Of a stretch of DNA of 64,000 nucleotides, positions 1 to 64,000 are shown piece by piece. The notes beneath the pieces are model-generated. The model saw only the letters and a list, made by a program, of their open reading frames with translations, had not been told where the DNA came from and did not search any database. This DNA is from a virus. The DNA lies in IMG/VR virus record IMGVR_UViG_3300037475_000064; one strand, written 5' to 3'. A program made the translations under genes and the position numbers. Each line of letters begins with the position of its first letter. Position 1 is the stretch's first letter.

Positions 1-17
1 CTGCATAAGGGGTCCCC

Positions 18-515
18 ATGTCTGACGCGACAATCCATCTGCTCGTCACCGAAGCCCTGCTCCCCGCCCTCGTGATCTCCGTGGGCGTCGTCGCGTATGT
101 ATTCGGCATCAGGCCCGCGCTAAAACAGAACCCGGCGTTCAAAGAGTTGTACGCAACCGAGGACACTGTCATCAACGCCATCGCTGCGAAGCTCAACGGC
201 CTCAAGCAGAAGATCGCGACCGTCCTGTTGACCGCTGGCAGCGTCATTGTCATGGCCTACGACCAGTTGATGCCGCTCGCGCAGCAAGTCGGCGTCGAGC
301 CTTCGCAGATTTTGCCGAAGGTCCCGTCGTGGGTTTGGCCAGTGGGCTCCATCGCGGCCCTATGGCTTATCCAATATTTTCGGAACCTCTCTGACAAGCA
401 GGCCCGCGCGAACGCCGAGGCCTTGCTCAATGCCGGTCACCCGCTCGTTGCTCCGGCCCCCGGGCTTCCGGTCAATACGTTGCCGTCCCCGTTCCCCGAC
501 AAGAAGGACGCCTGA
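18..515 (+). CDS. membrane protein with about 3 TM helices (holin candidate)
   Basis: 165-aa ORF with ATG start; hydrophobic segments LLPALVISVGVVAYVFGI, IATVLLTAGSVIVMAY, WVWPVGSIAALWLIQYF; first of a run of small membrane-protein genes. Confidence 0.5.
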   Translation: MSDATIHLLVTEALLPALVISVGVVAYVFGIRPALKQNPAFKELYATEDTVINAIAAKLNGLKQKIATVLLTAGSVIVMAYDQLMPLAQQVGVEPSQILPKVPSWVWPVGSIAALWLIQYFRNLSDKQARANAEALLNAGHPLVAPAPGLPVNTLPSPFPDKKDA

Positions 516-517
516 TC

Positions 518-970
518 ATGTGGTTCATCAACCTGCTCATGGGGGCTCCCGCGCTGATCTCCGGCGCATTCGGCACCATCAACGGCATCACGAAGGCGCT
601 CTCTGACGCCAAGATCGCGGCGATCAACGCGACCACTCAGCAGGAAAAGATACACGCGGATGAGCGGGTCAACACGCTGCAAGCTCGTCGCGACGTGCTC
701 ATTGCCGAGGCCGGGTCCGGCTCGCGCATTAATCTCATCATGCGGTCCTGCTTCGCCGCCGTGGCGCTAATCGTGGTCGCCAAGCTCTACGTCTGGGACA
801 AGGTCATCGGCTCCTTCGTCGGTTGCTCGCAAGCGCTCCACGGAACCTGCGGCGCGTTCACGACCGACCCCATTGACGAGAACGGCTGGAAACTTATCGG
901 CATGGTCATGGGTTTCTACTTCGTCTCCGAGGTCACGCTCGGCGTGTCCCGGATTTGGAAATCAAAATAA
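518..970 (+). CDS. membrane protein, resembles GTA-type 3-TM holin family
   Basis: 150 aa; starts 3 nt after previous stop; N-terminal amphipathic/coiled region then C-terminal TM segments (CFAAVALIVVAKLYVW, LIGMVMGFYFVSEVTL); family assignment from memory only. Confidence 0.45.
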   Translation: MWFINLLMGAPALISGAFGTINGITKALSDAKIAAINATTQQEKIHADERVNTLQARRDVLIAEAGSGSRINLIMRSCFAAVALIVVAKLYVWDKVIGSFVGCSQALHGTCGAFTTDPIDENGWKLIGMVMGFYFVSEVTLGVSRIWKSK

Positions 971-992
971 AGAAAATCCGGGGGCGCGCGTA

Positions 993-1211
993 ATGGGTAT
1001 CGGTACAGTCGGAGACAATGAGACGCAACGCCTCATCGGTGAGATGAGCGCGAACATCAAGACGATCATGACGAAGCAAGCCGAGATGGAGGTCAAGCTC
1101 GACGCGGTAGTCGCGATGACCAATCGCTGGAAAGGCGCGACCACCATCCTGATCCTGCTCGGAGGATTTCTCGGCTGGGCCGCCAATCTGTTTTTCAAAG
1201 GGCACGCGTAA
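993..1211 (+). CDS. small protein with C-terminal TM anchor (spanin/holin-accessory candidate)
   Basis: ATG at 993 inside track ORF 873..1211; strong GC3 bias; C-terminal TTILILLGGFLGWAANLFF. Confidence 0.5.
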   Translation: MGIGTVGDNETQRLIGEMSANIKTIMTKQAEMEVKLDAVVAMTNRWKGATTILILLGGFLGWAANLFFKGHA

Positions 1212-1387
1212 TGGATATCGAGAAGGACATCCACATCCCGGCTCAGCTTGCGCTCGTCGGTATTCAGCATTTCCCGTTCAAGAACCGCAACGTGCTCAAC
1301 TTCTTTATTCAGGGCATCGCAGTGTTCCTGATCGCGGCGTGGGTCGGCTTCGAGGCCGGTCATCACGTCGTCTTCGTCTGCAACTGA
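1211..1387 (+). CDS. small membrane protein (58 aa)
   Basis: Below the track threshold; hand translation MDIEKDIHIPAQLALVGIQHFPFKNRNVLNFFIQGIAVFLIAAWVGFEAGHHVVFVCN; start overlaps previous stop (TAATG); GC3-rich. The antisense 153-aa track ORF is judged a shadow. Confidence 0.45.
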   Translation: MDIEKDIHIPAQLALVGIQHFPFKNRNVLNFFIQGIAVFLIAAWVGFEAGHHVVFVCN

Positions 1388-1400
1388 CGGAACAAAGTTC

Positions 1401-1538
1401 ATGAGCAAGAAACACGTCTTCACGATTGCGTTGAACGTTGCTTCGGGCCTCGCGCTGCTCTGCGCCGCGACGTGGTTCTCATATAACGCGTTCTCAATAC
1501 GCGATAGTGCTCAGGTCATCATACTCCAGACAAAATGA
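1401..1538 (+). CDS. small membrane protein (45 aa)
   Basis: Hand translation MSKKHVFTIALNVASGLALLCAATWFSYNAFSIRDSAQVIILQTK; stop overlaps next start (ATGA). Confidence 0.35.
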   Translation: MSKKHVFTIALNVASGLALLCAATWFSYNAFSIRDSAQVIILQTK

Positions 1539-1999
1539 TCTCCTATGCTTCTCCCCGTGCCGTGCTAGGTAGCATGGCTTCACTGGAGGTGCAAGCGATG
1601 ACCTATGTGCAACATGAGATTGATGCCATCGCGGACCGCATCCTAGCGCACGTGACCGATAAGCTCGTACATATCGTTCGGGCTACCATCAGAGAGGAAA
1701 TGAAACTTATGACAGACCAAGCCATCACTAACCTGAGCGCAGCGACCGACGCGATTGTCGCTGAGCTTGCCACCGCCGTCTCGACGGTGCAGACAGAAGC
1801 GAAGGCGCTCGCCGACGCGCTGGCGAACTCCGGCGCGGCGCTCGACCCGGCCATTCAAGCGCAGGCCGACCGTTTGACCACGGCGACCGGCGCTGCGGCC
1901 TTGGCTCTCGCGGCGCTCCAGACGGCCCCGGCCCCGGCGGCTGCACCGGCAACGACCGACCCGGCGACTGCCCCGGCAGCGGCCACGCCGACCGCCTAG
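1535..1999 (+). CDS. hypothetical protein, Ala/Pro-rich C-terminus
   Basis: 154-aa ORF, ATGA-coupled to upstream gene, followed by a strong hairpin terminator. Confidence 0.55.
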   Translation: MISYASPRAVLGSMASLEVQAMTYVQHEIDAIADRILAHVTDKLVHIVRATIREEMKLMTDQAITNLSAATDAIVAELATAVSTVQTEAKALADALANSGAALDPAIQAQADRLTTATGAAALALAALQTAPAPAAAPATTDPATAPAAATPTA

Positions 2000-2040
2000 C
2001 CCAGATCGAGTACGAAAGACCACAAAAGCAGAACGGCCCC

Positions 2041-2078
2041 GGAGGTGATCCGGGGCCGTTCCTTGTTCCGGGCGAAGT
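2041..2078 (+). terminator. intrinsic terminator, probably bidirectional, between convergent units
   Basis: AACGGCCCCGG (2041-2051) / CCGGGGCCGTT (2059-2069), 7-nt loop, T-rich tail CCTTGTT, A-rich stretch upstream. Confidence 0.7.
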
Positions 2079-2212
2079 CAAGCTTTGCCCGTAACGAGGT
2101 CGGTAAACGGTTAACATCCGGTTACCTCCGCAAGCCCGTAGGAAGGCCGCTGAGGGGCCTGCCAGTTGCCGGGCGTCTTGGGTCGGGGATGTTGCCCCGG
2201 CCCGCTCTCCGC

Positions 2213-2503
2213 CTACGCCCGCCCCGGCTTGCGGGCAGCTTTACGCTCTGCCGCCAGTTCCTTGAGCCGGGCGAACCGGGCCTCTTTCTTGGCCGCTTCG
2301 GCAGCCTCCAGTTCCTTGCGTAGCTGGCGCGTCGCTGCCTCTTCGACCTTGGTCGGCTTGTCCCGGAACGCTGAGCCCTGTCGGGTCAGCTTCCGGCCTC
2401 TCCATGCCGCCCGCCGCTCGTCCTGCGGTATCCGCAGGAAGTCGGGGAAGTCCTCAGTCATGATCGGTCTCTCGTTCGTAGCGAGATACTTCTTCGCATC
2501 CAT
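2213..2503 (-). CDS. hypothetical protein
   Basis: ATG at 2503 (MDAKKYL...) preceded by GGAGAG; last gene of the leftward block. Confidence 0.55.
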   Translation of the reverse strand: MDAKKYLATNERPIMTEDFPDFLRIPQDERRAAWRGRKLTRQGSAFRDKPTKVEEAATRQLRKELEAAEAAKKEARFARLKELAAERKAARKPGRA

Positions 2504-2717
2504 AGTTCTCTCCACATTTTCAAACAGCCCGCGCCCGAGACCATTCCCGAGCACGTGTGAAGAGTATAGCAAATCGACTTCTGCCAGATCGGGAGAGATG
2601 ATCGAAAACCTCGGTCGCGCTCACTGCGCTGCAAGGGTTTCTCTCACGAAAAGATTTTTGTTGACTGGGAAAACATAGGCCGAGACGCGCGTCATTGCAG
2701 CTATGCAACGCGAGAAG

Positions 2718-2951
2718 TCACTGCGGCTCCGAAGTAACATTTCGTGATCCGATGCGTTCGACGAGGCCCGCCGCTGCCCGCAAGTCTTCTGCTACACGAG
2801 CCCGCTCGTCAAGGGTCTCCATCGAAACGTCGTTGACGGTCACGCTCATCATCCAATCGCCCTGAGCAACGAAATGAGAGATCGCTACATTGTACTCGAC
2901 CGGCTTCGCCCGGAGCCTATGGATCACGAAGGCGTCGCGAGGGTCCGTCAT
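2718..2951 (-). CDS. hypothetical protein
   Basis: 77-aa ORF, ATGA overlap with upstream gene. Confidence 0.5.
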   Translation of the reverse strand: MTDPRDAFVIHRLRAKPVEYNVAISHFVAQGDWMMSVTVNDVSMETLDERARVAEDLRAAAGLVERIGSRNVTSEPQ

Positions 2952-3121
2952 TTCGATGGCCCGCGCTCCAAAGAGACCGCGTGATACCCCGCCGGGATGT
3001 GCGGCTTGACGAGCGTTTCCATCAACCTCCAGCGTGTTCGTGTCGGGAAGTCGAGCGGCAACTCAATCCACTCGCCGTCTGCATTCGGCTCTGCGTCCGG
3101 CACGATCTTGACGCGCGTCAT
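2948..3121 (-). CDS. hypothetical protein (57 aa)
   Basis: Internal ATG (MTRVKIVPDAEP...) at 3121 overlaps the GNAT stop by ATGA; upstream part of the track ORF looks like out-of-frame junk. Confidence 0.45.
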   Translation of the reverse strand: MTRVKIVPDAEPNADGEWIELPLDFPTRTRWRLMETLVKPHIPAGYHAVSLERGPSK

Positions 3122-3582
3122 ATGTCTACCCCCGACGTGAGAAGCTTGAGCATGAGGTACCACTCGTTGCCGAGATGGTGCAGCTTGAAGAAGCCGAACT
3201 TGGAGAAGAACTCCGGCTTCTGTGTGACGAGTTGGATCATCTGGCCGTCGAGCCCTTCGATCTCCATCAGCCGCCACTCGGTAAGCAGCCGACCGACGTT
3301 GCAGCCCTGATAGTTTTCGGCCACTGCAATCCAGATCAGATCGAACGCGCCCTTCATCAGCATCGACCGGGTATACGCGGCGAAGCCGACAACTACGTCT
3401 TTCTCATTGACCGCGACGATGAAGATCGGCGCGTATTGGCCGCCCTGCCAGCATTCAATAAATTGATCCCGACAGCGGTCAGCGGCCTCACTGCCCCAGT
3501 TCTTCGCCACGAGATCGCAGCATATCGGCATCTCGCTATAGTGGGGCGGCCTGATCCGTGTGTAAGGCGCTGCAATCTTCAT
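3118..3582 (-). CDS. GNAT-family N-acetyltransferase
   Basis: 154 aa; acetyl-CoA motif A-like IAVAENYQGCNVGRLLTE, typical GNAT length. Confidence 0.7.
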   Translation of the reverse strand: MKIAAPYTRIRPPHYSEMPICCDLVAKNWGSEAADRCRDQFIECWQGGQYAPIFIVAVNEKDVVVGFAAYTRSMLMKGAFDLIWIAVAENYQGCNVGRLLTEWRLMEIEGLDGQMIQLVTQKPEFFSKFGFFKLHHLGNEWYLMLKLLTSGVDI

Positions 3583-3585
3583 GGC

Positions 3586-3996
3586 TCACTTATCCATGTG
3601 GCTGTAGACCGGAGTCTTCCGGTCGAAGCCGCCAAACTGATCGGCTTTCCTCACCGGGCGCGCCTTCGCCTCTTCGTATTTGTCGATCTGATTTTCATGG
3701 AGAAAGGCGTCATACTGAGAGCCCTCCCATATCCAGTTGTACCAAACGATTTGCGCGAGCCACACGAGGTTCGTCGCAACGAGCACGACACCGCCGTAGA
3801 AGGAAAACCATTGGTCGAGGTGCGGATAGAAGTACAGGTTCCAGATGCCCCACGATGAGAAGAATGCCACGTGGAGCCACGAGACGCCGCGCACGACCTT
3901 TTCACGATGGAGCTTGATGACGGACAGGGCGATGAACGCGCCGCCGAGGCTTTCGTAGATGCCATTGATGAGATCGGGGATATGCACGGGGGACAC
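3586..3996 (-). CDS. integral membrane protein
   Basis: 136 aa, 3-4 aromatic-rich hydrophobic helices, polar C-terminal tail. Confidence 0.55.
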   Translation of the reverse strand: MSPVHIPDLINGIYESLGGAFIALSVIKLHREKVVRGVSWLHVAFFSSWGIWNLYFYPHLDQWFSFYGGVVLVATNLVWLAQIVWYNWIWEGSQYDAFLHENQIDKYEEAKARPVRKADQFGGFDRKTPVYSHMDK

Positions 3997-4118
3997 TCCG
4001 TTTGAGGGTATGCCCGTCCCCGCCGACCAAGGCGCGCTGTCGGCAGGGACGTTGGGTTGGCAGACCGAGGAACCGGGGAGTTACGCGTTACCCCGGCGGC
4101 CTACCCGGCACTCGTGGA

Positions 4119-4319
4119 TTACTGTTTGTCGCCGATGTACTCTTCGACGACTTCGAACTTGCCTGCGGTCGGATGATTGCCGCGCAGATTGAAGGTGCGC
4201 TCGCCGGATGGATTGGGCGAGCCTTCGTAGTTGCCCTCGACAACGACGGGCGGAAGCTCGTCTTGTGTGACTGTCGCGCGATAGCGACCGTTGACGTGGA
4301 CACGGACTGAGGTAGTCAT
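4119..4319 (-). CDS. hypothetical protein
   Basis: 66-aa ORF, ATGA-coupled. Confidence 0.5.
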   Translation of the reverse strand: MTTSVRVHVNGRYRATVTQDELPPVVVEGNYEGSPNPSGERTFNLRGNHPTAGKFEVVEEYIGDKQ

Positions 4320-4498
4320 GGGGTCTCTCCGAGGTTAGACGGTTTCTGTAATTCCCTGACTACCCAATTTTCGTAGCCGAGGCAAGCGAAACTTGCCCTC
4401 TCCGCATAAATTTCGGCTGCACGTTCGGTCTTGAAGGGACCGACCATGCAACCGACCATCCGGCCATCGACGATTTTGACGACAGCCCAGACCTTCAT
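4316..4498 (-). CDS. hypothetical protein (60 aa)
   Basis: ATG at 4498 (MKVWAVVKIVDG...) overlaps the phosphoesterase stop (ATGA). Confidence 0.5.
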   Translation of the reverse strand: MKVWAVVKIVDGRMVGCMVGPFKTERAAEIYAERASFACLGYENWVVRELQKPSNLGETP

Positions 4499-5628
4499 GC
4501 GACGTACTTCGGTTTTGTCGTGTCCCATGACAGCCACGCCGTAGAGCCGGGCTTTTTACGCTCAGCGGCGTCGAGGTAGATCGGCCATTGCGCCGTGATC
4601 CCGCGCTTCGGATGGATGAAGGCGAGCGCCTGCGTCGGGCGCGTCGGCCCGGCGCGCAGCACGAGACGAGCGTACTCGTTGTAGCCGATCAGCGAACCGT
4701 TCGCGAGCACCGGCACCGCATCGCCCCGAGGGATGTACGTATGATAGTGCCCGATCAGCAGCGTGTCGAAGTCGCGCCCGCACTGAGCTTCTGACCGACC
4801 GACCTTGATCGCGCCGCGTGCGATGGGGCCGAGCGCACCAATGATGCCGTCGCCGCCCTTGACGCCGAGCGTGTCGCCGTGCGTCAGCATGAAGCGGTGC
4901 CCGTAGATCGCGAAGTGAGCATCGACCTCGTTGGGGACGTGGATGGTGACACGGGCGTCGTCCTTGAACCACTGTTCAAGATGCTGATAGATCACCCACT
5001 CCCAACTGTCGAACACGCGGTTCTTCGCGCGGGGCTTGAGCGTGGTGCGCCCGTGATTGCCCGGGACGCAGGGGACGAACACCTTGCCGAACTTGTCGGC
5101 CAGCATGGCGATGAAGCCGATGAGTTGTTCCTCGACCTCGACCACTGACATCGTCACCGTACCGTCGTTGGTCTCACGAAGGTCCTCGTGGATGCCGCCC
5201 GTGATCATGTCGCCGCCGACACAGAACACGACGCCGGGATAGGAGGGCTTCGTCATATGATTGAAGCAGAGATCGATCACGGCATCGCCGAAAATCTTGA
5301 CGCGCTGCTTGGCGATCTTGCGGTTGAAGCTGTTCATGCCGCCGACCTGATCGGGGTCAACGAACTCGCCCCAATGCCAGTCCGATGCGAGGATCAGCGG
5401 GACGCCCGTGATGGAGCCCTTCGAGTGTGGCTTGTCGAGCCACTCCGGCGGTTCGCGCGTGTAGGCTTCGAGGCCAAAGATTTCCTGACGCAGGCTCTCC
5501 GCCGTGTCGTTGGCTTGCGTGCGGGCGCGAAGCTCTTTATTGAGCGCGTTAATCTGCGTCTGCTTGCCCCGGATGAGATCGTTTGCGTCGGCGAGCCTTT
5601 CGGCGTCGGTCTTTAACTGCTTCACCAT
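4495..5628 (-). CDS. calcineurin-like metallophosphoesterase with N-terminal coiled coil
   Basis: Motifs GDMITGGIH, GNHG, THGD, GHYH in canonical order; ATG at 5628 preceded by GAGAGGGA. Confidence 0.8.
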   Translation of the reverse strand: MVKQLKTDAERLADANDLIRGKQTQINALNKELRARTQANDTAESLRQEIFGLEAYTREPPEWLDKPHSKGSITGVPLILASDWHWGEFVDPDQVGGMNSFNRKIAKQRVKIFGDAVIDLCFNHMTKPSYPGVVFCVGGDMITGGIHEDLRETNDGTVTMSVVEVEEQLIGFIAMLADKFGKVFVPCVPGNHGRTTLKPRAKNRVFDSWEWVIYQHLEQWFKDDARVTIHVPNEVDAHFAIYGHRFMLTHGDTLGVKGGDGIIGALGPIARGAIKVGRSEAQCGRDFDTLLIGHYHTYIPRGDAVPVLANGSLIGYNEYARLVLRAGPTRPTQALAFIHPKRGITAQWPIYLDAAERKKPGSTAWLSWDTTKPKYVA

Positions 5629-5779
5629 GTCTATAGTCCCTCTCGGTTGCTCGCCCCTTCGGCGACTGTTTATAAATTCGTTTGCGATCAAGATATTTGG
5701 GCGAGTGCTGGTATCGTCGTCGGCGCTCACGCCCCTTCGGCGATTTGTTGTAACGGATTTGCCTGTTTTCCTCCGTCAT
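5549..5779 (-). CDS. small basic protein with three tandem 14-aa repeats (Y-x-x-S-P-K-G...)
   Basis: RYNKSPKGRERRRR / YQHSPKYLDRKRI / YKQSPKGRATERD; ATGA-coupled to upstream gene; last 26 codons overlap the phosphoesterase start. Confidence 0.4.
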   Translation of the reverse strand: MTEENRQIRYNKSPKGRERRRRYQHSPKYLDRKRIYKQSPKGRATERDYRHGEAVKDRRRKARRRKRSHPGQADAD

Positions 5780-6180
5780 GTTCGCGGGCGAGCGGGGACA
5801 GTAAATTTGAGAGATTTCAGATGCCGCTCCAGACGGCGGAGGTCATCGGCGCAAAGATGCCTTTCCGGGAATTTCTTTTTCACATCGACCGTGACGCCGC
5901 CGTAGGCGCTGCTTCGGCGCAGGAGAAGTGTCATTGCAAAGCCCTCGGCGAGTGCACGCCGGGAGCGACGACGCACCGGAAGTCGCTCTGTGCCGTTGAG
6001 TTCGTAGGCCATCTTGCGAAGCCAGCGCTTTGATGTCTTCGCATTCGGGAAATTCTTTTTGATCTCAGCGAGGATATGCTCGTAGTCGTATCCCACTTTC
6101 CGCCCGTAAATGTCAACATAGTTGACCCGAATAAAATAGTCGCGAGCGAACTCTTTTATCGTCTGCTTGCGTGAGGCCAT
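5776..6180 (-). CDS. hypothetical protein
   Basis: ATG at 6180 (MASRKQTIKEF...), directly after VRR-NUC stop. Confidence 0.5.
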   Translation of the reverse strand: MASRKQTIKEFARDYFIRVNYVDIYGRKVGYDYEHILAEIKKNFPNAKTSKRWLRKMAYELNGTERLPVRRRSRRALAEGFAMTLLLRRSSAYGGVTVDVKKKFPERHLCADDLRRLERHLKSLKFTVPARPRT

Positions 6181-6181
6181 C

Positions 6182-6619
6182 TTACCAGCCCTCGCAGGCG
6201 CGCAAGAGGATTTCGGGGACACTGGCGCTCGGGCTGATCTCGGCCATTCCCGCGAGGACGGTCTCGGTCGCGATGATCTTGTCGTACTGACTGCCGGGGA
6301 TGAGATAGAGCCTTGCTGCATGCGCCTCGCCAACCTGTATCAGGACCCAATGAAAGCGACAGCCCGCCTCCGTCCGCTCGCGGTGCCATATCGATTGGCT
6401 CTCCCGCGTCTTCGACCGTATGACCGTCGTGGCTCGTGCCGGGCGGTCATTCGATTTCAATTCAATCCAGCACTGATCCCCGTTGAGGACACCCTCGACA
6501 TCGGGATTGCCTTCGCCTGCGGAGTTCTCCAGCCTACAGAAGTGCGCGGCGTGTCCGCGCTTCTTCAATAACTTGACCGCTCGATTACAGCGGCCCCAGA
6601 GAGAACTCTCGCGCGCCAT
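6182..6619 (-). CDS. VRR-NUC / PD-(D/E)xK nuclease
   Basis: GNPDVEGVLNGDQCWIELK matches the PD...E-x-K core, followed by Q-containing helix (ESQSIW). Confidence 0.6.
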   Translation of the reverse strand: MARESSLWGRCNRAVKLLKKRGHAAHFCRLENSAGEGNPDVEGVLNGDQCWIELKSNDRPARATTVIRSKTRESQSIWHRERTEAGCRFHWVLIQVGEAHAARLYLIPGSQYDKIIATETVLAGMAEISPSASVPEILLRACEGW

Positions 6620-7131
6620 TAGCGACCGTCGAGTTCGTCGGCCAGCTTCCGGCGCGCTTCATATTCAGCGCGCGGCTCGACCTTGCCGACCGGCGGCTGC
6701 TTGATTTCCTGCGGGGCCTGCTCTCCGTTCGGGCCGACGAGCGAATTGGTTTCCTTGAAGGCGCGCGGATCAACGACGCCCTCCGGCAACTCCAGCCCGT
6801 ACTTGCGCTCCAGAACTTCTTGACAGAGCGCCCCGGCCCGCCAGAACAGCGCGACGGCTTCGAGGGCTTCGCCATCCATGCCATTGTAGTTGGCCACGTG
6901 ACGCATGATGCAGTCAGTATGATCCATACTCTTGCCGCGTGCGTGGTGCAGCGGCTCGCCCGGGTTGTGCTTCTCATTGCCGTTGTACGAGTGCTCGGCG
7001 AGCGCGGCGATGGCGTCGGGGAAGTAGGCCATCACACCGGAGAAGATCGGCACCTTCTTGCGGCCTGCGCTATCGAAGCGGTCGAGATAGCGGCGGAAGC
7101 GGACAATCGGAGACGATGACTTCTCGGGCAT
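6619..7131 (-). CDS. DUF5664-like protein (dATP/dGTP diphosphohydrolase N-terminal-like)
   Basis: FPDAIAALAEHSYNGNEKHNPGEPLHHARGKSMDHTDCIMRH resembles the remembered signature of this phage family; needs HMM confirmation. Confidence 0.4.
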   Translation of the reverse strand: MPEKSSSPIVRFRRYLDRFDSAGRKKVPIFSGVMAYFPDAIAALAEHSYNGNEKHNPGEPLHHARGKSMDHTDCIMRHVANYNGMDGEALEAVALFWRAGALCQEVLERKYGLELPEGVVDPRAFKETNSLVGPNGEQAPQEIKQPPVGKVEPRAEYEARRKLADELDGR

Positions 7132-7158
7132 GTGATCCTCGTTTGGCTGGGGACAGGT

Positions 7159-7407
7159 TTAGGCGCGCTGCCCGCGCTGGCGCGCGAGCATGCGGATGTC
7201 GTCGATGACGCCGCTGACGTAACCGGCGATGAAGCTGGGGGTTGAGTTCTCGATTTCTTCGTGTTCTTCGTTCGTGAGATCGGGCTGCTTGTGCATCTCA
7301 TCGATCTCGTGCGCGATATCCATCACGTGGTCTATGCCGTGGCCTGCGCGGTATGCAGCGAGGCCCTGAGTGTGACGAGCGCGGACAAGCTTGGGATGAT
7401 GCGACAT
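7159..7407 (-). CDS. hypothetical protein
   Basis: 82-aa ORF with GAGAGG RBS. Confidence 0.5.
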   Translation of the reverse strand: MSHHPKLVRARHTQGLAAYRAGHGIDHVMDIAHEIDEMHKQPDLTNEEHEEIENSTPSFIAGYVSGVIDDIRMLARQRGQRA

Positions 7408-7480
7408 ACGGCGAGCCTCTCAAATAAATTGAGGCTGTTGCCTACACGACACTGGCGGGAATTGCAATAGGGTTAACCGC

Positions 7481-7504
7481 AGAAAAATGCCGCCCGGAGG
7501 CGGC
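7481..7504 (-). terminator. intrinsic terminator
   Basis: Minus strand reads GCCGCC-TCCG-GGCGGC followed by ATTTTTCT. Confidence 0.6.
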
Positions 7505-7736
7505 GATGTCGGCAGTGAGGGACGAATATAACCGACCCTACCTCAAAGATTTGTCGCAGAGCTTGGGGTCCTTAAATTCGGCGGCTCTGCGCGACATCTG
7601 AGTATCCTCGCACGTCCGCTGAAAGATGTCAAGACGGGAGGGCGACGACAGCAACGGCGCAACCCTCCCGTCCGCTAGGTTTGGCTCCGCAAGGGGGATG
7701 CAGAGCCGCCCCAAGTCTAGCGCGTGTTAAGCCGCG

Positions 7737-8087
7737 CTAGTGTCTGTGTCCGGGGCCGAACGTCTGGCCGCCGTCGTGCGAGTGGATACCCGCGCCGAGG
7801 GCCTGTCTGTTGACGCCACGGCCCGCAATCTGTTCGGCCTGCGCGATCTTAGCCTTCGTCAGCGACGAGCCGCTGATCATCAGTTGCCGGTACACGCAAG
7901 CGTCCGTGACACCGTCGCGAAGGTTCTCATCGAACCCTTGGAACGCGATAGCCCCAGTGAGCTTATCGATCACCGGCTTGACACGACCGGCAGCGATCAG
8001 CGAGTTCACGTCGTAGATCACCTTCTTGACTTCGGCCTTCCGCTCGGCGAGCGTTTGGCGCTGTTTCAATCGGGTCTCACAAGCCAT
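7737..8087 (-). CDS. hypothetical protein
   Basis: 116-aa ORF. Confidence 0.5.
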   Translation of the reverse strand: MACETRLKQRQTLAERKAEVKKVIYDVNSLIAAGRVKPVIDKLTGAIAFQGFDENLRDGVTDACVYRQLMISGSSLTKAKIAQAEQIAGRGVNRQALGAGIHSHDGGQTFGPGHRH

Positions 8088-8168
8088 TTCCGTCTCCTAG
8101 TTGCTGATAGGATCACGAGGTTATAGTGGAACCCGAGGCGGCCCGCAAGAGCCGCCTCGGGGTTGTGG

Positions 8169-9086
8169 TTAATCAATTTCCAAGTCGCGAGACGGGAGCA
8201 GGGTTGGCTCAGACACGTTGCCGTCCGTGTCCCGGCAGATATCGTCCGGGTACGCGGGGGCGAGGTCGAGAGCCCGGCCCGAGGTGTCCGCCGGGGCCTG
8301 TACCTCGGCAGCGTCGTCGAGGTCTAGGAAGGCGGTACGCGCGGCGGCCAGCTTGTTGATGACCGAAGCATCGACTTCGATGGCGGCCTGTTCACCGGCC
8401 TCGACGATATCCTTGGCGACCTTGCGGACCGCGTTGACGGCGTCGGCGATGCGTTCCTTGGCTTCGTCGCTCAGCATGTTGCCGATCTTCTTGGCGCGCT
8501 GGGCAGCGTCGCGGACGCGCTCCACGTCGAGGGCTTCAATGCCTTCCTGCATCTCCGAGATCAGATCACGGACTTCGCCGTTGATGGCACGGACCGCTTG
8601 GAGATCATCCGGCGCGATGCGACCCGCCAGCGCGTTGAACTTCAAACGCGTGGTCTTCGCGGTCGCGTTGAAGTCAGAGACCAGCTTACGCGCCTTGACA
8701 TAAGCCTCTTCGAGCTTCTCGCGGTCGGCCTCGGGACAGAGCAGCCCGTGCTCGGTCGCCGCACAGACGCCGACGATGAGGCTGCGCGCCTTCGAGCGTA
8801 TCTCGGTCGCGAGCTTCTGCTCTTTCGGGTCCTTGACGGTCCGCTCGGTTTCCCAGTCGGTATACTCCGAACCGTCCTCGCGGATGTAGCTCTCGCCCTC
8901 GGTCTTGAGGTACTTCACGTTGCCCTTGATGCTCGTGCTGACGTGCACGAGCAAGCCGGGGACAAGGGTTGAGATTTTGATCGGGCTGTTCGGCGTCGCG
9001 GGAGCGAGCCGAGCGACTTCACGCTCGAAGTCGCGCTTCTGTTTCGGGGTAGCCTTACGTCTCTTCGCGGGTTTCTTGGTAGGCAT
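8169..9086 (-). CDS. hypothetical protein, basic N-terminus, helical, acidic C-terminus
   Basis: 305-aa ORF downstream of the AAA+ ATPase. Confidence 0.6.
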   Translation of the reverse strand: MPTKKPAKRRKATPKQKRDFEREVARLAPATPNSPIKISTLVPGLLVHVSTSIKGNVKYLKTEGESYIREDGSEYTDWETERTVKDPKEQKLATEIRSKARSLIVGVCAATEHGLLCPEADREKLEEAYVKARKLVSDFNATAKTTRLKFNALAGRIAPDDLQAVRAINGEVRDLISEMQEGIEALDVERVRDAAQRAKKIGNMLSDEAKERIADAVNAVRKVAKDIVEAGEQAAIEVDASVINKLAAARTAFLDLDDAAEVQAPADTSGRALDLAPAYPDDICRDTDGNVSEPTLLPSRDLEID

Positions 9087-9197
9087 GACTTTAGGTCCTT
9101 CGTTGCTGTTGACCCGGACACCTCCGGGGTTGTCCCGTATGTAGTCGAGCCCCTCGGGATTGTCACGGACAAACCCGAGGGATAGTTAACGGACCGT

Positions 9198-10811
9198 TTA
9201 CAGGTCCAGCTTGCGGCCCTTGGTGCCCTTGGCGTCGGCCTTAGCGGCTGCCGTGGCCGGGCGAGCGTTGACCGCGCCCCACTCCCGGATAACCTTGATG
9301 CGCGCCTCAGCGGTCTTCGCCATGGGCACCACTGCCGAGGCAGCGGTCAAGAGGTCTTCCGTCGTGATCTCGCGGGCGTCGTCGTTGAAGGCGACGTACA
9401 GCGAGGTCGGCACGAGTTCGGCGATCTCCGCGCCCGAGAACGTCTCGGTCGCGTCGGCGAGCTTCTCGAAGTCCACCTTGACATGAGCGCGCCCGTTGGC
9501 CTTGAGCGACGCCAGCAGAACCGACTTGCGCTCGTCATGGTTCGGGAGGTCAACGAAGAACACTTCGTCAAAGCGGCCCTTGCGGATCAACTCCGGGGGC
9601 AGCTTGGTCACGTCGTTCGAAGTGACGATGACGAACGCTTCGCTCTTGCGCTCTTGAAACCAGTTGAGCAGCGTGCCCAGTTGATCCGACGAGACGCCGC
9701 CGTCAGCCGAGTTGCCGTCCGAACCCTGTAGCGCCTTTTCGATCTCGTCAATCCAGACGATGCAGCGGCCCAGAGCTTCGATGACCTTGAGCGCCTTACG
9801 GACGTTGCCTTCACTGTCGCCGACGAACTTGCCCTTGAGCGCGCCCGGGTCGAGCCTGAGCAGCGGCACGCCCCAAGCAGTCGGGATGCACTTCGCCGCA
9901 AGCGACTTGCCGCAGCCCGGGATGCCGGTCAGCACGGCACCCTTCGGAGCCGGGAGGCCGTACTCACGAGCCTTCGCGCTGTAGGCGTTCTTGCGCGGAG
10001 CCAGCCACGTCTTGAAGTTCTCCAGCCCGCCGACCGCGTCGAGGCCGCCGGACACCGGCTCAATCCATTCCAGCACGCGCTCGCGGCTGATGACGCGCTT
10101 CTTCTCCGATGACACGATTGTCGGGTCGATCTTCTTCGTCTGCACGAGCGACTTGGCGTAGCAGGACGCAGCTTCCTCGGCGGTCAGGCCGACAGCGGCG
10201 TCAATGGCGAGGTCGCGCGTTCCGTTCGGCGCGGCGTCGGCCTTGAGGTCATCCGGCAGACTGTCAATGGCAGTCTGCAACACCTTCTCGATTTCCGAGC
10301 GGTCCGGGAGCGGGAAGTCGATGACGGTCGCGTGGCCCGCGAGATCGTCCTGCACGGTCGCTTGCGTGGTCAGGATGATGATGGCTTGCGCGCTCTTGCG
10401 GCCAACGCTCGGCAGATACTTCGCGAGGTTGCGAAGCTGACGGCGGGGAGCCGCACCGGGCGTCCCTTCGAGCCATGTCGAGAGATCGCGGAATACCCAC
10501 AACTGACGCTCGCCCTTCTCGCCCTTCTCTGCTTCCGCGCGGACGAAACCGAACGCGGCAACCGGGTCTTGCGCGTCACGAAATTGACTGGAGGGCTTGC
10601 CGTCGAGCGTGGTGACGCCCTGCGCGATGTCCCAGAACAAAATCTTGTACCCGGCACTGGCAGCGGCCTCGGCAAGGAAGCCTTCAACGCGGGCCTCTTC
10701 ACGAGAGATCACTTGGATGAGCGGGTTGCGAGCGCGGAGCAATGAAGAGATGTCCGTCGCCGTCTTCTGGCCCTTAGAAACCGGGGCCTCGGTCTTGGTC
10801 TTCGCGGTCAT
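9198..10811 (-). CDS. classical-clade AAA+ ATPase
   Basis: Walker A GIPGCGKS, Walker B IVWIDEIE, second region of homology TSNDVTKLPPELIRKGRFDE; ATG at 10811 chosen over the TTG at 10886. Confidence 0.85.
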   Translation of the reverse strand: MTAKTKTEAPVSKGQKTATDISSLLRARNPLIQVISREEARVEGFLAEAAASAGYKILFWDIAQGVTTLDGKPSSQFRDAQDPVAAFGFVRAEAEKGEKGERQLWVFRDLSTWLEGTPGAAPRRQLRNLAKYLPSVGRKSAQAIIILTTQATVQDDLAGHATVIDFPLPDRSEIEKVLQTAIDSLPDDLKADAAPNGTRDLAIDAAVGLTAEEAASCYAKSLVQTKKIDPTIVSSEKKRVISRERVLEWIEPVSGGLDAVGGLENFKTWLAPRKNAYSAKAREYGLPAPKGAVLTGIPGCGKSLAAKCIPTAWGVPLLRLDPGALKGKFVGDSEGNVRKALKVIEALGRCIVWIDEIEKALQGSDGNSADGGVSSDQLGTLLNWFQERKSEAFVIVTSNDVTKLPPELIRKGRFDEVFFVDLPNHDERKSVLLASLKANGRAHVKVDFEKLADATETFSGAEIAELVPTSLYVAFNDDAREITTEDLLTAASAVVPMAKTAEARIKVIREWGAVNARPATAAAKADAKGTKGRKLDL

Positions 10812-11103
10812 AGTGCGTTCCGTTGCTGTTGAGACGGGGTCCTGCCCCGACCCGCACAACCTAGCCTTCGTCCCGGACGAACGCAAGAGCGCAATACGCG
10901 AGTGGTTAACGGAGGGTAAACGAACGGCCCGGCGAGCGTTAGCTCAGCCGAGCCGGTCATTCTCTCGACGGCCTCCGGTTAGGAACCGCCGCGTCTACAG
11001 CGCCCTTAGACGGGGAATGCGCGAAGGCACACGAGCCGACCCGCAGGACGCCTGCTTGGTAGGAGCCGACCGACGAAGCCGACCGCGAACGCCCGGCTCG
11101 GGC

Positions 11104-11829
11104 CTAGCTCTTGAAGTCGGCAGTGCGGGTCCGGTAGTTGCGGACGCGCTCCGCCGCCGTGATTGCTTGCTCGGGGATTTTGAAAACCTCGGGCATCTCG
11201 TTGCCGCCGACCTTGTGCCAGATGACACCGCGCTCGGAGGTCTCACGGTATTCGCCGTGATACTGCGGACGCTCGCCGCCGAGGAATTTCACCGGCTGCG
11301 CTGGCACGGCGCGCAAGCCATCCCATTGCTTGCCGATGAACGTCATCGCGCCGACCGGCGTCTCGCCCCCGCTGAAGAGCGTGCGGGCTTCCTTGTAGAG
11401 AGCCTCGGGGTCCCCGCGAGCTTCGCGCGAAGCGTTGAGCGCTGCCCAGAACTTCACGAAGGGAGGTTGGTCAATACCGGGTTGGATACGATCCATGTGG
11501 GTCGGATGGTAGGGACGCTCCGCCCCTGATGCGAGTGCACCGAAGATGACCATGTCGGCCAGAGCTTCGGCTGTTCTCTGCGCTGCCGTCTTCGGCTTGC
11601 CGCCGATGATGTCAGCAATGACGCTATCGACCACGTCGTCAAAGATAGTGCGCTTCGGCTTACCACTGGCATGAGCCGCGCGTTCGCGCTGTCGGGCTTC
11701 GACGCGCTCGCCGTGGAAACGCTGCGTCTCCCGGTCGTGATCATGATGCCGACCAGCAAAGATTGCATCGTCTCTGCGAGCGGCGTGAGGGTTCTCGTTG
11801 ATCTCTTTGATTTGTTCAAGGCCACGCAT
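11104..11829 (-). CDS. hypothetical protein
   Basis: ATG at 11829 (MRGLEQIKE...) preceded by GGAGA at 9 nt. Confidence 0.55.
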   Translation of the reverse strand: MRGLEQIKEINENPHAARRDDAIFAGRHHDHDRETQRFHGERVEARQRERAAHASGKPKRTIFDDVVDSVIADIIGGKPKTAAQRTAEALADMVIFGALASGAERPYHPTHMDRIQPGIDQPPFVKFWAALNASREARGDPEALYKEARTLFSGGETPVGAMTFIGKQWDGLRAVPAQPVKFLGGERPQYHGEYRETSERGVIWHKVGGNEMPEVFKIPEQAITAAERVRNYRTRTADFKS

Positions 11830-11875
11830 TGTGGGGGTCTCCATTGAGAGGGGATAAACTTCATTCGCGAGATCG

Positions 11876-11904
11876 TCGTTACGCCTCCAGCAAATCGCCG
11901 TCAA
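11876..11904 (-). promoter_or_regulatory. sigma70-like promoter (TTGACG-17-TAACGA)
   Basis: Read on the minus strand upstream of the 11829 start. Confidence 0.4.
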
Positions 11905-11915
11905 GCGGAATTTTT

Positions 11916-12212
11916 CTAGTGGTTAATACTTTCCCACGTTCGCGCATCCGGGTCACGGTCGAACCGTTCGACGATATCGCCGGGGTTGACTGCGATAGCA
12001 ACCCACTGATCTTTGCTCACGAAGAGCACGGCCTTCGCAGCGCGCAGTGCGTTCGTCGTGTCGTTATTCGCAGCGTCGAACATATTGGTGACAGCACGCC
12101 ACTCGCCCAAAAACTGCATCATGTATTTACTGTCGGGTCCGCTCAGTACCATCGGCCCGGCCAATGCTGGAAACGCCCAAAAGCCTTGTGCATGAAACGG
12201 GCGTAGCGCCAC
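11916..12212 (-). CDS. hypothetical protein
   Basis: 98-aa ORF. Confidence 0.5.
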   Translation of the reverse strand: MALRPFHAQGFWAFPALAGPMVLSGPDSKYMMQFLGEWRAVTNMFDAANNDTTNALRAAKAVLFVSKDQWVAIAVNPGDIVERFDRDPDARTWESINH

Positions 12213-12291
12213 GTCGCGCGCAGTCGGCCCCAGAACGTAGTCTCGACGAGGATAGCACTGTGAAGTCTTGCTTCTGTCGCGTATGGCTCCC

Positions 12292-12549
12292 TCATTTTAG
12301 CACCGCCCTTCCGTTGACATATTTGTAGTCGCTCGCCGGTCGCCCGCTGATCTTCGAGGCCCGGTCGATAGCACGCGCGACGGGACCCATGGCTTCGCGC
12401 TCTCGCCCGGCTTTCGTCAGCTTCTCGCTGTTCTTGTGCATGTGGCCGCGCTCGCGCAGGATGCCTATGGCCTCGCTGCGCGCATCGGGGACCTTGTCGG
12501 CGGACAACTGCCGCGTGAGCCGTGTGAGAAGAGGTAGATGCTTTGCCAT
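12292..12549 (-). CDS. hypothetical protein
   Basis: 85-aa ORF. Confidence 0.5.
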   Translation of the reverse strand: MAKHLPLLTRLTRQLSADKVPDARSEAIGILRERGHMHKNSEKLTKAGREREAMGPVARAIDRASKISGRPASDYKYVNGRAVLK

Positions 12550-12552
12550 GGT

Positions 12553-12822
12553 TCACCTCAGATCGATCTCAAGCCATTTGTTAAACTGGGGGCCAAGATG
12601 GTTCGGCTCTCGGCCCTCGTCAATGCGCTCACGGATGATGCAGCTATCCCGCCCGAAGATAGTCAGCAATGCGGGCGGCGACTTCTCGGGAGCTTCCGAC
12701 ATCAGTTTGGTCAGGACTTCGACCACGCTCGTTTCCCATATGGGAGTGCCGTCCACTAGGACATTGAGCCGCCTGCTCAACGGGTACTCTGCGAGAATTG
12801 TTTTTAGCTGATCGGTGTTCAT
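12553..12822 (-). CDS. hypothetical protein
   Basis: 89-aa ORF with protein-like composition; its 5' 180 nt overlap the tail of 12644..13189. Confidence 0.5.
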   Translation of the reverse strand: MNTDQLKTILAEYPLSRRLNVLVDGTPIWETSVVEVLTKLMSEAPEKSPPALLTIFGRDSCIIRERIDEGREPNHLGPQFNKWLEIDLR

Positions 12823-13189
12823 CGGCGTAGGCCCTCAGTTGATCTTGCAGCTTGGTGTTGATCTTTCCGGTTTTCATGAACTCATCGCAGAACGCAGCGC
12901 GGATTTCTTGTATGCGCGGAGGCGCGCTGTCTCGGGGCGGGCGGCCTCGGCCCCTAGACGTGTCTCGGGCCAGCGCAATCACTGGCTTGCCCCAGCGCGC
13001 TAGCCGCTCCGCTCTCGCGGCTTGACGCAGCGCTCGGGCCGCCGCCTGCCCGGGCTTAGGCTTGGGCACGTGGACCGGCTGACTGACTGCCCGCTCAAGG
13101 TCCCAGCCGTGCTCCAGCCGCATGTAGGCGCAGGCGTAGCTTATCCCCGCCGCGCGTGGCCGACCGTCGAGTTCGGGATGCTTAGACAT
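12644..13189 (-). CDS. putative DNA-binding protein (HTH-like N-terminus); 3' end uncertain
   Basis: N-terminal GISYACAYMRLEHGWDLERAV resembles NUMOD/HTH-type modules; C-terminal ~59 aa overlap the next gene and look low quality. Confidence 0.45.
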   Translation of the reverse strand: MSKHPELDGRPRAAGISYACAYMRLEHGWDLERAVSQPVHVPKPKPGQAAARALRQAARAERLARWGKPVIALARDTSRGRGRPPRDSAPPRIQEIRAAFCDEFMKTGKINTKLQDQLRAYADEHRSAKNNSRRVPVEQAAQCPSGRHSHMGNERGRSPDQTDVGSSREVAARIADYLRAG

Positions 13190-14669
13190 TGGTCCTCATC
13201 AAGAGATCGCGCAATCCACGACCGCTAAGGTCATCGGCAACCGTGGTCTTCCCATCGACGAGCGACCAGTTGCGATCATCGACCGTTCCCGGAGTTCGAA
13301 GACGGACGATAGTGACAGGATGCCCCCACTTCTCAGTCCCGCGTTCTTCTCCCTGATTGACGTGAATTGCGTTTGGAGTAGACGAGAAAAAGATGATTGC
13401 ATGCGCTCGGCTATAATCTTTTCCTTCGCCGCCGACAGCCGGATGCCCGACAAGCACGACGGGTCGATCACTGTTTTGAAACTGTAGTCGGATGGCCTCG
13501 CGCTTCGCCGTGGGGACGCCACCGTGCATTTCGAGGAACGGGATGCGCTCTTTCTTGAGCCGCCTGCAAACGCGAACGATGTCTTCTCGGTAGCGGCACC
13601 AAACGATAGAGTTCTCAGGAAACGTTCCTGTGATCTCATCAACGAGAGCGTCGTAGATCGGAGCCTCCGGGTCGATATCGATAATTTTGTCGTCATCTTT
13701 CACATACCCGTTGAGGATTTGCTGGAGCTTCTGCACTCTGGCCCCGCTGTCCTTGGCGCTGACCATGTCGTCGCCGATCTCGACGAGATGTCTGGAGACC
13801 ATCTCCAGATACGCTCGCCGCTGGACTTCACTCATAACAATGATCCGCTCGGTCCGCAATAGCTCAGGCATGCCCTCTACGTCGTCCCGGGTCACGACGC
13901 TCGACCACTGTGCCATTTTTGCCTGTAGCTCGCCAAGGTTCTTGTAGCCCTTGATCTTCCTATAGGCCCGACGCTTGGCGCGGTACGGCGGCGCGTTCGG
14001 GTCAACTTCCCAATCCGCGTATCGAGTGGCGAACTTCTCATAGGCGGGACCCGCGAACTCGGGACCGAGCGTGAGGTCGCCGAGAATTTTATAGATGGAA
14101 TAGGCGCGCAGGGGCGAGTTCAAGATCGCGGTGCCCGTCTCGACCGTGATGTACTTGGCGACCTTGCCGAGATTGCGCGCGAGCCGCGTGCGCTTCGCTC
14201 CGGCGCGACCGAAGTGATGGGCCTCGGAGATCACCAGCATGATCTTGCCATTGCACGCTTTGCGAAAGCGGCGGATGGCTTTGATGCAGTCCATATGCTG
14301 GAGCGCTTCCATATTGACGGTCAGATAGCGGATGCCGTCACGGTAGGCTTCGAACTTCTCCAGCGCAGCGATGCGGTCCCAGTCGGCGCGCTTCGGCGTC
14401 TCCCATCCGAAAGCCATATACTCGTTGATCGGCCACGACCAGCGCGGAATTTCGTTGAGGACCCAGTTGAGGTGAATGCCGTTTGGCGCGAGTACGACGA
14501 CGCCTTCGATGTTGCCATTGGCAAACTGATACTCGGCCTTGTCGATGACGGCTTTGGATTTGCCGGTCCGCATGGTCCAGAGCAGCGCGCGGCACCTATC
14601 GTCGCGGTGCTCGTCGAACTCTTTCTCTTGGTGTGCCCACGGCTTCTTAGCGTCGGAAGGGGTTGTCAC
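13182..14669 (-). CDS. SNF2/DEAD-like superfamily 2 helicase
   Basis: Walker A RTGKSKA, DEAH-like VISEAHHF, C-terminal helicase motif VGGEGKDYS...IIFFS. Confidence 0.8.
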   Translation of the reverse strand: MTTPSDAKKPWAHQEKEFDEHRDDRCRALLWTMRTGKSKAVIDKAEYQFANGNIEGVVVLAPNGIHLNWVLNEIPRWSWPINEYMAFGWETPKRADWDRIAALEKFEAYRDGIRYLTVNMEALQHMDCIKAIRRFRKACNGKIMLVISEAHHFGRAGAKRTRLARNLGKVAKYITVETGTAILNSPLRAYSIYKILGDLTLGPEFAGPAYEKFATRYADWEVDPNAPPYRAKRRAYRKIKGYKNLGELQAKMAQWSSVVTRDDVEGMPELLRTERIIVMSEVQRRAYLEMVSRHLVEIGDDMVSAKDSGARVQKLQQILNGYVKDDDKIIDIDPEAPIYDALVDEITGTFPENSIVWCRYREDIVRVCRRLKKERIPFLEMHGGVPTAKREAIRLQFQNSDRPVVLVGHPAVGGEGKDYSRAHAIIFFSSTPNAIHVNQGEERGTEKWGHPVTIVRLRTPGTVDDRNWSLVDGKTTVADDLSGRGLRDLLMRTNV

Positions 14670-14871
14670 GGTCCGCCCTCGCCGTCTTCGAGCAGTCCGG
14701 GCACAGATGGTCCGTCCCGCTCATTGTCCAGCCTTCTTCACGAAGCTCGACCCAACACTCGCGAAAATTCGAAACGTCGGCCCCGTCAGCTTTCGAGAAC
14801 TCATGCTGCTCGTCAAAGCAGACATCGCACTGGAAAACCAACTGCCCCCTAGATGGCCGCTCGAATGACAT
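14647..14871 (-). CDS. zinc-ribbon protein (74 aa)
   Basis: ATG at 14871 overlaps upstream TAA; CDVC...CPDC cysteine pairs; only the last 74 codons of track ORF 14647..15324 accepted. Confidence 0.5.
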   Translation of the reverse strand: MSFERPSRGQLVFQCDVCFDEQHEFSKADGADVSNFRECWVELREEGWTMSGTDHLCPDCSKTARADRDNPFRR

Positions 14872-15701
14872 TAGGCGCGCTCCCTCACTTCGAACTTGCC
14901 GTGTTCCCAGCGCCACTGCGCTCTCGGAAACACGCCCTGCAAGTTGTCTCTGATCATGATGCCCTCTTCGTCGCGGACGCGGAGACGCCCGACGCCGCCC
15001 TTGACATCGACTTCGATGAGATCGGAGGGCTTGCCCATGTCGCTGCCGCCCTCGTGGTAGATGTGCACGGGGATGCCCCACTCGTGATTGATGTACTGGT
15101 ACGCGCCGTAAACCTCTTTCGAGTAGGCGGCATACTGCATCAGGAATTGTTTCTCGGCCTCGTGCGGGGACCATGGCGTGATCTCGATACCGAGCGGCTC
15201 CAGCCGATGGCCCCAGTCGTTGCGGCGGGCCTTGTCCATCAACTGAGCGCGCTCGTCTACAATGATGCGGCTGTCGAGTTCGTCCTGTATCGGCAGCATC
15301 GGGAGGTCTTTCCAGCCGAGCCACTCACGGATCACATCATTGATCGCGTGATCCCAGACGCGGTATTGCGGCATGTACTGCTTGACCGGGCGCGGGATGT
15401 CCACAAGGTACGCCTCGGGCGCATCGTGCATCAGGATTTGCAGACAGTCGAGCGCCGAGCCGCCGTGCTTGCCCATCCACGTCGCCAGCAGGCAACAGTG
15501 CTGCGCGACGGAATAGAAAAACTGCACGTGGCCGGAGTAGCGGCACTGATTGCTCAGCGCGTGCGCGATATCGATCACCGATAGCGCGTCCATTGTTGGG
15601 GCGAGCGGCCAGAACGCGCGACCCGTGTAGGTCTCGATAAACGTGGCCGCCTTGTACTGTGTGTCGGTCTTCATCAAGACCGCAGGTTCCGTGGGGGACA
15701 T
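14871..15701 (-). CDS. HD-domain phosphohydrolase (YfbR-like nucleotidase)
   Basis: IAHALSNQCRYSGH ... LMHDAPEAYLVDIP (H...HD...D pattern). Confidence 0.7.
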   Translation of the reverse strand: MSPTEPAVLMKTDTQYKAATFIETYTGRAFWPLAPTMDALSVIDIAHALSNQCRYSGHVQFFYSVAQHCCLLATWMGKHGGSALDCLQILMHDAPEAYLVDIPRPVKQYMPQYRVWDHAINDVIREWLGWKDLPMLPIQDELDSRIIVDERAQLMDKARRNDWGHRLEPLGIEITPWSPHEAEKQFLMQYAAYSKEVYGAYQYINHEWGIPVHIYHEGGSDMGKPSDLIEVDVKGGVGRLRVRDEEGIMIRDNLQGVFPRAQWRWEHGKFEVRERA

Positions 15702-15710
15702 TGATCTCTC

Positions 15711-15929
15711 CTATAAGCCTTCAAGTTTGTCGTATGCCCGCAAAATCCGATTTGCGTACTCATACGCCCCCGTTGCATCCAAGATCAGACTGCTCAGCAC
15801 TCCGAACTCGTTGTGGTGCTGGATACGCATCTCATTGTCGTCGATGCTGTAGCCAATAGTATATTCCGTCGCAGCGATATCATCGCTGATCTCGACAGCG
15901 GCGTCGTCTTCGTGCTCGATTTCTGCCAT
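15711..15929 (-). CDS. hypothetical acidic protein
   Basis: 72-aa ORF. Confidence 0.5.
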   Translation of the reverse strand: MAEIEHEDDAAVEISDDIAATEYTIGYSIDDNEMRIQHHNEFGVLSSLILDATGAYEYANRILRAYDKLEGL

Positions 15930-15939
15930 TTAGTCCCCC

Positions 15940-18519
15940 TCATTTTCTTAGTCTTGGGCCGACCCAGCCTTCCGCCGTGATGGGCATGCCGGGAGCCCAG
16001 TCGGGCACCACGGACATGATTGCCTCAAAATCCTTGACAGCGCAAGTGCCTATAGGAGCCTCGGCAATAACTTCGTCGTGGATGGAAAGCAGCAAATCGA
16101 ACGGGTCTAGCTCGTCAACGCGAAGCATGGCTTCGGCGAGCAGATCGCGAGAGCTTGCTTGGTCATAATTTTCGACGAGAGAGCCGCCGTGAGTGCCGCA
16201 GCGTTTCCACTGTTTAGTGTATGTATCGCGGCCCATGAATGAAAGATGTGGAGAGACAAAACTCTCTGGCGGATCAGGCAACAGCCGCTTGTTCTGCTTC
16301 GCCGCCATCTTCTCGGCATGCCAACGAACTCGGTGCTGCGGCACGCTCTTCTTCGCGGGGAAGTTGACGGTAGTCGGTCGGCCCCGGGCGTTGAGCGCGG
16401 CGAAGCGATAGGTGACGCGCATGTTCACGCGCGGATAGAGATACGCCAGTAGGCGGCCCGAGGGCAGGCGACAGTGCAGGAAATTGCCGTCCGCGCTCAT
16501 GAAGTAGGAGACCGCGCCGTTGCCGAACTCGTCACCACCGCACCAATGCTCGCCACCTTCGATCACGGCAGCGATGGCCGCCTTCTCGGTAGAGCGCCAG
16601 AGCATCGGCACCTCGGGGTATTTCTCTTTGCGGTAGATACGGACCACCATCTGACAGAACTCGTCGTCGAGCCAAATACCCTCATCCATGTAGACCGTCG
16701 CTTGGAATTTCTCCCAGCCCATCGCGTAGCCGAGACCGAGGATGGCTTTCTTGCCGAGGTTACGCTCAGACTTGTCGGCCTTCGTGATCAGACGGCCATA
16801 GATGCCGCTCGCCATGTCGCAGTAGATGTCCTGCCCGGGCACGAACATCGCAAGCATCGCGGCGCAGCCGGAGAGCCACGCCAGCTTGCGTGCTTCGATG
16901 GCATTGAAGTCGGCGGCGTAGAGTTCTTTGTCCTCACTGGCGATCAGCGCACCGCGACAGGCTTTGGCCAATGCAACCATTGGCTCGCCCCACATGATGG
17001 TGACGAGTTCGCGGTCGAGCGACAGGATGTCGCGCCACGCGTCGCCCATTTCGTCGAGGCCGTCAGACGTAAGCTTCTTGTAGCCGCCGCCGTAGCCCCG
17101 GACGAAGTTGTGCGGCTGCACGCCCTTGCCTGACCAGCGTCCGGTACGGTCGGCCCCGTTATAGAGCATGATGTCGTGCAGGCGGCCATCCGGACACACG
17201 CTCTGCACCATGCGCTTGTACTTGGCGACCGATGAGCGGTTGACCTCCATGCAAATGCGGAGCGCCCGCTCGACCCGCGCGCCCTCTTCGCCCATGCTTT
17301 CCCACTTTGTCCGGGACGCGGGCAGCGCAGCCTCTTTAGCCTCGTCGCCTGCTTTGGTCGGGACGCCGTCGAGCGCGAAGCTGAGCGTATCGGCCTTGGT
17401 ATCGGCGAGGGGGTCCTGATCAAGCTCTACCAGCCGCCCATTGGCCCAACGCAGTAGGGCTGCACGTTGGCTCCCCTTCTCGACCGCACCGCCAGTGATC
17501 TCCGTAAGCTCGCCATTGAGCCGTTCGGCCTCCAGCGCGGCCAGCTTGAGGGCTTCCTCCGCAGCGGTCTTGTCTAGCCGGATGCCCCGCAAGTTCATGC
17601 GGAAATCCATCAGCCAATACTTCCGCTCTTGCTCGGGCATCTCCGGGCAAAAGTTCGACAGGCCGCGCTCGGCCCGCACGTCGCCCTTGCAGTATTCCCA
17701 GTTGCTACGGTGCTCGGCCTCTTCCTCGCAGAACTTAACTCCGTCTTCGGCGTCGCCGACGTGGCGCTCATAAGTCGCGAGCTTGGGCTTCAACTTGATC
17801 GCTGGTGGCTCCGTTAGCCATTCGTACTGGCCCTCTTCGGGATGGCCGAGGATGCCTTTGCGCTTCGCCAGTTCCTCATTGAGGAATTTACGGATCGAGC
17901 CCATCGCCGCAGGCTCTCCCGAATAGTAGTCCGGGAAGTAATTGTTGACGATCATCCGCTGTATTTCCTCGGCGTCTTCCGTGGTGAACGGCTCAGGGAA
18001 GAGCTTGAACAGTTCGGCCTTGAACAGATCGCGAGGCGTCGCCCCCGGCGTCAGCGCCTTGGGCGGTCGATTACGCATTGGCTTCGACAGCTTGTTGATG
18101 AGCCGCTTGCCGTCCGCGATCTTGTGATCGGGCAGGCCTAGTGCGCGGATGGCATCTTCAAGGCCACGGGGCAGCGACAGGCACGAAGCTTTGGCCGCCG
18201 AGCAGAACATCTGCTCAGGCTTTAGCTCGACATCGAACTCGGGAAATTCCCGGCGGAGCGTCTCGTTCCAGATGTTGAACTCAAAGCCTGCGTTGTGCGC
18301 CTCGACCGGCTCGCCGCTGCGGATGCGCTCGATAAGCTCATCCGGGCGCGGGCTCTTCCTGATCCACGGATGGTCGCGGTGCCAGAGATGTATCTCGTCT
18401 TCCTGATCGTAGGCCCACGCAAGACAGAGCGCCTGCGAGCTTGCATCCATGGCATAGCGCCGCTGTCCCCACTTGATGAGGTCGGCGGCGGACCGAGTTT
18501 CGAAGTCGAGTGTGATCAT
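15940..18519 (-). CDS. family A DNA polymerase with 3'-5' exonuclease domain
   Basis: Exo I LDFETRS; motif A DFNAIEARKLAW; motif B RNLGKKAILGLGYAMG; motif C SIHDEV; ATG at 18519 overlaps upstream stop (ATGA). Confidence 0.9.
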   Translation of the reverse strand: MITLDFETRSAADLIKWGQRRYAMDASSQALCLAWAYDQEDEIHLWHRDHPWIRKSPRPDELIERIRSGEPVEAHNAGFEFNIWNETLRREFPEFDVELKPEQMFCSAAKASCLSLPRGLEDAIRALGLPDHKIADGKRLINKLSKPMRNRPPKALTPGATPRDLFKAELFKLFPEPFTTEDAEEIQRMIVNNYFPDYYSGEPAAMGSIRKFLNEELAKRKGILGHPEEGQYEWLTEPPAIKLKPKLATYERHVGDAEDGVKFCEEEAEHRSNWEYCKGDVRAERGLSNFCPEMPEQERKYWLMDFRMNLRGIRLDKTAAEEALKLAALEAERLNGELTEITGGAVEKGSQRAALLRWANGRLVELDQDPLADTKADTLSFALDGVPTKAGDEAKEAALPASRTKWESMGEEGARVERALRICMEVNRSSVAKYKRMVQSVCPDGRLHDIMLYNGADRTGRWSGKGVQPHNFVRGYGGGYKKLTSDGLDEMGDAWRDILSLDRELVTIMWGEPMVALAKACRGALIASEDKELYAADFNAIEARKLAWLSGCAAMLAMFVPGQDIYCDMASGIYGRLITKADKSERNLGKKAILGLGYAMGWEKFQATVYMDEGIWLDDEFCQMVVRIYRKEKYPEVPMLWRSTEKAAIAAVIEGGEHWCGGDEFGNGAVSYFMSADGNFLHCRLPSGRLLAYLYPRVNMRVTYRFAALNARGRPTTVNFPAKKSVPQHRVRWHAEKMAAKQNKRLLPDPPESFVSPHLSFMGRDTYTKQWKRCGTHGGSLVENYDQASSRDLLAEAMLRVDELDPFDLLLSIHDEVIAEAPIGTCAVKDFEAIMSVVPDWAPGMPITAEGWVGPRLRK

Positions 18520-18764
18520 GCGAGATTGCGGGCGTCCCGAATTTCGACCGGCCCGGGAGTGCTGGACATCACGCGGAGCGTTGGCGTGAGCAGCGAGCGC
18601 AGTGCCTTCGAGAGGCATTCGCGCGCATCGCCGACATTCTTCACCGCGATGTGGCGCTCATGCTCGGAGCAGGCCGGGTTCGTCGCGACGACTTGCGCAA
18701 GCGTCAGGGCCTCAATGGCCTCCGTGACGAGTTCGATCTTAGTCTCTTGCTGAGGATTTGACAT
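18516..18764 (-). CDS. hypothetical protein
   Basis: 82-aa ORF coupled to the polymerase gene. Confidence 0.5.
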   Translation of the reverse strand: MSNPQQETKIELVTEAIEALTLAQVVATNPACSEHERHIAVKNVGDARECLSKALRSLLTPTLRVMSSTPGPVEIRDARNLA

Positions 18765-18831
18765 CAGGCCGGGGCTCCATGTTGACTATTTTGGCAGTGA
18801 GCACGCGGCCCTTGATGCTGTCAATATGGTT

Positions 18832-18863
18832 GGGGCCGATATCGTTTTACCGATACCGGCCCC
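18832..18863 (-). terminator. strong hairpin downstream of SSB gene (terminator-like, no U-tract)
   Basis: GGGGCCGATATCG / CGATACCGGCCCC, 13-bp stem with one mismatch. Confidence 0.4.
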
Positions 18864-18902
18864 GACGCTGGCGGCTGAGTGGCTTATTTCCCTGTGCCAG
18901 CG

Positions 18903-19532
18903 TTAGCCCAGATCGTCCTCGTCGCCGCTAGCGAGATCGTCATCCTCGGAGAAGCCCTCCGCAGGATCGTCACCGAAATCGTCCTCAGCAGACGTGAAGC
19001 CTTCGAAGCTCTCATCGTCGCCGACCTTCTGGAGGTTGCCGAGACCGATGGCCAGACCCTTGCCGATGTTGTTGAAGGGGTAAGGGTTGACCGACGCGCG
19101 AGCCCAGCAACCGGCGTAGAACTCTTCCGAGTTCTCGCTTGTGATTGCGTTGCCGCTCACGTCGAGGATTTGCGGGCGGCGCTTCGAGTTGGCCATGGAG
19201 AAGAACACCATGTCCGGGTCGCCGTAGCCCTGATAGTCCTTCTCACTGCCCTTGTGAAACGGAATTTTGAAGGACCGATCTTCCTTCATTTCCTTGATGG
19301 ACTTTTTGAAGAACTCTTTGCAGACCTCCGCGAGCTTGGTGCGGATGGCTTCCCACTTCGCCTTGTCGGCGTCAGTGAATTGCTTCGGATAGAAGAGACC
19401 GGTCAACGAGTACCGAGGGGTCCCGTTGTTGTAGCTGGCCTTCTCGAAGACTTGGGGGAAGCTGACACGGAATTTCGGGGTCAGCAGGCGGGAGCCCTTT
19501 TTGCCGGGCGCGGCTGTAGCGGTGCTTGCCAT
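18903..19532 (-). CDS. T7 gp2.5-like ssDNA-binding protein (DUF2815-like)
   Basis: 209 aa; N-terminal RLLTPKFRVSFPQVF pattern, highly acidic tail ...SEDDDLASGDEDDLG; sits next to polymerase. Confidence 0.65.
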   Translation of the reverse strand: MASTATAAPGKKGSRLLTPKFRVSFPQVFEKASYNNGTPRYSLTGLFYPKQFTDADKAKWEAIRTKLAEVCKEFFKKSIKEMKEDRSFKIPFHKGSEKDYQGYGDPDMVFFSMANSKRRPQILDVSGNAITSENSEEFYAGCWARASVNPYPFNNIGKGLAIGLGNLQKVGDDESFEGFTSAEDDFGDDPAEGFSEDDDLASGDEDDLG

Positions 19533-19587
19533 GGTGTCCTGTCCTTTCGATTTGATGTGATGTGATAATTGGACTTGGCAGTTGCGG

Positions 19588-19616
19588 GTATTAACGAAAA
19601 ATTAACGATGTGTCAA
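19588..19616 (-). promoter_or_regulatory. sigma70-like promoter (TTGACA-17-TAATAC) for the SSB gene
   Basis: Near-consensus hexamers on the minus strand, about 55 nt upstream of the 19532 start. Confidence 0.6.
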
Positions 19617-20272
19617 GCGATAAATCCATGCCACGCAAAGAAAACCGCAGCGCCGAGAAGCGCGCCCGGGACGACATCCACGACATAATGCTGCTTCGTC
19701 TTGAGCGCGGAGATCGCGATCAGCAGCGGGAACGCCGCACAGATCACGCCCATGGTCGGCCAGTTCTTGCCGATGGTCAGATCAACCATCATGGCCACGC
19801 TGACGTGCATGCTCGGCAGCGAGTTGCGGAGCTTGTCGTAGCTCCATACGAGGTTGAGCATCCGCATTGAACGTGGCCAAAGCCGCTCCGCGATCTTCCG
19901 ATTAACGGACCCATAGTTTGAGCCGCGCACAAACCCGACCGGCATAAGTTCGCGCCACGTCGCCGGAATGGCGACCGGCCAAAGTACGAAGAACGTCACC
20001 TGTACCGCGAGCAGCGTGAGGAAGCAGCCGACGCAATAGGCGTATTCGCGCCACGTCGGCACGGACAGCGCCGCAAGCAGGATCATCGGGTAGTAGAGCC
20101 CGGAGTAAATCCACACCCATCTAGGATCGAAGTTGACCTTGCGGTCCCACGCGGTTTCGAAGTAGCGCGCGTCGAAGAACGTTTGCCGCTGAGCCCAGAA
20201 ATAAAACTGGTAGCCGCCGACGATGAGAACGACCGTGATGAATAGCTCAAGGATGCGATCAAACAGTTCCAT
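19613..20272 (-). CDS. PAP2-superfamily membrane enzyme (PAP2_3 / IPC-synthase-like)
   Basis: 219 aa, about 6 TM helices; LPSMH (C2-like) and KQHYVVDVVPG (C3-like) motifs. Confidence 0.6.
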   Translation of the reverse strand: MELFDRILELFITVVLIVGGYQFYFWAQRQTFFDARYFETAWDRKVNFDPRWVWIYSGLYYPMILLAALSVPTWREYAYCVGCFLTLLAVQVTFFVLWPVAIPATWRELMPVGFVRGSNYGSVNRKIAERLWPRSMRMLNLVWSYDKLRNSLPSMHVSVAMMVDLTIGKNWPTMGVICAAFPLLIAISALKTKQHYVVDVVPGALLGAAVFFAWHGFIA

Positions 20273-20528
20273 CGTTGATCCTCGGGTCGAAGTTGATCAT
20301 GTACTTGACGGCCATCGCCCCGATTTGGCAGGCTTCCTCGCCAGCCTCGGTAGTGCGCCCCGTGTTGGCGCGGACGTGCTCCCATAGCTCTTCGTATTCC
20401 TCACGGATGATTGAGTTGCCCTCATGGGGAGACGCCATGACAAGCCCGTGCTTCGCCTCGGCCCGCGCAAGCTCCGCGCGGATCAGGGATATCGCGTACT
20501 CAATCTTCTCTTGGTTCGATACTGGCAT
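20259..20528 (-). CDS. small all-alpha MazG-like NTP pyrophosphohydrolase candidate
   Basis: AEAKHG...SPHEGNSIIREEYEELWEHV resembles phage MazG-like signature; ATG at 20528. Confidence 0.4.
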   Translation of the reverse strand: MPVSNQEKIEYAISLIRAELARAEAKHGLVMASPHEGNSIIREEYEELWEHVRANTGRTTEAGEEACQIGAMAVKYMINFDPRINDGTV

Positions 20529-20682
20529 TGATCTCGATCTCCCCTCGCGCAATGGCTTCGTTGCGAAGCCGCATGTAAACGTCGTGGATGCTTGGCCCTG
20601 TCGGGTTGCGGGTCCACTGCTTGCCCGCCTCCAGCATCAGCGCCATCTCTTTGCGGCGGCGCTCGCATCCTTCGCACGCCAT
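20500..20682 (-). CDS. small Cys-containing protein (60 aa)
   Basis: ATG at 20682 (MACEGCERRRKEM...) overlaps upstream stop. Confidence 0.4.
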   Translation of the reverse strand: MACEGCERRRKEMALMLEAGKQWTRNPTGPSIHDVYMRLRNEAIARGEIEINASIEPRED

Positions 20683-21284
20683 CAGTTCGCGCTCGGATGC
20701 CTGACCAGACAATAGACAGCGCTGATTTCTCCCGCATGCACGGCCATGAAAATCCATGACACGTCAGTCGGGTTGTCGAGGTCGTCCTCGTAGTTGTTGA
20801 CGTAGAGGTCGGGGACGATGACCTCGGTCCCGGTCGCGATGTATTCGCGCGTCGTGCCGTCTGGATAGAGCTTCGCGGAGCCGTCGCCGATCACGGCGGT
20901 CCACGTTCCGGTCGGCGTCCCGTTCGCGTCCTTGTTCTGCCAATACCTTTCAACCGGATAGCCGTCACCCTTGCCGCAGCACGAGCTATCAGGCATGTCT
21001 GGCCGCATCAAGCGCTCAAACCATTGCACCGTTTTGCTGTTGGGGTCGAAGCCGTGGTCCATCGCGGGCGCGGGCGTCGTGAAGAGCCAAAACAGACACG
21101 CGAGCACGACGGCGACGAACACTATCACCTTCGCGCTGTTCGGCAGAACATCGGGCTCGGGCTCATACGTGGCGCGGAGCATATCGAACCGCGCCTGATC
21201 TCGACCGTCCGGCTCCGGGTAGGCCGGGCCGTGCTCATCGTGACCGATCTTCGGATAGCCTACGATGTAGTTCGGGCTACCCAT
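20682..21284 (-). CDS. single-pass membrane protein with periplasmic domain
   Basis: TM VIVFVAVVLACLFWLF; extracytoplasmic domain with CCGKGDGYP. Confidence 0.55.
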   Translation of the reverse strand: MGSPNYIVGYPKIGHDEHGPAYPEPDGRDQARFDMLRATYEPEPDVLPNSAKVIVFVAVVLACLFWLFTTPAPAMDHGFDPNSKTVQWFERLMRPDMPDSSCCGKGDGYPVERYWQNKDANGTPTGTWTAVIGDGSAKLYPDGTTREYIATGTEVIVPDLYVNNYEDDLDNPTDVSWIFMAVHAGEISAVYCLVRHPSAN

Positions 21285-21615
21285 GATGATCGTCCCCGTG
21301 GGCGTGCTCGTTGATGGTTACCGATTTCTGCGGCGCGACGTAGGGCAGTAACGCCTTCTCGACCGGCTCGACGACGTAGACGCGCATGGGCGGTTGAGTG
21401 GTGACGCAGAGCCCGATCTCGATAACGCCGCCCGCGTTGAGCGCCGCAAGCTCGCCCGGGCTCGGTTTCCACGTGCTGATCAGTTCGACGATTTGACGGT
21501 CGCCGAACGCTTCGGCGCGCACTTGCAGATCGCCGCACGGACCATCCGCTTCGGCGTCCCAATTCTTCGGCGCTTGAAAATTGTGTGTAGCTCCGCGTGT
21601 CACTGTCGGTTGCAC
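21277..21615 (-). CDS. hypothetical protein
   Basis: 112 aa, GTG start. Confidence 0.5.
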   Translation of the reverse strand: MQPTVTRGATHNFQAPKNWDAEADGPCGDLQVRAEAFGDRQIVELISTWKPSPGELAALNAGGVIEIGLCVTTQPPMRVYVVEPVEKALLPYVAPQKSVTINEHAHGDDHHG

Positions 21616-21616
21616 C

Positions 21617-21694
21617 CTACCCTCCTATGATGTTGATGAGCGTCCCCGTGACGAAGCACAGAGACCCGGCCAGAAAGAAATAGTTCGCGATCAT
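21617..21694 (-). CDS. 25-aa hydrophobic peptide
   Basis: Hand translation MIANYFFLAGSLCFVTGTLINIIGG; ATGA-coupled. Confidence 0.3.
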   Translation of the reverse strand: MIANYFFLAGSLCFVTGTLINIIGG

Positions 21695-21843
21695 GAGTTC
21701 TCCACTACAGCGGTGATGACTTGGTCAGCGAGGCCCGCCAGCACGATGAGCGTGAGGACTTGCCACGTAAGCTCGACCTCCAGAAAATGCGCGAGCGCGA
21801 CGCAAAAGGCAGACCAGACGATGACCCCGATCAGTCGTTTCAT
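21691..21843 (-). CDS. 50-aa two-TM membrane peptide
   Basis: Hand translation MKRLIGVIVWSAFCVALAHFLEVELTWQVLTLIVLAGLADQVITAVVENS; ATGA-coupled at both ends; GC3-rich. Confidence 0.45.
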   Translation of the reverse strand: MKRLIGVIVWSAFCVALAHFLEVELTWQVLTLIVLAGLADQVITAVVENS

Positions 21844-22055
21844 CGCGTCACCTTCACGTCCGAAAGATAGACGCTGAGATACGGCACTTCATTGGCCATG
21901 AAGAGCATCAGCTTGTCCGCGAGAACTTTGCGCATCTCGTCGGCTTCGCTGCGCATCAGCACGCCCGGCTCGACCGCAATCGTCGCGCTCAGGTCCACGC
22001 GCATGCGGTTCTTGCTGACGGCCCTGACGTTCACTCGGCGGATAAATTGGGGCAT
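21840..22055 (-). CDS. hypothetical protein
   Basis: 71-aa ORF coupled to the nuclease gene. Confidence 0.5.
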   Translation of the reverse strand: MPQFIRRVNVRAVSKNRMRVDLSATIAVEPGVLMRSEADEMRKVLADKLMLFMANEVPYLSVYLSDVKVTR

Positions 22056-23341
22056 TACATGAAGTCCTCTTCGTCGTCATCCGCGAACTCGTTGGCCGCG
22101 TCGTCGAGGGCGCTCGCGGCCTCGCGCGGATCATGCTCCGGCGCAATCGTCAGCGCGCCGTTCGGCATGAACGCCAGTTCCTTGACAGCGGCCTTGACGA
22201 GTTTGCGTTGCTCTTTGCCGACGCCGAGCTTCTCCAGTTGCGCTGGCGTCTTGAGCTTCGGCGCGACGAGAAGGTCATCCTCGGGCAGGCCGAGGTCGTC
22301 GATAAATTTTTCCTTGACTGCGACTTCGCTGATCCAACGGCGTTTCGATTTGCCCCGGACAAGCTTCCAGCCGGGCACCTCGTTGCCGTTCTCAAGCTCA
22401 CGCTGGATGTCAGCCTTGATGTTGCCGACCCATGCTTCGATCACGGGGACCCATTCCATCTTGTGGGCAAGTTCTGCTGTGCTCTTCGGCGTCGGCAGCA
22501 TGGCGGGCGGCTCGTCGTCGGCGAAATCCACCTGAGCCTCTTCGAGCAGCATAGCGTCGTATTCTTCGCAACGCGTCTTGGCCGGACACCACAGGCACCA
22601 ATCTCCAGCGCGCAACCGAGCATTTGGTTTTGAAGTTTCATCGGCTGCACGCTTCATCTCGATTTCATACAGCTTCAATTCGTCCGCAGTAAAGGTCTCC
22701 GACCGGATCAGGCCCTCGGCATGCGGCGCGTTCGGCTGCGAGATCGTAACCGTGACGCCCTCGGCGTCGGGATGCTCGTGCAGCAGAAAAACGCCGTATT
22801 GTTTTAGTTGATCATTGTCTTTCGCTTCGACGAGGATGTAGCCGTTCTTGTGGTCAACGAGATTGATCCAACCGAACGGCTCGACCAGCGTCACGTCCGC
22901 CGTGCCGCCGAGGCGGCTGTCAAGCCACTTGCCGTCAAGATATCGCTCCGAGAAAATCTCAGTGCCCTCGGCCATTTCCAGCTTGAGCCGGTCTACTTCA
23001 TCAATGGTTTGCTGCACGCCTTCGACCATCTTCTCGTCGGCGATGAACATGAACCATCCCGGGCGGGCGTGATCGGGGTCGAGCGCGGGCTCGCCGGGCG
23101 GGTAGTATTCGGTCTCGTGGTCCTCTCCATCGTCGCCGCCATACACGAGGAAGGTCGAGCCGTGGTACTCGCGCGCCTCGTGGTGATCATTCTGGATCAT
23201 GATCTCGATAAGCTTGTGCGCGGCAGTGCCGAGCATCGCGGCCTGATTTGTCGTCGAGCTTTCGTCGCCCACGAGAGCGACGGAGCCGGGACAGTTCATC
23301 CATCGATGCGAGGATGAGGGGGACAGCTTGGCGTGAGCCAT
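22055..23341 (-). CDS. PD-(D/E)xK exonuclease, DUF2800/Cas4-like
   Basis: N-terminal LSPSSSHRWMNCPGS, core DHKNGYILVEAKDNDQLKQY, C-terminal Cys cluster CLWCPAKTRC. Confidence 0.7.
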   Translation of the reverse strand: MAHAKLSPSSSHRWMNCPGSVALVGDESSTTNQAAMLGTAAHKLIEIMIQNDHHEAREYHGSTFLVYGGDDGEDHETEYYPPGEPALDPDHARPGWFMFIADEKMVEGVQQTIDEVDRLKLEMAEGTEIFSERYLDGKWLDSRLGGTADVTLVEPFGWINLVDHKNGYILVEAKDNDQLKQYGVFLLHEHPDAEGVTVTISQPNAPHAEGLIRSETFTADELKLYEIEMKRAADETSKPNARLRAGDWCLWCPAKTRCEEYDAMLLEEAQVDFADDEPPAMLPTPKSTAELAHKMEWVPVIEAWVGNIKADIQRELENGNEVPGWKLVRGKSKRRWISEVAVKEKFIDDLGLPEDDLLVAPKLKTPAQLEKLGVGKEQRKLVKAAVKELAFMPNGALTIAPEHDPREAASALDDAANEFADDDEEDFM

Positions 23342-23353
23342 TACATTTCCTTG

Positions 23354-23590
23354 TCAGATACCGAGACGGCGTATGTCTTCGTTGAGCGCCGCGTCGGCGC
23401 GCAGGATAGCATTCAGGATAATCTCAAGATCGTCGTTGTTCTTGACGAACTCCGCCATCTCTTTAAGCTCATGGCCTGAGCGAAGCAGCCGCCTCAGTGC
23501 AGTGAGCTTCTGCTCTCTCGACTTCGCGATCTCATACGAGAAAATGTGGGCGTCGAACTCAAGGAGCTTTACTTGCACGTGGGGCTGCAT
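23354..23590 (-). CDS. hypothetical protein (78 aa)
   Basis: Internal ATG (MQPHVQVKLLEF...); upstream part of the track ORF is Arg-rich junk. Confidence 0.45.
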   Translation of the reverse strand: MQPHVQVKLLEFDAHIFSYEIAKSREQKLTALRRLLRSGHELKEMAEFVKNNDDLEIILNAILRADAALNEDIRRLGI

Positions 23591-23600
23591 CTCAAGCCCC

Positions 23601-23954
23601 CTACGGCGTGTACGGGAAGATGATCGGCGTCCGCCCCTTGCGAACATCCCATGCCATCTCATCGTCCTTGAAAACGCGCGAGCAACGCGTGTTGACCTGT
23701 ATCTGGCCGCCCATGCCTTCGGGGACTTCCCACTCATCGTCCTCGCCGGTCAGTGGCGACAGCGGCATACCTCGGGCGAGCTTCTCGAAGATGTCGAGCG
23801 TCTGCTCGGAGCTTGCGCCGGAATGACCGTAGGCCGCGAAGACCTCCATGAGGGAAGAGACTTGCACGGCAACATCGCCATTGAAGTCGGCGTCGGCGTC
23901 GAAAAGACCGGCGGCACGAAGCTCACGTTTTGCATGCTGGAGCAGGGTAGTCAT
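23601..23954 (-). CDS. hypothetical protein (117 aa)
   Basis: ATG at 23954 (MTTLLQHAKRELRAAG...) with ATGA overlap. Confidence 0.5.
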   Translation of the reverse strand: MTTLLQHAKRELRAAGLFDADADFNGDVAVQVSSLMEVFAAYGHSGASSEQTLDIFEKLARGMPLSPLTGEDDEWEVPEGMGGQIQVNTRCSRVFKDDEMAWDVRKGRTPIIFPYTP

Positions 23955-24226
23955 CTTGGGTCTTCCTTTGGGGGTTGCAATCGGTTGATGATATCGAACT
24001 TCGCCACTTCGAGACGGCCAATCCACGTCAGGAAGCTTTCGATCAGGTTCGTGCGCGCCGACCACTCTTTCGGGTTAGCGTGTTGGATCAGGATCATGAT
24101 CTCCGTGATGTCACCGCTGCGCGCCTCTTCGAGAGCGCGCTCCAGTTCGGCGATGATCTCGCTACGCTGCACGTCGCCGACACGCGGCGGCGGCACGACA
24201 TGAAGCCTTTGAATTGTATCGCTCAC
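23951..24226 (-). CDS. hypothetical protein
   Basis: 91-aa ORF. Confidence 0.5.
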   Translation of the reverse strand: MSDTIQRLHVVPPPRVGDVQRSEIIAELERALEEARSGDITEIMILIQHANPKEWSARTNLIESFLTWIGRLEVAKFDIINRLQPPKEDPR

Positions 24227-24471
24227 TTCTCAGTCTCCGCGTAGACGATATCGACGACGCCCGTGTCATGTGTCTTGATGGACATCGTCTGATTTTCGCC
24301 GGGACCGGCGATAAGCAAACGAATGGTTTCGGAGCCATCATCGGCGGCGACAATCGCCTCGACGTTGCCGTCCGCGAGATTGAACAGCACCACGCTATAG
24401 AACTCCGCCGCGCAGATGGTCACGTGGTTCTTGCTGATGTGGCGGACGGTCACTGCGCTGCTATTGGCCAT
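24223..24471 (-). CDS. hypothetical protein
   Basis: 82-aa ORF, ATGA-coupled. Confidence 0.5.
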   Translation of the reverse strand: MANSSAVTVRHISKNHVTICAAEFYSVVLFNLADGNVEAIVAADDGSETIRLLIAGPGENQTMSIKTHDTGVVDIVYAETEK

Positions 24472-24778
24472 AGGGGTTCTCCGCCTTTATCATTGCCATG
24501 CGCTTCTCGTGTTGTGCAAGCTTTATTTTCTCGCGGAGGCGGGACTGCTTGTTGATGGCGTCCTGTATCGCCGGACCGAGGCTCTCCCATGCGTCGTCGC
24601 CTGAATGCGTGCTGATCGCGCGCCACGACCAGTCGGTCGGGTCTAGCTGCTCCACGCGGAATTTCAGATGGGTCTCTTCGACGACCACGCGGAGCGCCCG
24701 CGTTGGCACCGTGACAGCCACGATGCTCCAGCCCTTGGGCACCGCATTGATCACGCGGTCAACAGTGGCTAGGTCCAC
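24461..24778 (-). CDS. hypothetical protein
   Basis: 105-aa ORF. Confidence 0.5.
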   Translation of the reverse strand: MDLATVDRVINAVPKGWSIVAVTVPTRALRVVVEETHLKFRVEQLDPTDWSWRAISTHSGDDAWESLGPAIQDAINKQSRLREKIKLAQHEKRMAMIKAENPYGQ

Positions 24779-24781
24779 GGG

Positions 24782-25195
24782 TCAGCCCTCGATCTCGGCG
24801 AAGTCGTGACGGTCATAGCCGTGACAGTCACAGACCTCGTCGGCCATCTTCATGAACGCTTTGTTGTGCATCGCTGTCGGCGACACTGTTTTCAGCACGA
24901 CCTCAGCGACGTGGATAGCTTCGTGCGACATGATTTGCATTAGACGGAACATCGAACTCACGCATCGGCTGCTCACACGTATTCTGTGCTTCTTCGTGTA
25001 GCGGTAGTACGTGTGGTCACCCGATGTATCGCGCATCTTCATGACCCTGAATTGAACCTCGTGCTTGTCCGGCAGGCCCCAGTTGCAGAAGGGCTCTGTC
25101 GAGATCACGAGGCCGTAGGCATCGCGCAGCACCTCGGGAGTGAGCAGCAAACCTTTTCTCGCGGTACCCCTGACGATTGCCATCACGTTTCCCAT
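24782..25195 (-). CDS. SprT-like zinc metalloprotease
   Basis: HEAIH zinc motif in a 137-aa protein, C-terminal Cys/His (CDCH). Confidence 0.6.
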   Translation of the reverse strand: MGNVMAIVRGTARKGLLLTPEVLRDAYGLVISTEPFCNWGLPDKHEVQFRVMKMRDTSGDHTYYRYTKKHRIRVSSRCVSSMFRLMQIMSHEAIHVAEVVLKTVSPTAMHNKAFMKMADEVCDCHGYDRHDFAEIEG

Positions 25196-25491
25196 TCCAC
25201 GACCATCACGCCCGTCCCGGCGAAGCGGGGGTCGTGCGACTTTTTCGCGGACAATTTCTTGCCAGCGTCCATCAGCGGCGCGACCTCGGCGGCGAAGCCG
25301 CGAGGGAAGTGGCCGAGCTTCTGTTGAAAAATGTGCACGGAGACCGCGTTAGGGTCGTACTCGTTGTTTGGCTCACGCTCGACCCGCAACGGCTGGCCCG
25401 GGCCGAGCTTCGCGAGCCATCTATCCGCGCCCGGATAGAAGCTGGAGCCGACGATGCTGACCTGTCGCCTTTCGATACCCATCAGAACCAC
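25183..25491 (-). CDS. HIRAN-domain protein
   Basis: VGSSFY...LRVEREPNNEYDPNAVSV...LGHFPR matches the HIRAN signature. Confidence 0.65.
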   Translation of the reverse strand: MVLMGIERRQVSIVGSSFYPGADRWLAKLGPGQPLRVEREPNNEYDPNAVSVHIFQQKLGHFPRGFAAEVAPLMDAGKKLSAKKSHDPRFAGTGVMVVEWET

Positions 25492-26087
25492 CTCTTGAGG
25501 GCGTAGTTGACGGCTTCGGCGGTTTCCAGTTTCGTTGCTGCGCGCGGCTCAGCATCAACCCAATGCGTGCCCCACGGCCAGAAGACGCGGGCATGTTCGG
25601 TGTCGCCGATGCGCTCGTTGAGCGTGACCGTGCCGTCCGCGAACAGTGTCTCGTGAATTTCGTCGGCGCGTTGACGGTATACATCACCGGGCTCGTAGGT
25701 TTCGAGCGGGCTCTTGAGCAGAACGCATGCATCAAAGCTCGACTTCTCAATGCCGCCGCCTTCGCCCGTTTTGATGGTAGTGAAAGCGTGCGACGGCGTG
25801 ATGTCGTTTAGCTTGGGATGCTGCATCGTGTATCGCTGATTGTAGAACTCGCCCGCGACGATGACGCTCGTGAAGTCCCACGGATGATCATGAATGGTCG
25901 AGACGCCGGGGACAGTGAGGCGATGGTCCCAGAGATTGAGACGATATCGCTTTGGTGCATCGGCGGGGCCGAAGTAGGTCCGCAGGAAGCCGAAGCCTTG
26001 AACGGTCCACGACCGATTTCTGTCTTGAAGAGCGCTGGCGACGAGCGGCTTAAGGAAAGTCAAATCGGTTTTCATAGTGATGCTCAT
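25482..26087 (-). CDS. hypothetical protein, possible cupin-like metal site (start uncertain)
   Basis: STIHDHPWDF motif; candidate starts at 26105 (GTG), 26087 and 26075. Confidence 0.45.
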   Translation of the reverse strand: MSITMKTDLTFLKPLVASALQDRNRSWTVQGFGFLRTYFGPADAPKRYRLNLWDHRLTVPGVSTIHDHPWDFTSVIVAGEFYNQRYTMQHPKLNDITPSHAFTTIKTGEGGGIEKSSFDACVLLKSPLETYEPGDVYRQRADEIHETLFADGTVTLNERIGDTEHARVFWPWGTHWVDAEPRAATKLETAEAVNYALKRWF

Positions 26088-26143
26088 GCATCTGGAGGGA
26101 GACACCTCTCGGCCCGAAGACCGAGAGGGTTCGCTAGTGTTCG

Positions 26144-26674
26144 TCAGGCGAAGTCGTCTTCCTCGGCAACGGCGGCGGCGGCCTTGTCGCCCTCGCCGTT
26201 GAGCAGGACTTCACACGCCTCGTAGACCGCGTCGTATTTCTCGGGCTTGAGGTCAAGCACCTTGCCGACACCGCCGCCGTCATCCATCAGGATGTCGAGC
26301 GCGGATTGCTTGTCCACCTTCGCCGCGACAGAACGGATCATCTCGCGGACCTGATCGATGGTGTGCTTGCCCCCGGCAGCCTTCGCAGCGGCAGCGGGCT
26401 TCGCAGCGGCAGCGGGCGCAGCGGCGGCCTTGTCGGCAGCGGCCTTGGCAGCCTTGCGGGCAGCGATGGCTTTGTCGGCCTCGTCTTTCTTCTGGGCCGG
26501 GGTCTTCGTCGCATCTGACGCGATGGCGTTAGCCGAGGCGGCAGAAGCAGCGGGGCGAGCGGCGGGAGCAGCCGCCGGGCGTGCAGCGGCAGCCGGAGCG
26601 GCCCCTGCCTTCTTTAGGTCGGCGCGCAGGGCATCGATGCCCTCCGCAATTCGGGTAAGCAGGGCGTCAGACAT
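26144..26674 (-). CDS. Ala/Lys/Pro-rich (histone H1/AlgP-like) protein with globular acidic C-terminal domain
   Basis: 176 aa; AAKPAAAAKAAGGK-type low complexity encoded by near-tandem 18-nt repeats around 26389-26424. Confidence 0.6.
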   Translation of the reverse strand: MSDALLTRIAEGIDALRADLKKAGAAPAAAARPAAAPAARPAASAASANAIASDATKTPAQKKDEADKAIAARKAAKAAADKAAAAPAAAAKPAAAAKAAGGKHTIDQVREMIRSVAAKVDKQSALDILMDDGGGVGKVLDLKPEKYDAVYEACEVLLNGEGDKAAAAVAEEDDFA

Positions 26675-26714
26675 GGGGGACAGTCTCCGTATGGGGAAAA
26701 ATCGATGATGGCGG

Positions 26715-26754
26715 TTCCTAGCCCGCTCGACAGCGCACTGTCAAGCGGGTTGGG
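26715..26754 (-). promoter_or_regulatory. candidate promoter (TTGACA-18-TAGGAA) inside a hairpin; carries a shared 17-mer
   Basis: CTGTCAAGCGGGTTGGG at 26738-26754 is identical to 30616-30632; minus strand gives CTTGACAG. Confidence 0.4.
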
Positions 26755-26763
26755 AAACCATTT

Positions 26764-27180
26764 TTAGCCGAGAGCGGCTAGGGCCTCTTCCGACGACACG
26801 TAAGGTGTCGCCACTGTGTATGGCTCGCCGCGCTTGGTGCGCGTCGTGTCTTCGCCGAGCAGGATGCGCCGCTTGATCTCACTGCGGATGAATGCAGCGG
26901 CGACGACGAGATTGGCGACGTTCGACCCGTAGCTCCGCAGGCCGTCCCAGTCTTCGGGATAGTAGTTGAGCAGCGCCAACGAGGTCGCGCGCTGCGCCGA
27001 GTGGCCGTCGAGAATGTGCGAGGTCAAATCCAACTGGGCTTGACCCGCGCGAAGCAGTTGGTTCTCAGTGCTGTCGGCGCGCTCGTTGGCGTCACCCCAC
27101 ATGCGGTCTTGTATCGCGACTTCCGTCGCGATCAGTTCGTCCGCGAGTTTTCCGGCGGATGATTGTTCGATAGTGGTCAT
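26764..27180 (-). CDS. hypothetical protein
   Basis: ATG at 27180 (MTTIEQSS...) preceded by GGAGAC. Confidence 0.5.
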   Translation of the reverse strand: MTTIEQSSAGKLADELIATEVAIQDRMWGDANERADSTENQLLRAGQAQLDLTSHILDGHSAQRATSLALLNYYPEDWDGLRSYGSNVANLVVAAAFIRSEIKRRILLGEDTTRTKRGEPYTVATPYVSSEEALAALG

Positions 27181-27424
27181 GAGGTCGGTCTCCAGTGAGG
27201 TTGAAAAGAAGTTTGACGGCGCGATCAAGTCTTGTCGAAAGTCGTTTCGCCCGGATGCTCTTGATCACGTCGTTGTAGCGAGACTGGGCGAGACGTTTCT
27301 TCTCGGGATGCGCCACGTGATAATCACGGTGGCGGAGCGCAGTCCGTTTTCGGCTGCACTCATGCGAACACGTTTTCCAATTTTTGTGCGAGGCGAACTC
27401 CGCGCCGCAGGATGAGCATATCAC
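27092..27424 (-). CDS. zinc-ribbon protein, first gene of leftward block (3' end uncertain)
   Basis: GTG start; CSSCG...CSHEC; last ~30 codons overlap the next gene. Confidence 0.4.
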   Translation of the reverse strand: MICSSCGAEFASHKNWKTCSHECSRKRTALRHRDYHVAHPEKKRLAQSRYNDVIKSIRAKRLSTRLDRAVKLLFNLTGDRPHDHYRTIIRRKTRGRTDRDGSRDTRPHVG

Positions 27425-27552
27425 GTGGAGGCACCAATTTCAGACACCACATGCGGTATACCGAGCCGCGAAAATTGTCAAGAGCCTCAAAATGCTTGCA
27501 TTCGTTAACTTTTGATGGTAGTGACCATGTCCCAATCCCCCGGAAAGGTCCT

Positions 27553-29916
27553 ATGATTAGACAGCGTACCCTTGACCTCGCGTGGGAATATGTAGAGCGG
27601 CACCTGTATCGCCGCTATCTTTTTCCGATCAAGCCCGGCGCAAAATTTCCGCCGCTGATCAAGAACAATCTCGAAGACGCATCGTGTGATCCTGAGCAGC
27701 TTCGCGCGTGGGAGGCGAAATGGCCCGGATGTAATTGGGGCGTCGCGCACCGCAAATCGGAGTTGATGGTCGCCGACATTGACGTGAACAAGCTCAAAGG
27801 CAAAGTCGGTCAGGCCACCTTCGATGGCCTCGACCTGATCTACGGTTGGCCGCCGACCGAGATGACCACGACGCCGTCCGGCGGCTGGCACATGATATAC
27901 GAAGGTTGGGCCAACGAGAACCACCCCGCTCACATCATGGCGCTCGGCGAGAACGGCATCGGCAAGGACATCGACAGCCCGAACTATACGCTGATCCCGG
28001 GCTGCACGTTTGACGATGGCACGTCCTACGTCGGCAACGACGCCGAAGCCGTCAAGTGCCCAGAATGGATATACGACACCATCAAGAGTGCGAAGACCAA
28101 GAGCCGCGTCACGGACGCAGGCGAGGTCGTCATTGAACTCGACCAGCAAGCCAACATCGAACTCGCGATTGACTTCCTCCAGAATGACGCCGCGCCATCC
28201 ATCCAAGGCTCAGGCGGCGACTTCAATCTGCTCAAGGCCGCCTACTACCTCAAGGACATCGGTATCTCGCAAGGGCTCGGCGCAGAACTCTTGAACGAAT
28301 ACTTCAATCCGCGTTGCGAGCCCGCGTGGGACGTGGCCGATCTCGAAAAGAAGATGGCGGGCGCGTACAGCTACGCCAATCTCTCGAAGGTAGGCGGAAA
28401 GACAGCCGAGGCCGACTTCGCCGACGAGCCGCCAGAAGCCCCAATAGAGCCGATGGGCATCTGGGACAACGAGACAAAGTCCTACAAGAAGGACCCGAAG
28501 CGGCTCAAGGGTCAGGTCAAAGCGCGAGCCAAAGTGCGTAAGCGTGAAGAGGGAAAGCTCGACGACCCGAAACGGGCGAAGACAAAGGCCAACGTCCTCG
28601 ACCAGTTCGTATGGGTCGTCGGCATGGAGCGGTTCATCAACATCGTGGACCCGGTCGGAAACGATGAACGCGACATCTGGAAACGCTCGCAGTTCGACAG
28701 CGAGTTCAACAAGATTTGGTTTCCCGCACCGAAGCGCGGCAGTGCATCGGATTTCCTGCTCCGCGTCCCCAAGGGCGGCTTGCAAAGCTTCTACCGTGTC
28801 GCGTTCAAGCCCGGGCAGCCGCGTTCGCTCGACGGCGGGCTGGCGTTCAATATGTACCGCGCGCCCGATGTGGTGCCTGTCGAGGGCGACCTCGCGTGGT
28901 GGGATGCTCATCTCGAATACCTGTTCCCGGAAGAGACCTATCGAAACCATCTCTTGGATTGGATGGGTTGGCTTGTGCAGAACCTCGACAAGAAACCGAA
29001 GCACGCGCTGATCATTCAGGGCGAGGTCAACGGCACGGGCAAGAGCTTCATCGGCAAGGTGCTCGCCCGCATTCTGCACGAGGCGAACGTCTCCATCGTT
29101 CCACAGAACGGGCTCTCGGGCCGGTTCAACTCGTGGGCTCTCCAGTGCAAGCTCATCCTGATCGAAGAGTTGCGCGCCTCTGACAAGCGCGCGGTCAAGG
29201 AAGCTCTGCACGACATTATCACCGAGGACCGCATCAACGTCGAAAAGAAAGGCGTCGATAGCATGATGGTCGATACCTGTTTCGGCGTCATGGCCTTCAC
29301 CAACGACGACGCCGCGCTCGACCTCGACAACACCGACCGCCGCTACCTCGTGATCCGCACCGACCGCACTGAGGCCGAGGCGCTTGCGCTGTCGGCGCAG
29401 GGCTACTTCATCCGGCTCTTCGCCAAGCTTGAGGACCCGACCGCGATGGCCGCCGTCGCCTACGCGCTCATGAACCGCGATCTCAAGGGCTACAACGGGC
29501 AGGCCGCCGCACCGAAGACCGAGGCAAAGGGTGGCATGAAGAAAGCCGCGATGAGCGACCTTGAGCATCACCTCGACGAGAACCGGGGCGAGTGGCCGCT
29601 CTCCAGCCGCCTCGTGACCATTGAGGACGTGATCTCATCGCTACCGAAACGTATCGAGCAGAAGGGCTACCGGCTGCACGGTACGATCAAGAAGTTCCTG
29701 TTGACCGACCTCGACGGCATTGACCTCGGCCAGTGCACGACGCCGAGTGGCAAGAAACCGCGCCTGTACGCCATCAACGGCGCGGGCAACATCCTGTCGG
29801 CCCAGCCGCGCACCGTAGCGGGCAAAGTCTACGAGGACGACAAGGTCCGGGCTGGCAAGAACCAACCGCTCGAAGACATCGACGACGCCGCCAGTGAGTT
29901 CGACGGAAAAGAATAG
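27553..29916 (+). CDS. bifunctional prim-pol primase / D5-type SF3 helicase
   Basis: N-terminal prim-pol motifs (VADIDV, GGWHMIY), central D5_N-like region, P-loop GEVNGTGKSF; ATG at 27553 with GGAAAGG RBS. Confidence 0.85.
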   Translation: MIRQRTLDLAWEYVERHLYRRYLFPIKPGAKFPPLIKNNLEDASCDPEQLRAWEAKWPGCNWGVAHRKSELMVADIDVNKLKGKVGQATFDGLDLIYGWPPTEMTTTPSGGWHMIYEGWANENHPAHIMALGENGIGKDIDSPNYTLIPGCTFDDGTSYVGNDAEAVKCPEWIYDTIKSAKTKSRVTDAGEVVIELDQQANIELAIDFLQNDAAPSIQGSGGDFNLLKAAYYLKDIGISQGLGAELLNEYFNPRCEPAWDVADLEKKMAGAYSYANLSKVGGKTAEADFADEPPEAPIEPMGIWDNETKSYKKDPKRLKGQVKARAKVRKREEGKLDDPKRAKTKANVLDQFVWVVGMERFINIVDPVGNDERDIWKRSQFDSEFNKIWFPAPKRGSASDFLLRVPKGGLQSFYRVAFKPGQPRSLDGGLAFNMYRAPDVVPVEGDLAWWDAHLEYLFPEETYRNHLLDWMGWLVQNLDKKPKHALIIQGEVNGTGKSFIGKVLARILHEANVSIVPQNGLSGRFNSWALQCKLILIEELRASDKRAVKEALHDIITEDRINVEKKGVDSMMVDTCFGVMAFTNDDAALDLDNTDRRYLVIRTDRTEAEALALSAQGYFIRLFAKLEDPTAMAAVAYALMNRDLKGYNGQAAAPKTEAKGGMKKAAMSDLEHHLDENRGEWPLSSRLVTIEDVISSLPKRIEQKGYRLHGTIKKFLLTDLDGIDLGQCTTPSGKKPRLYAINGAGNILSAQPRTVAGKVYEDDKVRAGKNQPLEDIDDAASEFDGKE

Positions 29917-30126
29917 AGCTTTGTGCAGTGACCGGAAGTCGTAAACCGATGAGCAGATGGCCAGTGTTCTCATCGGAGCAGCCGGTGCCCCGCTAACCCC
30001 GAGGGCGAGACGTGTTGAAGAGAGTTGCAGAGACCGGCGAAGCATGCCGCCGTTCGTCTCATGCGCCCGTCAGCATACATCGGGGACAGAAGCAACGTTG
30101 CGGCAGTCACGCGCCGCCTGCACAAC

Positions 30127-30160
30127 AAAACGCCCGGATCACTCCGGGCGTTTTCGTTTT
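30127..30160 (+). terminator. bidirectional intrinsic terminator
   Basis: AAAA-CGCCCGGA-TCAC-TCCGGGCG-TTTTCGTTTT between convergent genes. Confidence 0.75.
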
Positions 30161-30541
30161 CTAGGAGGCGATGGCGGCCCGCTTCCGGTCTATCAGCGAG
30201 ACCACTTTAGGGTCCGCTGGCAGCGCGCAGATGCGCCGGATCATGTTCTCATCGATGATGGCTTGCCTTAGCCACGCTCTGATCTCGTCAGTGTCACCGT
30301 TGACCACTCTGGCGAGTGTTGCACGTTGCTTGAGACGCCTGAGAGCTTCGAGCCTGTTACGACCGAAGCCCAGTTGGATGCCGAGACCCGGAGAGGGTCG
30401 GCACAGAACGATGGGTTGCAGAACGCCGACGACCGGGATGCTGATCATCAGTTGCCTTACGACTTCCTCGTCGGGCTCCCGACCGTCCACGACCTTGATC
30501 CGGTCCACGACGATCTGTTCCGACGTTAGTGTCACTGTCAT
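30161..30541 (-). CDS. ParB N-terminal (ParB/Srx fold) domain protein
   Basis: VGVLQPIVL ... LGFGRNRLEALRRL resembles ParB box II (GxxRxxA). Confidence 0.6.
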   Translation of the reverse strand: MTVTLTSEQIVVDRIKVVDGREPDEEVVRQLMISIPVVGVLQPIVLCRPSPGLGIQLGFGRNRLEALRRLKQRATLARVVNGDTDEIRAWLRQAIIDENMIRRICALPADPKVVSLIDRKRAAIAS

Positions 30542-30594
30542 TTGCCCAAGCCCCTTTCACTTCTGTACGGTAGCGGACGCTACCAAACGCAGGC

Positions 30595-30638
30595 ACAATA
30601 AGAACGCCCAAGCCGCTGTCAAGCGGGTTGGGCGTTCT
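30595..30638 (-). promoter_or_regulatory. hairpin (terminator-like) containing a promoter TTGACA-16-TATTGT
   Basis: AGAACGCCCAA/TTGGGCGTTCT stem; loop carries the shared 17-mer CTGTCAAGCGGGTTGGG. Confidence 0.45.
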
Positions 30639-30646
30639 TTAGTACG

Positions 30647-31555
30647 TTATCCAGCGACCTTTGGGAAAGGCCGAAGGTTGGTCCACTCGAAGTCCTTCAC
30701 GGAGCCCTTGCGGTTGCGTACCACAAAATTCCATGCGAGGACCCAGACCGCCGCGCGCATCGTATCGTGAATGCGAACAAGCGGGTTCTCTTTCATGATC
30801 TTCGCGAAGGTCCTATTGGCCTTCGAGATCGGGTTCATCCGACCGGGATGCGTCCCGCTAGACCATGCCTCGAAGAACTCATCGGCGAGCGCCTTGTTCT
30901 TCTTGGCGAAGATGTAGTACAGCGCCGACGCAAGCGAGCGCGGCGTGTTCGTGGCCTTCTGCACCAAGAGACCCTTCTCCATCCCGACCGCGATCAGTTC
31001 ATGATCGTAGCCCTGATTGAAGTAGGCGTCCCGGATTTGGGCGCGCGTGAACGTCGTGCGCTCTTTGACTTGGTCGAGGCGGAATAGCTCCAGCCACCGC
31101 ATCACGTGCGCGAGCAGTTGCGGGTTGTCCATTCCGTCAACGAAGAAGTCGTCACCGATGGACCGCGTCCTTCCCTTGTCGAGCCATGGGAAGACAGCGT
31201 CATCGATCCCGAACACGACATGCGTCGTGAACGATTTGCGCGCTCTCACGCAAGCATAGAGCCGGTTCTGGCCGTCGCCGAGCACGCCGGATTTGGTGAA
31301 CTTGATCGTGTCGCCCGTGAGGTGCCACGTCCCGTTCGTCATGTCTTCGGCATACTCTTTGATCTTGCTAGGCTTGCGGCCTCGGTTGTGACTGTTCATA
31401 CCGGGCGTATCGGTGCCGACCCCGAGGATGGTCGCGGCGGCCTTCGGCGTGAACGTGATAACCCGAGAAGTCTCGGGCGGCTTCTTAATCCACTCGTTGA
31501 TCTGGTCCATAAGATCAACCGTGGAACGTGTCTGTAAGACAGCTACGTTACTCAT
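30647..31555 (-). CDS. ParB-like nuclease-domain protein
   Basis: NRGRKPSKIKEYAEDMTNGTWHLTGDTIKFTKSGVLGDGQNRLYA (DGQHRL-type motif); ATG at 31555 with GGAGAG RBS. Confidence 0.55.
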   Translation of the reverse strand: MSNVAVLQTRSTVDLMDQINEWIKKPPETSRVITFTPKAAATILGVGTDTPGMNSHNRGRKPSKIKEYAEDMTNGTWHLTGDTIKFTKSGVLGDGQNRLYACVRARKSFTTHVVFGIDDAVFPWLDKGRTRSIGDDFFVDGMDNPQLLAHVMRWLELFRLDQVKERTTFTRAQIRDAYFNQGYDHELIAVGMEKGLLVQKATNTPRSLASALYYIFAKKNKALADEFFEAWSSGTHPGRMNPISKANRTFAKIMKENPLVRIHDTMRAAVWVLAWNFVVRNRKGSVKDFEWTNLRPFPKVAG

Positions 31556-31712
31556 CGTACTCTCCAACAAAACCCCCTTCCGTATCGCCCGCGTTCGGAA
31601 TTGAGCGCAAGCCTCTCATGCGATTGAGATGCAACAGAAGATACATGAGCTATGCTGCTCGTCAACCCCGCCCCGCCACATTGTCACCCGGTATGGTGAA
31701 CGCCCAACACGC

Positions 31713-31742
31713 TTGACACGTCCCGGACAGAGCGGCTATTCT
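31713..31742 (+). promoter_or_regulatory. sigma70-like promoter TTGACA-18-TATTCT for the tmRNA locus
   Basis: Consensus -35 hexamer; no ORF downstream on the + strand. Confidence 0.5.
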
Positions 31743-31800
31743 CGCGATTGCTAGGACACAACGGACAAGGCTTTGGCCGCGTTCAATTCCGACGACGGTC

Positions 31801-31914
31801 GGGGCGATTGTTAATCGTGGATGGGTAGCGTGTGGTTGACCAGTCTTAGCGATGGTTCTGAATGTCAGGACGGACCGTGATCAGACGCGGGGGCAGTACC
31901 CGCCGCCTCCACCA
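31801..31914 (+). ncRNA. ssrA: tmRNA acceptor piece (3' tRNA-like half ending CCA); 5' boundary uncertain
   Basis: T arm GCGGG-GGCAGTA-CCCGC (31887-31903), acceptor 3' strand CGCCTCC (31904-31910), ACCA (31911-31914). Confidence 0.7.
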
Positions 31915-32075
31915 CGGACAGCGCGAAGCGGTATGGATACCGTGCATCGAATATGCGACGCCTCTTCGTAGGGTCTCGCGCTGTCTCTGATGGGGGCGAA
32001 CTAGGATCGATGGGCACGACGAAGTCAGGAAGTGAACCCGGCATGATACCGCCGACATCGGGTCAAAAACTAAAT

Positions 32076-32120
32076 GTGAACGACAACGTTCCCATGACCG
32101 AAATGCGCCTCGCGGCGTAA
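32076..32120 (+). other. tmRNA tag reading frame VNDNVPMTEMRLAA-stop
   Basis: GUG AAC GAC AAC GUU CCC AUG ACC GAA AUG CGC CUC GCG GCG UAA, preceded by CAAAAACUAAAU (compare the remembered E. coli AAAAAAUAGUC-GCA). Confidence 0.6.
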
Positions 32121-32159
32121 GCGGTTGGGGTTAGTCCACCTAGCAACAGAATGGCTCGT

Positions 32160-32194
32160 ATCGCCCGGCGCGCAAGCTCCGGGCGATTTGCGTT
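32160..32194 (+). terminator. intrinsic terminator of the tmRNA unit
   Basis: ATCGCCCGG / CCGGGCGAT stem then TTTGCGTT; overlaps the stop of the convergent HNH gene. Confidence 0.65.
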
Positions 32195-32624
32195 AGAAGG
32201 GAATGTCCTCGGGAGCCGGGCGAGCGGGAGCGCATGGGCGGGCAGTTCTGCGGTTCTGGGATGGGGTCGCCCACGTCAGGTTCTCGCGCTCGCAGTTCAA
32301 GCTATCGCCGTCCCCGTGGTCGCCCATGGTGTGTCTATGGCTCGGCTGAGCCTTCCCGGTCCGTTTAAGGACCTCTTTGTGCAGATAGAGCTTGATCCGG
32401 CGATGCGCTGCCCCGTCCGTGGTAGAGCGCGTGGCGTATGCTTTTCGCTTATGCCGGTCCCACGTGATCTGCCATTTCCATTGCAGCGCCCACGCGTAGT
32501 CATCGAAAGAGACCGTCGCATATATCCCGCGCTCAACGTCGAGCCAGATGCGATGCTCCGCCGAAGACCTCGTCAGATGTGAAGTCGGTATGGTAGGGCA
32601 GGCCGCAGCGTTGACATCTACCAA
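32193..32624 (-). CDS. HNH homing-type endonuclease (start uncertain)
   Basis: GDHGDGDSLNCERENLTWATPSQN HNH core; upstream AP2-like IWLDVERGIYATVSFDDYAW; TTG start in the track; ends ...PEDIPF. Confidence 0.7.
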   Translation of the reverse strand: MVDVNAAACPTIPTSHLTRSSAEHRIWLDVERGIYATVSFDDYAWALQWKWQITWDRHKRKAYATRSTTDGAAHRRIKLYLHKEVLKRTGKAQPSHRHTMGDHGDGDSLNCERENLTWATPSQNRRTARPCAPARPAPEDIPF

Positions 32625-32733
32625 AACACATCTCCATAACGCTCATCGGCTCTTGATCCCACACGGCGACGCCGCGCTCATTGACGTGATAGCTGACCGG
32701 GCACTGGCATTCGGTCGGGTCAGTCTTGGGCAT
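32533..32733 (-). CDS. small Cys-rich (zinc-finger-like) protein
   Basis: ATG at 32733 (MPKTDPTECQCPV...CFGRCQRCG); 3' end overlaps the HNH 5' region. Confidence 0.4.
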   Translation of the reverse strand: MPKTDPTECQCPVSYHVNERGVAVWDQEPMSVMEMCFGRCQRCGLPYHTDFTSDEVFGGASHLARR

Positions 32734-32923
32734 CGAAGCTCCGTATCCATTTGAGCACGCTCTCGGTAGGGAGCCACGAGAACGGGCGATTGTACAAGAC
32801 GGCGACCATCGTCTCGCGTTGCTGCTCCCTGATCTGGGCATTCCACCCGGGATGAGCTTTGCGCGCGTTATCGATCTCGATTAGATCGGCGCGTTGTTGG
32901 GCGCTTAGCCACACGTTTTGCAT
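32720..32923 (-). CDS. hypothetical protein (67 aa)
   Basis: Internal ATG (MQNVWLSAQQRADL...). Confidence 0.4.
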   Translation of the reverse strand: MQNVWLSAQQRADLIEIDNARKAHPGWNAQIREQQRETMVAVLYNRPFSWLPTESVLKWIRSFDAQD

Positions 32924-33098
32924 CTCCAGTTTTGTTGGCTCGGTCGAATAGCAGCTTGAGCCGCGTCTGCAATGCGTGCGTGTTGGCGTTGAACGTGGCC
33001 AGCCGCACGTTGTAGCTCGTGAGGTAGATGCCCACGCGACCGTCGCGGCCCTCGCGCACCTCGTAGCCCTCAAACCATTTCAGGGTCGGTTCACCCAT
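32868..33098 (-). CDS. hypothetical protein (76 aa)
   Basis: ATG at 33098 overlaps upstream stop (ATGA). Confidence 0.4.
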   Translation of the reverse strand: MGEPTLKWFEGYEVREGRDGRVGIYLTSYNVRLATFNANTHALQTRLKLLFDRANKTGDAKRVAKRPTTRRSNRDR

Positions 33099-33298
33099 CA
33101 CATCAAATCCTCAATGTCCTCGACCGGCTGCATCTCTTCGAGCCGCTGGCGCGCCGTCTCCAGTTCGGTGACGCTGTAGGAGTTCTCGATACAGAAGAAC
33201 AGGAACGGCCTATGCTGGATTGCTCGCGCCAGCGCAAGACACCGGGCGCGTTCGTCCGCGATGTAGTGTTGAATTGGATGCTCCATAATGTAGCTCAC
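33098..33298 (-). CDS. hypothetical protein
   Basis: 66 aa, GTG start in a GTGA overlap. Confidence 0.45.
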   Translation of the reverse strand: MSYIMEHPIQHYIADERARCLALARAIQHRPFLFFCIENSYSVTELETARQRLEEMQPVEDIEDLM

Positions 33299-33513
33299 TT
33301 CTGGACCCGATCATGCCGACGCGCCGTGCTCTTCCTAGCTTTGGCCCGCCGTTCGTTCTCGGCCTTGAACGCCTCGTCGCACGCCTCTTTGCCGTGCTCC
33401 ATGACGAACTTGTTGAGATTAAGCCGCGCCTTGATACGCTCCAGTTGGTTGCGAGAGCCGCAACCGTCCACGAGCGCGTTGAACTTCCTGCGTTGGGCGG
33501 GCGTCAGGATCAT
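33295..33513 (-). CDS. hypothetical protein (72 aa)
   Basis: ATG at 33513 (MILTPAQRRKFNAL...) with ATGA overlap. Confidence 0.45.
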   Translation of the reverse strand: MILTPAQRRKFNALVDGCGSRNQLERIKARLNLNKFVMEHGKEACDEAFKAENERRAKARKSTARRHDRVQK

Positions 33514-34097
33514 GACGGGCTCTGCCAGTGTGCCCAGACTTGCCACGCCTGCACGATGCAATCATAGACCGGCTCGTGTGCTACGCCCGGGATGTCGAGC
33601 GCGTCGCCGATGGGCACGAGGCGCATCGCCGGGGTCTCGCGGCAGAACGTCCGCATGTCGCGCGGAGCCTGATAGTGCCACATATTGTCCTTACTGATGC
33701 CGATGTCCTCAGCGAGGCCGATGATGTTGCTGAGATCGAATTGTGTGCCGTTGGCCCAGACGCGCGTCCGGCCCTCGCAGAACTTCTGCACGAGCCCAAT
33801 GGCTTCGTGTGGCGAATGATGTTCGTCGGCATCAACCCAATGCCGCGATGCCTCGTAAGGCTGCTTGGCCCAAAATTCCTGAGTGCTGACATCGACACGG
33901 CGACCGAGCGCGAGTTGCGCCGGGATGTCGAGCACGAGCAGCGAACGCTTGCCGACGAAAAGCTGCTTGAGCGGCGCGGGGTCAAACTCGATCATGCCGA
34001 TGCTCAGGATCAGCGCCTTGTGCGGATGCAGCGACATGGTTTCGATGTCAAGCATCACGTGCTCGTAGGGCGTTTCAGAAGGGGATGTCGTCGTCAT
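33510..34097 (-). CDS. DEDDh 3'-5' exonuclease (DnaQ-like)
   Basis: MLDIET (Exo I), ANGTQFD (Exo II), HEPVYDC (Exo III, H-x4-D). Confidence 0.75.
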   Translation of the reverse strand: MTTTSPSETPYEHVMLDIETMSLHPHKALILSIGMIEFDPAPLKQLFVGKRSLLVLDIPAQLALGRRVDVSTQEFWAKQPYEASRHWVDADEHHSPHEAIGLVQKFCEGRTRVWANGTQFDLSNIIGLAEDIGISKDNMWHYQAPRDMRTFCRETPAMRLVPIGDALDIPGVAHEPVYDCIVQAWQVWAHWQSPS

Positions 34098-34494
34098 CGT
34101 CGGCTCCGGGAGTTGGCTGCGGTCGTTGATGCGAGGCAGCCCGCCTTCGGGCGATCTCGATACTGTGCGGGAAGCCGAGTGGCTTGCGGTCGGCGTCCAT
34201 TTGCTGAATTGTATAGCCCAGACGCGCCGCGTGTGTCAACCATCGGCGCGCTGTCTCTTTATCGGCGCACTCAATGCCGACCCGGTCCTTGCGCGACCAA
34301 TCGTAATGCAGCGGGCAGGCGAGGTTCTTCGGCGGCCTGATATCGTGATTGATTGAGAAGCGGAACGGCTTCTCAGTCAGCGCCAGACATTTCTCGGCGA
34401 GCATGAGCGCGACCTGTCGGTCATCGAACGCGGGCGTGATCTCCAGCAGCTTTTGCGAGATCGATTTCTTGTGCATGCCCTTTAGGACGCCCAC
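34075..34494 (-). CDS. hypothetical protein ending in SSB-tip-like DDDDDIPF
   Basis: 139 aa, no OB-fold SSB signature seen; C-terminus ...PGADDDDDIPF verified codon by codon. Confidence 0.55.
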   Translation of the reverse strand: MGVLKGMHKKSISQKLLEITPAFDDRQVALMLAEKCLALTEKPFRFSINHDIRPPKNLACPLHYDWSRKDRVGIECADKETARRWLTHAARLGYTIQQMDADRKPLGFPHSIEIARRRAASHQRPQPTPGADDDDDIPF

Positions 34495-34784
34495 GGATCA
34501 ACTCCCGGCTCAGTGTCCGGCTTGCGCGTCTTCTTGAGGTCGCGCGGATCATATCCCTTGCGGATGCAGTCGGCGACCACGTCGAACGCGTGTGCGACAA
34601 GCTCCAAGTCCTGCGCCGCCTTCTCCCATTTCGGCGCAACGCGGCTGGAGCCGAACCATCCGGTATAGGTGCCCTCCCTGCGGAGCTTGGCCGCGCTCTC
34701 GCGTGAGATATCGGCGCGCATCGTCACGAGCAAAGCGCACCGTTCGGCCTCGTCGGCTCTGATCTTGTCTTCGTCGGTCGTCAT
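34482..34784 (-). CDS. hypothetical protein (100 aa)
   Basis: ATG at 34784 (MTTDEDKIRADE...) with ATGA overlap. Confidence 0.5.
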   Translation of the reverse strand: MTTDEDKIRADEAERCALLVTMRADISRESAAKLRREGTYTGWFGSSRVAPKWEKAAQDLELVAHAFDVVADCIRKGYDPRDLKKTRKPDTEPGVDPWAS

Positions 34785-34963
34785 GTGATCCTCGGCTTGT
34801 TGCACGTCTTGTCCTTGCGCAGACACGCGTCTATCGGAAGGAAGTAGAAGTCGTTGCCCATCTGAGCATGACAGTCGCAAGGCGTGTTATCGGAGAACGG
34901 ACGCTGGTGATCATCGGGAATGATGAAGTGCCGACCGTCAGCCGTGGTGTGGTGCTTAGTCAT
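34781..34963 (-). CDS. hypothetical Cys/His-containing protein
   Basis: 60-aa ORF. Confidence 0.45.
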   Translation of the reverse strand: MTKHHTTADGRHFIIPDDHQRPFSDNTPCDCHAQMGNDFYFLPIDACLRKDKTCNKPRIT

Positions 34964-35201
34964 TGAACGTCACTCCATAAAGATGCAGCACCTCTTTGAC
35001 GCGTCTGATCTCAGCGTCGAGCATCACCACGAACGTATCCCGAACGCACGTGACAGATGTTAGCTCCGCGATGTCGTAGTGATTGCCCGCTCGGGAGACA
35101 GCGCAGACAATGCCATTGTACTTCGCCGCGTCAAGCGCCGCCTCCAGCTTGCGGAACCTCGCGACGGCATCGGCAACCCCATCAAAATTTTCGATCTTCA
35201 T
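34956..35201 (-). CDS. hypothetical protein (81 aa)
   Basis: ATG at 35201 (MKIENFDG...) with ATGA overlap. Confidence 0.5.
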   Translation of the reverse strand: MKIENFDGVADAVARFRKLEAALDAAKYNGIVCAVSRAGNHYDIAELTSVTCVRDTFVVMLDAEIRRVKEVLHLYGVTFND

Positions 35202-35392
35202 AACTGTCTCCCTGCCATGCGCTCGACCACATGCTCCAGCCTTTGCAACCAATCGTCGAGGAAACGCTGATGCCGCTCTAGCGCGCCGTCAATGGTTGAC
35301 GCCGCGCTGCTCATCGTCTCCGCCGCTCGCGCCATGGTGTGGCCCGCGCTGCGAACGTCTTCGGCCCCGATCAGTATCGTGCGGTCGCTCAC
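35198..35392 (-). CDS. hypothetical protein (64 aa)
   Basis: GTG at 35392 in a GTGA overlap with the upstream peptide gene. Confidence 0.4.
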   Translation of the reverse strand: MSDRTILIGAEDVRSAGHTMARAAETMSSAASTIDGALERHQRFLDDWLQRLEHVVERMAGRQL

Positions 35393-35505
35393 TGTGCAAA
35401 CCCCATGACGAAACGAACATAGTGGTCGTACCCGATCATGACCCATGGCAGCGACAGGAAGAACAAAACTAGCCCCATGATGGCGATAGCCAGCTTAAAT
35501 TTCAT
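35389..35505 (-). CDS. 38-aa membrane peptide
   Basis: Hand translation MKFKLAIAIMGLVLFFLSLPWVMIGYDHYVRFVMGFAQ; ATGA-coupled. Confidence 0.4.
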   Translation of the reverse strand: MKFKLAIAIMGLVLFFLSLPWVMIGYDHYVRFVMGFAQ

Positions 35506-35696
35506 CGCACGGCCTCATATGAGTGGCATTTCCAAATCGGGAAGCGCTGGGGTTGGTCCTTATTTTCTTCTGGACCCGCCTTCAAGTCGGTGGCGAGTTG
35601 CTTGCATGCTTCGTAGGTACGAATGCCCGGGATTGCGACATACCCGTAACTAGGATAGCCGATCTGCACGAGAAGTAACCAAGCAACGACAGTCAT
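35502..35696 (-). CDS. small secreted/membrane protein
   Basis: 64 aa, N-terminal hydrophobic MTVVAWLLLVQIGY. Confidence 0.5.
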   Translation of the reverse strand: MTVVAWLLLVQIGYPSYGYVAIPGIRTYEACKQLATDLKAGPEENKDQPQRFPIWKCHSYEAVR

Positions 35697-36070
35697 TATG
35701 ATCTCCCAAGGTATGAGACAGGATAGTGCGTGTAAAGCTCAGGCGTGACCGGGCAGGCGTGAACGCTATCCCACACCATGCCGTCGCGCCAGACAACCCA
35801 ATGCCAGTTACGCGTGCCCACAAGGAAGGACGGAACGACCTTCACGAGAGAGTTGTCCGGGACATCGTACCATGACCGCGACCGCACAAGGATCAACTTC
35901 GCCTTGATATGCGCACGCGCGCCGATCTTCATCATGCGTGTCGTAGTGCCGAATGAACGCTTGCGCCTCCAGTTCGGATGCAGCCGCGCCAGCGCCTTCG
36001 GATACGAAATGCGCTTCAAGTTCGCGAGCGCACAGACGCCGCAGTCGTTGTGACGCGCTGATCTTATCAT
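35696..36070 (-). CDS. papain-like cysteine peptidase (C39-like)
   Basis: NDCGVCALANL (catalytic Cys context) and NWHWVVW (His); ATG at 36070 with ATGA overlap. Confidence 0.5.
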   Translation of the reverse strand: MIRSARHNDCGVCALANLKRISYPKALARLHPNWRRKRSFGTTTRMMKIGARAHIKAKLILVRSRSWYDVPDNSLVKVVPSFLVGTRNWHWVVWRDGMVWDSVHACPVTPELYTHYPVSYLGRS

Positions 36071-36324
36071 CACCACACCTTGCGGGAGTGCTGGAGGTTG
36101 CGTGCGAGCGTTTTAGTCATGGTGATCGCACCGGTGACCAGCCGGGCGCGAAGTTCCTCCCGGACAGCCTTCTCGGGAAAATCCGCGCTTGGGCCATACC
36201 ATTCCTTGAAGAAACGCTTCGAACAATACTCGCCGTCAAGGTCGCGTTCGACGATCTGAAACGCGTCGTCATCGGACATGCGAACCGGCACGCCATGGCC
36301 GACCACACGAATGCACTTAGCCAT
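36070..36324 (-). CDS. hypothetical protein
   Basis: ATG at 36324 (MAKCIRVVGH...). Confidence 0.5.
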   Translation of the reverse strand: MAKCIRVVGHGVPVRMSDDDAFQIVERDLDGEYCSKRFFKEWYGPSADFPEKAVREELRARLVTGAITMTKTLARNLQHSRKVW

Positions 36325-36601
36325 CTTCAAACGCCTTTGCTGTTATGGGGCCGATGTCCCAGACCTTGGTGCCGCGCACGCCGCCCTTGAGAATGCGATA
36401 GCCGCGTGCCGAGATGTAGCCGTTCCACCCATAGCTGATGTATGTGATCTCGTAAAGCCGGTTGAACTTCTTGCAACGCTGGCCGACGAGACGTTGAAGC
36501 TTTTCCGCGTCGTCTCTCCCAGAGCGATGCAAGAGTTCAAGGCTGTCGTGTCGAGCCCTACCCGCTTCGAGCAGTGCGATCTCGTGTGTGCTGATGATCA
36601 T
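36317..36601 (-). CDS. hypothetical protein
   Basis: 94-aa ORF. Confidence 0.5.
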   Translation of the reverse strand: MIISTHEIALLEAGRARHDSLELLHRSGRDDAEKLQRLVGQRCKKFNRLYEITYISYGWNGYISARGYRILKGGVRGTKVWDIGPITAKAFEDG

Positions 36602-36604
36602 CGC

Positions 36605-36823
36605 TCAGTCCTCTTTGTCGTCGCCCCACATCTCAATCGCTTGCGCGAGTTGATGCAGCACCATCACCGGAAGGTCCGGACGCTTTACCGCTTTTTGGAT
36701 ACGCTTGATCAGCACCGCGCGCACGGCAGGGTCTTTGTCGAGCGCCGTTGTGAATGCGCGCTGCTTCTGCGCTGTCGCCGCGATGCGCCTGCCCAGTTCT
36801 CTCGTAAGATCGGTCGGCTTCAC
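36605..36823 (-). CDS. hypothetical protein (72 aa)
   Basis: GTG at 36823 in a GTGA overlap. Confidence 0.4.
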   Translation of the reverse strand: MKPTDLTRELGRRIAATAQKQRAFTTALDKDPAVRAVLIKRIQKAVKRPDLPVMVLHQLAQAIEMWGDDKED

Positions 36824-36957
36824 GACTTGAACTCCACTGAGAACGATCCGATGGCCGCGCCCACGACGAACGCAACAGTCGCATCCCAACTGACGCAGAG
36901 TGCAATCGCCGTACCGAGCACGATAGCGAATGTCCGCTTGGGCTCTTTGATGCTCAT
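36820..36957 (-). CDS. 45-aa membrane peptide
   Basis: Hand translation MSIKEPKRTFAIVLGTAIALCVSWDATVAFVVGAAIGSFSVEFKS; strong RBS GGAGGA. Confidence 0.5.
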   Translation of the reverse strand: MSIKEPKRTFAIVLGTAIALCVSWDATVAFVVGAAIGSFSVEFKS

Positions 36958-37028
36958 CTGATCCTCCGTGGTGTCCTAATAGTCATTCGGCTCGGGGCTG
37001 TCAATCGTCAAATTCTCGGCATGGTTGA

Positions 37029-37277
37029 TCACTTCCCCAACCATAGGACAATCGTGCGCCGCCTTGGCGCGTATCGACCAGTCGCCTCGGGGTTGCCAGC
37101 GATGCGCCATACGAGGCGTGTGAAATCCGGGTCAAGCTTGCGCAGGTCTCGACATAGATCGGTTTTGTGTAGTCGCAGTGAGCGCGGCAATAGACCGCTG
37201 CATCCGACAACCCAGCCGCCCGGTTGTAGATCGCGGAGCAACTCTTTCGGCGTTCCGTTTTTCCAATGATCGGTCAT
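37029..37277 (-). CDS. hypothetical protein
   Basis: 82 aa, ATGA-coupled to upstream gene. Confidence 0.45.
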   Translation of the reverse strand: MTDHWKNGTPKELLRDLQPGGWVVGCSGLLPRSLRLHKTDLCRDLRKLDPDFTRLVWRIAGNPEATGRYAPRRRTIVLWLGK

Positions 37278-37735
37278 GGGTCAAGGTCCAGTCCTGAAAA
37301 TCTGTTGCGTTCCTCTTCCGGCTCGGGCTGTCGCGCTCCGTCCCGGACGATGTCTTCTTCGCGCTCTGTTCGTCGCGCCTCGGCTTTGATCCGCGTCGCT
37401 TCCTCGCGTGTCCAGTCGCCACCGATGAATTTGCGCGCCTCGCTCATCAGTGCGTTCTGCTCGCAATACGGACAGCCGTCGCCGACGATATAGTCGTGAG
37501 TGCATCTCAGCGGTTGAACTTCGAACTTGCTCGTCGCCGTGACCAGCGCCGGGCGCAACCCCGTCAGTTGCTCGGGGCGCTCACGGTCGAAGTTGATCTC
37601 GCTGACGAGCATCGCGATGCGGCGAGCTTCGTCCTTGCTCAGGTTCAAGACGCCAACGCTCCACGGCACGCCGCCGTTGTTGGCGGTCGGCGTCTTGAAG
37701 AGGGATATCTCGGCCTTCGGTTGCTTCGAAGCCAT
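37274..37735 (-). CDS. hypothetical protein, first gene of the leftward early operon
   Basis: 153 aa; CxxxxxxxxxxCPYC cysteines, acidic tail. Confidence 0.55.
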   Translation of the reverse strand: MASKQPKAEISLFKTPTANNGGVPWSVGVLNLSKDEARRIAMLVSEINFDRERPEQLTGLRPALVTATSKFEVQPLRCTHDYIVGDGCPYCEQNALMSEARKFIGGDWTREEATRIKAEARRTEREEDIVRDGARQPEPEEERNRFSGLDLDP

Positions 37736-37797
37736 ATTGATCTCAATTCCGGGTCTGTTGGCCGCTGTCGGTACGCTGCTTTTGGGGTGATGTCAAT

Positions 37798-37830
37798 GGT
37801 GAGAAAAGAGGTGAGAAATTTGGTGAGAAA
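37798..37830 (+). repeat. iterons: 3 x GGTGAGAAA at 12-bp spacing
   Basis: Copies at 37798, 37810 and 37822; immediately upstream (minus sense) of a TTGACA at 37791-37796. Confidence 0.8.
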
Positions 37831-38032
37831 TTGGGCGTTTGGGGTCGATTTTCACTGTTTTTGGGTCGGATTTCATTTTCGCCGACCCGCATAAACATTG
37901 GGTTTCTTGCATCGCGGAGGCCCGAAAACAGGGTCTTTTTCGGTCGCTAATCGGTCGTCCGCTGGGGGCCGCGATAAACCTTAACTCTTGCTAACGTGCT
38001 CTGATCAAAGCTCAATTCGGCGCGCGGCCCAA

Positions 38033-38121
38033 TTTCTCACCTCTTTTCATTTCTCACCTATTTCTCACCAAATTTCTCATCTTATGTCGTTGATAACACA
38101 ACAATTTCTCACCTTCTCACC
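38033..38121 (-). repeat. iterons: 5-6 copies of the same 9-mer in opposite orientation (TTTCTCACC)
   Basis: Copies at 38033, 38050, 38061, 38073 (degenerate), 38105 and 38114. Confidence 0.8.
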
Positions 38122-38174
38122 TCTTTTACATATTCTTTAGTGAGTATGGTGTGTGTATAGGAGTTGACGAATTT

Positions 38175-38191
38175 GGTGAGAAGGTGAGAAA
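38175..38191 (+). repeat. iterons: 2 adjacent GGTGAGAA(A) copies
   Basis: GGTGAGAAGGTGAGAAA. Confidence 0.7.
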
Positions 38192-38220
38192 TCGGGTCAC
38201 TTTTGGGGCCTTTGGCTCAT

Positions 38221-38590
38221 GCAAGGGGTAGCTGCTATTAGGGTTAATTTAGAGTTAAGATAAACCCTGCATCGTGGCGTTTTAACCTTAACAGTTAAGA
38301 TTAATGCGCACGAAGGCCCCTGTGGCGGCTATTAACCCTATCAATTAACCTTAATTTAGGGGTTGTAGGCCCCTAAAGGCTTGATATTATTAACTTTTAT
38401 TCTTTACGTTAATCGCTTAGCCCTGCGTATAGCGCATGCACTCATGCACATGCATCCATATCCCCTTGATATCATTACACTATTGTCGTGATGTTCCATA
38501 CTATATGTTATGCGAATTGACGTTAACCTTAATCACTATGCATTAACCTAAATTGTTTACGTTAATCGCTATTAGTAGTGCTCGAAGCAT
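38221..38590. repeat. AT-rich repeat region (TTAACCTTAA x3, TTTACGTTAATCGCT x2, palindromes)
   Basis: TTAACCTTAA at 38282, 38345 and 38523; 15-mer at 38403 and 38556; GCTATTAGGGTTAA / TTAACCCTAT inverted; ATGCA triplet at about 38435-38452; clearly lower GC than its flanks. Confidence 0.75.
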
Positions 38591-38810
38591 TGACCCCTCC
38601 ACAAGATGGTGCTACCCTAGCCTCGCAGAGATAGGCCGTAGGACCCAGATTTTGCATCGAAGCGCCAGACGCAATGTCCCCCTGCTCGCACACACCGCCT
38701 CGATTTTGAACCGAAATTTAGAAAAATAAAAATATGAGGATTAAGAAAAACTCTTGCCTCCCCAAATTTTTCGTGCTAGGGCAACCTGACAATTTCACAA
38801 GGTCCCCAAC

Positions 38811-39653
38811 GTGACGCGCCTGAGCACATCATCCCCGACGAGGTTCTTCACCGGCAAGCCATGCGTGCGCGGCCACATCGCCGAGCGCTTGATCAGCAAC
38901 AACGGCTGCGTCGTCTGTCAGAACGAACGGAAGGCGAAGCGCGGCCAGTCGCCGGACTATCGCGCCCGCCGCAACGCCCGGCTGAAACGCAAGCGCGATG
39001 AGCGGCGGGAGCCGAGGATATGTGCGGTTTGCTTCGGGGCCTTCGACGCGCAAGAGGGCAACCGCTTCGCGGCTAGGACCTGTTCGCCCGAGTGCGGCGA
39101 GACGTTCTATGCGCGCAACCGCAAAAAGCAGCCGGACAAAGAATGCGATCACTGCTTCGCGATGTTCGCGTCGCGCAACCCGGCGCAGCGTGCGTGCTCG
39201 CCCCAGTGCAGGGCCGCGCTCGAAGCCGAGCAGCGGGCGGCTCGGACCAAGCCGTGCGTCAAATGCGAGACAGTGTTCAACCTGAGCAGCGACGACAACG
39301 GGCGCAATGGCTTTTGCTCAGACGAGTGCCGGGGTGAGGCCCGTGCAGAGCGATGCGCCTCCGCGTACCAGCGGCTCCGCATCCACAAGCCCGAGGTCAT
39401 CGTCGCGAGGAAAGCCCGATACCGACTTAACCAGCCCGAGGCGTTCATGCGTACTCGGAAAACCATCAACAACCGTCGTGTCGCTGGCGAGACCGCCGCG
39501 TATGAGGTCGCGAAGCAAATGATCCCTGACGCGCTGGCCGGTCTTCCCGGCTATCGTGCCAAGGTTCGCGCGTCTGTCGAGTTCTTGCGTTCGATAGGTA
39601 TGAACCCCAGCAAGCCAACGGAGAAAACTGATGTCCCCCTTCGATCAACTTAA
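38811..39653 (+). CDS. multi-zinc-ribbon protein, first gene of the rightward operon
   Basis: GTG start; FTGKPCVRGH...NGCVVC plus four further C-x2-C/CS-x-EC units, basic linkers. Confidence 0.6.
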   Translation: MTRLSTSSPTRFFTGKPCVRGHIAERLISNNGCVVCQNERKAKRGQSPDYRARRNARLKRKRDERREPRICAVCFGAFDAQEGNRFAARTCSPECGETFYARNRKKQPDKECDHCFAMFASRNPAQRACSPQCRAALEAEQRAARTKPCVKCETVFNLSSDDNGRNGFCSDECRGEARAERCASAYQRLRIHKPEVIVARKARYRLNQPEAFMRTRKTINNRRVAGETAAYEVAKQMIPDALAGLPGYRAKVRASVEFLRSIGMNPSKPTEKTDVPLRST

Positions 39654-40416
39654 AGCCGACATGATCATCCCGCTCATTAAGAGCAACCCGACAGCATCCG
39701 ATAGCGAACTCTTCCGGCTCGCTGTTCGACACTTCGAGAAGAACGAAGGGTCTCGGCAACTGTGCTACGAGTATTTTATCAAGAACGCGCTACTCTCGGT
39801 CGAGCGTGTCAAGCCGCAGGGCGACAACTCAATCGCCGTGCTGCCGCGTGCGCGTGCGAGCGCCCCCGCTCCGGCTCCAGTTCGCGCGGAGGTCGAGCAT
39901 CGTGTGGCCACACCCCAGACCCGTAAGACGATTGTCGAACAGGTTCGTCGCGATGCGCCATCCGCGCCCGCGCCGGTACAGAAAAAGATCGTCGAGGAAG
40001 TCACGAAGCAGTTCGAACGTCCGCTTGTGCGGGCGTCGATTGCGACTGAGGCGGCGCATAACATCCCAGCTAATCCGCACCGGATGCCCGTCGCCCGAGA
40101 GCAAGCGGTCGTCGCCGCTGTTGCCAAGGCGGTAGCAGTTGAGGTGCCGAAAGCTATCGCGAAGATCGACCGCGTCGAGCAAATGAAGGTCGAGGCGATT
40201 GCCTGCGTCCTGCTCGACTATGTATTGCCAGATGGCACGCCGGTCCGCGATGCTACGTTCGGTGCTCTGGCGAAACTCGGCGGTTGGGCGACTGCCGTCT
40301 CCAAGCTCGGCCCGGCGAATGCCAAGGTCGGCGGCCTGCGCGGCGTCAGCGAAGAGACGTTGCAGAACATCATGCGCCGCTTCACCGATGAGACCACCTC
40401 GCGCCGCGTCGCATAA
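39631..40416 (+). CDS. hypothetical protein
   Basis: 261 aa, GGAGA RBS. Confidence 0.6.
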   Translation: MSPFDQLKADMIIPLIKSNPTASDSELFRLAVRHFEKNEGSRQLCYEYFIKNALLSVERVKPQGDNSIAVLPRARASAPAPAPVRAEVEHRVATPQTRKTIVEQVRRDAPSAPAPVQKKIVEEVTKQFERPLVRASIATEAAHNIPANPHRMPVAREQAVVAAVAKAVAVEVPKAIAKIDRVEQMKVEAIACVLLDYVLPDGTPVRDATFGALAKLGGWATAVSKLGPANAKVGGLRGVSEETLQNIMRRFTDETTSRRVA

Positions 40417-40427
40417 CAGAACTTTAA

Positions 40428-40461
40428 CCCTGTCCCGGAGCCGCACTTGCCCGGGACAGGG
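40428..40461 (+). terminator. hairpin after 40416 stop (no U-tract)
   Basis: CCCTGTCCCGG / CCGGGACAGGG, 11-bp stem. Confidence 0.4.
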
Positions 40462-40534
40462 CGGCAATGGTACAAGAGAGTTACCCGGGGCAATTCCGCC
40501 CCGGGCGAGTTCGTCCCCTATGGAGCCGAAGCAC

Positions 40535-40807
40535 ATGAACACCGCCAGACGAAAAGAGATCGCCCGCATCATCGACCTGATCGCGAAGATCAAGGACGAC
40601 TTCGAGGATGCTCGCGACAGCGTCGAGACCGTCGCCAGCGAAGAGCGCGACTACTACGACAACATGAGCCCCAACCTACAGGGCGGCGACAAGGGCACCG
40701 CCGCGAACGACGCTGCTGACGATCTCGAAGAGGCGCATCGCGCGCTCAGCGATCTCGACCTTGACGACGTGATCACTCGGCTCGACAACGCGAAGGGCGA
40801 GCAGTGA
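40535..40807 (+). CDS. hypothetical acidic helical protein
   Basis: ATG at 40535 (MNTARRKEIARI...) with GGAG RBS. Confidence 0.55.
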   Translation: MNTARRKEIARIIDLIAKIKDDFEDARDSVETVASEERDYYDNMSPNLQGGDKGTAANDAADDLEEAHRALSDLDLDDVITRLDNAKGEQ

Positions 40808-40989
40808 TGCAGAAGCCATCCCCCAAGACGCACGTCATCGTCGGCGATCACACCCCCGAGCCGCGTGTCAAACACGAGCCGTTCAACTACACCGGAGCGG
40901 TCTCCGGGCCGCGCCTATGCGCGACGCACGCGCCGGACCCGGATGATCGATACGTCGTCCCCGCGTCCGCAACGCACGGACCGCGCTGA
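40804..40989 (+). CDS. hypothetical protein
   Basis: 61-aa ORF, overlapping start. Confidence 0.4.
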   Translation: MMQKPSPKTHVIVGDHTPEPRVKHEPFNYTGAVSGPRLCATHAPDPDDRYVVPASATHGPR

Positions 40990-41276
40990 TGAGCAAGATC
41001 AGACGAGTACGTCGTGCCCGACCCGGCTATCACGAAGCGGTCGAGTGGCTCGCATGTAACGATGACTGCTATTGGCTCGGCGACGAGGCCGCGTGTCTGT
41101 CTGTCTCCGCGTCGCTCGTGCGCGATCTCTATGGCGTCACCGATGACAGCCTGATGATGGACCTCCGCAAGATGTTGGCGAAGGTCTACCCGGATCACGA
41201 TGCGCTGGCCCCCTACTGCACGTTCTGCAAGAAGCGGCACCGGGGCGGCGACAAGTGCATGGGACACCATCCATGA
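40989..41276 (+). CDS. hypothetical Cys-rich protein
   Basis: 95-aa ORF. Confidence 0.5.
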   Translation: MSKIRRVRRARPGYHEAVEWLACNDDCYWLGDEAACLSVSASLVRDLYGVTDDSLMMDLRKMLAKVYPDHDALAPYCTFCKKRHRGGDKCMGHHP

Positions 41277-41360
41277 GCATCATGAGCGTCCGGGACAGCT
41301 TTGACGAATGTCGGTTCCTTGGTATAGTCCCGCTCGGGGGCCAAGGGACGGAGGCTCGTC

Positions 41361-41474
41361 ATGACCGAGTTGAAGTTGATGCTGATGTACGAAGAGGTGC
41401 TTCTGTTGCGCCTTCTCGTTGTGAACCTGACAAGGCAAAGGATTGAGGACGCGCATGCCCGCCTACATCGTTGA
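41361..41474 (+). CDS. 37-aa peptide
   Basis: Hand translation MTELKLMLMYEEVLLLRLLVVNLTRQRIEDAHARLHR; RBS GGAGG at 6 nt. Confidence 0.3.
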   Translation: MTELKLMLMYEEVLLLRLLVVNLTRQRIEDAHARLHR

Positions 41475-41946
41475 GCTTGAACACCGCGACACAGATCAGG
41501 TGTTCTCCTACTACCACGGCGAAACCATGCTACACTTCAACGTGACGCTGCTTGCCCGGCTCCGCGACGCGATGCCCGATCAGTTCCGTAGGATCACGAT
41601 GGACTTCGGCGACGCGGAGTACGAGCTTTGCATGCAACATCGCGGCATCGAAGAGCCGAAGATCACGGCGCTGGAGCCGAAGCAACTGCGCGAGCCCGGC
41701 TACGGCGTCCTGTTCGATGATGGCTTGTTTAGCATCGTCGATGGTCACCACCGGCTCGTGCGGCGTTACCGGGGCGGCGTGCGCGTGATGGACTTCTGGG
41801 TCACGCACCGCGACGTGTGGCAGCACTGTCTCGTCGAATACAGCGAAGAGGGCGAGAAGATTTTGTCCGCAGCGATGCCAGAGCGCGTCGAGAACCCGGT
41901 CAACATCGCGAGCCACGTCACTCTGCATCCGAAGGACAAGCCATGA
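41455..41946 (+). CDS. ParB/sulfiredoxin-fold protein (DGHHR motif)
   Basis: FSIVDGHHRLVRRY; ATG at 41455 with GAGGA RBS. Confidence 0.5.
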   Translation: MPAYIVELEHRDTDQVFSYYHGETMLHFNVTLLARLRDAMPDQFRRITMDFGDAEYELCMQHRGIEEPKITALEPKQLREPGYGVLFDDGLFSIVDGHHRLVRRYRGGVRVMDFWVTHRDVWQHCLVEYSEEGEKILSAAMPERVENPVNIASHVTLHPKDKP

Positions 41947-42134
41947 CTAATCGTTTCGACAGGGATGAAGTCTACGCGCTCGAAGGCCATCAGCTACAGA
42001 AGCTTGAAGGCGTCTCGCAGCGGCTCAATGACATGCGCCCGCTGACATGGGATGACCGGCGCGATCTAGCCAACCGTATCGATCTCATCTTGAGCGATGC
42101 GGCTAATTCGCAAGTATCCATCGACGGAGGCTGA
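41943..42134 (+). CDS. hypothetical protein (63 aa)
   Basis: ATGA overlap; MTNRFDRDEVYALEG... Confidence 0.45.
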   Translation: MTNRFDRDEVYALEGHQLQKLEGVSQRLNDMRPLTWDDRRDLANRIDLILSDAANSQVSIDGG

Positions 42135-42135
42135 C

Positions 42136-42387
42136 ATGACCGACGAAGAGAAGCACGCCTTCGCGCGCAAGATCGGCTACCCCCACGCTGTCTTCCTGCC
42201 ACGTTCGCTCTATCTTAAGGCCGAGCGCGCCGGATACGACATGAGTGTCTATGTGATGGTGAAGCCGATACCGATGACCAAGACCCCGCCGCGCAAACGC
42301 ATCAGCGAGAAGACGTGCAACGGCAAAGAGGCGGCCTGCCTCGCTGGCAAGGGCGGCGTCTGCGTCGCTTGCGCCGATGACGATTGA
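42136..42387 (+). CDS. hypothetical protein (83 aa)
   Basis: ATG at 42136 (MTDEEKHAFARK...). Confidence 0.45.
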   Translation: MTDEEKHAFARKIGYPHAVFLPRSLYLKAERAGYDMSVYVMVKPIPMTKTPPRKRISEKTCNGKEAACLAGKGGVCVACADDD

Positions 42388-42396
42388 GAGGACATC

Positions 42397-42717
42397 ATGA
42401 CCGGAAGACCAATCAACGAAGACCGTCAGCGCGCCATCGCGCTCGGCCTGCGAACCTACACCGGCTTGAAGCACGTCAAGTGCGACACGACGCTGCGCTA
42501 CGTCGCGGGCGGCGGCTGCGTTCACTGCGCGAGGATCATCGCGACCGAACAGCGCGAGGCGCGGAAGTATCTCCAGCAAATCGGGGCGCTCGACGTGACC
42601 GCTAAGGATGTCGAAGCAATGGCTATTGACAATGCCACGGAAATCGAGGAAGAGGATGAGGACAGCGAAGCTGTACGGCAGGCCAGACGCGAAGCTTCAA
42701 TCGACGAACTCATGTGA
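42397..42717 (+). CDS. zinc-ribbon protein with acidic tail
   Basis: YTGLKHVKCDTTLRYVAGGGCVHC shares the motif found at the N-terminus of 38811..39653. Confidence 0.5.
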   Translation: MTGRPINEDRQRAIALGLRTYTGLKHVKCDTTLRYVAGGGCVHCARIIATEQREARKYLQQIGALDVTAKDVEAMAIDNATEIEEEDEDSEAVRQARREASIDELM

Positions 42718-42726
42718 AGGTGGACT

Positions 42727-42930
42727 ATGAGGATCAACGGCGACATCAGCGATCTTTTCTTCAACACGGATCATAATTCCGCTGAGTACGACAGCAACAA
42801 GCGGTTCGTGGGCTACAACCACGACAAGCTTCGCGAGGCGGCGGAGTTGTTCTTGCTTTCTCTGGAGCGGCTCGGCGTCGCGGTGCCGACCGTGGACGAA
42901 CTCACTGCGGATTTTTACGGGAGGATATGA
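42727..42930 (+). CDS. hypothetical protein
   Basis: 67-aa ORF. Confidence 0.45.
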   Translation: MRINGDISDLFFNTDHNSAEYDSNKRFVGYNHDKLREAAELFLLSLERLGVAVPTVDELTADFYGRI

Positions 42931-43331
42931 TGCCACAAGAGCGCCCTAACCACTACGGTCACCTTCTGCCGGGCCGTCATACTCTGTCGGATGGGACCGA
43001 TATCTCGAAGAAAACGGTCGATCAAATCAAGATGGCTCAGCGCAGAGCCGACGAAGAGTTCTTCACGGCCAAGCGCAAAATCTCTCCGAGGTTTCCGGAC
43101 GTGGCCGAGGCGCTGGAACGGCGTCGATGCCTGCGCGAAACTATCGCGGCCCGGACCATGATCGCGACCGGCGTCGCTGGCGGGCTTTACGCGCTGATCA
43201 CTGGCGAGACCTTCGGCCTCGTCGTCTTGGGATTTTCTATCGTCGGCTTCATCACGACTTGCTTCGTCGCGGGCAATCGTCAGTACGTCCGCAGTGGCCG
43301 GGGAGGCGGACATGGCCAAAGGCCCTTCTAG
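42927..43331 (+). CDS. membrane protein
   Basis: 134 aa; TM segments MIATGVAGGLYALITG and LVVLGFSIVGFITTCFV. Confidence 0.5.
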   Translation: MMPQERPNHYGHLLPGRHTLSDGTDISKKTVDQIKMAQRRADEEFFTAKRKISPRFPDVAEALERRRCLRETIAARTMIATGVAGGLYALITGETFGLVVLGFSIVGFITTCFVAGNRQYVRSGRGGGHGQRPF

Positions 43332-43587
43332 GGATGAACTCTTTCCGGGTCGCGCCGATGACGGCAACAGTCATCGGTTTCACGCAACCGGCCTGCCCGC
43401 TGGCGGAGACCGCGATACCCCACGCAACGCCGAGGACCGGGAGTGGGAGCAAGAGCGGCATCAGCGGCGCATGCAACTGATGCGGATGCGGGGCGAGACC
43501 GACCGGCTGGAGGCCCGCATGTACGTCATGTGGTTCGTGGCCGCTGCGCTTGCCGTCGTCGCTATAATCGGGGCGATCTTGTCATGA
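43312..43587 (+). CDS. tail-anchored membrane protein
   Basis: ATG at 43312 with GGAGG RBS; C-terminal MWFVAAALAVVAIIGAIL. Confidence 0.45.
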   Translation: MAKGPSRDELFPGRADDGNSHRFHATGLPAGGDRDTPRNAEDREWEQERHQRRMQLMRMRGETDRLEARMYVMWFVAAALAVVAIIGAILS

Positions 43588-44177
43588 ATTGCGATATCTG
43601 CCGAGACACCAAGCGTGTGACGCTCGTGCGCCACGTCGAGATGAACGCCGTTGATCAATTCAGCGACGCGGCAATTCATGCGACGTTCAACGCCAAAGAG
43701 TTCGACTGTCCGCAGTGCGTGCCGAAGGTCCCCTACAAGCGTGTGCGCGCGATGAAGGTCTCCACCGCATACGACGCAGAGAGCTTCGGGAAATTCCAGA
43801 TGCCCATCGAACGCATGCTCGCGGCTCGCTTCGGGGAGTATCTTCTGCGCGAGGGACTGATCCGGTTCACGCAATCGGGCTCGAAGGACTTCGGCATCGC
43901 TGCGGACAAGATCACCGTCACTGCGCATCTCGGCGTTGTCTCGCCGAAAGACGTGGAGAAGTCTGGGGCAGTCGCGGAGGTCGCGTTGACAGAGCCGATA
44001 CCCATCCCCAAGAAACTCACGGCACGACAAGTGCAGCGCCTCAAGGTCTCGCCCGGGTCCGTCGCATGGAAGCCGAAGGCCGCCGCGTGGTCGCCGCCGG
44101 ACGAACCTCTCACTGACGAGTTCGATGAACCGAAAAGCGCGCTCGGCGCTCGCTTCGCTGGATTGGAGATCGGCTGA
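43584..44177 (+). CDS. hypothetical protein with N-terminal CxxC...CPQC
   Basis: ATG at 43584 (MNCDICRDTKR...) with ATGA overlap. Confidence 0.55.
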   Translation: MNCDICRDTKRVTLVRHVEMNAVDQFSDAAIHATFNAKEFDCPQCVPKVPYKRVRAMKVSTAYDAESFGKFQMPIERMLAARFGEYLLREGLIRFTQSGSKDFGIAADKITVTAHLGVVSPKDVEKSGAVAEVALTEPIPIPKKLTARQVQRLKVSPGSVAWKPKAAAWSPPDEPLTDEFDEPKSALGARFAGLEIG

Positions 44178-44419
44178 TGGATGTCGCCCAGAGCGCAGCG
44201 GTTCGCATTCTAGATTGGCTTCATCAGGCCGAGCGGGACCTCGTCGGGAAAAGTTGTGAGCACGTTTTCAGGCGAGAGCGGAGCCGTCACCGGCTTGCAG
44301 CTTGACGCGCACCACGGCTTGTGCTTTAGCTTGGAGCCGGACCCGCACAGAGTTTTTCGAGACGGCTATGGAGCGATGAGTGTTCGCTGGCGTCCGGTCT
44401 CTACGATCAAGAGCAGAAC

Positions 44420-44671
44420 ATGAAAATATCCCACAACGACGAGTACATCGACCGCGCCAACACCGCGTATCAGCGCGAGTATGCGCTTTGGTCGTGGCGG
44501 CGCGTAATACGAAAAGGCAGCTACCGTTTTGAGCTTGTCCGCGACAGCGGTCCGGACGAAGCGATCATTCTTCTGACGAAACTAGAATGCGCCGACCGTG
44601 ACACCGCCGAGATGTGGCTCGACACCTATCGCGGACGCGCTGCGATGCGCGCGGCTCTGGAGGTCCTATGA
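44420..44671 (+). CDS. hypothetical protein
   Basis: 83-aa ORF. Confidence 0.5.
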   Translation: MKISHNDEYIDRANTAYQREYALWSWRRVIRKGSYRFELVRDSGPDEAIILLTKLECADRDTAEMWLDTYRGRAAMRAALEVL

Positions 44672-44991
44672 TCCGGGTTGAACGGTGTGAGCCGCATTGC
44701 GTCGGATGGGTACAGGCGACCGCATCGCTCTGGGGCATGGCGAGCGATCACCATCTAGACGAGCCCGTGCGGCTCAGCGTCGAAACTCCGGTTCGGCTGC
44801 GCGTCGTTGACCCCCATTGCGTCACCGCCGACCGGGAGCTATCGCTCAAGGCCGAGCGCGCGGGCACGCATATCGCACTACGGTTTTATTTCAGGGACGG
44901 GTCTTATCACGAAGTCGATCTCATCGGTGTCCCGCATCTCAACATGGGCGAGACCGCGCACGTGGATGTGGATCAGGTTCTCTATCGATGA
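44668..44991 (+). CDS. hypothetical protein (107 aa)
   Basis: ATG at 44668 with ATGA overlap. Confidence 0.5.
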   Translation: MIRVERCEPHCVGWVQATASLWGMASDHHLDEPVRLSVETPVRLRVVDPHCVTADRELSLKAERAGTHIALRFYFRDGSYHEVDLIGVPHLNMGETAHVDVDQVLYR

Positions 44992-45284
44992 AAATCATCC
45001 ACTCGATAGGCAGGCCGGTCAAGGTCGGCATCGACGCCCGCACGCGATGCGGAAAGTCCGCGAGCGTTGACACAGTCGGCGCGTTCGCTGCCAACATGAT
45101 CGATGCCGCAGGAAATCAATTCTTCGGCTCTCCGTTCCCCAACACTGTCACGTGCAAGAAGTGTATCAACCTCCTAACCGTAGGAACCATCCATGCGAAG
45201 CGACCGAGCAGGCCCGCCAGCCCCGAGAAACGAGCCGTGGCGCGGAACCCCGTTGGCCGACCCAAAGGCGGGCGGCTTCGATAG
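44988..45284 (+). CDS. hypothetical protein with AT-hook-like GRPKGG tail
   Basis: ATG at 44988 with ATGA overlap. Confidence 0.45.
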   Translation: MKIIHSIGRPVKVGIDARTRCGKSASVDTVGAFAANMIDAAGNQFFGSPFPNTVTCKKCINLLTVGTIHAKRPSRPASPEKRAVARNPVGRPKGGRLR

Positions 45285-45489
45285 AGACGCGGCGTGGGAC
45301 GCCTATCGCGCGAGCCACAACGTTGACGCGCTCGCCACGTGCTGGAGAGCGGTGCTCAAAGAGGCGTACATGGCCGGATGGGCTGCGCGAAAACAGGCTC
45401 AGTATCAAAATATCGTCGAGGTCCTTGACAGGACCCGGCGACCCGTGCCAAGCATTTTCCCGACCGACGCGGAGCTTGATCCAAAATGA
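45193..45489 (+). CDS. hypothetical protein
   Basis: 98-aa ORF; 92-nt overlap with the previous gene makes the start uncertain. Confidence 0.4.
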   Translation: MRSDRAGPPAPRNEPWRGTPLADPKAGGFDRDAAWDAYRASHNVDALATCWRAVLKEAYMAGWAARKQAQYQNIVEVLDRTRRPVPSIFPTDAELDPK

Positions 45490-45632
45490 GCGTAGAGCAG
45501 ATAATCGGAGTTCTGATGGCAGCGCTCACATTCGGGGTCTGTATGTGGCTTCTCTTTTCCGCGTCCCTTGAGCGTGGCCGGAAGATGCACGAGATGTACG
45601 ACAAACTGGGCAAACGCGATGAACAGGACTGA
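45486..45632 (+). CDS. 48-aa membrane peptide
   Basis: Hand translation MSVEQIIGVLMAALTFGVCMWLLFSASLERGRKMHEMYDKLGKRDEQD; ATGA overlap. Confidence 0.45.
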   Translation: MSVEQIIGVLMAALTFGVCMWLLFSASLERGRKMHEMYDKLGKRDEQD

Positions 45633-45701
45633 GACATATTGGCGGACGTGGGCGGCTATCGCTTTCGTGCCGCTCGACCTTATCGTCTGGAGCATCGTGC
45701 G

Positions 45702-45911
45702 ATGGATTTGAATGACGCAGTTCACACCGCGCAGTGCGGGGGCTTTGTCCGTGACGATGCGACGATGGCCCCGGGCTGGAGCGTGCGCTGGGACAAAGAC
45801 GAGAAGCTCTTGTACTATTTCAACCCGAAGGGCGAGCGTGCACACCGGATCAGGTTCTCCGATCAGATGCGGGCATCGTACCAGTGGAGGACGACGTTAG
45901 ATGGCCAGTAA
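45702..45911 (+). CDS. hypothetical protein (69 aa)
   Basis: ATG at 45702 with GGAG RBS. Confidence 0.45.
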   Translation: MDLNDAVHTAQCGGFVRDDATMAPGWSVRWDKDEKLLYYFNPKGERAHRIRFSDQMRASYQWRTTLDGQ

Positions 45912-46311
45912 AAATCCAGAGCGCCTGATTTTTCAGGATGACCGCGATTACTACGTAGCGTGTCGCAACAACGGTCAGAGACCGGCCTGCTTCGTCCGCG
46001 ATACTCGCGGTTGGATTTTGTTTGGGCCTTACGATATCCGGGGGCGCTCGGAGGGCTTCCTGTTTTGCTTGCAGAGGTTGCCGGGTCAGAAGTTGCCGCG
46101 CGTGCGCGCGGGTTGCCGGTACTTCACGCTCAAGCAGGCGTATGCTCACTGGAGCCGCAAGGCTAAGAAAGGTTTTCTGTCAGGTCACAGAAACGAAGGC
46201 AAGCAAGCGCTCGCGATCATCCGCCTTATGCTGCTACAGGCGCAAGCGTATGGTCTGATCTCGCCGTCTATCAAGTTCGACAGCACCATTCTCAGACCGA
46301 AAAGGAAGTGA
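45901..46311 (+). CDS. hypothetical protein
   Basis: 136-aa ORF. Confidence 0.5.
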   Translation: MASKNPERLIFQDDRDYYVACRNNGQRPACFVRDTRGWILFGPYDIRGRSEGFLFCLQRLPGQKLPRVRAGCRYFTLKQAYAHWSRKAKKGFLSGHRNEGKQALAIIRLMLLQAQAYGLISPSIKFDSTILRPKRK

Positions 46312-46313
46312 CG

Positions 46314-47153
46314 ATGTCCCCGTATTCCATTCTCATGCTCTGCATCGCTGCGGCGCTCGGTGCTGCCATCTGGGCCGCGCTCGCATCCCGCAAGCTTCCG
46401 AAGGCGACTGAGCGCGTGATCGAACCGCCGCTTCCTGATCGGCATCCGGCGCTCGGCGGCGGTCGGCCACCGGCCCGCAAGAGCAACATGAGTTTCGAGA
46501 AGATCAAGCACACGGCTACGAGTGGGCAACCGATTACTCGCAGCAATGCGTCTCCGCTCGGTCAGAAAAAGACCCCTGTTTTTCTGACACCAAGTCAGAT
46601 CGAGCACGTCAATATCATCCGCAAGCGCAACGGCAAACCACCGTTCAATCGTGCCGGGCTCCTAAGCGCAATCGCGCATCCGTGGGACCGCGCCGAGGTG
46701 CGCCAGCCGCAGACCAGTACGGATTGGCTCTCGTACCTCATCGTCTACGAAATTCTCTCCGTCGATCATTTTGGCGGCTCGGTCGCGGGCTGCGGAGGGG
46801 CCGTCATTGATCGTGATCTCCCTTACAACGGGCAGGGCGGCGAGTTCGCTGGCGCTGGAGCTTCGGGAGACTGGAGCGACACCTCCGCGATGGACAAGGC
46901 TACGAGCGTCATCGCGGCGAGCCCCGCTTGGGAGATGCCGAGTGGTCTACGCAGCCTTAGCGACGTTGCTCCAGTCCCCGCTTGGGACGCGCCGCGTGAT
47001 CCGCTCAGCGACCCCACCAGTTTCAAGGGCTCATCGGACAACGCGCCGAGCTACAGCGCGCCGGACCCGACGCCGAGCGTGAGCGATAGCTCAGCGTCCT
47101 ATAGCTCAGACAGTTCTTCGAGCTTCTCACCTGACACATCGTCAAACTTCTGA
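46314..47153 (+). CDS. N-terminally anchored membrane protein with Ser-rich disordered tail
   Basis: ATG at 46314 after AAGGAAG; TM SILMLCIAAALGAAIWAAL; tail SDSSASYSSDSSSSFSPDTSSNF. Confidence 0.55.
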   Translation: MSPYSILMLCIAAALGAAIWAALASRKLPKATERVIEPPLPDRHPALGGGRPPARKSNMSFEKIKHTATSGQPITRSNASPLGQKKTPVFLTPSQIEHVNIIRKRNGKPPFNRAGLLSAIAHPWDRAEVRQPQTSTDWLSYLIVYEILSVDHFGGSVAGCGGAVIDRDLPYNGQGGEFAGAGASGDWSDTSAMDKATSVIAASPAWEMPSGLRSLSDVAPVPAWDAPRDPLSDPTSFKGSSDNAPSYSAPDPTPSVSDSSASYSSDSSSSFSPDTSSNF

Positions 47154-47164
47154 AAGGAAACTAC

Positions 47165-47359
47165 ATGGCCACCTCGGCAGAGCAACTGATCCTGCGCGGA
47201 TTGAACCTCGTGATCCGCGCGACCTTTTCGCCTAACTCGCCCGAAGCGCAGGCGAAGCACTTTCTCGGCATGCAGAACGACATCGGCCCATGGTTGAAAG
47301 ACTATGCCGACGAGATCGCGAAGCCCGCCGTGGACTTCACGTTGACCCGTCTCGACTAA
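47165..47359 (+). CDS. hypothetical protein
   Basis: 64-aa ORF. Confidence 0.45.
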   Translation: MATSAEQLILRGLNLVIRATFSPNSPEAQAKHFLGMQNDIGPWLKDYADEIAKPAVDFTLTRLD

Positions 47360-47371
47360 GGAAACATCCCA

Positions 47372-47764
47372 ATGGCTAAGACACGGCGCAAGAAACTAAA
47401 CTCATCGCCCCGGCGTGGGCCGTATCGCAACTCCCGCATCTACGTCGCGGACAAAGGCGACATGGTCACGACGATTGGCGTGAGAGGCCGGACCCGCGTG
47501 ACCCGCGTCACGAACGAAACGGGTCAGCGTCTCAAGACGATCAGGCTCGTCGAGGATGCCATACAGACCCCGGCGAAGGCCGTGGGCGAGCGCAAGCCCA
47601 AGGCGATCTTCATAGGGCGCATCTACACGGGCGTCGCTCGCAGCAAGCCCTACCCCTACCGCAGCCGTAAGCGCGGGGCATCGGAGCCCGAGATGAAGCC
47701 CGGCCTCATGGCGCGGGCCGCCAAGGCGATGAAGAGCGTGATTGTCCGGGACGAAGTCAAATGA
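47372..47764 (+). CDS. hypothetical basic protein
   Basis: 130-aa ORF rich in Arg/Lys. Confidence 0.5.
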   Translation: MAKTRRKKLNSSPRRGPYRNSRIYVADKGDMVTTIGVRGRTRVTRVTNETGQRLKTIRLVEDAIQTPAKAVGERKPKAIFIGRIYTGVARSKPYPYRSRKRGASEPEMKPGLMARAAKAMKSVIVRDEVK

Positions 47765-47970
47765 AGCGATCTCAAGAACAAGTTCTGCGGTCGATGGACC
47801 GGCTCTCTGCCAACCTCACGAGATCGGGACTGCTCGGCTATGCCAAGCGGCTCCGGGGGATGCGGACCGAGATCGCGGGCTTCGGAATTTCCGAAAAATC
47901 AGACCCGCGAAAAGATCAGCGATTGAGCACTGCGGATAGCAGGCGGCTCTTGCGTCTGATCATGCAATAG
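47761..47970 (+). CDS. hypothetical protein
   Basis: 69 aa, ATGA overlap; 3' end overlaps the convergent 47899..48084. Confidence 0.4.
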   Translation: MKRSQEQVLRSMDRLSANLTRSGLLGYAKRLRGMRTEIAGFGISEKSDPRKDQRLSTADSRRLLRLIMQ

Positions 47971-48084
47971 GCCGACCCACGCCTCGCCAAGCTGTTGCTC
48001 GGCGTTACGCTTGCGGACCCTGTCAAAGGCCGCACGTTGGAGCCTAGCAAGCTCCAGCGTGATCTCGTCTTGGATATCGTTCAT
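47899..48084 (-). CDS. hypothetical protein
   Basis: 61 aa, ATGA-coupled to 48081..48275. Confidence 0.4.
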   Translation of the reverse strand: MNDIQDEITLELARLQRAAFDRVRKRNAEQQLGEAWVGLLHDQTQEPPAIRSAQSLIFSRV

Positions 48085-48275
48085 GACGCGTAGTGGGCGT
48101 TGACTAGCCCGCCGACCGAGGCGCAGTAGTAGGCAACGAACAGCCCAGTGACCGGGCTCAGGTCGCTGACGAGCTTGTCGAACAGCCGGTCAGCATCCTT
48201 GCGCGTGAAGTAGCGGTACTCGACACAATGCCCGAGATGCGAGCACGTGACGAAGGTGAACATTTCATTTTCCAT
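48081..48275 (-). CDS. hypothetical protein
   Basis: 64-aa ORF. Confidence 0.45.
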   Translation of the reverse strand: MENEMFTFVTCSHLGHCVEYRYFTRKDADRLFDKLVSDLSPVTGLFVAYYCASVGGLVNAHYAS

Positions 48276-48285
48276 TTGGCGTTCC

Positions 48286-48504
48286 TTATTGCAAGTTTTC
48301 AGTGAAGATGTGTTCGATCAGGTACGCGATAAATCCGGGGACGTTGTCTTGCTTGAGCTTGCGGTTGATCTCGGGCATCGCCGGACGGACGATCTCGGCG
48401 AGAATTTTAGCGTAGAACTCGGAACGATAGTTTTGCCATATGTAGAGCGCCTTCTTGATCTCGGCGTCTGTCAGAAAGTCTTTCAGCGCGACGAGTGTCT
48501 TCAT
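48286..48504 (-). CDS. hypothetical protein (72 aa)
   Basis: ATG at 48504 with GGGAGAG RBS. Confidence 0.5.
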   Translation of the reverse strand: MKTLVALKDFLTDAEIKKALYIWQNYRSEFYAKILAEIVRPAMPEINRKLKQDNVPGFIAYLIEHIFTENLQ

Positions 48505-48521
48505 CGATCTTCTCTCCCTGC

Positions 48522-48908
48522 TCAGATGAAATAGATTTTGCCTCCGATAGCGTAGAGCCCAACCTCGGCGCGTTCGCATGCTTTGCTTAGCTCGTTGCCG
48601 AGCGGTCCCAATGTCTCGCGGTCCCAGAAGCCGACACCATGACCATTCCGCGTGAACCAAAAGTCGCGTCCGGCTTGGGTCGGGCCGTAGTCGTCGCACG
48701 CATACGCGCGGTCGAGCAGCGCGACGTTCTCAGTCTGGAAACCTAAGCAATCGCTGAGAGCCCGATCATACGCCTCTTTCGAAACGTCCGCGAACGTCAG
48801 TCCGGGGACCTCGTCGGTGAAGAACGCGGCTTCCCAATAGCCTTGCGTGAACTCGTCTAGCGCCTGCCATGTCTGTTGCTGGCCTAGCGGCATCTCAAAC
48901 TTCGGCAT
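48522..48908 (-). CDS. conserved hypothetical protein (GRDFWFTRNGHGVGFWD motif)
   Basis: 128-aa ORF; the motif is remembered from mobile-element proteins of unknown function. Confidence 0.55.
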   Translation of the reverse strand: MPKFEMPLGQQQTWQALDEFTQGYWEAAFFTDEVPGLTFADVSKEAYDRALSDCLGFQTENVALLDRAYACDDYGPTQAGRDFWFTRNGHGVGFWDRETLGPLGNELSKACERAEVGLYAIGGKIYFI

Positions 48909-49085
48909 CTGCTTTCGCTCCGGTTAGGGAATGCAGGGCGGTCTTCTCGACCATTGCTGATCCCGCCCTACACCCGCCGCTTTGCCTGATTGCCTAGCGA
49001 CGGATCGAACATACACACCCCGACGCGGTCCGCAAGCCGGACCTCGGCCAATGGTTTACAGATCACTAAAACCCCAGTGCCGCAG

Positions 49086-49113
49086 ACGTTAGCACAACAT
49101 TAACCAGTGTCAA
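49086..49113 (-). promoter_or_regulatory. sigma70-like promoter TTGACA-16-TAACGT for the antisense island
   Basis: Read on the minus strand; about 170-nt leader to the 48908 start. Confidence 0.35.
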
Positions 49114-49157
49114 CGGTCTGGCTTGCGGCTATCCACAGGACGCGCTAGGTTAGGGTC

Positions 49158-49400
49158 ATGGAAAGTCGAAAACCCAATCGCGTCGCGGAGGTGAACCGCG
49201 AACTCCGGAGCCGGGGCGTCAGTGAGAAGCTGGTGCGCGGCAACGGCTACTACTATTTTGTCGATGGCAACGCGGCAGACTGGTACACCTCAAGCGTTTC
49301 GGTCTATCGCGCGAGCGATCTCCCGCTTGACCAGTGGTTACGCGAATGGAGCTTCCTGTCCGGGCGCGAGTTGCCCGCAAAGAAAGTGGGACGGTCATGA
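49158..49400 (+). CDS. hypothetical protein
   Basis: 80-aa ORF. Confidence 0.5.
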   Translation: MESRKPNRVAEVNRELRSRGVSEKLVRGNGYYYFVDGNAADWYTSSVSVYRASDLPLDQWLREWSFLSGRELPAKKVGRS

Positions 49401-49729
49401 GTGGATCAGGACACCGAGGCTTGTGGACCGAGGCGAAGTATCCCGGCGACACGGTCCGCATCAAGATGCTGTACCGGGGCGGCCATGGTCAGCCCATGGA
49501 GCTTGGCGACGTTCGCATTCAACAGTACGAGAGCGTCCTGCGGGTCGCGACCTTCCTGCCCGGCTACGAGACTTCGTTCCCCGGCGACACGCCGAAGATG
49601 AACCCGGAGAGATCGATGCACTGCCGCTTCGCGGACCTTGCCGACGCGAAGTTTGACGAGTACCTCGAAAAGGCGTATGCGGACGGCTGGCAGAATTACG
49701 AACCCGAACTTCATGGAGCTTTGAGATGA
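49397..49729 (+). CDS. hypothetical protein (110 aa)
   Basis: ATG at 49397 with ATGA overlap. Confidence 0.5.
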   Translation: MSGSGHRGLWTEAKYPGDTVRIKMLYRGGHGQPMELGDVRIQQYESVLRVATFLPGYETSFPGDTPKMNPERSMHCRFADLADAKFDEYLEKAYADGWQNYEPELHGALR

Positions 49730-50067
49730 GACGCTTGATCTTGGTCGCGCTGGCTGCGACCGCAATCTGTTCGCCAGCACTCGCCCGCGACAACTGGAAC
49801 GGCTCCGGCTTCGCGCTCGACCACCGGACACCGGCTGACCGATGGTTCGGCTCTGACTACACGCTCAGCGTGCCGAGCTACGGCGGCCAACCCAATGCGC
49901 GTATCATTACCATCCCGGAGCCGCGCGGCGACGACGAGCGCGAAGCGCTCGACGCCACGATCAAGCGCTGGACTGAGCACTGCCGCCCGGCCCCGCACGT
50001 CGATGCCCTCGGTGTGACGCGCCTGACCTACGCACACCCCGGCTGCGCGTTCGGCGAGGGCGAGTAG
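49726..50067 (+). CDS. secreted protein (signal peptide)
   Basis: MRRLILVALAATAICSPALA-RD signal-peptide-like N-terminus. Confidence 0.55.
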   Translation: MRRLILVALAATAICSPALARDNWNGSGFALDHRTPADRWFGSDYTLSVPSYGGQPNARIITIPEPRGDDEREALDATIKRWTEHCRPAPHVDALGVTRLTYAHPGCAFGEGE

Positions 50068-50070
50068 GTC

Positions 50071-50343
50071 ATGGCCCAGACGGTCGATGATGTTCTCCGT
50101 GATCTCGCCAAGCGCGGCGAGATCAGTCACATCAGTCTCGTGCCATCGCAGAACGGGAAGCTCTGGCGCGCATCGTTCGCGATGTGCTCCAAGTTCGGCG
50201 TCTCATTCGCGGAAGACGCGGACCCGGCGAAGGCGATCATCCTCGCCTGCACGTCGGCGAAAATGAAGCCGCGTCCAGCGGAGAAGCGCCACGCGAGCCT
50301 TGAGGCCGCCGCCGTGGAGGACCCGCTCGCCGATCTCATGTGA
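50071..50343 (+). CDS. hypothetical protein
   Basis: 90-aa ORF. Confidence 0.5.
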   Translation: MAQTVDDVLRDLAKRGEISHISLVPSQNGKLWRASFAMCSKFGVSFAEDADPAKAIILACTSAKMKPRPAEKRHASLEAAAVEDPLADLM

Positions 50344-50411
50344 TTGCCAGTTGTCCCGGACGGAGCGATGCGCTAAGTTTAACGCCCAATCCCGCCACCC
50401 GGAGCCGACCC

Positions 50412-50654
50412 ATGGCCAAGCTGACCGCGAAGCGTCGCAACGCTCTCCCCGCCTCGAAGTTCGCCCTTAAGCAGGGCGGCAAAGAAAAATACCCGGTTGA
50501 TACGAAGGGGCGGGCCGTCGCTGCCAAGGGCCGCGCTACGCAGGCCGTGGCGAAGGGAAGGCTAACCCCTGAGCAAGCTTCGAAGATCAAGCACAAGGCC
50601 GACGCGGTCCTCGGCAAGCATGATTGCGCGTACCACAACACAGGGAAGTGCTGA
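50412..50654 (+). CDS. small basic protein (DUF6582-like pattern)
   Basis: ATG at 50412 with GGAG RBS; RRNALPASKFALKQGGKEKYPVDTKGRAVAAKGRA. Confidence 0.5.
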   Translation: MAKLTAKRRNALPASKFALKQGGKEKYPVDTKGRAVAAKGRATQAVAKGRLTPEQASKIKHKADAVLGKHDCAYHNTGKC

Positions 50655-50656
50655 TC

Positions 50657-50956
50657 ATGAAAGACGCCAAAGGACACGGCAGCAACACGCGCAATGCGAT
50701 GCTCGACATCAACGGACGCGGCATCATGCCGAGCCGTCCGTTCCGCGAGGGCACCGCTCATCAGGTTTCGCTCGCCGAGGACCATGGCGTCGCAACGGAC
50801 CATCTGCTCAACGGTCAGGGCCATGCCTACGGCTCGCCCGCCGCGCTCGCCGACTTCAAGGCGCAGTACGGCGGACCGCGCAATCATGCGGCGGAAGATC
50901 GCGCGTTCCGCAGCGGGCAGCGTGAGATCAATCGCCTTCGACGACAGGGGAAATAA
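50657..50956 (+). CDS. GHGSN-leader family protein 1
   Basis: Starts MKDAKGHGSN. Confidence 0.6.
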   Translation: MKDAKGHGSNTRNAMLDINGRGIMPSRPFREGTAHQVSLAEDHGVATDHLLNGQGHAYGSPAALADFKAQYGGPRNHAAEDRAFRSGQREINRLRRQGK

Positions 50957-50958
50957 TC

Positions 50959-51249
50959 ATGAAAGACGCACTAGGACACGGGTCGAACACCGGGCTCCAC
51001 TCGGGCGGGACGCAGAAGACGCCGCAACTACAGCGTCGGCACTTCGAGGCGATTGCCGCTGACTTGAAGGCCAAGAGCGCGTCGCCCGAAGAGGTTCACG
51101 CAATGGCTGACAAGCTCGCGACCACGAACCCCGGCTTCCGCCGGGACTTCTTTGTCGCTGCCGCGACCGGCGGCGGCTATCGGTTCAAGGGGCCGGGCAA
51201 CAACCCGGCGTCTGTCGCGCGCAAAGCGAAGAAATACTCTGGGGGCTAA
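50959..51249 (+). CDS. GHGSN-leader family protein 2
   Basis: Starts MKDALGHGSNTGLHSGG; AGGGGA RBS. Confidence 0.6.
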   Translation: MKDALGHGSNTGLHSGGTQKTPQLQRRHFEAIAADLKAKSASPEEVHAMADKLATTNPGFRRDFFVAAATGGGYRFKGPGNNPASVARKAKKYSGG

Positions 51250-51335
51250 GGATGCAATGTGGTACGCGAACGCGCTCTTTCGACTGGGCTTGTTCGTGAT
51301 CGCAGCGAGCATCTTGCTTGCGAAGGGACGATGGA

Positions 51336-51599
51336 ATGAAAGACGCAGCGGGACATGGCAGCAATGGGAAGGGCAGCAACTCGGCTCTGACCAAGACGCA
51401 AGGTCCCGCGTCCCCGATACCTCGCGGGCCGACCGGCAAGGGCGGTAAGGGCTTCGGACAAGTTCACGGCGGCGTCGTGATGTCGTCGAATGCACAAGCG
51501 GCGGGCGCTCTGATGTCCTCGCTAAAATCAACTCAGGCCCCGGTCCATCCTGCTATGATGTACCATCGGCCATCACCGGACGGCGGATCAGCATCATGA
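51336..51599 (+). CDS. GHGSN-leader family protein 3
   Basis: ATG at 51336, MKDAAGHGSN; Gly/Lys-rich. Confidence 0.55.
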   Translation: MKDAAGHGSNGKGSNSALTKTQGPASPIPRGPTGKGGKGFGQVHGGVVMSSNAQAAGALMSSLKSTQAPVHPAMMYHRPSPDGGSAS

Positions 51600-52102
51600 A
51601 AGACGCAAAAGGTCACGGCAGCAATGCAGGCTGGAAAGTATCGCTGACCGGCAAAGGCACCGAAGACGGCGTCAAGTGGTCGCGAGTTTCGCGTGAGTTC
51701 AACGTCCCTGCGAGCCGTGCGCGCACTCAAGCTGACGCGGAGCGCGAAGCTATCAACGCGCACGAGAGCATGGGCTGGTACAAGAACATGAGAGTGACTG
51801 GCAGTGAACCGATCTTTGATCCGGCTCACGAACTCGCCAGCGGCCCGAAGTCGGCACCGGCTCCCGTTCACGACAGCATGTCCGGGCGGCTCCAAACGCC
51901 GGGCGAGCAGTATGCGATGAAATCCTCGGGCGGGCCGAAGTGGAAATATCAGGATGCGCGCGGCGTTGATCAGACCGGCCACATGGAGCGGTACGTCGAA
52001 CACGGCGGAACCGATCACACCGCATATATGCGGAGCGACAGCGGCGATCTTCACCTAGTCAGCGGCTCACGCCTCAAGGCGATGAGCAGAATTTGGAAAT
52101 GA
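51596..52102 (+). CDS. GHGSN-leader family protein 4
   Basis: MKDAKGHGSN; internal LASGPKSAPAPVHDSM; ATGA overlap. Confidence 0.6.
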   Translation: MKDAKGHGSNAGWKVSLTGKGTEDGVKWSRVSREFNVPASRARTQADAEREAINAHESMGWYKNMRVTGSEPIFDPAHELASGPKSAPAPVHDSMSGRLQTPGEQYAMKSSGGPKWKYQDARGVDQTGHMERYVEHGGTDHTAYMRSDSGDLHLVSGSRLKAMSRIWK

Positions 52103-52103
52103 T

Positions 52104-52298
52104 ATGTCGCGCAAAAAGAAACACGAAGTAGATGACAAAACCGCGAAGGAAGCGCTACGCTACGGCGGCAAGTCTGGCGCGGTGCCTACGCACTCTGCAA
52201 TGCAAGACCCCGACGCTGACGCAACCGACGCCGAGCCCGACGATGACAGCAACGAAGACGAAGACAACGACAACGACTTCGACGAGAACCGGAGCTAA
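52104..52298 (+). CDS. small highly acidic protein
   Basis: 64 aa; GGKSGAVPTHSAM then a D/E/N-rich tail. Confidence 0.5.
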   Translation: MSRKKKHEVDDKTAKEALRYGGKSGAVPTHSAMQDPDADATDAEPDDDSNEDEDNDNDFDENRS

Positions 52299-52301
52299 GT
52301 C

Positions 52302-52373
52302 ATGATCGCAGACCTATTCGCGATACTCGTTTGCGGCGGCGCAGTCTTCGCGCTGCTTAAAGGATTTTTCTGA
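52302..52373 (+). CDS. 23-aa hydrophobic peptide
   Basis: Hand translation MIADLFAILVCGGAVFALLKGFF; GGAG RBS at 7 nt. Confidence 0.4.
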   Translation: MIADLFAILVCGGAVFALLKGFF

Positions 52374-52374
52374 A

Positions 52375-52971
52375 ATGAGCAAAGTCAGCCGCAAGGCATT
52401 TCCGCATGCCCTCAAGGCGGTCTACGATTTCATTGACGCGCTCGCAGCGGGCGGCGGAGGCGGCGGAGGCACCGCTGCGTATTCGGTCACTATCCCGCTC
52501 GTTACGAGCGCGACCCCGCTCGTCGTCACGCCGGACGTGAATGCTCCGCCACTGACGATCTACGAAGTCACCAGCGGCGGCACTGGGGGCAACGAGTTCA
52601 TCGGTTTCGTGCGCTATGCCAAAGACGCGGACCTGACGTTTGGCAACCTCACTCAGAACGGCAAGCATGCGGTGTTTGTCCTAAAGACGCGAACGAACGC
52701 GCTGGACAAGGTCTATATTCAGGGCCTCCCCACGGCTGCCGACATCAGCGGGTCGGCTCGCGCTAATCAGACTTTCTACGACGCGGCGGGAAAAATTGTC
52801 GCGCACATCAACACCGGAAACACCGCGACCCCCGGACCGGGCGGCTCGTTTGGCGGGGCTCTCATCGACTACGTCGGCGCTGCCATGGCGTACACGTGGA
52901 TGTACGAAGAGTGGGCCGCGCGTCAGGACATGGTTGACGAAGAAAACGACAACGATATCGTAACCCCGTAA
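52375..52971 (+). CDS. hypothetical protein (Gly run, beta-rich)
   Basis: 198-aa ORF. Confidence 0.55.
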   Translation: MSKVSRKAFPHALKAVYDFIDALAAGGGGGGGTAAYSVTIPLVTSATPLVVTPDVNAPPLTIYEVTSGGTGGNEFIGFVRYAKDADLTFGNLTQNGKHAVFVLKTRTNALDKVYIQGLPTAADISGSARANQTFYDAAGKIVAHINTGNTATPGPGGSFGGALIDYVGAAMAYTWMYEEWAARQDMVDEENDNDIVTP

Positions 52972-52981
52972 GGAATGACAG

Positions 52982-53497
52982 ATGGCTAAAGATCAACTGG
53001 GACACGGCAGCAATCAGCGGGGCACGGGCGCGCAGGGAATGCGGCTCGTGAAAACGCATGTGCTCGGCCCTCACTCCGCCAAGGTCTACAAGAACCCGGA
53101 TTGGGAAGAGAACGTCGTCAAGTTTTTCCACAACGGCGTCTACCAGTCGAAGGCCGATAGTCATACGAACGATCTCGCGGACGCGCACGCGACGGCGCGC
53201 TTTCAGCTTCAACGCTACATGGATCAGGACGCAAAGGCGTCACTGGCCAGCGGCCCGAAGTCGGATGCAGCCCCGACGCACGATAGCATGACCAACCTAC
53301 AGGGTAGCATCGAACGCGGTCACGCGATGCGCTCCGCAGGCGACGGCAGGCACGTATCGGGCTTTGCAGCGGGCGGTCGTCACGGCTACAGCCCCGACGC
53401 GGTCAACAAAGCCATCGCCTCGTCGAACCGCTCCGGTCGGCGCATCGGCGGACGTGAAGCGAAGATGATCCACGCCATTATCAAGGGCCGGGGGTAA
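52982..53497 (+). CDS. GHGSN-leader family protein 5
   Basis: MAKDQLGHGSN; internal LASGPKSDAAPTHDSM. Confidence 0.6.
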   Translation: MAKDQLGHGSNQRGTGAQGMRLVKTHVLGPHSAKVYKNPDWEENVVKFFHNGVYQSKADSHTNDLADAHATARFQLQRYMDQDAKASLASGPKSDAAPTHDSMTNLQGSIERGHAMRSAGDGRHVSGFAAGGRHGYSPDAVNKAIASSNRSGRRIGGREAKMIHAIIKGRG

Positions 53498-53609
53498 ATG
53501 GTCGGCCAGAGAATTTCGAAGCCGGTTCAACTCGCCGTTAAGATTGTTTTGCCGAACCGCGTGCAACGAACGCCGGTCCCGGATAAAAAGCCCGAGAAGG
53601 ACAAAGACA

Positions 53610-53843
53610 GTGAAAGACCCACTAGGACACGGTAGCAACGGGCGCGGCGCATTCAAATCGCCGAAGCATCAGTTCAAGGTCGAGAAGCACATCGCTTTTC
53701 ACGGAACGACTGCGGCTGGCCAGAAGGTCACCACGACCGGCAACGTCTGGCAAAAAGTCGGCGCGGGTCGTCGGGCTGTCGCAGAGAAGCTCGCGCAATT
53801 CGCTCGTGTCGATAATCCCAACTCTCGCGTGAGGATCAGATAA
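53610..53843 (+). CDS. GHGSN-leader family protein 6
   Basis: GTG at 53610 gives VKDPLGHGSN at the same N-terminal position as its paralogues; GAAGGA RBS. Confidence 0.5.
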   Translation: MKDPLGHGSNGRGAFKSPKHQFKVEKHIAFHGTTAAGQKVTTTGNVWQKVGAGRRAVAEKLAQFARVDNPNSRVRIR

Positions 53844-53845
53844 AC

Positions 53846-54079
53846 ATGAAGGCAGCAATTCCCTCAGTGCTCGCGCTCGCTATCGTCGCCGTGCTCGCCT
53901 ATTTCCACGACTGGCAGACGCAGGCCCCAGTCGCGGCTCCCGTGATCGGGCCGTTCGCGTATGCGGACGCTGTCATGCCGTCGTTCGTACCGACGCCGAA
54001 GCCGCGTCCGCGACATCATCGGCGTCATCGTTTCGCTGTTTGCAAGCCGCCGCTGCCCGGACTGGAGTTATCGAAATGA
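53846..54079 (+). CDS. N-terminally anchored membrane protein
   Basis: 77 aa; TM IPSVLALAIVAVLAYF. Confidence 0.5.
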   Translation: MKAAIPSVLALAIVAVLAYFHDWQTQAPVAAPVIGPFAYADAVMPSFVPTPKPRPRHHRRHRFAVCKPPLPGLELSK

Positions 54080-54513
54080 AGGACGCGCTAGGTCACGGCA
54101 GCAACGCGCATAGCGGCGGCATCGAAAAGATCGGCAAGATCAAGGTGCATCCGCAGGCGACGGCCACTGCCGTCTATAATCTGCTCCATTCGGGCGGCTT
54201 CTCCGTCAAGCCTGAGACCGGCGCTTCACCGAAATCGGGCTACATGGTTTCGATACCGGGGCACACGAAGATCATCGCGGGCGACCCCGACGAGCGTGCA
54301 ATCCAGCAGTACGCGAATGAACACGCTGGCGTGCTTCAACATCCCGGAGCCCATATCGGCGGCTGGCAGCACGAAGGCAATACCTACCTCGACGTGTCCC
54401 ATCGGTACAGCAGCAAGAGCAAAGCCGCTGCCGCCGGAAAGCAGCACAATCAGATCGCGATATGGGATGTGAAACATGGGCGAGAGATCAACACGGGCGG
54501 CACCGGGGAGTAG
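54076..54513 (+). CDS. GHGSN-leader family protein 7
   Basis: MKDALGHGSNAHSGG; globular C-terminal domain (GGWQHEGNTYLDVSH...NQIAIWD); ATGA overlap. Confidence 0.6.
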   Translation: MKDALGHGSNAHSGGIEKIGKIKVHPQATATAVYNLLHSGGFSVKPETGASPKSGYMVSIPGHTKIIAGDPDERAIQQYANEHAGVLQHPGAHIGGWQHEGNTYLDVSHRYSSKSKAAAAGKQHNQIAIWDVKHGREINTGGTGE

Positions 54514-54516
54514 GCC

Positions 54517-54726
54517 ATGCAACCACAGTGGACGCAATCGAACCGTCCGGTCTCGGATGACGACGCTTCGACTACGCTTGCGAACGGTCATCCGAAAAGC
54601 AACACGCCCCCTACGCACTTCGCTCAGGTTCTTCCGGGCAGCCCGGGCTCAGGCGCGGCTCCGGGCGCGAACGGACCGCCTACGACCGGGGCCATCGGGC
54701 CGGGCGACCCGCTGAGTTCTACGTAG
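54517..54726 (+). CDS. small Pro/Gly-rich disordered protein
   Basis: 69 aa; contains HPKSNTPPTHFAQ. Confidence 0.45.
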   Translation: MQPQWTQSNRPVSDDDASTTLANGHPKSNTPPTHFAQVLPGSPGSGAAPGANGPPTTGAIGPGDPLSST

Positions 54727-54804
54727 CGGAGTTGCCAGTTGTTTGTCGCCGTCAAGCCTAGTAAGCTTGGCGGCGAAATCACATCTGCGCGCGAGGGCTA
54801 CATC

Positions 54805-55110
54805 ATGGTTGCAAATCATCCCGGCATGACCGATCAGACTTCGAGCAACATTGCTCGGGACGGCGCGGCCAAGAAAACCCAGACCAAATTCCCCGTCAAG
54901 GACGGCATGAAAAATCAGACCCAAGTGCTGAGCGGCGTGAGCCCGGCCAACCCCGGCGTCGGCCCCGATGCCGCCCCGGCCAACCCGCTTTCGCCGGAGC
55001 CAAAGCAGAAGCACTCGCAGGCCATCCCGAAACACCCCGGCATGAAGGGCGAGCACGATGCAGCCCTCGGCAGTGCGGTTCTCGCCGAGGCGGCCAATCT
55101 TGGCCGCTAA
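54805..55110 (+). CDS. disordered protein with repeated HPGM
   Basis: ATG at 54805 with GAGGG RBS. Confidence 0.45.
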   Translation: MVANHPGMTDQTSSNIARDGAAKKTQTKFPVKDGMKNQTQVLSGVSPANPGVGPDAAPANPLSPEPKQKHSQAIPKHPGMKGEHDAALGSAVLAEAANLGR

Positions 55111-55138
55111 GCCGAAAATCTGAGCGAAGGAAACGAAC

Positions 55139-55438
55139 ATGGCAGACGGCGGTACTGAATTTGTCGGCTCGCATGAGAAGGCGCGCAACGGTTACGGCCA
55201 GAACGGCTACCAAGGCCCGGCGAGTGATCTTCCCGGCCAGAGCACGCGGATGGACCGCGACTACGGCCTCGCGGCTGATCCGTCCGCCGACGCGGGCAAC
55301 TGGCAGACGCGCGTCGTCCCCAAGTATGACTGCCCGCCCGCATTCGGTATGAAGTCCCCCGCCGAACCCGCCAAGGTGCCCGACGCCACCATGCGCCGCG
55401 CTTCGAAGCAGGCCGCGCCGGGCTCTTTCCAGCGGTAA
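55139..55438 (+). CDS. hypothetical disordered protein
   Basis: 99-aa ORF. Confidence 0.5.
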   Translation: MADGGTEFVGSHEKARNGYGQNGYQGPASDLPGQSTRMDRDYGLAADPSADAGNWQTRVVPKYDCPPAFGMKSPAEPAKVPDATMRRASKQAAPGSFQR

Positions 55439-55441
55439 CTC

Positions 55442-55591
55442 ATGCCGAAACCGAACACGTGTAAACCTTCGAGTTTACATTCAAGGCTCCAGCGTCAACT
55501 CGAAGGTATCGAGAAGCATCTGGAGCAGTTCCCCAATGACAGGCTGAGCTTGCAGCGCGCGAGCACTATCCGCGCCGAACTCAGCAAATGA
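55442..55591 (+). CDS. 49-aa protein
   Basis: Hand translation MPKPNTCKPSSLHSRLQRQLEGIEKHLEQFPNDRLSLQRASTIRAELSK. Confidence 0.3.
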   Translation: MPKPNTCKPSSLHSRLQRQLEGIEKHLEQFPNDRLSLQRASTIRAELSK

Positions 55592-55600
55592 TACGCGAAC

Positions 55601-55675
55601 GCGCATATCCTGCGGATATGCGCGAACTCGTATAGGACGTGGCGCGCATGAGCGCGCTCCATCGCTTGAGCGATG
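55601..55675 (+). promoter_or_regulatory. three consecutive palindromes upstream of terS (pac/cos or attenuator candidate)
   Basis: GCGCATATCC-TGC-GGATATGCGC (55601-55623); GCGCGC-ATGA-GCGCGC (55642-55657); CATCGCT-TG-AGCGATG (55660-55675). Confidence 0.4.
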
Positions 55676-55693
55676 TTACTGGAGGATACCCGC

Positions 55694-56494
55694 ATGCGCG
55701 GCGACGACATAGACCTCGAAGAGATGCTCGGCCCCTCCCCGGCGGTCGAAGCGGAAGAAAACCTCGTTGATGCGGCCCCGGTAGATTATCCGAGCACGGC
55801 CCTCATGAAACGCTCGCGCAGCTACCCCATCAATCGCGCAGCGAAGAAAAACACCCAAGAACGTCTCAAGCGCGCTTTGAACTACGTTGCCGAAATGCCG
55901 GTCACCGCCGACGTTGCGCGTCGCATGGGCCTGAGCAACGCAACCCTCAAGTATTGGCTCCAGCGCTCCTTCGAAGGCGCTCCGGGAGATGGCTTTGACA
56001 TCGCCATGGGCGACGACGACGAGAACGGCACCGAAGACAACACCATTCGGTTTCACGAAGCATGGGACCTCGCGATGCTGTCCGGCGTCGAGCGCGTCGA
56101 GGCCGCAGCGATCAAGCGTGCGACCGGCTACGACGAGACGCTGACCTATCGCGGTCAGGTGCAGTATCGTTACGATCCGGTCAAGATGGCCGAGAGCCGC
56201 TTGCTCGGCATCCCTGAGCTAGTCCCGGAGAATTATCTGCTCGACGAGTTCGGCGCTCCCGTCCCGGAGACGGTCCTCAAGATGGACCCGGACCTCGCGA
56301 TGTTCATCCTGAAAGCCCGCAAGCCGCAGACCTACGGCGCGAAGGCAAGCGTGGATATCAACGTCAAGGGCGGCGTGCTTGTGGTCCCGATGCGTGCTGT
56401 CGATGCAGCCGAGCTAAACGAGATCGAAGATCGATATCGAAAGAACGGTCGGCCCTCCGTCACATTCGAAGAGGGCGACGAAGACGATGTTTGA
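55694..56494 (+). CDS. terS: terminase small subunit candidate
   Basis: GGAGGA RBS; HTH-like VTADVARRMGLSNATLKYWLQR; directly upstream of and overlapping terL. Confidence 0.55.
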   Translation: MRGDDIDLEEMLGPSPAVEAEENLVDAAPVDYPSTALMKRSRSYPINRAAKKNTQERLKRALNYVAEMPVTADVARRMGLSNATLKYWLQRSFEGAPGDGFDIAMGDDDENGTEDNTIRFHEAWDLAMLSGVERVEAAAIKRATGYDETLTYRGQVQYRYDPVKMAESRLLGIPELVPENYLLDEFGAPVPETVLKMDPDLAMFILKARKPQTYGAKASVDINVKGGVLVVPMRAVDAAELNEIEDRYRKNGRPSVTFEEGDEDDV

Positions 56495-58082
56495 GATCGC
56501 GGGCGCAGTCGAGACGTTCAAGTCGATCAACGGCGAGTACGTCCCGTTCGTGCGAGACGCTAACGGAATTTTGAAGGCCGTAGCTTGGGCACCGCAGCCC
56601 GGCTCGCAAGCCTTCTTCCTCGCGGACCCCACGGTCGAGGTCCTCTACGAGGGAACGCGTGGCCCGGGTAAGACCGACGCGCTGATCATGGATTTCTGCC
56701 AAGAGATCGGCAAAGGCTACGGCGCGGAGTGGAAAGGCATCCTGTTCCGACAGACGCATCCGCAGTTGCGCGACATCATTGAGAAGTCGAAGAAGTGGAT
56801 CAAGCGCATCTGGCCGGATGCAATCTACAACGAAGTCAAAACGATGTGGGAGTGGCCAACAGGCGAGCGCCTGTACTTCGCGCACTTCAATGTACGCAGC
56901 GACTACGACAACTACCATGGTCACGCCTATCCGTGGATTGGTTGGGAAGAGTTGACCAACTGGCCTAACCCGGATTGCTACAAGAGCATGTTCTCGTGCT
57001 CGCGTTCGACGATCAAGGGGATGCCGCGCAAAATCCGCTCGACGACGAACCCCTACGGCGTCGGGCATAACTGGGTCAAGGCGCGCTGGCGGTTACCGAT
57101 CAATGGCGAGATCGGTCCGAACGGCACGCGGCCTAGTGTTGGGCCGATCATCATTGGCGAGATAGACGAAGACGGAAACAAAGAGCCGCCGCGTCGCGCC
57201 ATCCACGGCTATCTCGACGAGAACCAGTTGCTCTTGCACGCCGACCCCGAGTACAAGGGGCGTATCGCGGCTGCGGCGAGAAACGCGTCGGAAAAAGCGG
57301 CGTGGCTCGAAGGCTCGTGGGACATCGTCGCAGGCGGCATGTTCGACGATATTTGGTACGAGTTTCGCGACACGATTGTCATGGAGCCGTTCGACATCCC
57401 GCCGGGATGGAAAATCTATCGAGCCTATGACCACGGCTCGTCGAAGCCATTCTCGGTCGGCTGGTACGCCGTCAGCGATGGCACGGACTTCAAGCTTCGC
57501 GACGGTCGCATCCGCTCGACCGTGCGCGGCGATATGTTTCGGTTCAAAGAGTGGTACGGCTGGCGTGGTCAGGCTAACGAAGGCTCGCGGATGCTCGTCG
57601 CGGATATTGCGAAGGGCATCATCGAACGCGAGATCAAGTGGGGCCTGCGCGCGGCGGACGCCTCGTGGACCCGCGTCAGCCGAGGCCCGGCGGACAGTTC
57701 GATTTTCGACGACAACACGAATGGCTCAGATGTGTCCATTGCTACCGACTTCGAGAAGCGCGTCACGATAAACGGCGTCAGTCATCGGGGCATTTTCTGG
57801 GAACGCGCCGACAAGGGACCCGGCTCGCGTGAGCAGGGATGGGAGCAGATCAGAAAGCGGCTCAAGGCGACCAAGCGTCCGCCGGGCGGCTTCCGGGAAA
57901 TCCCCGGGCTGTTCATCACCACCGAATGCGTACAATGGCTTCGATGCGTGCCTGTGCTGCCGCGTGATGAGTTGAAGATCGATGACGTTGACGATGAAAG
58001 CGAAGACCATAATGGTGACGAAACGAGATACATGCTGCGCTTCGAGGTTCGGACCATGAAGTCCGGGCGGGTCGCAGCGTAA
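56487..58082 (+). CDS. terL: terminase large subunit
   Basis: 531 aa; Walker A-like GTRGPGKTDA, C-terminal nuclease-type acidic motifs (AYDHGSS, EDHNGDETRY). Confidence 0.85.
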   Translation: MFEIAGAVETFKSINGEYVPFVRDANGILKAVAWAPQPGSQAFFLADPTVEVLYEGTRGPGKTDALIMDFCQEIGKGYGAEWKGILFRQTHPQLRDIIEKSKKWIKRIWPDAIYNEVKTMWEWPTGERLYFAHFNVRSDYDNYHGHAYPWIGWEELTNWPNPDCYKSMFSCSRSTIKGMPRKIRSTTNPYGVGHNWVKARWRLPINGEIGPNGTRPSVGPIIIGEIDEDGNKEPPRRAIHGYLDENQLLLHADPEYKGRIAAAARNASEKAAWLEGSWDIVAGGMFDDIWYEFRDTIVMEPFDIPPGWKIYRAYDHGSSKPFSVGWYAVSDGTDFKLRDGRIRSTVRGDMFRFKEWYGWRGQANEGSRMLVADIAKGIIEREIKWGLRAADASWTRVSRGPADSSIFDDNTNGSDVSIATDFEKRVTINGVSHRGIFWERADKGPGSREQGWEQIRKRLKATKRPPGGFREIPGLFITTECVQWLRCVPVLPRDELKIDDVDDESEDHNGDETRYMLRFEVRTMKSGRVAA

Positions 58083-58135
58083 AATCACCGTCAAGCACTA
58101 TTGCAATTTTTGGTTAATACTGGTAGAGGATCACA

Positions 58136-58651
58136 ATGCAGCTAGGTTCGGAGACTTTTGTCAGAAGTCGGGGACGTATCTCGACGCCGGAGACGCGTGA
58201 GGCCGAAAAGCTTCGAGCGCGAGCGAAGCGCGCTGTCAACCGTGAGCCTAGTCGGGCTGCGGCGCGTCGCTACAACGCTAATCATCCCGGTCGGCATCAA
58301 GAGGCGCGGCGAAACTGGCGCTATGCTAATCCGGTAAAGCGCCTTCTCCAGACTGCTAAGGCTAGGGCAAAGCAGCGAGGTCTTGAGTTTGCTATCACTG
58401 CGAACGACCTCCAGCCGTTCCCCACGCACTGTCCTGTGCTTGGGATAAAACTTCAATACGGTGGGGAGCAGGGAAAGAATTTGCGGGCGAAAAGCAAGTG
58501 GGCGCTCGCGTCCCTTGATCGTCGTGACAATTCTCTCGGATATATTTCCGGGAATGTTTTTATCATCAGCCTTCGCGCTAACATGCTAAAGAGTGATGGC
58601 ACTCCCGATGAGCATCGCGCTATCGCTAAATGGGCGGGAGAGATCACATGA
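58136..58651 (+). CDS. HNH endonuclease
   Basis: CPVLGIKLQY...ASLDRRDNSLGYISGNVFIISLRANMLK; basic repeat N-terminus; GAGGA RBS. Confidence 0.7.
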   Translation: MQLGSETFVRSRGRISTPETREAEKLRARAKRAVNREPSRAAARRYNANHPGRHQEARRNWRYANPVKRLLQTAKARAKQRGLEFAITANDLQPFPTHCPVLGIKLQYGGEQGKNLRAKSKWALASLDRRDNSLGYISGNVFIISLRANMLKSDGTPDEHRAIAKWAGEIT

Positions 58652-60348
58652 GTTTAGTTGACAAGCATCCCGAGTTCGTAGAAAGATTGGCCGAGTGGAT
58701 ACAGATGGCCGATACCTATGCGGGCGAGCGCGTCGTCAAGTCGAAGCGGCTTGACTACCTCCCCGCGACCGAGGGCATGGTACAGGACGGCATGACAACG
58801 CCGTCTTCGCTCGGCTGGAAAGACTACGACGCGTACATGATGCGCGCCTATTTCCACGACGTAGTCAAAGATGCCGTCAAAGCCATGGTCGGCATCATGC
58901 ACAACAAGCCCGCCGTGATCAAACTTCCGAAGCGCCTCGAAGGCATGCTGGAGAAGGCGACTATCCAAGGCGAGGGCTTGCAGATGTTGCTCCGCAGGAT
59001 CAACGTCGCGCAACTCGTGTACGGGCGCTGCGGTTTGCTCGTGGACGCGCCGCAGAACGTGGACGTTGACAAGGCGACGCCGTATCTGGCGTTCTACAAC
59101 CCCGAACGAATTATCAACTGGGATGCGGGCAAGCTCAACGAGGGCATGAACGAACTCGACCTCGTCGTGCTCGACGAAGGCGGCTATCGCCGTGAAGGCT
59201 TCACGTGGAAAACCGAGAAGAAATATCGCGTGCTGACGCGCGGAGGCCAAGCCGAACTCGATAGCGGCTGGGAACGTCCGCCGGTCGGCGCTCCCTACGG
59301 CGTCGCGGTCAAGGTCAATGACACGAGCATGCCAATGCTGACCGACTTCATCTACCCGAGCATTGGCGGTAACACGCTCGACCAAATTCCGTTCGTCTTC
59401 ATCGGGGCGAACGATCTCGTACCGGAGCCCGAAGTGTCCCCGCTTCTCGGCTTGTCGAACCTCGCGCTCGCGATTTATCGGGCCGAGGCCGACTACCGTC
59501 AGACGCTCTACTTGCAGGGTCAGAACACGCTCGTCATCATCGGCGGCGCGGTTGACGAGGCCGCGCCGTCGCAACTGCGCGTCGGCAACAAGGGCGTCAT
59601 CGATCTCCGCGTCGGCGGCGATGCGAAATATATCGGCGTCTCTCCAGCGGGCCTCGGCGAAATGCGGCAATCGCTTATGGCGGACAAAGAAGCTGCCGCT
59701 GCCGAGGGCGTCGCGTTCTTGGATGTCGGCAATGCTCGCGGCGAAAGCGGCGAAGCTCTTCGCATCCGCGTGGCCGCGCGCACCACCACGATCTCGTCTG
59801 TTGCCCAATGCGCGGGCGCTGGGCTTGAGCAGGCGCTCAAGTTCGCCGCTCAGTGGGTTGGAGAAGACCCGGAAGAAGTTTCGGTCGAGCCGACCACAGA
59901 CTTCGCCGATCAGACCGTCGCTGGCGCTGCTCTGCTCGCCTTTATGCAGGCGAAGCAACTGGGCTTGCCGCTGTCTCTTCGTTCTATGCACCGCATGATG
60001 AAGCTTAACGACATGACGGAGATGGATTTTGAAGAAGAGAACGAACAGATCGAAGAGGAAGCTGCATCGATGCTCGGCGCGATGGTCGCGCCGTTCCAAG
60101 GAACCGTCACTGATGACACGTTTCTCGACGAAGATGTCAGCCCGCTATCTGATCCAGCGGCGGGCACTCCCGGCGGCACTACACCTCCCGCCGGTACTAC
60201 GCCTCCGGCTGGGCCTGCATCGACCGCCCCGCCTAATAAAAACGTTCCGATCAAACCGAACTCGCAAAGCCCGAAGGGGCACACACGCGGCTCTCCAGTT
60301 CCGCTGAAACGCAAGGTGGGCAAGAAGGGCGCGTCGGCTGGAAAATGA
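58648..60348 (+). CDS. portal protein (DUF4055-like)
   Basis: 566 aa, immediately after terL/HNH; ATG at 58648 with GGGAGAG RBS; Pro/Gly-rich basic tail. Confidence 0.7.
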   Translation: MSLVDKHPEFVERLAEWIQMADTYAGERVVKSKRLDYLPATEGMVQDGMTTPSSLGWKDYDAYMMRAYFHDVVKDAVKAMVGIMHNKPAVIKLPKRLEGMLEKATIQGEGLQMLLRRINVAQLVYGRCGLLVDAPQNVDVDKATPYLAFYNPERIINWDAGKLNEGMNELDLVVLDEGGYRREGFTWKTEKKYRVLTRGGQAELDSGWERPPVGAPYGVAVKVNDTSMPMLTDFIYPSIGGNTLDQIPFVFIGANDLVPEPEVSPLLGLSNLALAIYRAEADYRQTLYLQGQNTLVIIGGAVDEAAPSQLRVGNKGVIDLRVGGDAKYIGVSPAGLGEMRQSLMADKEAAAAEGVAFLDVGNARGESGEALRIRVAARTTTISSVAQCAGAGLEQALKFAAQWVGEDPEEVSVEPTTDFADQTVAGAALLAFMQAKQLGLPLSLRSMHRMMKLNDMTEMDFEEENEQIEEEAASMLGAMVAPFQGTVTDDTFLDEDVSPLSDPAAGTPGGTTPPAGTTPPAGPASTAPPNKNVPIKPNSQSPKGHTRGSPVPLKRKVGKKGASAGK

Positions 60349-60596
60349 GTGATCCGGCTGGGCCGCATATCGTTCGGACGTTCCGCGAAGCTATCGATAT
60401 TCTCGATCAGAGCGAACCGAAAATTCGTGACCTGATCGAGACCCATCTGATGGATGTCGCGGGCATCAATCGCACGAAGGTCAGCGACGCCATGCTGAGC
60501 CGAGATGACCTCACTCAACAGATCGCGCTTATTCGCCATCATCACATGAGGGCGGCGTTTCGTCATTTAAGGGACCATCTGCCAAGTGACATATGA
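60345..60596 (+). CDS. hypothetical protein
   Basis: 83 aa, ATGA overlap. Confidence 0.5.
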   Translation: MSDPAGPHIVRTFREAIDILDQSEPKIRDLIETHLMDVAGINRTKVSDAMLSRDDLTQQIALIRHHHMRAAFRHLRDHLPSDI

Positions 60597-61557
60597 TCCA
60601 TCACAGGCTCGCAATAACCACGGCGAGTTCGGCACGACGGATGTCGCGCTCAAAGGGCCTCAACAGACGGGAGGCGCGAGTGCGCTTGTCACTGAGCGAC
60701 CGATCAACCTTGCGGCTCATAAGGGAGCAGACACTCCCGAGGAAGCGCAGGCGCAAGCGACCCTTGTCGCGGCTGGAGCAAAACCTCTTGAGGGGCTGCC
60801 TCAGAAGCCTATCGAGTTGGCCGGACAATGGTACGTCCCCGGTCCGATTGGTCGGCTCAAGGATGCCGCCAGTGAGTACATGAAAGAGGCCGGGCTGCCG
60901 TACAACCCGCCGACCGACTACGCGAAGCTCGACAAAGAGCGAGCCGCGAAGATCGCGGACGCCTATGATCACATGAAGGACGACCCGGCCAACCCCGAGG
61001 TGAAGAAGAGCTACGACGCGCTCGTCAAGGAAACTCTGGCACAATGGAACGTGATCAAGCAGACCGGCTTGCAAGTCGAGTGGGTCAAGCCCGGGCAGAA
61101 GGACCCTTATGCGCTGTCGCCGCGTCTCGCTGCGATGGACGTGAGCGAAAATAATCATTGGTGGGGCTTCCCCACGGACCTCGGCTACGGCTCGGGCGTC
61201 GGCAAAAGCAACACGGGAGAGACGAACCCGATGCTCAGGCCGACCGGCGAAGTGATCGGCGGGCGGCCCGTGGTCGTCAATGACGTGTTCCGCATCGTGC
61301 ACGACATGATGGGGCACCTCAAAGAAGGAAATGGTTTCAGGGCCGAGGGCGAGGAAAATGCTTGGCGCTCTCACGCTGCGATGTATTCGGATACTGCACG
61401 CCCGGCGATGACTTCGGAGACGCGCGGTCAGAACTCGTGGGTCAACTACGGCCCGCACGGCGTTACGAACCGCACCGCTGACGCGGAGCATACGGTCTTC
61501 GCTCCGCAGAAGATCGGGCTCATGCCGGACTGGACAGAGAATGACGGACGACATTGA
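60586..61557 (+). CDS. head-module protein of unknown function
   Basis: 323 aa, GTG start; N-terminal DPSQARNNHGEFG; conserved-looking VHDMMGHLKEGNGFRAEGEENAW. Confidence 0.55.
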   Translation: MTYDPSQARNNHGEFGTTDVALKGPQQTGGASALVTERPINLAAHKGADTPEEAQAQATLVAAGAKPLEGLPQKPIELAGQWYVPGPIGRLKDAASEYMKEAGLPYNPPTDYAKLDKERAAKIADAYDHMKDDPANPEVKKSYDALVKETLAQWNVIKQTGLQVEWVKPGQKDPYALSPRLAAMDVSENNHWWGFPTDLGYGSGVGKSNTGETNPMLRPTGEVIGGRPVVVNDVFRIVHDMMGHLKEGNGFRAEGEENAWRSHAAMYSDTARPAMTSETRGQNSWVNYGPHGVTNRTADAEHTVFAPQKIGLMPDWTENDGRH

Positions 61558-61870
61558 GGATCACGAGCACGACGGCGAGGCGTGGGCTAAGCATCGCATT
61601 CGTACCGGACAGAAGAAGACGTTGCGTATACACGGCAGAGACCTCGCGTCGTGGGCGCGTGATATCGCCAATCAGGATGCTCATCGCATCCACACCGCAA
61701 TCAGCGTCGGCCTCACGGCTGGCGAGGATAACACAGACATCGCCCATCGCGTCATCGGCAGCCGCCGCGTCAACGGCGTCAACGGCGCGACGGAGATAAC
61801 AAGGCAACATATCCTTCGCCTCGGCAAAGGACTTTTGCTCAAGAGAAAATCCCGCATGAGCGGTGCCTGA
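61541..61870 (+). CDS. possible MuF/SPP1 gp7-like minor head protein fragment
   Basis: 109 aa; weak resemblance only (GLTAGEDNTDIAHRVIG...ATEITRQ). Confidence 0.3.
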   Translation: MTDDIEDHEHDGEAWAKHRIRTGQKKTLRIHGRDLASWARDIANQDAHRIHTAISVGLTAGEDNTDIAHRVIGSRRVNGVNGATEITRQHILRLGKGLLLKRKSRMSGA

Positions 61871-61905
61871 GTGGATGTCCACTAAGGTAATTACTGGAGG
61901 CTACC

Positions 61906-62766
61906 ATGAGACTGAAAACCATCTATGACACTGCCGAGGAAATCCCCGAAGGCTATGCCGATCTCTACACCGAGCGGAATGGCCGCTGGGAATTGACCGG
62001 CGTCGAGGGCGTGAAGACCCAAGCCGACATCGACCGTGTTCAAAGCGCGCTCGTGAAAGAGCGCAACGACCACAAGCAGACGAAGGCGGCGCTCGTGCCG
62101 TTCGAAGGTCTCGACCCGGATCAGATCAGCGCGAATGCTACTGCGCTCGAAGAGGCCCGGGCGCAACTCGAAGCCATCAACAAAGATGGCCGCATCGATG
62201 AGACCAAGCTGGAGCCGATCATCGCGGCCCGTATCCGTCAGGCCGTTGCTCCGCTGGAGCGCGACAAGACCAATCTGGAGCGTCAGCTTGACGCGCAGAA
62301 GAAGGTCGTCGTGGAGAAAGACAACGAAGTCGTGTCTCTCCGCACTTCGATCACGTCAGAGAATATCGAACGTGCGGTCCGTGACGCTGCGTCGATGGAG
62401 AAGGTCCTCCCGACCGCTCTTGACGACGTGACGCTTCGTGCCTCGCGCGTCTTCGAGAAGACCGAGGACGGTCGCATCGTCACCAAGGATGTCCCCGGCA
62501 CCACTCCGGGCCTCTCGCCCAAGGAATGGCTCAAGGACATGCAAGACAAGGCCCCGCATTGGTGGCCCACGTCGGTCGGCAGCGGCGCGCAGGGCGGCAG
62601 CGGCGCTCGCGGTACCTACGGCGGTGCGAACAATCCGTGGTCGAAGGAAGGCTGGAGCCTAACGAAGCAGGGCGCACTCGTGCGTCAGCTTGGCGAAGCG
62701 AAGGCTGGAGAGATCGCGGCGCAAGTCGGCTGCAAAATCGGAGACACGAAGCCCGTCGCAGCCTGA
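61906..62766 (+). CDS. scaffolding-like coiled-coil protein
   Basis: 286 aa, long helical/charged centre, strong GGAGG RBS, strong terminator downstream. Confidence 0.5.
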   Translation: MRLKTIYDTAEEIPEGYADLYTERNGRWELTGVEGVKTQADIDRVQSALVKERNDHKQTKAALVPFEGLDPDQISANATALEEARAQLEAINKDGRIDETKLEPIIAARIRQAVAPLERDKTNLERQLDAQKKVVVEKDNEVVSLRTSITSENIERAVRDAASMEKVLPTALDDVTLRASRVFEKTEDGRIVTKDVPGTTPGLSPKEWLKDMQDKAPHWWPTSVGSGAQGGSGARGTYGGANNPWSKEGWSLTKQGALVRQLGEAKAGEIAAQVGCKIGDTKPVAA

Positions 62767-62788
62767 TAAGTTGCCAGTAGCAAACCGA

Positions 62789-62826
62789 GCGCGTCCCGGA
62801 TACTATTCCGGGGCGCGCATTTTTAT
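62789..62826 (+). terminator. intrinsic terminator
   Basis: GCGCGTCCCGGA-TACTAT-TCCGGGGCGCGC then ATTTTTAT. Confidence 0.8.
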
Positions 62827-62838
62827 GAGGGTATGGTC

Positions 62839-63120
62839 ATGGCCGACGAAGCTTTCGCGGAGAACCCTTGGTCGGCTGAGTTCTGGAACCTCACGCGTCA
62901 AGGTCAATATATCCAAAAATACGGCATCGAAGTCGCTAAGACGAAAGCGAAGCAGGCTGGCGCGCGGTTCGGCGATCTCCAGCCCCGCGCGGGCGTCGGG
63001 CCGTTCACCCCTATCCCGAAGTCAAACTTCACTGTGATCGTGCAGCATAAGGGCATCGCCGCTCCAGTGGGCGGAGGCGGCCTCGTTGGCGCAGGATCAA
63101 GCGGCAGCGGAAATCCGTAA
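62839..63120 (+). CDS. small structural-module protein sharing the NPWS motif with the scaffold C-terminus
   Basis: ATG at 62839 (GAGG at 8 nt); ENPWSAEFWNLTRQGQYIQKYG. Confidence 0.5.
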   Translation: MADEAFAENPWSAEFWNLTRQGQYIQKYGIEVAKTKAKQAGARFGDLQPRAGVGPFTPIPKSNFTVIVQHKGIAAPVGGGGLVGAGSSGSGNP

Positions 63121-63603
63121 ATGGTTGCTCCCTTCAATCCGCCGGTCAACGGCGAGTTCTACATCGACAACGACAACGGCGAGTTCTTCCTCTTCGAAAG
63201 CGGAGCGTGGAACAAGAAGGGCCGTATCGTTCGCGCGAGTGTGGTCGGGCTCGTCAGTGTAGGGCCGTTTCCGTTCACCCCGCTCCAGCAATTCGAGTTG
63301 GCCATCGGCGAGACTGGGGCTCGCTACTACGATGCATTCAGCACCGCGCGCAGCGCGGTCTCATGTGAGTACCCGACCGCAGCCTCATGCGATGTTATTT
63401 TCACGAACAATCTCGCGGGCTACCTGAGCAGCGGCACCGACATCATCTGCATCGCGCATTTCGAGGGCGTAGCGCAAGAGGCCACGCTGACATTCACCGA
63501 CACTACCGTTCCCGCGCTCGCGCCGCTCTGGGTTGTCATGCCTGCGTCGGCTGACGCGAGCATGGCCGGGCTCCGCGCGCTGTTCGCTGGGGAGCCGATC
63601 TAA
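63121..63603 (+). CDS. hypothetical structural-module protein
   Basis: 160-aa ORF, TAAATG junction. Confidence 0.5.
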   Translation: MVAPFNPPVNGEFYIDNDNGEFFLFESGAWNKKGRIVRASVVGLVSVGPFPFTPLQQFELAIGETGARYYDAFSTARSAVSCEYPTAASCDVIFTNNLAGYLSSGTDIICIAHFEGVAQEATLTFTDTTVPALAPLWVVMPASADASMAGLRALFAGEPI

Positions 63604-64000
63604 ATGGCTTTAGCAGTAGCAAACCAAGCAGCCGGTAGTGGCACATCCATCACGTACACCGCTGCGTCGGGCTCGGTCGTCGTTCTTATCGTTTATCTGC
63701 TAGATACCAATGCCGGTTTCAACACTGTCACGGGCGTCACTGATACTGGCGGCCTAACGTGGCACCGTCGAAGTGCGGGGCGTGTTGCTGGCGCTTACGC
63801 GAATAGCTCCGGCGTCAACATGGGCTGCGAGGTGTGGTGGGCCAATGCGACTTCGGCTAAGACATCCAAGGTCATCACCCTCACATATTCCAATAGCGGG
63901 TTTTCTGTTCAAGGTCCGTTCACGCGACTGTTCACCGTCACTGGTTCGCTGACGCCATCCGCGCCATGGGACAGCAACGCGACGGCCTATCAATTTTGGA
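63604..64000 (+). CDS. hypothetical protein, 5' partial (runs off window)
   Basis: Not in the track; hand translation MALAVANQAAGSGTSITYTAASGSVVVLIVYLLDTNAGF... is open to the window end. Confidence 0.45.
   Translation, partial: MALAVANQAAGSGTSITYTAASGSVVVLIVYLLDTNAGFNTVTGVTDTGGLTWHRRSAGRVAGAYANSSGVNMGCEVWWANATSAKTSKVITLTYSNSGFSVQGPFTRLFTVTGSLTPSAPWDSNATAYQFW

Follow-up and report, generated by a model that had tools for sequence, protein, structure and literature searches.

Paired TTAA boxes in a conserved AT-rich divergent intergenic region of an uncultured phage: candidate sites for a host cell-cycle regulator

The locus lies in a stretch of 64,000 nt (IMG/VR record IMGVR_UViG_3300037475_000064), called here the window, whose source is probably an uncultured phage of Alphaproteobacteria. 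The window carries an alpha-type two-piece tmRNA gene, which points to a probable alphaproteobacterial host, and Roseobacter phage RDJL3 is among the nearest cultured relatives as judged by polymerase and portal. A non-coding gap of 1,075 nt (37736–38810) is flanked by a minus-strand gene (37274–37735) and a plus-strand gene (38811–39653), and is both the sole large gap and the lowest-GC segment in the window. Its features are collected in Table 1. A preliminary description had placed a non-coding, low-GC island of 590 nt at 38221–38810, which is the right-hand two thirds of the gap; the low GC is borne out but the extent is too short. GC content is 0.34–0.46 over 38000–38600, against a window mean of 0.60, and the lowest 200-nt value in the window (0.35, at 38374–38573) is about 5.6 SD below the mean. 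All eight of the least stable 40-bp duplex segments in a stability profile of the whole window fall within 38045–38754, including 38121–38160 and 38715–38754. The minima of GC content and duplex stability, profiles of which had been proposed as a check, are thus both inside the gap.

Table 1. Features of the intergenic gap, in the coordinates of the window.
Feature	Position	Strand	Remarks
Divergent intergenic control region	37736–38810		Largest gap, lowest GC, switch of gene orientation
Candidate leftward promoter TTGACA-N17-TACCGA	37768–37796	−	−35 at 37791–37796; inferred by reading the sequence
Three tandem TTTCTCACC units	37798–37833	−	12-bp period; directly upstream of the leftward −35
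Conserved 39-nt block	37876–37914		100% identical in L127/L134; 95% over 41 nt in L142
Array of six TTTCTCACC-type units, one degenerate	38030–38125	+	
Perfect 18-nt inverted repeat ATTTCTCACCTTCTCACC / GGTGAGAAGGTGAGAAAT	38104–38192		Flanks a 53-nt AT-rich spacer (38122–38174)
TTAGGGTTAATTTAGAGTTAAG	38238–38258		Holds the only perfect TTAA-N7-TTAA of the gap (38244–38258)
Composite TTAA box TTAACCTTAAC-AG-TTAAGATTAAT	38282–38305		TTAA at offsets 0, 6, 13 and 19
Composite TTAA box TTAACCCTATCAATTAACCTTAAT	38332–38355		
Hairpin TTTAGGGG-ttgtagg-CCCCTAAA	38355–38377		Read from the sequence
Degenerate composite box	38390–38413		3′ end TTTACGTTAAT is the first copy of the 15-mer
Promoter-like TTGATA-N17-TGATGT	38466–38494	+	Inferred; TTGATATCA common to L142 and L086 at the same place
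Promoter-proximal boxes TTGACGTTAACCTTAAT and ATTAACCTAAATTGTTTACGTTAATCGCT	38517–38570		Includes the second copy of the 15-mer
Predicted rightward promoter P_R1, TTGACC-N17-TACCCT	38590–38618	+	Conserved
Leader patches GCCGTAGGACCC, ATG.CCCC..GC and CACACAC	38634–38703	+	Conserved, unstructured
A-tract block TTTTGAACCGAAATTTAGAAAAATAAAAATATGAGGATTAAGAAAAA	38704–38750	+	Candidate UP element of P_R2; least stable duplex of the window, z = 4.7
Predicted rightward promoter P_R2, TTGCCT-N17-TAGGGC	38754–38782	+	Conserved

BLASTN of the gap and the surrounding 20 kb against cultured phages gave no match. The flanking proteins (153 and 280 aa) have no function assigned by Pfam or PHROG and no replication domains, and they are not conserved among relatives. 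A collection of 5.8 billion proteins yielded as homologues only near-identical copies, a single relative of the right-hand gene (52%) and a weak, partial match. In eight lineages the proteins of the left flank do not form one family, and no DNA-binding domain was found in them.

The repeats that had been noted in the island are all present. TTAACCTTAA occurs three times (38282, 38345 and 38523), with no further copy in the 64 kb, and the 15-mer TTTACGTTAATCGCT twice (38403 and 38556); the palindrome CTTAACAGTTAAG, the hairpin, the ATGCA cluster and the pair GCTATTA-GGGTTAA / GCTATTA-ACCCTAT are likewise seen. The underlying unit of the TTAAC-type repeats is a 10-bp box, TTAA(C/G)(C/G)TTAA. Significance was assessed with 500 dinucleotide-preserving shuffles of 38221–38810 alone. 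A 10-mer with three copies, eight repeated 10-mers, 16 TTAA (5.9 expected) and 13 TTAAC/GTTAA (1.9 expected) were each matched in none of the 500. The gap comprises 1.7% of the window, and contains 17 of its 54 TTAA and all three of its TTAA(C/G)(C/G)TTAA boxes.

The boxes are usually paired at an offset of 13 bp, in direct or inverted orientation. Measured start to start, the TTAA pairs within 26 bp of each other in nine lineages fall at 6 bp (57 pairs), 7 bp (19), 13 bp (43) and 19 bp (31), and the canonical 11-bp distance is found once. A perfect TTAA-N7-TTAA occurs once in the gap (38244), in none of eight relatives and six times in the gap of the cultured phage vB_BsubS-Delta (hereafter Delta). 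The block TAATTTAGAGTTA is kept in relatives, but its canonical box is not. All ten sites in the window within one mismatch of TTAA-N7-TTAA are intergenic. The motif CGTTAAT does occur twice in the SSB promoter, as had been described, on the minus strand (19590 and 19601), where the two copies jointly make a perfect TTAA-N7-TTAA over the spacer and the −10.

About ten related metagenomic phage lineages keep the architecture of the gap, including the AT-rich island. The gap is syntenic and alignable in L127/L134, with the same layout in L142, L086, L144, L145, L146, L148, L162 and L005. Three to eight TTAA(C/G)(C/G)TTAA boxes lie at the syntenic place in each of nine lineages. The box sequence is invariant, while the proteins are 35–70% identical between lineages and the immediately flanking genes differ. 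At the place of the hairpin the relatives have a GC hairpin with another stem sequence, for example CCCCCTGTAGGGGG in L127 and L144.

The boxes lie upstream of the two predicted sigma-70-type promoters P_R1 (38590) and P_R2 (38754), the latter with its UP-like A-tract block. At the position of P_R1 the relatives have a −35 of TTGAC and, in the majority of lineages, a −10 of GTGCTA type, and their 23-bp composite of paired boxes ends about 13–35 nt upstream of that −35. The equivalent of P_R2 is TTGACA-N17/18-TAG(G/A)nn, and P_R2 itself is followed by an AAGG ribosome-binding site (38800) and the GTG start (38811). The A-tract block is identical in L127/L134 bar a single-base gap, with its core GAAAAATAAAAAT kept with small variations in ten aligned sequences. 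Scanning for consensus promoters and terminators gave no sigma-70 promoter in the gap region, and one weak terminator-like site, fewer than in shuffles; the promoter calls are drawn from cross-lineage conservation only. A small RNA or leader structure between P_R1 and P_R2 was considered and rejected, with RNAalifold giving no supported fold on either 4 or 10 lineages, and a conserved ORF there is excluded by one-base indels. Rfam and tRNA scans returned no tRNA genes, and in the gap only chance-level miRNA-like matches that are caused by the inverted repeat.

The left half of the gap contains a second repeat family, TTTCTCACC/GGTGAGAAA, that was missed in the preliminary description and is stronger than the TTAAC repeats. 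Ten of the 11 copies of TTCTCACC in the window lie within 37798–38190. At the place of the three tandem units L127/L134 have four, also with a 12-bp period, and at the place of the six-unit array the relatives have arrays of other sequences (TTCTCAG, ACTCAG, CTGAGTAA and TTCTCGG). The conserved 39-nt block between these arrays has no promoter, RNA family or ORF to account for its conservation. The spacer of the inverted repeat ranks with the window's least stable duplex segments, and the repeat, which lies outside the island first described, is the best candidate for an origin or an operator on its sequence.

An origin in this part of the gap is a tentative possibility, and is compatible with the TTAA boxes being sites for a host regulator (see below). 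A phage initiator, such as the Prim-Pol/SF3 helicase (27412–29916), would bind the TTTCTCACC units, the inverted double units (38104–38121 and 38175–38192) would serve to load a pair of helicase rings, in head-to-head orientation, on the spacer, and the adjoining TTAA boxes would gate firing in the manner of the CtrA sites of Caulobacter Cori. Ten of the 11 unit copies are confined to the gap, and the units combine a constant layout with a lineage-dependent specificity. The arms stay complementary while their sequence changes between lineages (19/19 in L148, 14/14 in L145 and 85% of 20 nt in L086), although in L127, L144, L146 and L142 they are degenerate or absent. The same half of the gap has inverted repeats in Sphingomonas phage MMDA13 and long direct repeats in Delta. 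The phage encodes an NrS-1/D5-type primase-helicase, and iteron sets of this kind are bound by the P4 alpha protein and SaPI Rep. However, the operators of a lineage-specific repressor would show the same pattern, and DnaA boxes were not recognised on inspection by eye. Divergence along the primase-helicase, taken as a clue to iteron specificity, gave no signal in the comparison of the window with L134, where the C-terminus is not more diverged than the rest of the protein. In form, phased direct repeats are provided by the lineage-specific TTTCTCACC family, with putative initiator specificity, and they adjoin an easily melted AT-rich element; the primase-helicase gene is 8 kb away, and there is no adjacent initiator gene. 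To our knowledge the origin of this phage group has not been mapped.

The preliminary description had seen an origin in the TTAAC repeats themselves, as the iterons of an initiator with the neighbouring AT-rich DNA as unwinding element. This is quite improbable. The window's lowest duplex stability, the minimum of the cumulative AT skew (38582), the strand-switch point and the multiple phased repeats would all fit, but AT skew tracks gene orientation, so its minimum is not independent evidence for an origin, and GC skew across the window is weak and uninformative. There is no initiator gene adjacent to the boxes, and the flanking genes are non-conserved and have no assigned function. Iterons normally co-vary with their initiator, whereas the box is constant across lineages in which the TTTCTCACC-type family varies. 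The same boxes are dispersed before many individual genes of unrelated phages, and with this and the invariance of the box the iteron claim is not supported. What stands of the original interpretation is a functional, repeat-laden, AT-rich cis-acting region that is the easiest to melt in the window.

The box recurs elsewhere. The 23-bp composite TTAACCTTAA-N3-TTAAGGTTAA is present in 14 IMG/VR contigs, against one match in 596 Gb of bacterial genomes. Seven of the 14 (L046, L165, L157, L158, L159, L161 and L163), compared as fragments, have at most marginal protein similarity with the window family. Comparison with cultured phages, made for L157 and L046, relates these two to the Cp1R7A-A1/PhiCbK-like phages of Alphaproteobacteria. 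Nearly all genes of L157 are preceded by a cassette comprising the composite, about 27 nt, TTAACCAT, a −35 and a −10; a degenerate form of this cassette is present in Cp1R7A-A1. TTAACCAT is the CtrA half-site (PMC3692519). The TTAA(C/G)(C/G)TTAA box matches 9 of the 10 positions of the SciP ChIP-seq motif RTTAACCATR (PMC4083442). Mobility shifts with CtrA~P were obtained for probes of the Delta gap and of a Cp1R7A-A1 promoter, and a ctrA(ts) host alters expression, indicating repression in Delta and activation in Cp1R7A-A1 (PMC9437464). Binding and repression by CtrA have been demonstrated for Delta, and CtrA-dependent activation for one promoter of the Mesorhizobium phage Cp1R7A-A1, the evidence in both phages concerning individual promoter regions (PMC9437464). 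Binding of CtrA with regulation of adjacent promoters has been demonstrated for Delta, PhiCbK and Cp1R7A-A1 only (PMC9437464).

We consider it probable, at about 0.55, that the island carries host-regulator boxes of CtrA/SciP type, placed on the early promoters of a central early-control region. This reading starts from the observed repeats and their significance, their conservation, their place relative to promoter-like sequences and their recurrence in other phages. The invariance of the box, its scattered recurrence, its match to CtrA/SciP motifs and the CtrA-bound equivalents (PMC9437464) argue for the behaviour of a transcription-factor operator rather than that of an iteron set for one initiator. 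The replication/early arm would be transcribed leftward from the gap, and rightward transcription would take in a second early arm and then the structural genes. The boxes upstream of P_R1 and P_R2 would be recognised by a DNA-binding factor shared among many unrelated phages of Alphaproteobacteria, most economically the host cell-cycle regulator CtrA, possibly with its partner SciP, so that early phage transcription would be tied to the state of the host cell, as in the 'lytic deferment' gap-region signature described for Delta. The identity of the binding protein, its mode of action (activation or repression) and the activity of the promoters are put forward as candidates only.

The spacing of the boxes speaks against CtrA. 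The box array has essentially no canonical CtrA full site, and an OmpR-family dimer is expected to need a spacing of about 11 bp, which makes CtrA binding in its usual mode doubtful. The DNA binding of SciP itself is disputed (PMC4083442). The near-absence of the composite from bacterial genomes is odd for the preferred site of a host regulator. Of the LPEG signature (Mascolo 2022), the gap shows the large space between divergent modules with sites (1,075 bp, the largest in the window) and the positional concentration of TTAA-based sites; the canonical dyad TTAA-N7-TTAA is not part of the array.

The missing CtrA spacing and the rarity of the composite in bacteria both agree with the alternative that the TTAA boxes are operators of a small phage-encoded repressor or activator (ribbon-helix-helix or HTH, for example) instead of host-factor sites. 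A 10-bp pseudo-palindrome in 13-bp tandem in either orientation would suit such proteins. We think this unlikely. No DNA-binding family was found among the 106 ORFs of the window, although a repressor might be too divergent for BLAST or Pfam, and the sole small protein in common with Delta and MMDA13 (21277–21615) bears no sign of DNA binding. The phages that carry the box share no detectable proteins in the fragments compared, and in L157 and Cp1R7A-A1 the composite is accompanied by the exact CtrA half-site TTAACCAT.

Two further roles had been suggested for the region. A role as genome terminus or packaging site, whether cos, pac or a terminal-repeat edge, is highly improbable. The region is non-coding and repeat-rich, and in one sample an assembly breaks at about 38317–38320, but the contig breaks of short assemblies have no common position. 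The Delta assembly is linearised inside its own gap, yet Delta is circularly permuted by restriction digest, with no fixed ends there. The CtrA-site clusters of PhiCbK-like phages do lie in terminal repeats; here the gap is 17.7 kb upstream of the large terminase gene (56487) and internal in long contigs, both in the 84-kb source contig and in a 93.8-kb relative (at about 68 kb, calculated from locus coordinates), and the suggestion of a terminus is not supported. That the gap falls exactly midway along the 84-kb contig is regarded as a coincidence in view of its place in the relative.

The second suggestion, a parS-like partition centromere for three ParB-fold proteins, is scarcely credible. 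Short repeats arrayed in both orientations are reminiscent of some centromeres, but the gap contains no parS-like palindrome, and in the window as a whole just one 16-mer, at 59197, comes within four mismatches of parS. The window has no ParA/ParB operon and no plasmid-prophage functions, and boxes precede many genes in other phages. The three ParB-fold proteins reduce to one ParB_N match (30161–30541, E = 0.0027) that is below the Pfam cut-off, with none at threshold in the 106 ORFs.

A more speculative proposal, to which we give low credence, unites the two halves of the gap. The common element would be a phage-specific 'super-site', comprising the 10-bp unit and its 23-bp paired form, that is read non-canonically by SciP, by CtrA in another mode or by another factor, arrayed beside a lineage-specific origin with inverted iterons. 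The gap would then be an origin and early switch gated by the host cell cycle, like Cori, or would act as a decoy by titrating the host regulator.

A few cultured phages of Alphaproteobacteria are already described as having gap regions crowded with TTAA, for which a CtrA read-out was proposed. To these is added an uncultured family of soil phages of about ten lineages, in which the gap is conserved more strongly than the surrounding genes. The unit common to this family, Delta, MMDA13 and the Cp1R7A-A1-like contigs is the 10-bp box with 13-bp pairing, not the textbook TTAA-N7-TTAA. This suggests that searches for the canonical dyad would undercount such phages, and it sharpens the target for binding assays. 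The lineage-specific inverted repeats provide a concrete, if putative, origin candidate for this phage group.

Known systems resemble the gap in different parts. Caulobacter Cori is an AT-rich origin in a GC-rich genome, where CtrA boxes beside initiator sites silence initiation, and would be a functional analogy for the combination of origin and boxes. It uses canonical TTAA-N7-TTAA sites and DnaA boxes, neither of which is a feature of the gap, whose origin role is that of a candidate. The P4 ori/crr and the SaPI ori likewise have short repeats in two orientations around an AT-rich segment, together with a primase-SF3 helicase; the likeness would extend to the TTTCTCACC family and not to the TTAAC repeats, and the helicase gene is more distant here (8 kb).

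Cp1R7A-A1 and the PhiCbK-like phages, which are unrelated to the window phage, have composite TTAACC...TTAAGG elements with TTAACCAT upstream of sigma-70-type promoters, but distributed over many small transcription units in or near the terminal repeats and not in one internal gap. The Sphingomonas phage vB_StuS_MMDA13 (MN820898; Marmo et al. 2020, PMC7472734) has a 1,186-bp non-coding gap with the same box. It is smaller (63.7 kb) with almost no protein similarity to the window, and its main repeat is TGCGTTAACCAT in 3–4 copies rather than paired 10-bp boxes. In both phages a low-GC gap, with several predicted promoters, lies between two opposite arms, TTAACC-type repeats (including two TTAACCTTAA in MMDA13) are placed beside the rightward arm, and inverted repeats occupy the half adjoining the primase-helicase arm.

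Delta (PMC9437464) carries the same box in a gap of 1,312 bp with 30 TTAA. Its core proteins are 30–37% identical to those of the window phage, with no DNA similarity beyond the boxes, and its gap is 3 kb from the terminase genes compared with 17.7 kb. The spacing in Delta yields six perfect TTAA-N7-TTAA (12 of the 30 TTAA), where the units of the window family are 13 bp apart and canonical sites are essentially absent. The plan is otherwise alike, with a gap of about 1.1–1.3 kb between divergent modules in a siphophage-type genome of 84–94 kb, a Pol I replication arm, a primase gene encoded on the other strand and an extended series of small genes. Both gaps concentrate TTAA, including the very same TTAACCTTAA / TTAAGGTTAA units, and both have other direct repeats and an AT-rich stretch in their other half.

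The window covers 64 kb of a metagenomic contig of 84,146 bp (Logan SRR12917118_1645) and has a GC content of 60%. Its nearest cultured relatives, Roseobacter phage RDJL3 and the NP1/YuA-like siphophages, are distant, with 43–46% identity in the polymerase and portal proteins. A gene call based upon codon-position GC assigns nearly all genes left of 37735 to the minus strand and every gene right of 38811 to the plus strand. The two arms are transcribed divergently from the gap between them, which is the window's largest. The main plus-strand gene of the minus-strand arm is that of the primase-helicase; the tmRNA gene is also embedded among minus-strand genes.

Every one of the motifs listed in the preliminary description, which had drawn attention to an AT-rich non-coding island at 38221–38810, was found where it had been placed. 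The island has the lowest GC content of the window (0.35 over 200 nt, ~5.6 SD below the mean), and the eight least stable 40-bp segments of the duplex-stability profile all fall in the gap. The island's repeats are beyond chance, with the repeated 10-mers, the repeated 15-mer and the TTAA and TTAAC counts matched in none of 500 dinucleotide-preserving shuffles confined to these 590 nt. The non-coding stretch is real, but 590 nt is too short; its true extent is 1,075 nt (37736–38810), and a start at 38221 excludes another repeat family that is stronger than the first (TTTCTCACC/GGTGAGAAA).

Features of the phage genome, followed by those of the gap from left to right
Feature	Position	Strand	Description
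Family A DNA polymerase			encoded in the window
Helicases and exonucleases			encoded in the window
Prim-Pol/SF3 primase-helicase	27412–29916	+	
tmRNA gene	31804–32161	+	alpha-type, two-piece; Rfam RF01849, 122 bits
Large terminase	56487		
Portal protein	58630		
Gap 1, candidate leftward promoter			three TTTCTCACC units repeating every 12 bp, immediately upstream of the -35
Gap 2, 39-nt block	37876–37914		TTTTCGCCGACCCGCATAAACATTGGGTTTCTTGCATCG; identical in L127/L134, 95% identical in L142
Gap 3, array			six units of the TTTCTCACC family
Gap 4, inverted repeat			perfect, 18 nt; each arm has two units; the arms enclose an AT-rich spacer of 53 nt
Gap 5, TTAAC-type repeats	38238–38570		those of the preliminary description
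Gap 6, conserved putative promoter	38590		TTGACC-N17-TACCCT
Gap 7, conserved leader			unstructured
Gap 8, A-tract block	38704–38750		47 nt; identical in L127/L134 bar a one-base gap
Gap 9, second conserved putative promoter	38754		TTGCCT-N17-TAGGGC; TTGACA-N17-TAGnnn in relatives
Gap 10, ribosome-binding site, then GTG start	38811		start position given

The proteins flanking the gap have almost no homologues. A search with them returned the near-identical contigs L002–L004 and L126 together with one 52%-identical relative, L005, and further lineages were recovered using conserved DNA words and an exonuclease anchor (L006, equivalent to L127, and L134, L142, L086, L144, L145, L146/147, L148 and L162; contigs of 14.5–127 kb). 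Their proteins are syntenic with those of the window and 35–80% identical, while the genes directly flanking the gap vary. The gap can be aligned end to end with those of L127 and L134, the other lineages have the same layout, and some segments, among them the 39-nt and A-tract blocks, exceed the surrounding coding DNA in conservation. The gap is thus a genuine, strongly conserved region of functional importance. The 39-nt block is kept although the neighbouring proteins are only 35–60% identical. A structured RNA in the gap was unsupported by Rfam or by RNAalifold with up to ten lineages, and a conserved open reading frame is ruled out by one-base indels among the lineages. In L005 the rightward promoter is duplicated (588–611 and 948–971, GCCCTTGACA..TTAGTTTA), the copies being separated by an extra ~360 bp of coding-like GC content that the window lacks. 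Assembly of soil metagenome Ga0070714 breaks within the gap, where L003 ends and L126 starts (38317–38320); this point is an indel hot spot, since L005 has an extra 40-bp box unit there (89–129) and L127 a deletion.

Palindromic hexamers are depleted in the window, 24 of the 64 being missing compared with 3% of non-palindromic hexamers. The missing palindromes include CCGCGG and CGGCCG (0 versus 47 expected) and CAGCTG, CTGCAG and CTCGAG (0 versus 21), and point to strong restriction-site avoidance. The CcrM/HinfI site GANTC is nearly missing, with one copy (at 3612) against ~230 expected from base composition. Counts in relatives took in L127, L142, L144, L146, L148 and L162; there were none in the 12–20-kb loci of five relatives (44–76 expected), and none in L162. 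Phage vB_BsubS-Delta of Brevundimonas (Delta) has 48 where 299 are expected, and Sphingomonas phage vB_StuS_MMDA13 (MMDA13) 108 against 168.

The two repeat families of the gap show opposite behaviour across lineages. That of TTTCTCACC keeps its arrangement but varies in sequence between lineages (TTCTCAG, ACTCAG, CTGAGTAA, TTCTCGG); in the window 10 of the 11 copies of TTCTCACC lie within 37798–38190. Where present, the inverted arms remain complementary (19/19 in L148, 14/14 in L145 and 85% of 20 nt in L086). The TTAAC family is invariant, and when pooled over nine lineages gives the 10-bp box TTAAC(C/G)TTAA, with 3–8 copies per gap. Boxes are typically paired at a 13-bp offset, direct or inverted (for example ATTAACCTTAACTATTAAGGTTAAT, twice in L127), and in two such pairs the second half is degenerate and corresponds to the 15-mer noted in the preliminary description, TTTACGTTAATCGCT.

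The TTAAC repeats are poor iterons, and the origin interpretation first proposed has only partial support. An origin could nevertheless lie in the gap, the most origin-like element being just outside the island. We regard an origin within 38030–38195 as rather unlikely, though compatible with the reading of the boxes as host-regulator sites. The units there are lineage-specific, the inverted double-unit arms flank an easily melted spacer, and the phage encodes a primase-SF3 helicase; these features fit the loading of such helicases at the origins of P4, SaPI and papovaviruses. They would also suit operators bound by a repressor specific to the lineage. A parS partition site in the gap is not supported. 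Nor is a genome terminus, since the gap sits inside long contigs at a distance from the terminase gene, and circular permutation was shown for Delta (PMC9437464).

The 23-bp composite, in which two boxes are paired, occurs in 14 IMG/VR contigs and has one match in 596 Gb of bacterial genomes. The latter is intergenic, in a MAG contig (L155, JBCCLK010000013.1, 5740–5790), and has an extra TTAACC beside it. It is located downstream of a housekeeping gene, tentatively glmM-like, and upstream of one for a putative outer-membrane protein, which from its N-terminus only we take to be Omp25/RopB-like. The window family accounts for half of the viral carriers. The remainder (L046/L165, L157, L158, L159, L161 and L163) have 2–34 boxes each, and comparison of these contig fragments with the window family revealed no or marginal protein similarity. 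Box density reaches 26 in 8.9 kb in L046 and 34 in 14.8 kb in L159.

L157 and L046 are related to Mesorhizobium phage Cp1R7A-A1 and the PhiCbK-like Caulobacter phages, which are the other published CtrA-site-rich phages (PMC9437464). Almost every gene of L157 is preceded by one cassette, comprising the composite, ~27 nt, TTAACCAT, ~14 nt, CTTGCA, 17 nt, GATATG and a ribosome-binding site. A degenerate form precedes small genes in Cp1R7A-A1, one promoter of which is bound and activated by CtrA (PMC9437464). Promoter cassettes of this kind, built from the 23-bp composite, a GC-rich spacer, TTAACCAT, a -35 and a -10, recur ahead of almost all small genes in contigs unrelated to the window family, at 2000–8300 in L157, 4400–8900 in L046, in L159 and at 6025–19768 of the Cp1R7A-A1 record (L166). 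Lying before many separate genes in unrelated phages, the boxes act as sites of a transcription factor to which all these phages would have access. A host protein is the most economical explanation.

The window-family box is not a canonical CtrA site. Among TTAA pairs up to 26 bp apart (start to start, nine lineages), 57 are separated by 6 bp, 19 by 7 bp, 43 by 13 bp and 31 by 19 bp, with a single pair at the 11 bp of TTAA-N7-TTAA. The 10-bp unit does contain the CtrA half-box TTAACC (half-site TTAACCAT; PMC3692519), and nine of its ten positions agree with RTTAACCATR, the SciP ChIP-seq motif (PMC4083442). The window has ten TTAA-N7-TTAA sites with at most one mismatch, and all of them lie between genes; this pattern is suggestive but not strong, because 57% of all TTAA are intergenic. 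A perfect site at 19591–19605 overlaps TTGACA-N17-TAATAC, the SSB promoter, at its spacer and -10. Others are at 2111, 9186, 10906, 40413, 49089 and 53527, and several sites lie upstream of replication-arm genes.

The gap falls, as a variant, within a class already in the literature, the TTAA-rich gap region of alphaproteobacterial phages. In the 87-kb Delta, Mascolo et al. 2022 (PMC9437464) described a 1,312-bp gap between divergent modules with 30 TTAA, 12 of them within canonical CtrA sites; a gap probe was shifted by CtrA~P, and a ctrA(ts) host de-repressed the adjacent promoter. Marmo et al. 2020 (PMC7472734) described in MMDA13 a low-GC region of 1,186 bp that separates the two arms and contains TGCGTTAACCAT repeats. 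On examining both sequences we found that each carries the TTAACCTTAA/TTAAGGTTAA units of the window, and that the opposite half of each gap holds repeats of another kind, which are inverted in MMDA13 and direct in Delta. Delta resembles the window in overall genome layout and in having its primase gene (DELTA_56) on the opposite strand, but identity is limited to 30–37% in a few core proteins; MMDA13 has essentially one small protein in common with the window. The window region differs from the published kind in that its box geometry fails the canonical CtrA-site definition, whereas in Delta the same units are 17 bp apart, creating six canonical sites between units. Since the spacing between units differs, the element common to Delta, MMDA13 and the window family is the 10-bp unit.

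Follow-up and report, generated by a model that had tools for sequence, protein, structure and literature searches.

A shared N-terminal decapeptide as a probable tag for proteins that phages carry or process

In phage T4, the internal proteins and Alt bear a short N-terminal capsid targeting sequence on otherwise unrelated, mostly small basic proteins. The targeted cargo, which includes an ADP-ribosyltransferase, is delivered with the DNA, and the prohead protease cleaves off the targeting signal at L/I-x-E sites; we know of no internal targeting copies at module junctions in T4. Encapsulin cargo-loading peptides, in which about 10 conserved residues direct diverse cargo into an HK97-fold shell, are usually C-terminal and GSL-type, and they belong to bacterial compartments, not virions. 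The demarcation motifs of polymorphic toxins (VENN in CdiA, PxxxxDPxGL in Rhs) each lie inside a single secreted toxin of bacterial origin that has one C-terminal module. The MuF polymorphic toxins of temperate phages reportedly carry variable effector domains on a portal-adjacent head protein (Jamet et al. 2017). Finally, Iyer, Burroughs, Anand, de Souza and Aravind (2017; PMC5512222) described the polyvalent proteins of phages and conjugative elements, whose predicted time of action is at DNA entry or shortly thereafter. Term searches of their paper turned up no leader, linker, interdomain or short motif, and the only processing it proposes is metallopeptidase-mediated.

Here we analyse a 64,000-nucleotide stretch of viral DNA (IMG/VR record IMGVR_UViG_3300037475_000064), which we call the window. 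The original prediction was that seven tandem genes in it share an invariant N-terminal decapeptide, followed by unrelated C-terminal parts.

The seven leader genes and their surroundings

The array spans positions 50657-54513 on the + strand, and its seven genes each open with M-(A)-K-D-x-x-G-H-G-S-N. The genes of the array and its flanks are as follows.

50340..50654, +, conserved small gene directly 5' of the array; phrog_16160 match; 26 related loci; probable start 50409, giving 81 aa
50657..50956, +, leader gene 1; 99 aa, MKDAKGHGSN..., pI 10.2
50959..51249, +, leader gene 2; 96 aa, MKDALGHGSN...; tail family in 17 loci
51336..51599, +, leader gene 3; 87 aa, MKDAAGHGSN..., G/P/S-rich; second motif STQAPVHPAM
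51596..52102, +, leader gene 4; 168 aa, MKDAKGHGSN...; second motif LASGPKSAPAPVHDSM
52104..52298, +, leaderless ORF within the array; 64 aa, pI 4.3; second motif SGAVPTHSAM
52375..52971, +, leaderless ORF within the array; 198 aa, pI 4.9, poly-Gly run
52982..53497, +, leader gene 5; 171 aa, MAKDQLGHGSN...; second motif LASGPKSDAAPTHDSM; phrog_7884 match at residues 26-77
53610..53843, +, leader gene 6; 77 aa, GTG start, VKDPLGHGSN..., pI 11.7; conserved family (13 unique tails by tail clustering, 21 loci by ORF clustering)
53846..54079, +, leaderless ORF within the array; 77 aa, hydrophobic N-terminus
54076..54513, +, leader gene 7; 145 aa, MKDALGHGSN...
54739..55110, +, conserved small gene between array and terS; 37 loci; low-complexity look by eye, two xPxHPGM motifs
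55139..55438, +, conserved small gene between array and terS; 34 loci
55673..56494, +, terminase small subunit-like gene; phrog_4044, 1.4e-12
56487..58082, +, terminase large subunit; 58% identity to TerL of Roseobacter phage RDJL3
58630..60348, +, portal protein; phrog_145, 3e-106
60586..61557, +, portal-adjacent protein, 323 aa; opens with another junction motif (see below), TYDPSQARNNHGEFGTT
61906..62766, +, head scaffolding protein; phrog_206, 5e-40

All seven leader ORFs were confirmed at the predicted starts. That is, K-D-x-x-G-H-G-S-N is placed straight after the start codon in 7 of 7, with an additional Ala after Met in gene 5 and a GTG start codon in gene 6. The window has exactly 7 matches to the back-translated leader pattern, AARGAYNNNNNNGGNCAYGGNWSNAAY, one at each of the seven starts and each on the + strand, as against 0 matches in 100 dinucleotide-preserving shuffles, and six-frame translation of the window yields no GHGSN outside the seven leaders. 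In the gene call made independently for a public contig of the same region (L086), 6 of the 7 genes are present with identical starts, gene 3 being the only one uncalled.

Other parts of the prediction hold with amendments. The decapeptide has K-D-x-x-G-H-G-S-N in all seven genes, but its position 4 varies (A in five, Q in one, P in one). The seven genes do follow one another on the + strand, but the three leaderless ORFs are interspersed among them; and the array is indeed upstream of terS, though not immediately so, as two conserved small ORFs (54739-55110 and 55139-55438) intervene. As for the tails, genes 3, 4 and 5, together with the ORF at 52104, have in common a second motif, LASGPKSxAxPxHDSM, some 20 aa long; apart from this, no two tails in the window are significantly similar. 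We found no promoter or terminator signal delimiting the array's transcription unit, and recognised no prohead protease in the part of the head module lying in the window. In many phages, accessory or early genes occupy the position before terS, which is a counterpoint to a role in the virion.

Spread of the leader and the proteins that bear it

A database search with the leader found the motif to be widespread: it is present in 204 unique proteins from 61 viral contigs, a single locus having as many as about 11 copies, and 449 worldwide protein-cluster representatives match it. Across the 204 unique proteins there is no variation at K, D, G, H, G or S, and the motif is N-terminal in 219 of 232 retrieved proteins. 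Among the 27 loci that contain TerL, 26 have every tagged gene upstream of TerL and on the same strand, the nearest one 1.7-6 kb away. The tag recurs in three or more phage lineages, between which no relatedness of the head genes was detected. Those of the window's proteins that served as queries in this comparison have no homologues in the two distant loci, and we therefore have no receptor candidate. We found no cultured phage carrying the tag and no paper describing the motif.

It had been considered that the motif might simply belong to one ordinary domain family. This alternative is refuted, since the tails sort into at least 45 unrelated clusters and since Pfam, NCBIfam and PHROGs have no model that takes in the leader. 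Domain searches on the tails gave two matches to ART-PolyVal (PF18760; 1e-12 and 1e-9) and one to Arr-ms (7e-7), all above curated cut-offs, a GNAT match (Acetyltransf_1, 4e-4) just above its cut-off, and a weak ParB_N match below cut-off. These matches show a cargo repertoire of polyvalent-effector type.

The most widely conserved leader-protein family is that of gene 7, with 31 loci. Structure prediction gave a confident model in which residues 21-145 form a compact alpha/beta module and residues 1-20 are disordered; pLDDT is below 50 at residues 4-16 and mostly above 85 in the remainder, and the decapeptide leader of gene 7 is thus disordered in the model. The gene-7 fold also occurs inside viral proteins of 767-1102 aa, one of them named as Zeta toxin domain-containing and another as XkdF. 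In phrog_3170 and in gp103 of mycobacteriophage BackyardAgain, the gene-7 domain is joined to the domain of the window's portal-adjacent gene, and in a further protein (P0419) a gene-7-like domain is joined to it. These fusions, together with synteny, link the tag to portal-adjacent proteins.

Internal tags and the role of the leader

The tag is also found internally, in 2-4 copies, at the module junctions of giant proteins of 1000-1600 aa. In the multi-copy proteins it precedes each downstream module and is never at the extreme N-terminus of the first, anchor-like part; the tag thus belongs to the cargo module. For example, P0136, a MuF-like protein of 1380 aa whose gene follows immediately on the portal gene, contains 4 internal tags and weakly matches head-morphogenesis PHROGs. 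Two other tagged proteins (P0124 and P0166) are encoded 1-2 kb upstream of giants of 1600-1732 aa with ART-PolyVal and intein domains, in which, by eye, an intein splits the MuF HPNCRC core.

A different motif, [FY][DN]P[DN]x(P)RDxxG[RKE][FW], opens 103 of 120 homologues of the portal-adjacent gene. In the form NPxxRDxxGRF/W it starts the window's own portal-adjacent gene and precedes the gene-7-like domain of P0419, and it also precedes ART-PolyVal in a 1732-aa polyvalent protein (L085). Like the leader, then, it is found at the N-terminus of stand-alone modules and at giant-protein junctions, ahead of the same two kinds of domain, and both motifs have a similar skeleton, basic-D-x-x-G-basic. 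It differs in having an aromatic residue at the leader's G-S place, in being commoner, and in occurring in post-portal genes rather than in the pre-terS array. Judging from these contexts, the two motifs are interchangeable. We found no paper on this second motif, which is therefore a lead and not a described family.

Since the tag stands between modules of giant head-associated effectors elsewhere, the decapeptide is probably an undescribed tag for proteins that the phage carries or processes for delivery to the host. We give an even chance to the more specific reading, in which the peptide marks unfused effector modules of polyvalent type as cargo delivered by the virion and acts in capsid loading and/or processing. 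A packaging, ejection or processing signal on injected effectors had been predicted and is partly supported; in its favour we find a shared leader on diverse, virion-linked cargo (polyvalent-type domains, tags in giant proteins, gene-7 fusions), from which we infer packaging, injection and any cleavage of the tagged proteins.

The decapeptide would be a short linear motif in a disordered stretch, serving as a cargo tag. In some phages the modules would be strung into giant head-associated proteins with the tag ahead of each module, whereas in the window's lineage they would be separate small genes, each starting exactly at the tag and kept in a fast-changing array 5' of terS, terL and portal. 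One common partner would most likely recognise the tag during virion assembly or delivery, and load the basic cargo into the capsid and/or process it; the cargo would then enter the host together with the DNA. Loading alone, however, needs one copy per giant protein, and a tag before every module therefore suggests an additional or different role, such as processing.

It is possible, if unlikely, that the motif serves chiefly as a site of proteolytic processing, at which the protein cleaves itself or is cut by a metallopeptidase or head protease of the phage. Cleavage would separate the modules of giant effectors and, in stand-alone genes, remove a short propeptide, whose removal would mature or activate the protein in any location. 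The motif does lie at every module junction of the multi-copy proteins, and its invariant D, H and S could form a recognition or catalytic site; yet stand-alone proteins, which need no separation, keep it strictly, and a disordered 10-residue peptide before unrelated folds is an unlikely self-cleaving unit. T4-type targeting sequences are loading signal and cleavage site at once, and a processing site is for this reason compatible with a cargo tag. By eye, one tagged family has an HExxH motif, and HExxH proteins also occur among the post-portal proteins that open with the other junction motif, although in the tagged families they are limited to few loci (3 unique tails). Polyvalent proteins, too, are proposed by Iyer et al. 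(PMC5512222) to be cut into units by their own metallopeptidase domains.

We consider it improbable that the motif is instead a docking peptide for a conserved cytoplasmic partner, the tagged proteins being ordinary expressed effectors. Candidates for such a partner are a host hub, whether chaperone, protease, polymerase or ribosome, and a phage enzyme by which all tagged proteins would be modified or stabilised. A universal host partner would fit both the sharing of the tag by lineages whose head genes are unrelated and the finding of no phage receptor that co-occurs with it; the array is also at a site where accessory genes often reside, and further short motifs (LASGPKSxPVPVHDSM and AHQxGVxxVG) recur in tagged proteins, as expected of proteins built with docking peptides. 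Docking leaves unexplained, however, the tags in portal-adjacent MuF-like proteins, the fusion of the gene-7 domain to the portal-adjacent domain, and the strong basic bias of the cargo (pI > 8 in 94% of tagged proteins).

Could the leader act as nucleic acid, either as a recombination joint for cassette swaps or as a translation-initiation or RNA element? Related phages do have very different sets of modules, and in two phages 99% identical a 160-nt indel begins right at the 3' end of one leader. Start-proximal leaders are also skewed towards A-ending codons relative to background (AAA 60% vs 28%, GCA 65% vs 14%, GGA 50% vs 13%), but such a skew is the expectation near start codons. The four identical internal copies of KDPLGHGSE in one protein are without it, and their codons differ from copy to copy. 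Across the motif, the Ser codons include AGY as well as TCN, and all Gly, His, Lys and Asp codons are represented. The use of every synonymous codon shows that selection is on the peptide rather than on the DNA. The DNA similarity noted among the window's leaders is present, but its exact identity extends over only about 11-14 nt and is explained by peptide conservation plus the preference for A-ending codons near the start; 5' of the starts, the sole common feature is a Shine-Dalgarno-like G-rich patch. The codon data largely refute a function at the nucleic-acid level, which we regard as very improbable.

Finally, several tandem genes with a common leader and differing C-terminal parts recall the precursors of ribosomally made, modified peptides (conserved leader, variable core), but this scarcely credible reading is refuted by the length of the tails (60-200 aa) and by their folding, seen in enzyme domains such as ART-PolyVal and in the confident gene 7 model. 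The motif also occurs inside the giant proteins, and no modifying enzyme was recognised in 5 non-leader ORFs from within or beside the array (Pfam and PHROGs) or in 7 upstream ORFs at 38.8-50.1 kb (Pfam only).

Comparison with known systems

The parallel with T4 capsid targeting is an analogy: in both cases a short common N-terminal peptide stands on unrelated, mostly small basic proteins and on an ADP-ribosyltransferase. The T4 targeting sequence looks different from the leader. Unlike in T4, the tag here is also internal, at module junctions, and neither a prohead protease nor an L/I-x-E site was found in this locus.

Encapsulin loading peptides likewise comprise about 10 conserved residues on diverse cargo, but the leader has a different sequence, is N-terminal or at junctions, and occurs in phage. 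Like VENN and PxxxxDPxGL, it is a short invariant peptide that borders highly variable effector modules and is kept across lineages; unlike them, it starts separate phage genes or recurs before many modules. The arrangement of P0136 is that of a MuF polymorphic toxin with four tags, whereas the window's genes have no MuF domain and would carry the tag in place of covalent attachment.

The polyvalent proteins, as presented in PMC5512222, share with the tagged proteins a repertoire of ART-PolyVal, ParB-like, GNAT and metallopeptidase-like domains and an association with portal, MuF and terminase genes. The window's modules differ in being single-domain genes of 77-171 aa rather than parts of one multidomain polypeptide, and the tag is found both inside polyvalent-type giants and next to them.

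The leader array in its genomic setting

The window comes from the genome of an uncultivated tailed phage, and its principal features are as follows.

Features of the window (coordinates, strand, description)
15940-18618, minus: DNA polymerase, in the minus-strand replication block
27412-29916, plus: primase, within the minus-strand replication block
from ~38.8 kb, plus: plus-strand block of small genes, the array, then packaging and head genes
50657-54513, plus: leader genes 1-7, starting at 50657, 50959, 51336, 51596, 52982, 53610 and 54076
55673-56494, plus: terS, in the plus-strand block, 3' of the array
56487-58082, plus: terL, in the plus-strand block
58630-60348, plus: portal, in the plus-strand block
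60586-61557, plus: 323-aa portal-adjacent gene, between portal and scaffold
61906-62766, plus: scaffold, in the plus-strand block

The original prediction described seven tandem genes sharing an N-terminal leader. All seven are found as plus-strand ORFs at the starts it gave, the one at 53610 with a GTG start, and they begin M-(A)-K-D-x-x-G-H-G-S-N. The back-translated leader pattern matches the window seven times, always at these gene starts, and never in 100 shuffles, and a six-frame search of the window for GHGSN finds no occurrence beyond the seven leaders. In the public gene call for L086, an 84-kb contig carrying the same DNA, all but one of the seven genes are called, each from the identical start. 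Several details of the prediction need amendment. The leader is common to all seven genes, but it is not an invariant decapeptide: position 4 may be A, Q or P, and gene 5 carries an extra Ala. The genes do form an array on one strand, but three leader-less ORFs interrupt it; and it does lie upstream of terS, but with two conserved small ORFs between. The tails, said to be unrelated, show no significant similarity in pairwise comparison except for a second motif, ~20 aa long, that is common to genes 3, 4 and 5.

This second motif, AxxLASGPKSxPxPVHDSM, occurs at 51336-51599, 51596-52102 and 52982-53497, and also in the leader-less ORF 52104-52298. Its core, P[VIAT]H..[ML], is matched by 49 of 204 leader proteins from related loci, nearly all of which have the full motif, and the conserved ORF 54739-55110 contains two copies of a related element, xPxHPGM. 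The second motif looks like a further short docking peptide. In roughly one leader protein in four (e.g. P0001-P0120 among those retrieved), a linker of varying length (0-50 residues) separates the leader from a third motif, (A)AHQxGVxx[VI]G; gene 7 holds the one clear example in the window (AHSGGIEKIG; region 54076-54150). Amid the strongly basic leader genes, ORFs 52104-52298 and 52375-52971 are acidic (pI 4.3 and 4.9), the former with a D/E/N-rich C-terminal tail and the latter with a poly-Gly run; they could encode partners or antidotes of the adjoining cargo, or DNA mimics.

Roseobacter phage RDJL3 has counterparts of the packaging genes that are identical at 58% (TerL), 43% (portal) and 41% (scaffold) of positions; its packaging-head region contains no match to the leader genes or the 323-aa gene. 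No prohead protease was recognised among the scanned genes from portal to scaffold, and a promoter and terminator scan gave counts no higher than those in shuffles. Transcription diverges at ~37800-38800, with the minus-strand replication block to the left and the plus-strand block to the right, and G+C drops to 0.546 at 38-40 kb; the divergent region may be a control or origin region. Between terL and portal, a 171-aa ORF (58136-58651) resembles, by eye, an HNH-type homing endonuclease (..SLDRRDNSLGYISGNV..). Pfam gives no match for this ORF, and the public gene call leaves it out. On the minus strand, a 128-aa ORF (48522-48908) shares the sequence DFWxTRNGHGxGFWDR with the C-terminal module of P0214, a retrieved protein in which the leader precedes that module. 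Thus, at least one cargo-type module in this genome is untagged and lies on the opposite strand.

Spread of the leader and diversity of its cargo

Outside the window, the leader is recovered widely in viral contigs and protein clusters, and not in cultured phages. The leader DNA pattern is found in 61 stretches of IMG/VR contigs, with one to six exact matches each and on a single strand per locus; translation of these loci yields 259 leader ORFs (204 unique), up to ~11 per locus. Their consensus is M-(A/P/S)-K-D-[A/P]-x-G-H-G-S-[N/D/E]-x-[R/H]-G-[G/A], in which K, D, G, H, G and S are invariant. An exhaustive search of the leader profile against 1.84 billion cluster representatives retrieves 449 proteins at E <= 1e-3. 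A separate profile search with leader segments returned short proteins only, and hence no domain census was drawn from that search. When gene 6, gene 7 and the consensus leader were compared by tblastn with 50,697 phage records, no leader-bearing relative was found; the sole matches were to tail domains, in cluster C mycobacteriophages and one Fusobacterium phage. A pattern scan of bacterial genomes gave 15 single matches, roughly what we would expect by chance on our own uncomputed estimate. About five look real, all in metagenome-assembled genomes of Alphaproteobacteria, and these five are the basis of the host assignment, which is probably Hyphomicrobiales. Since real matches in bacteria are so few, leader-bearing phages are not common prophages.

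The leader is under selection as a peptide. Every synonymous codon occurs in it, including both Ser codon families, and four identical KDPLGHGSE copies within one protein are encoded by differing codons; a function at the level of DNA or RNA is therefore very unlikely. Codons ending in A are over-represented in stand-alone leader genes but not in internal copies, so that this skew is a start-codon effect. Upstream of the leader start, the genes have in common only a G-rich patch resembling a ribosome-binding site. Two phages that are ~99% identical (L052 2479-2680 and, in reverse complement, L039 1682-1724) differ by a 160-nt indel inside a leader gene, beginning ~22 nt past the K codon, exactly where the leader ends on its 3' side; only one such case was seen, and it may be chance.

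When the seven window proteins were compared with Pfam, NCBIfam and PHROGs, no model covered the leader, and tail matches were confined to gene 5 (phrog_7884) and gene 7 (phrog_3170, phrog_17808). The original prediction knew of no described function for the motif, and a full-text literature search found neither the leader nor the second motif. The leader has, by eye, no hydrophobic stretch, and a secretion signal was rejected.

Clustering divides the tails into at least 45 groups, of which 28 have a single member; two families are nearly constant, the gene-7 type (31 loci) and the gene-6 type (21 loci). Representative tails match ART-PolyVal PF18760 (two families, above cut-off), Arr-ms and GNAT, and weakly ParB_N, and by eye an HExxH motif can be made out in one family. 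The leader proteins are strongly basic, with pI >8 in 94% (median 9.9), compared with ~55-64% of conserved ORFs, a noisy background. Of the C-terminal parts in the window, gene 7 (54076-54513, 145 aa) yields a compact modelled domain, but the other six have no recognised domain. Gene 7 is the one leader protein modelled with AlphaFold (mean pLDDT 87): the model has a disordered stretch at residues 1-20, followed over residues 21-145 by a compact alpha/beta domain. Neither this protein nor the portal-adjacent one has a significant fold match in the PDB, nor does a PDB sequence search give one. Among predicted viral structures, the gene-7 domain has 22 significant matches, five of them to targets of 767-1102 aa (one named with a Zeta toxin domain, one XkdF) and another to a 433-aa mycobacteriophage protein. 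The leader might have proved to be a piece of one ordinary domain family, but the tails form too many clusters for that, the leader is disordered, and the seven window tails share only the 20-aa motif of genes 3, 4 and 5.

Giant proteins, fusions and a second junction motif

The motif lies away from the N-terminus in 13 of 232 retrieved proteins, ten of which carry two to four copies at module junctions, in the form ..AKAKDAxGHGS[N/E]KRG... Four examples are listed here.

Giant proteins with internal tags (protein, length, tag copies)
P0124, 1590 aa, 4 copies
P0136, 1380 aa, 4 copies
P0166, 1078 aa, 3 copies
P0225, 1210 aa, 2 copies

Certain modules of the multi-tag proteins have homologues among the stand-alone tagged proteins. 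In P0124, P0136 and P0166, each with three to four tagged modules, no effector domain is named by Pfam. The gene for P0136 immediately follows a portal gene, and the head module around it is not related to that of the window. P0136 is assigned to the MuF type from weak head-morphogenesis PHROG matches and an HPRCRC core read by eye; an R-S-E ADP-ribosyltransferase is also visible by eye. P0124 and P0166 lie 1-2 kb upstream of giants of 1600-1732 aa in which Pfam recognises ART-PolyVal and intein domains. In these giants (L085 14871-20069 and L088 13508-18310) we see by eye a MuF HPNC/CRC core split by the intein, and an HExxH peptidase-like motif.

Gene 7 and the portal-adjacent gene are linked by fusions. 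The phrog_3170 profile matches the window portal-adjacent protein with its positions 186-268 and gene 7 with its positions 301-398, and in cluster C mycobacteriophages both parts reside in one 433-aa protein of the structural region. P0419, a retrieved protein, likewise joins a gene-7-like domain to the portal-adjacent domain (hhalign probability 98.7%, E 2e-16), and there the gene-7-like domain is preceded by NPNHDAKGRFASG instead of KDAxGHGS. The same kind of motif, KSNPNHDERGRFTFT, precedes ART-PolyVal in a 1732-aa protein. The window portal-adjacent protein itself begins with TYDPSQARNNHGEFGTT, and this widespread junction motif, [FY][DN]P[DN]x(P)RDxxG[RKE][FW], also starts 103 of 120 homologues, as well as post-portal proteins of related loci of ~750-800 aa (ART-like by eye) and 340 aa (HExxH). 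It too was absent from the literature searched. Leader and junction motif have a common skeleton, basic-D-x-x-G-basic, and, judged from the sequences, the junction motif is interchangeable with the leader tag.

The portal-adjacent protein (60586-61557) has a confident model, and its invariant HDxxGH segment is suggestive of an enzyme. As receptors for the tag we considered 54739-55110, 55139-55438, 50340-50654 and 60586-61557, and rejected all four, which are absent from both unrelated tag-using lineages.

Interpretation and comparison with known systems

The conserved unit is a tag plus a cargo module; the modules either follow an anchor-like N-terminal part in one fused protein or have genes of their own. 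Because the N-terminal conservation is strict across hundreds of unrelated stand-alone proteins, one common partner most likely recognises the leader peptide. Iyer et al. (PMC5512222) describe polyvalent proteins, giant multidomain effectors of phages and conjugative elements, as delivered by the virion, and make no mention of such a peptide. The fusions, the synteny and the type of cargo all point to the same world of virion-delivered effectors, and so favour a cargo tag. We infer that the leader may well be such a tag, acting in capsid loading and/or processing of the tagged modules through a peptide bound by the common partner, with location in the particle, cleavage and injection as putative steps.

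The main rival, that the leader is purely a processing site, we consider improbable. The repetition of the tag ahead of every giant-protein module argues that processing contributes, and its retention on the stand-alone proteins argues that more than processing is involved. Slightly less probable again is a cytoplasmic docking peptide, which would accord with use of the tag across unrelated head lineages and with the lack of a co-occurring receptor. A nucleic-acid-level role and a RiPP leader are essentially excluded, the former by the codon data, differently encoded internal copies included, and the latter by the folded enzyme tails and the gene 7 model.

Returning to the cargo tag, we tentatively propose a broader and less probable version: that KDAxGHGS and RDxxGRF/W are portable tags that load arbitrary effector modules into the capsid for release in the host, in several unrelated head lineages. 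If so, a phage could have its effectors in a single giant polyvalent protein or in a 'distributed polyvalent protein', a set of as many as a dozen or so freely exchangeable tagged cargoes with a gene each, and the tags would amount to a general, sequence-defined code for the delivery of injected phage proteins. Injected proteins, and how they are chosen, are known in only a few model phages. With a strictly conserved tag defined by its sequence, candidate injected effectors could be picked straight out of genomes and metagenomes; the tag already gives at least 45 cargo families, most of unknown function and likely anti-defence or host-takeover factors. It would also explain the relation of giant polyvalent proteins to small-gene arrays, make the long-standing idea of packaged, processed polyvalent proteins directly testable, and possibly provide a means of getting foreign proteins into phage capsids. 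Were the partner a host factor or a protease, the leader would still be a new, widespread short linear motif of phage proteins.

Among known systems, RiPP precursor arrays were rejected, the tails being 60-200 aa long and some of them folded enzymes; no modifying enzyme was recognised among those neighbouring ORFs that were scanned. In encapsulin systems, the shell gene lies beside its cargo, and the GSL-type loading peptide is usually C-terminal; here, by contrast, the setting is a tailed-phage module (terS, terL, portal, scaffold), and the peptide is N-terminal and of other sequence. MuF polymorphic toxins have an N-terminal MuF domain, whereas neither Pfam nor PHROGs give a MuF match for any of the seven proteins or for the portal-adjacent gene. 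Polyvalent proteins combine at least two disparate effector domains in one polypeptide. The window proteins are instead single modules of 77-171 aa, although P0124, P0136 and P0166 (1078-1590 aa) are multi-module. Two other polyvalent features are present: the domain repertoire, in tagged proteins of related loci and in the gene-7 fold within 767-1102-aa viral proteins, and the gene setting beside portal, terminase or MuF, since in 26 of 27 loci TerL lies 3' of the array, and P0136 follows the portal. As in T4-type capsid targeting, unrelated proteins of one phage share a short N-terminal peptide (seven window genes, 204 unique proteins), although to our knowledge the T4 leaders look unrelated to this one in sequence. 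In T4 the prohead protease takes the leader off at a defined site and the proteins are inside the capsid; the tagged proteins here have indirect links to the capsid, by way of fusions and synteny. By analogy, then, the concept resembles T4 targeting sequences, encapsulin peptides and the demarcation motifs of polymorphic toxins.
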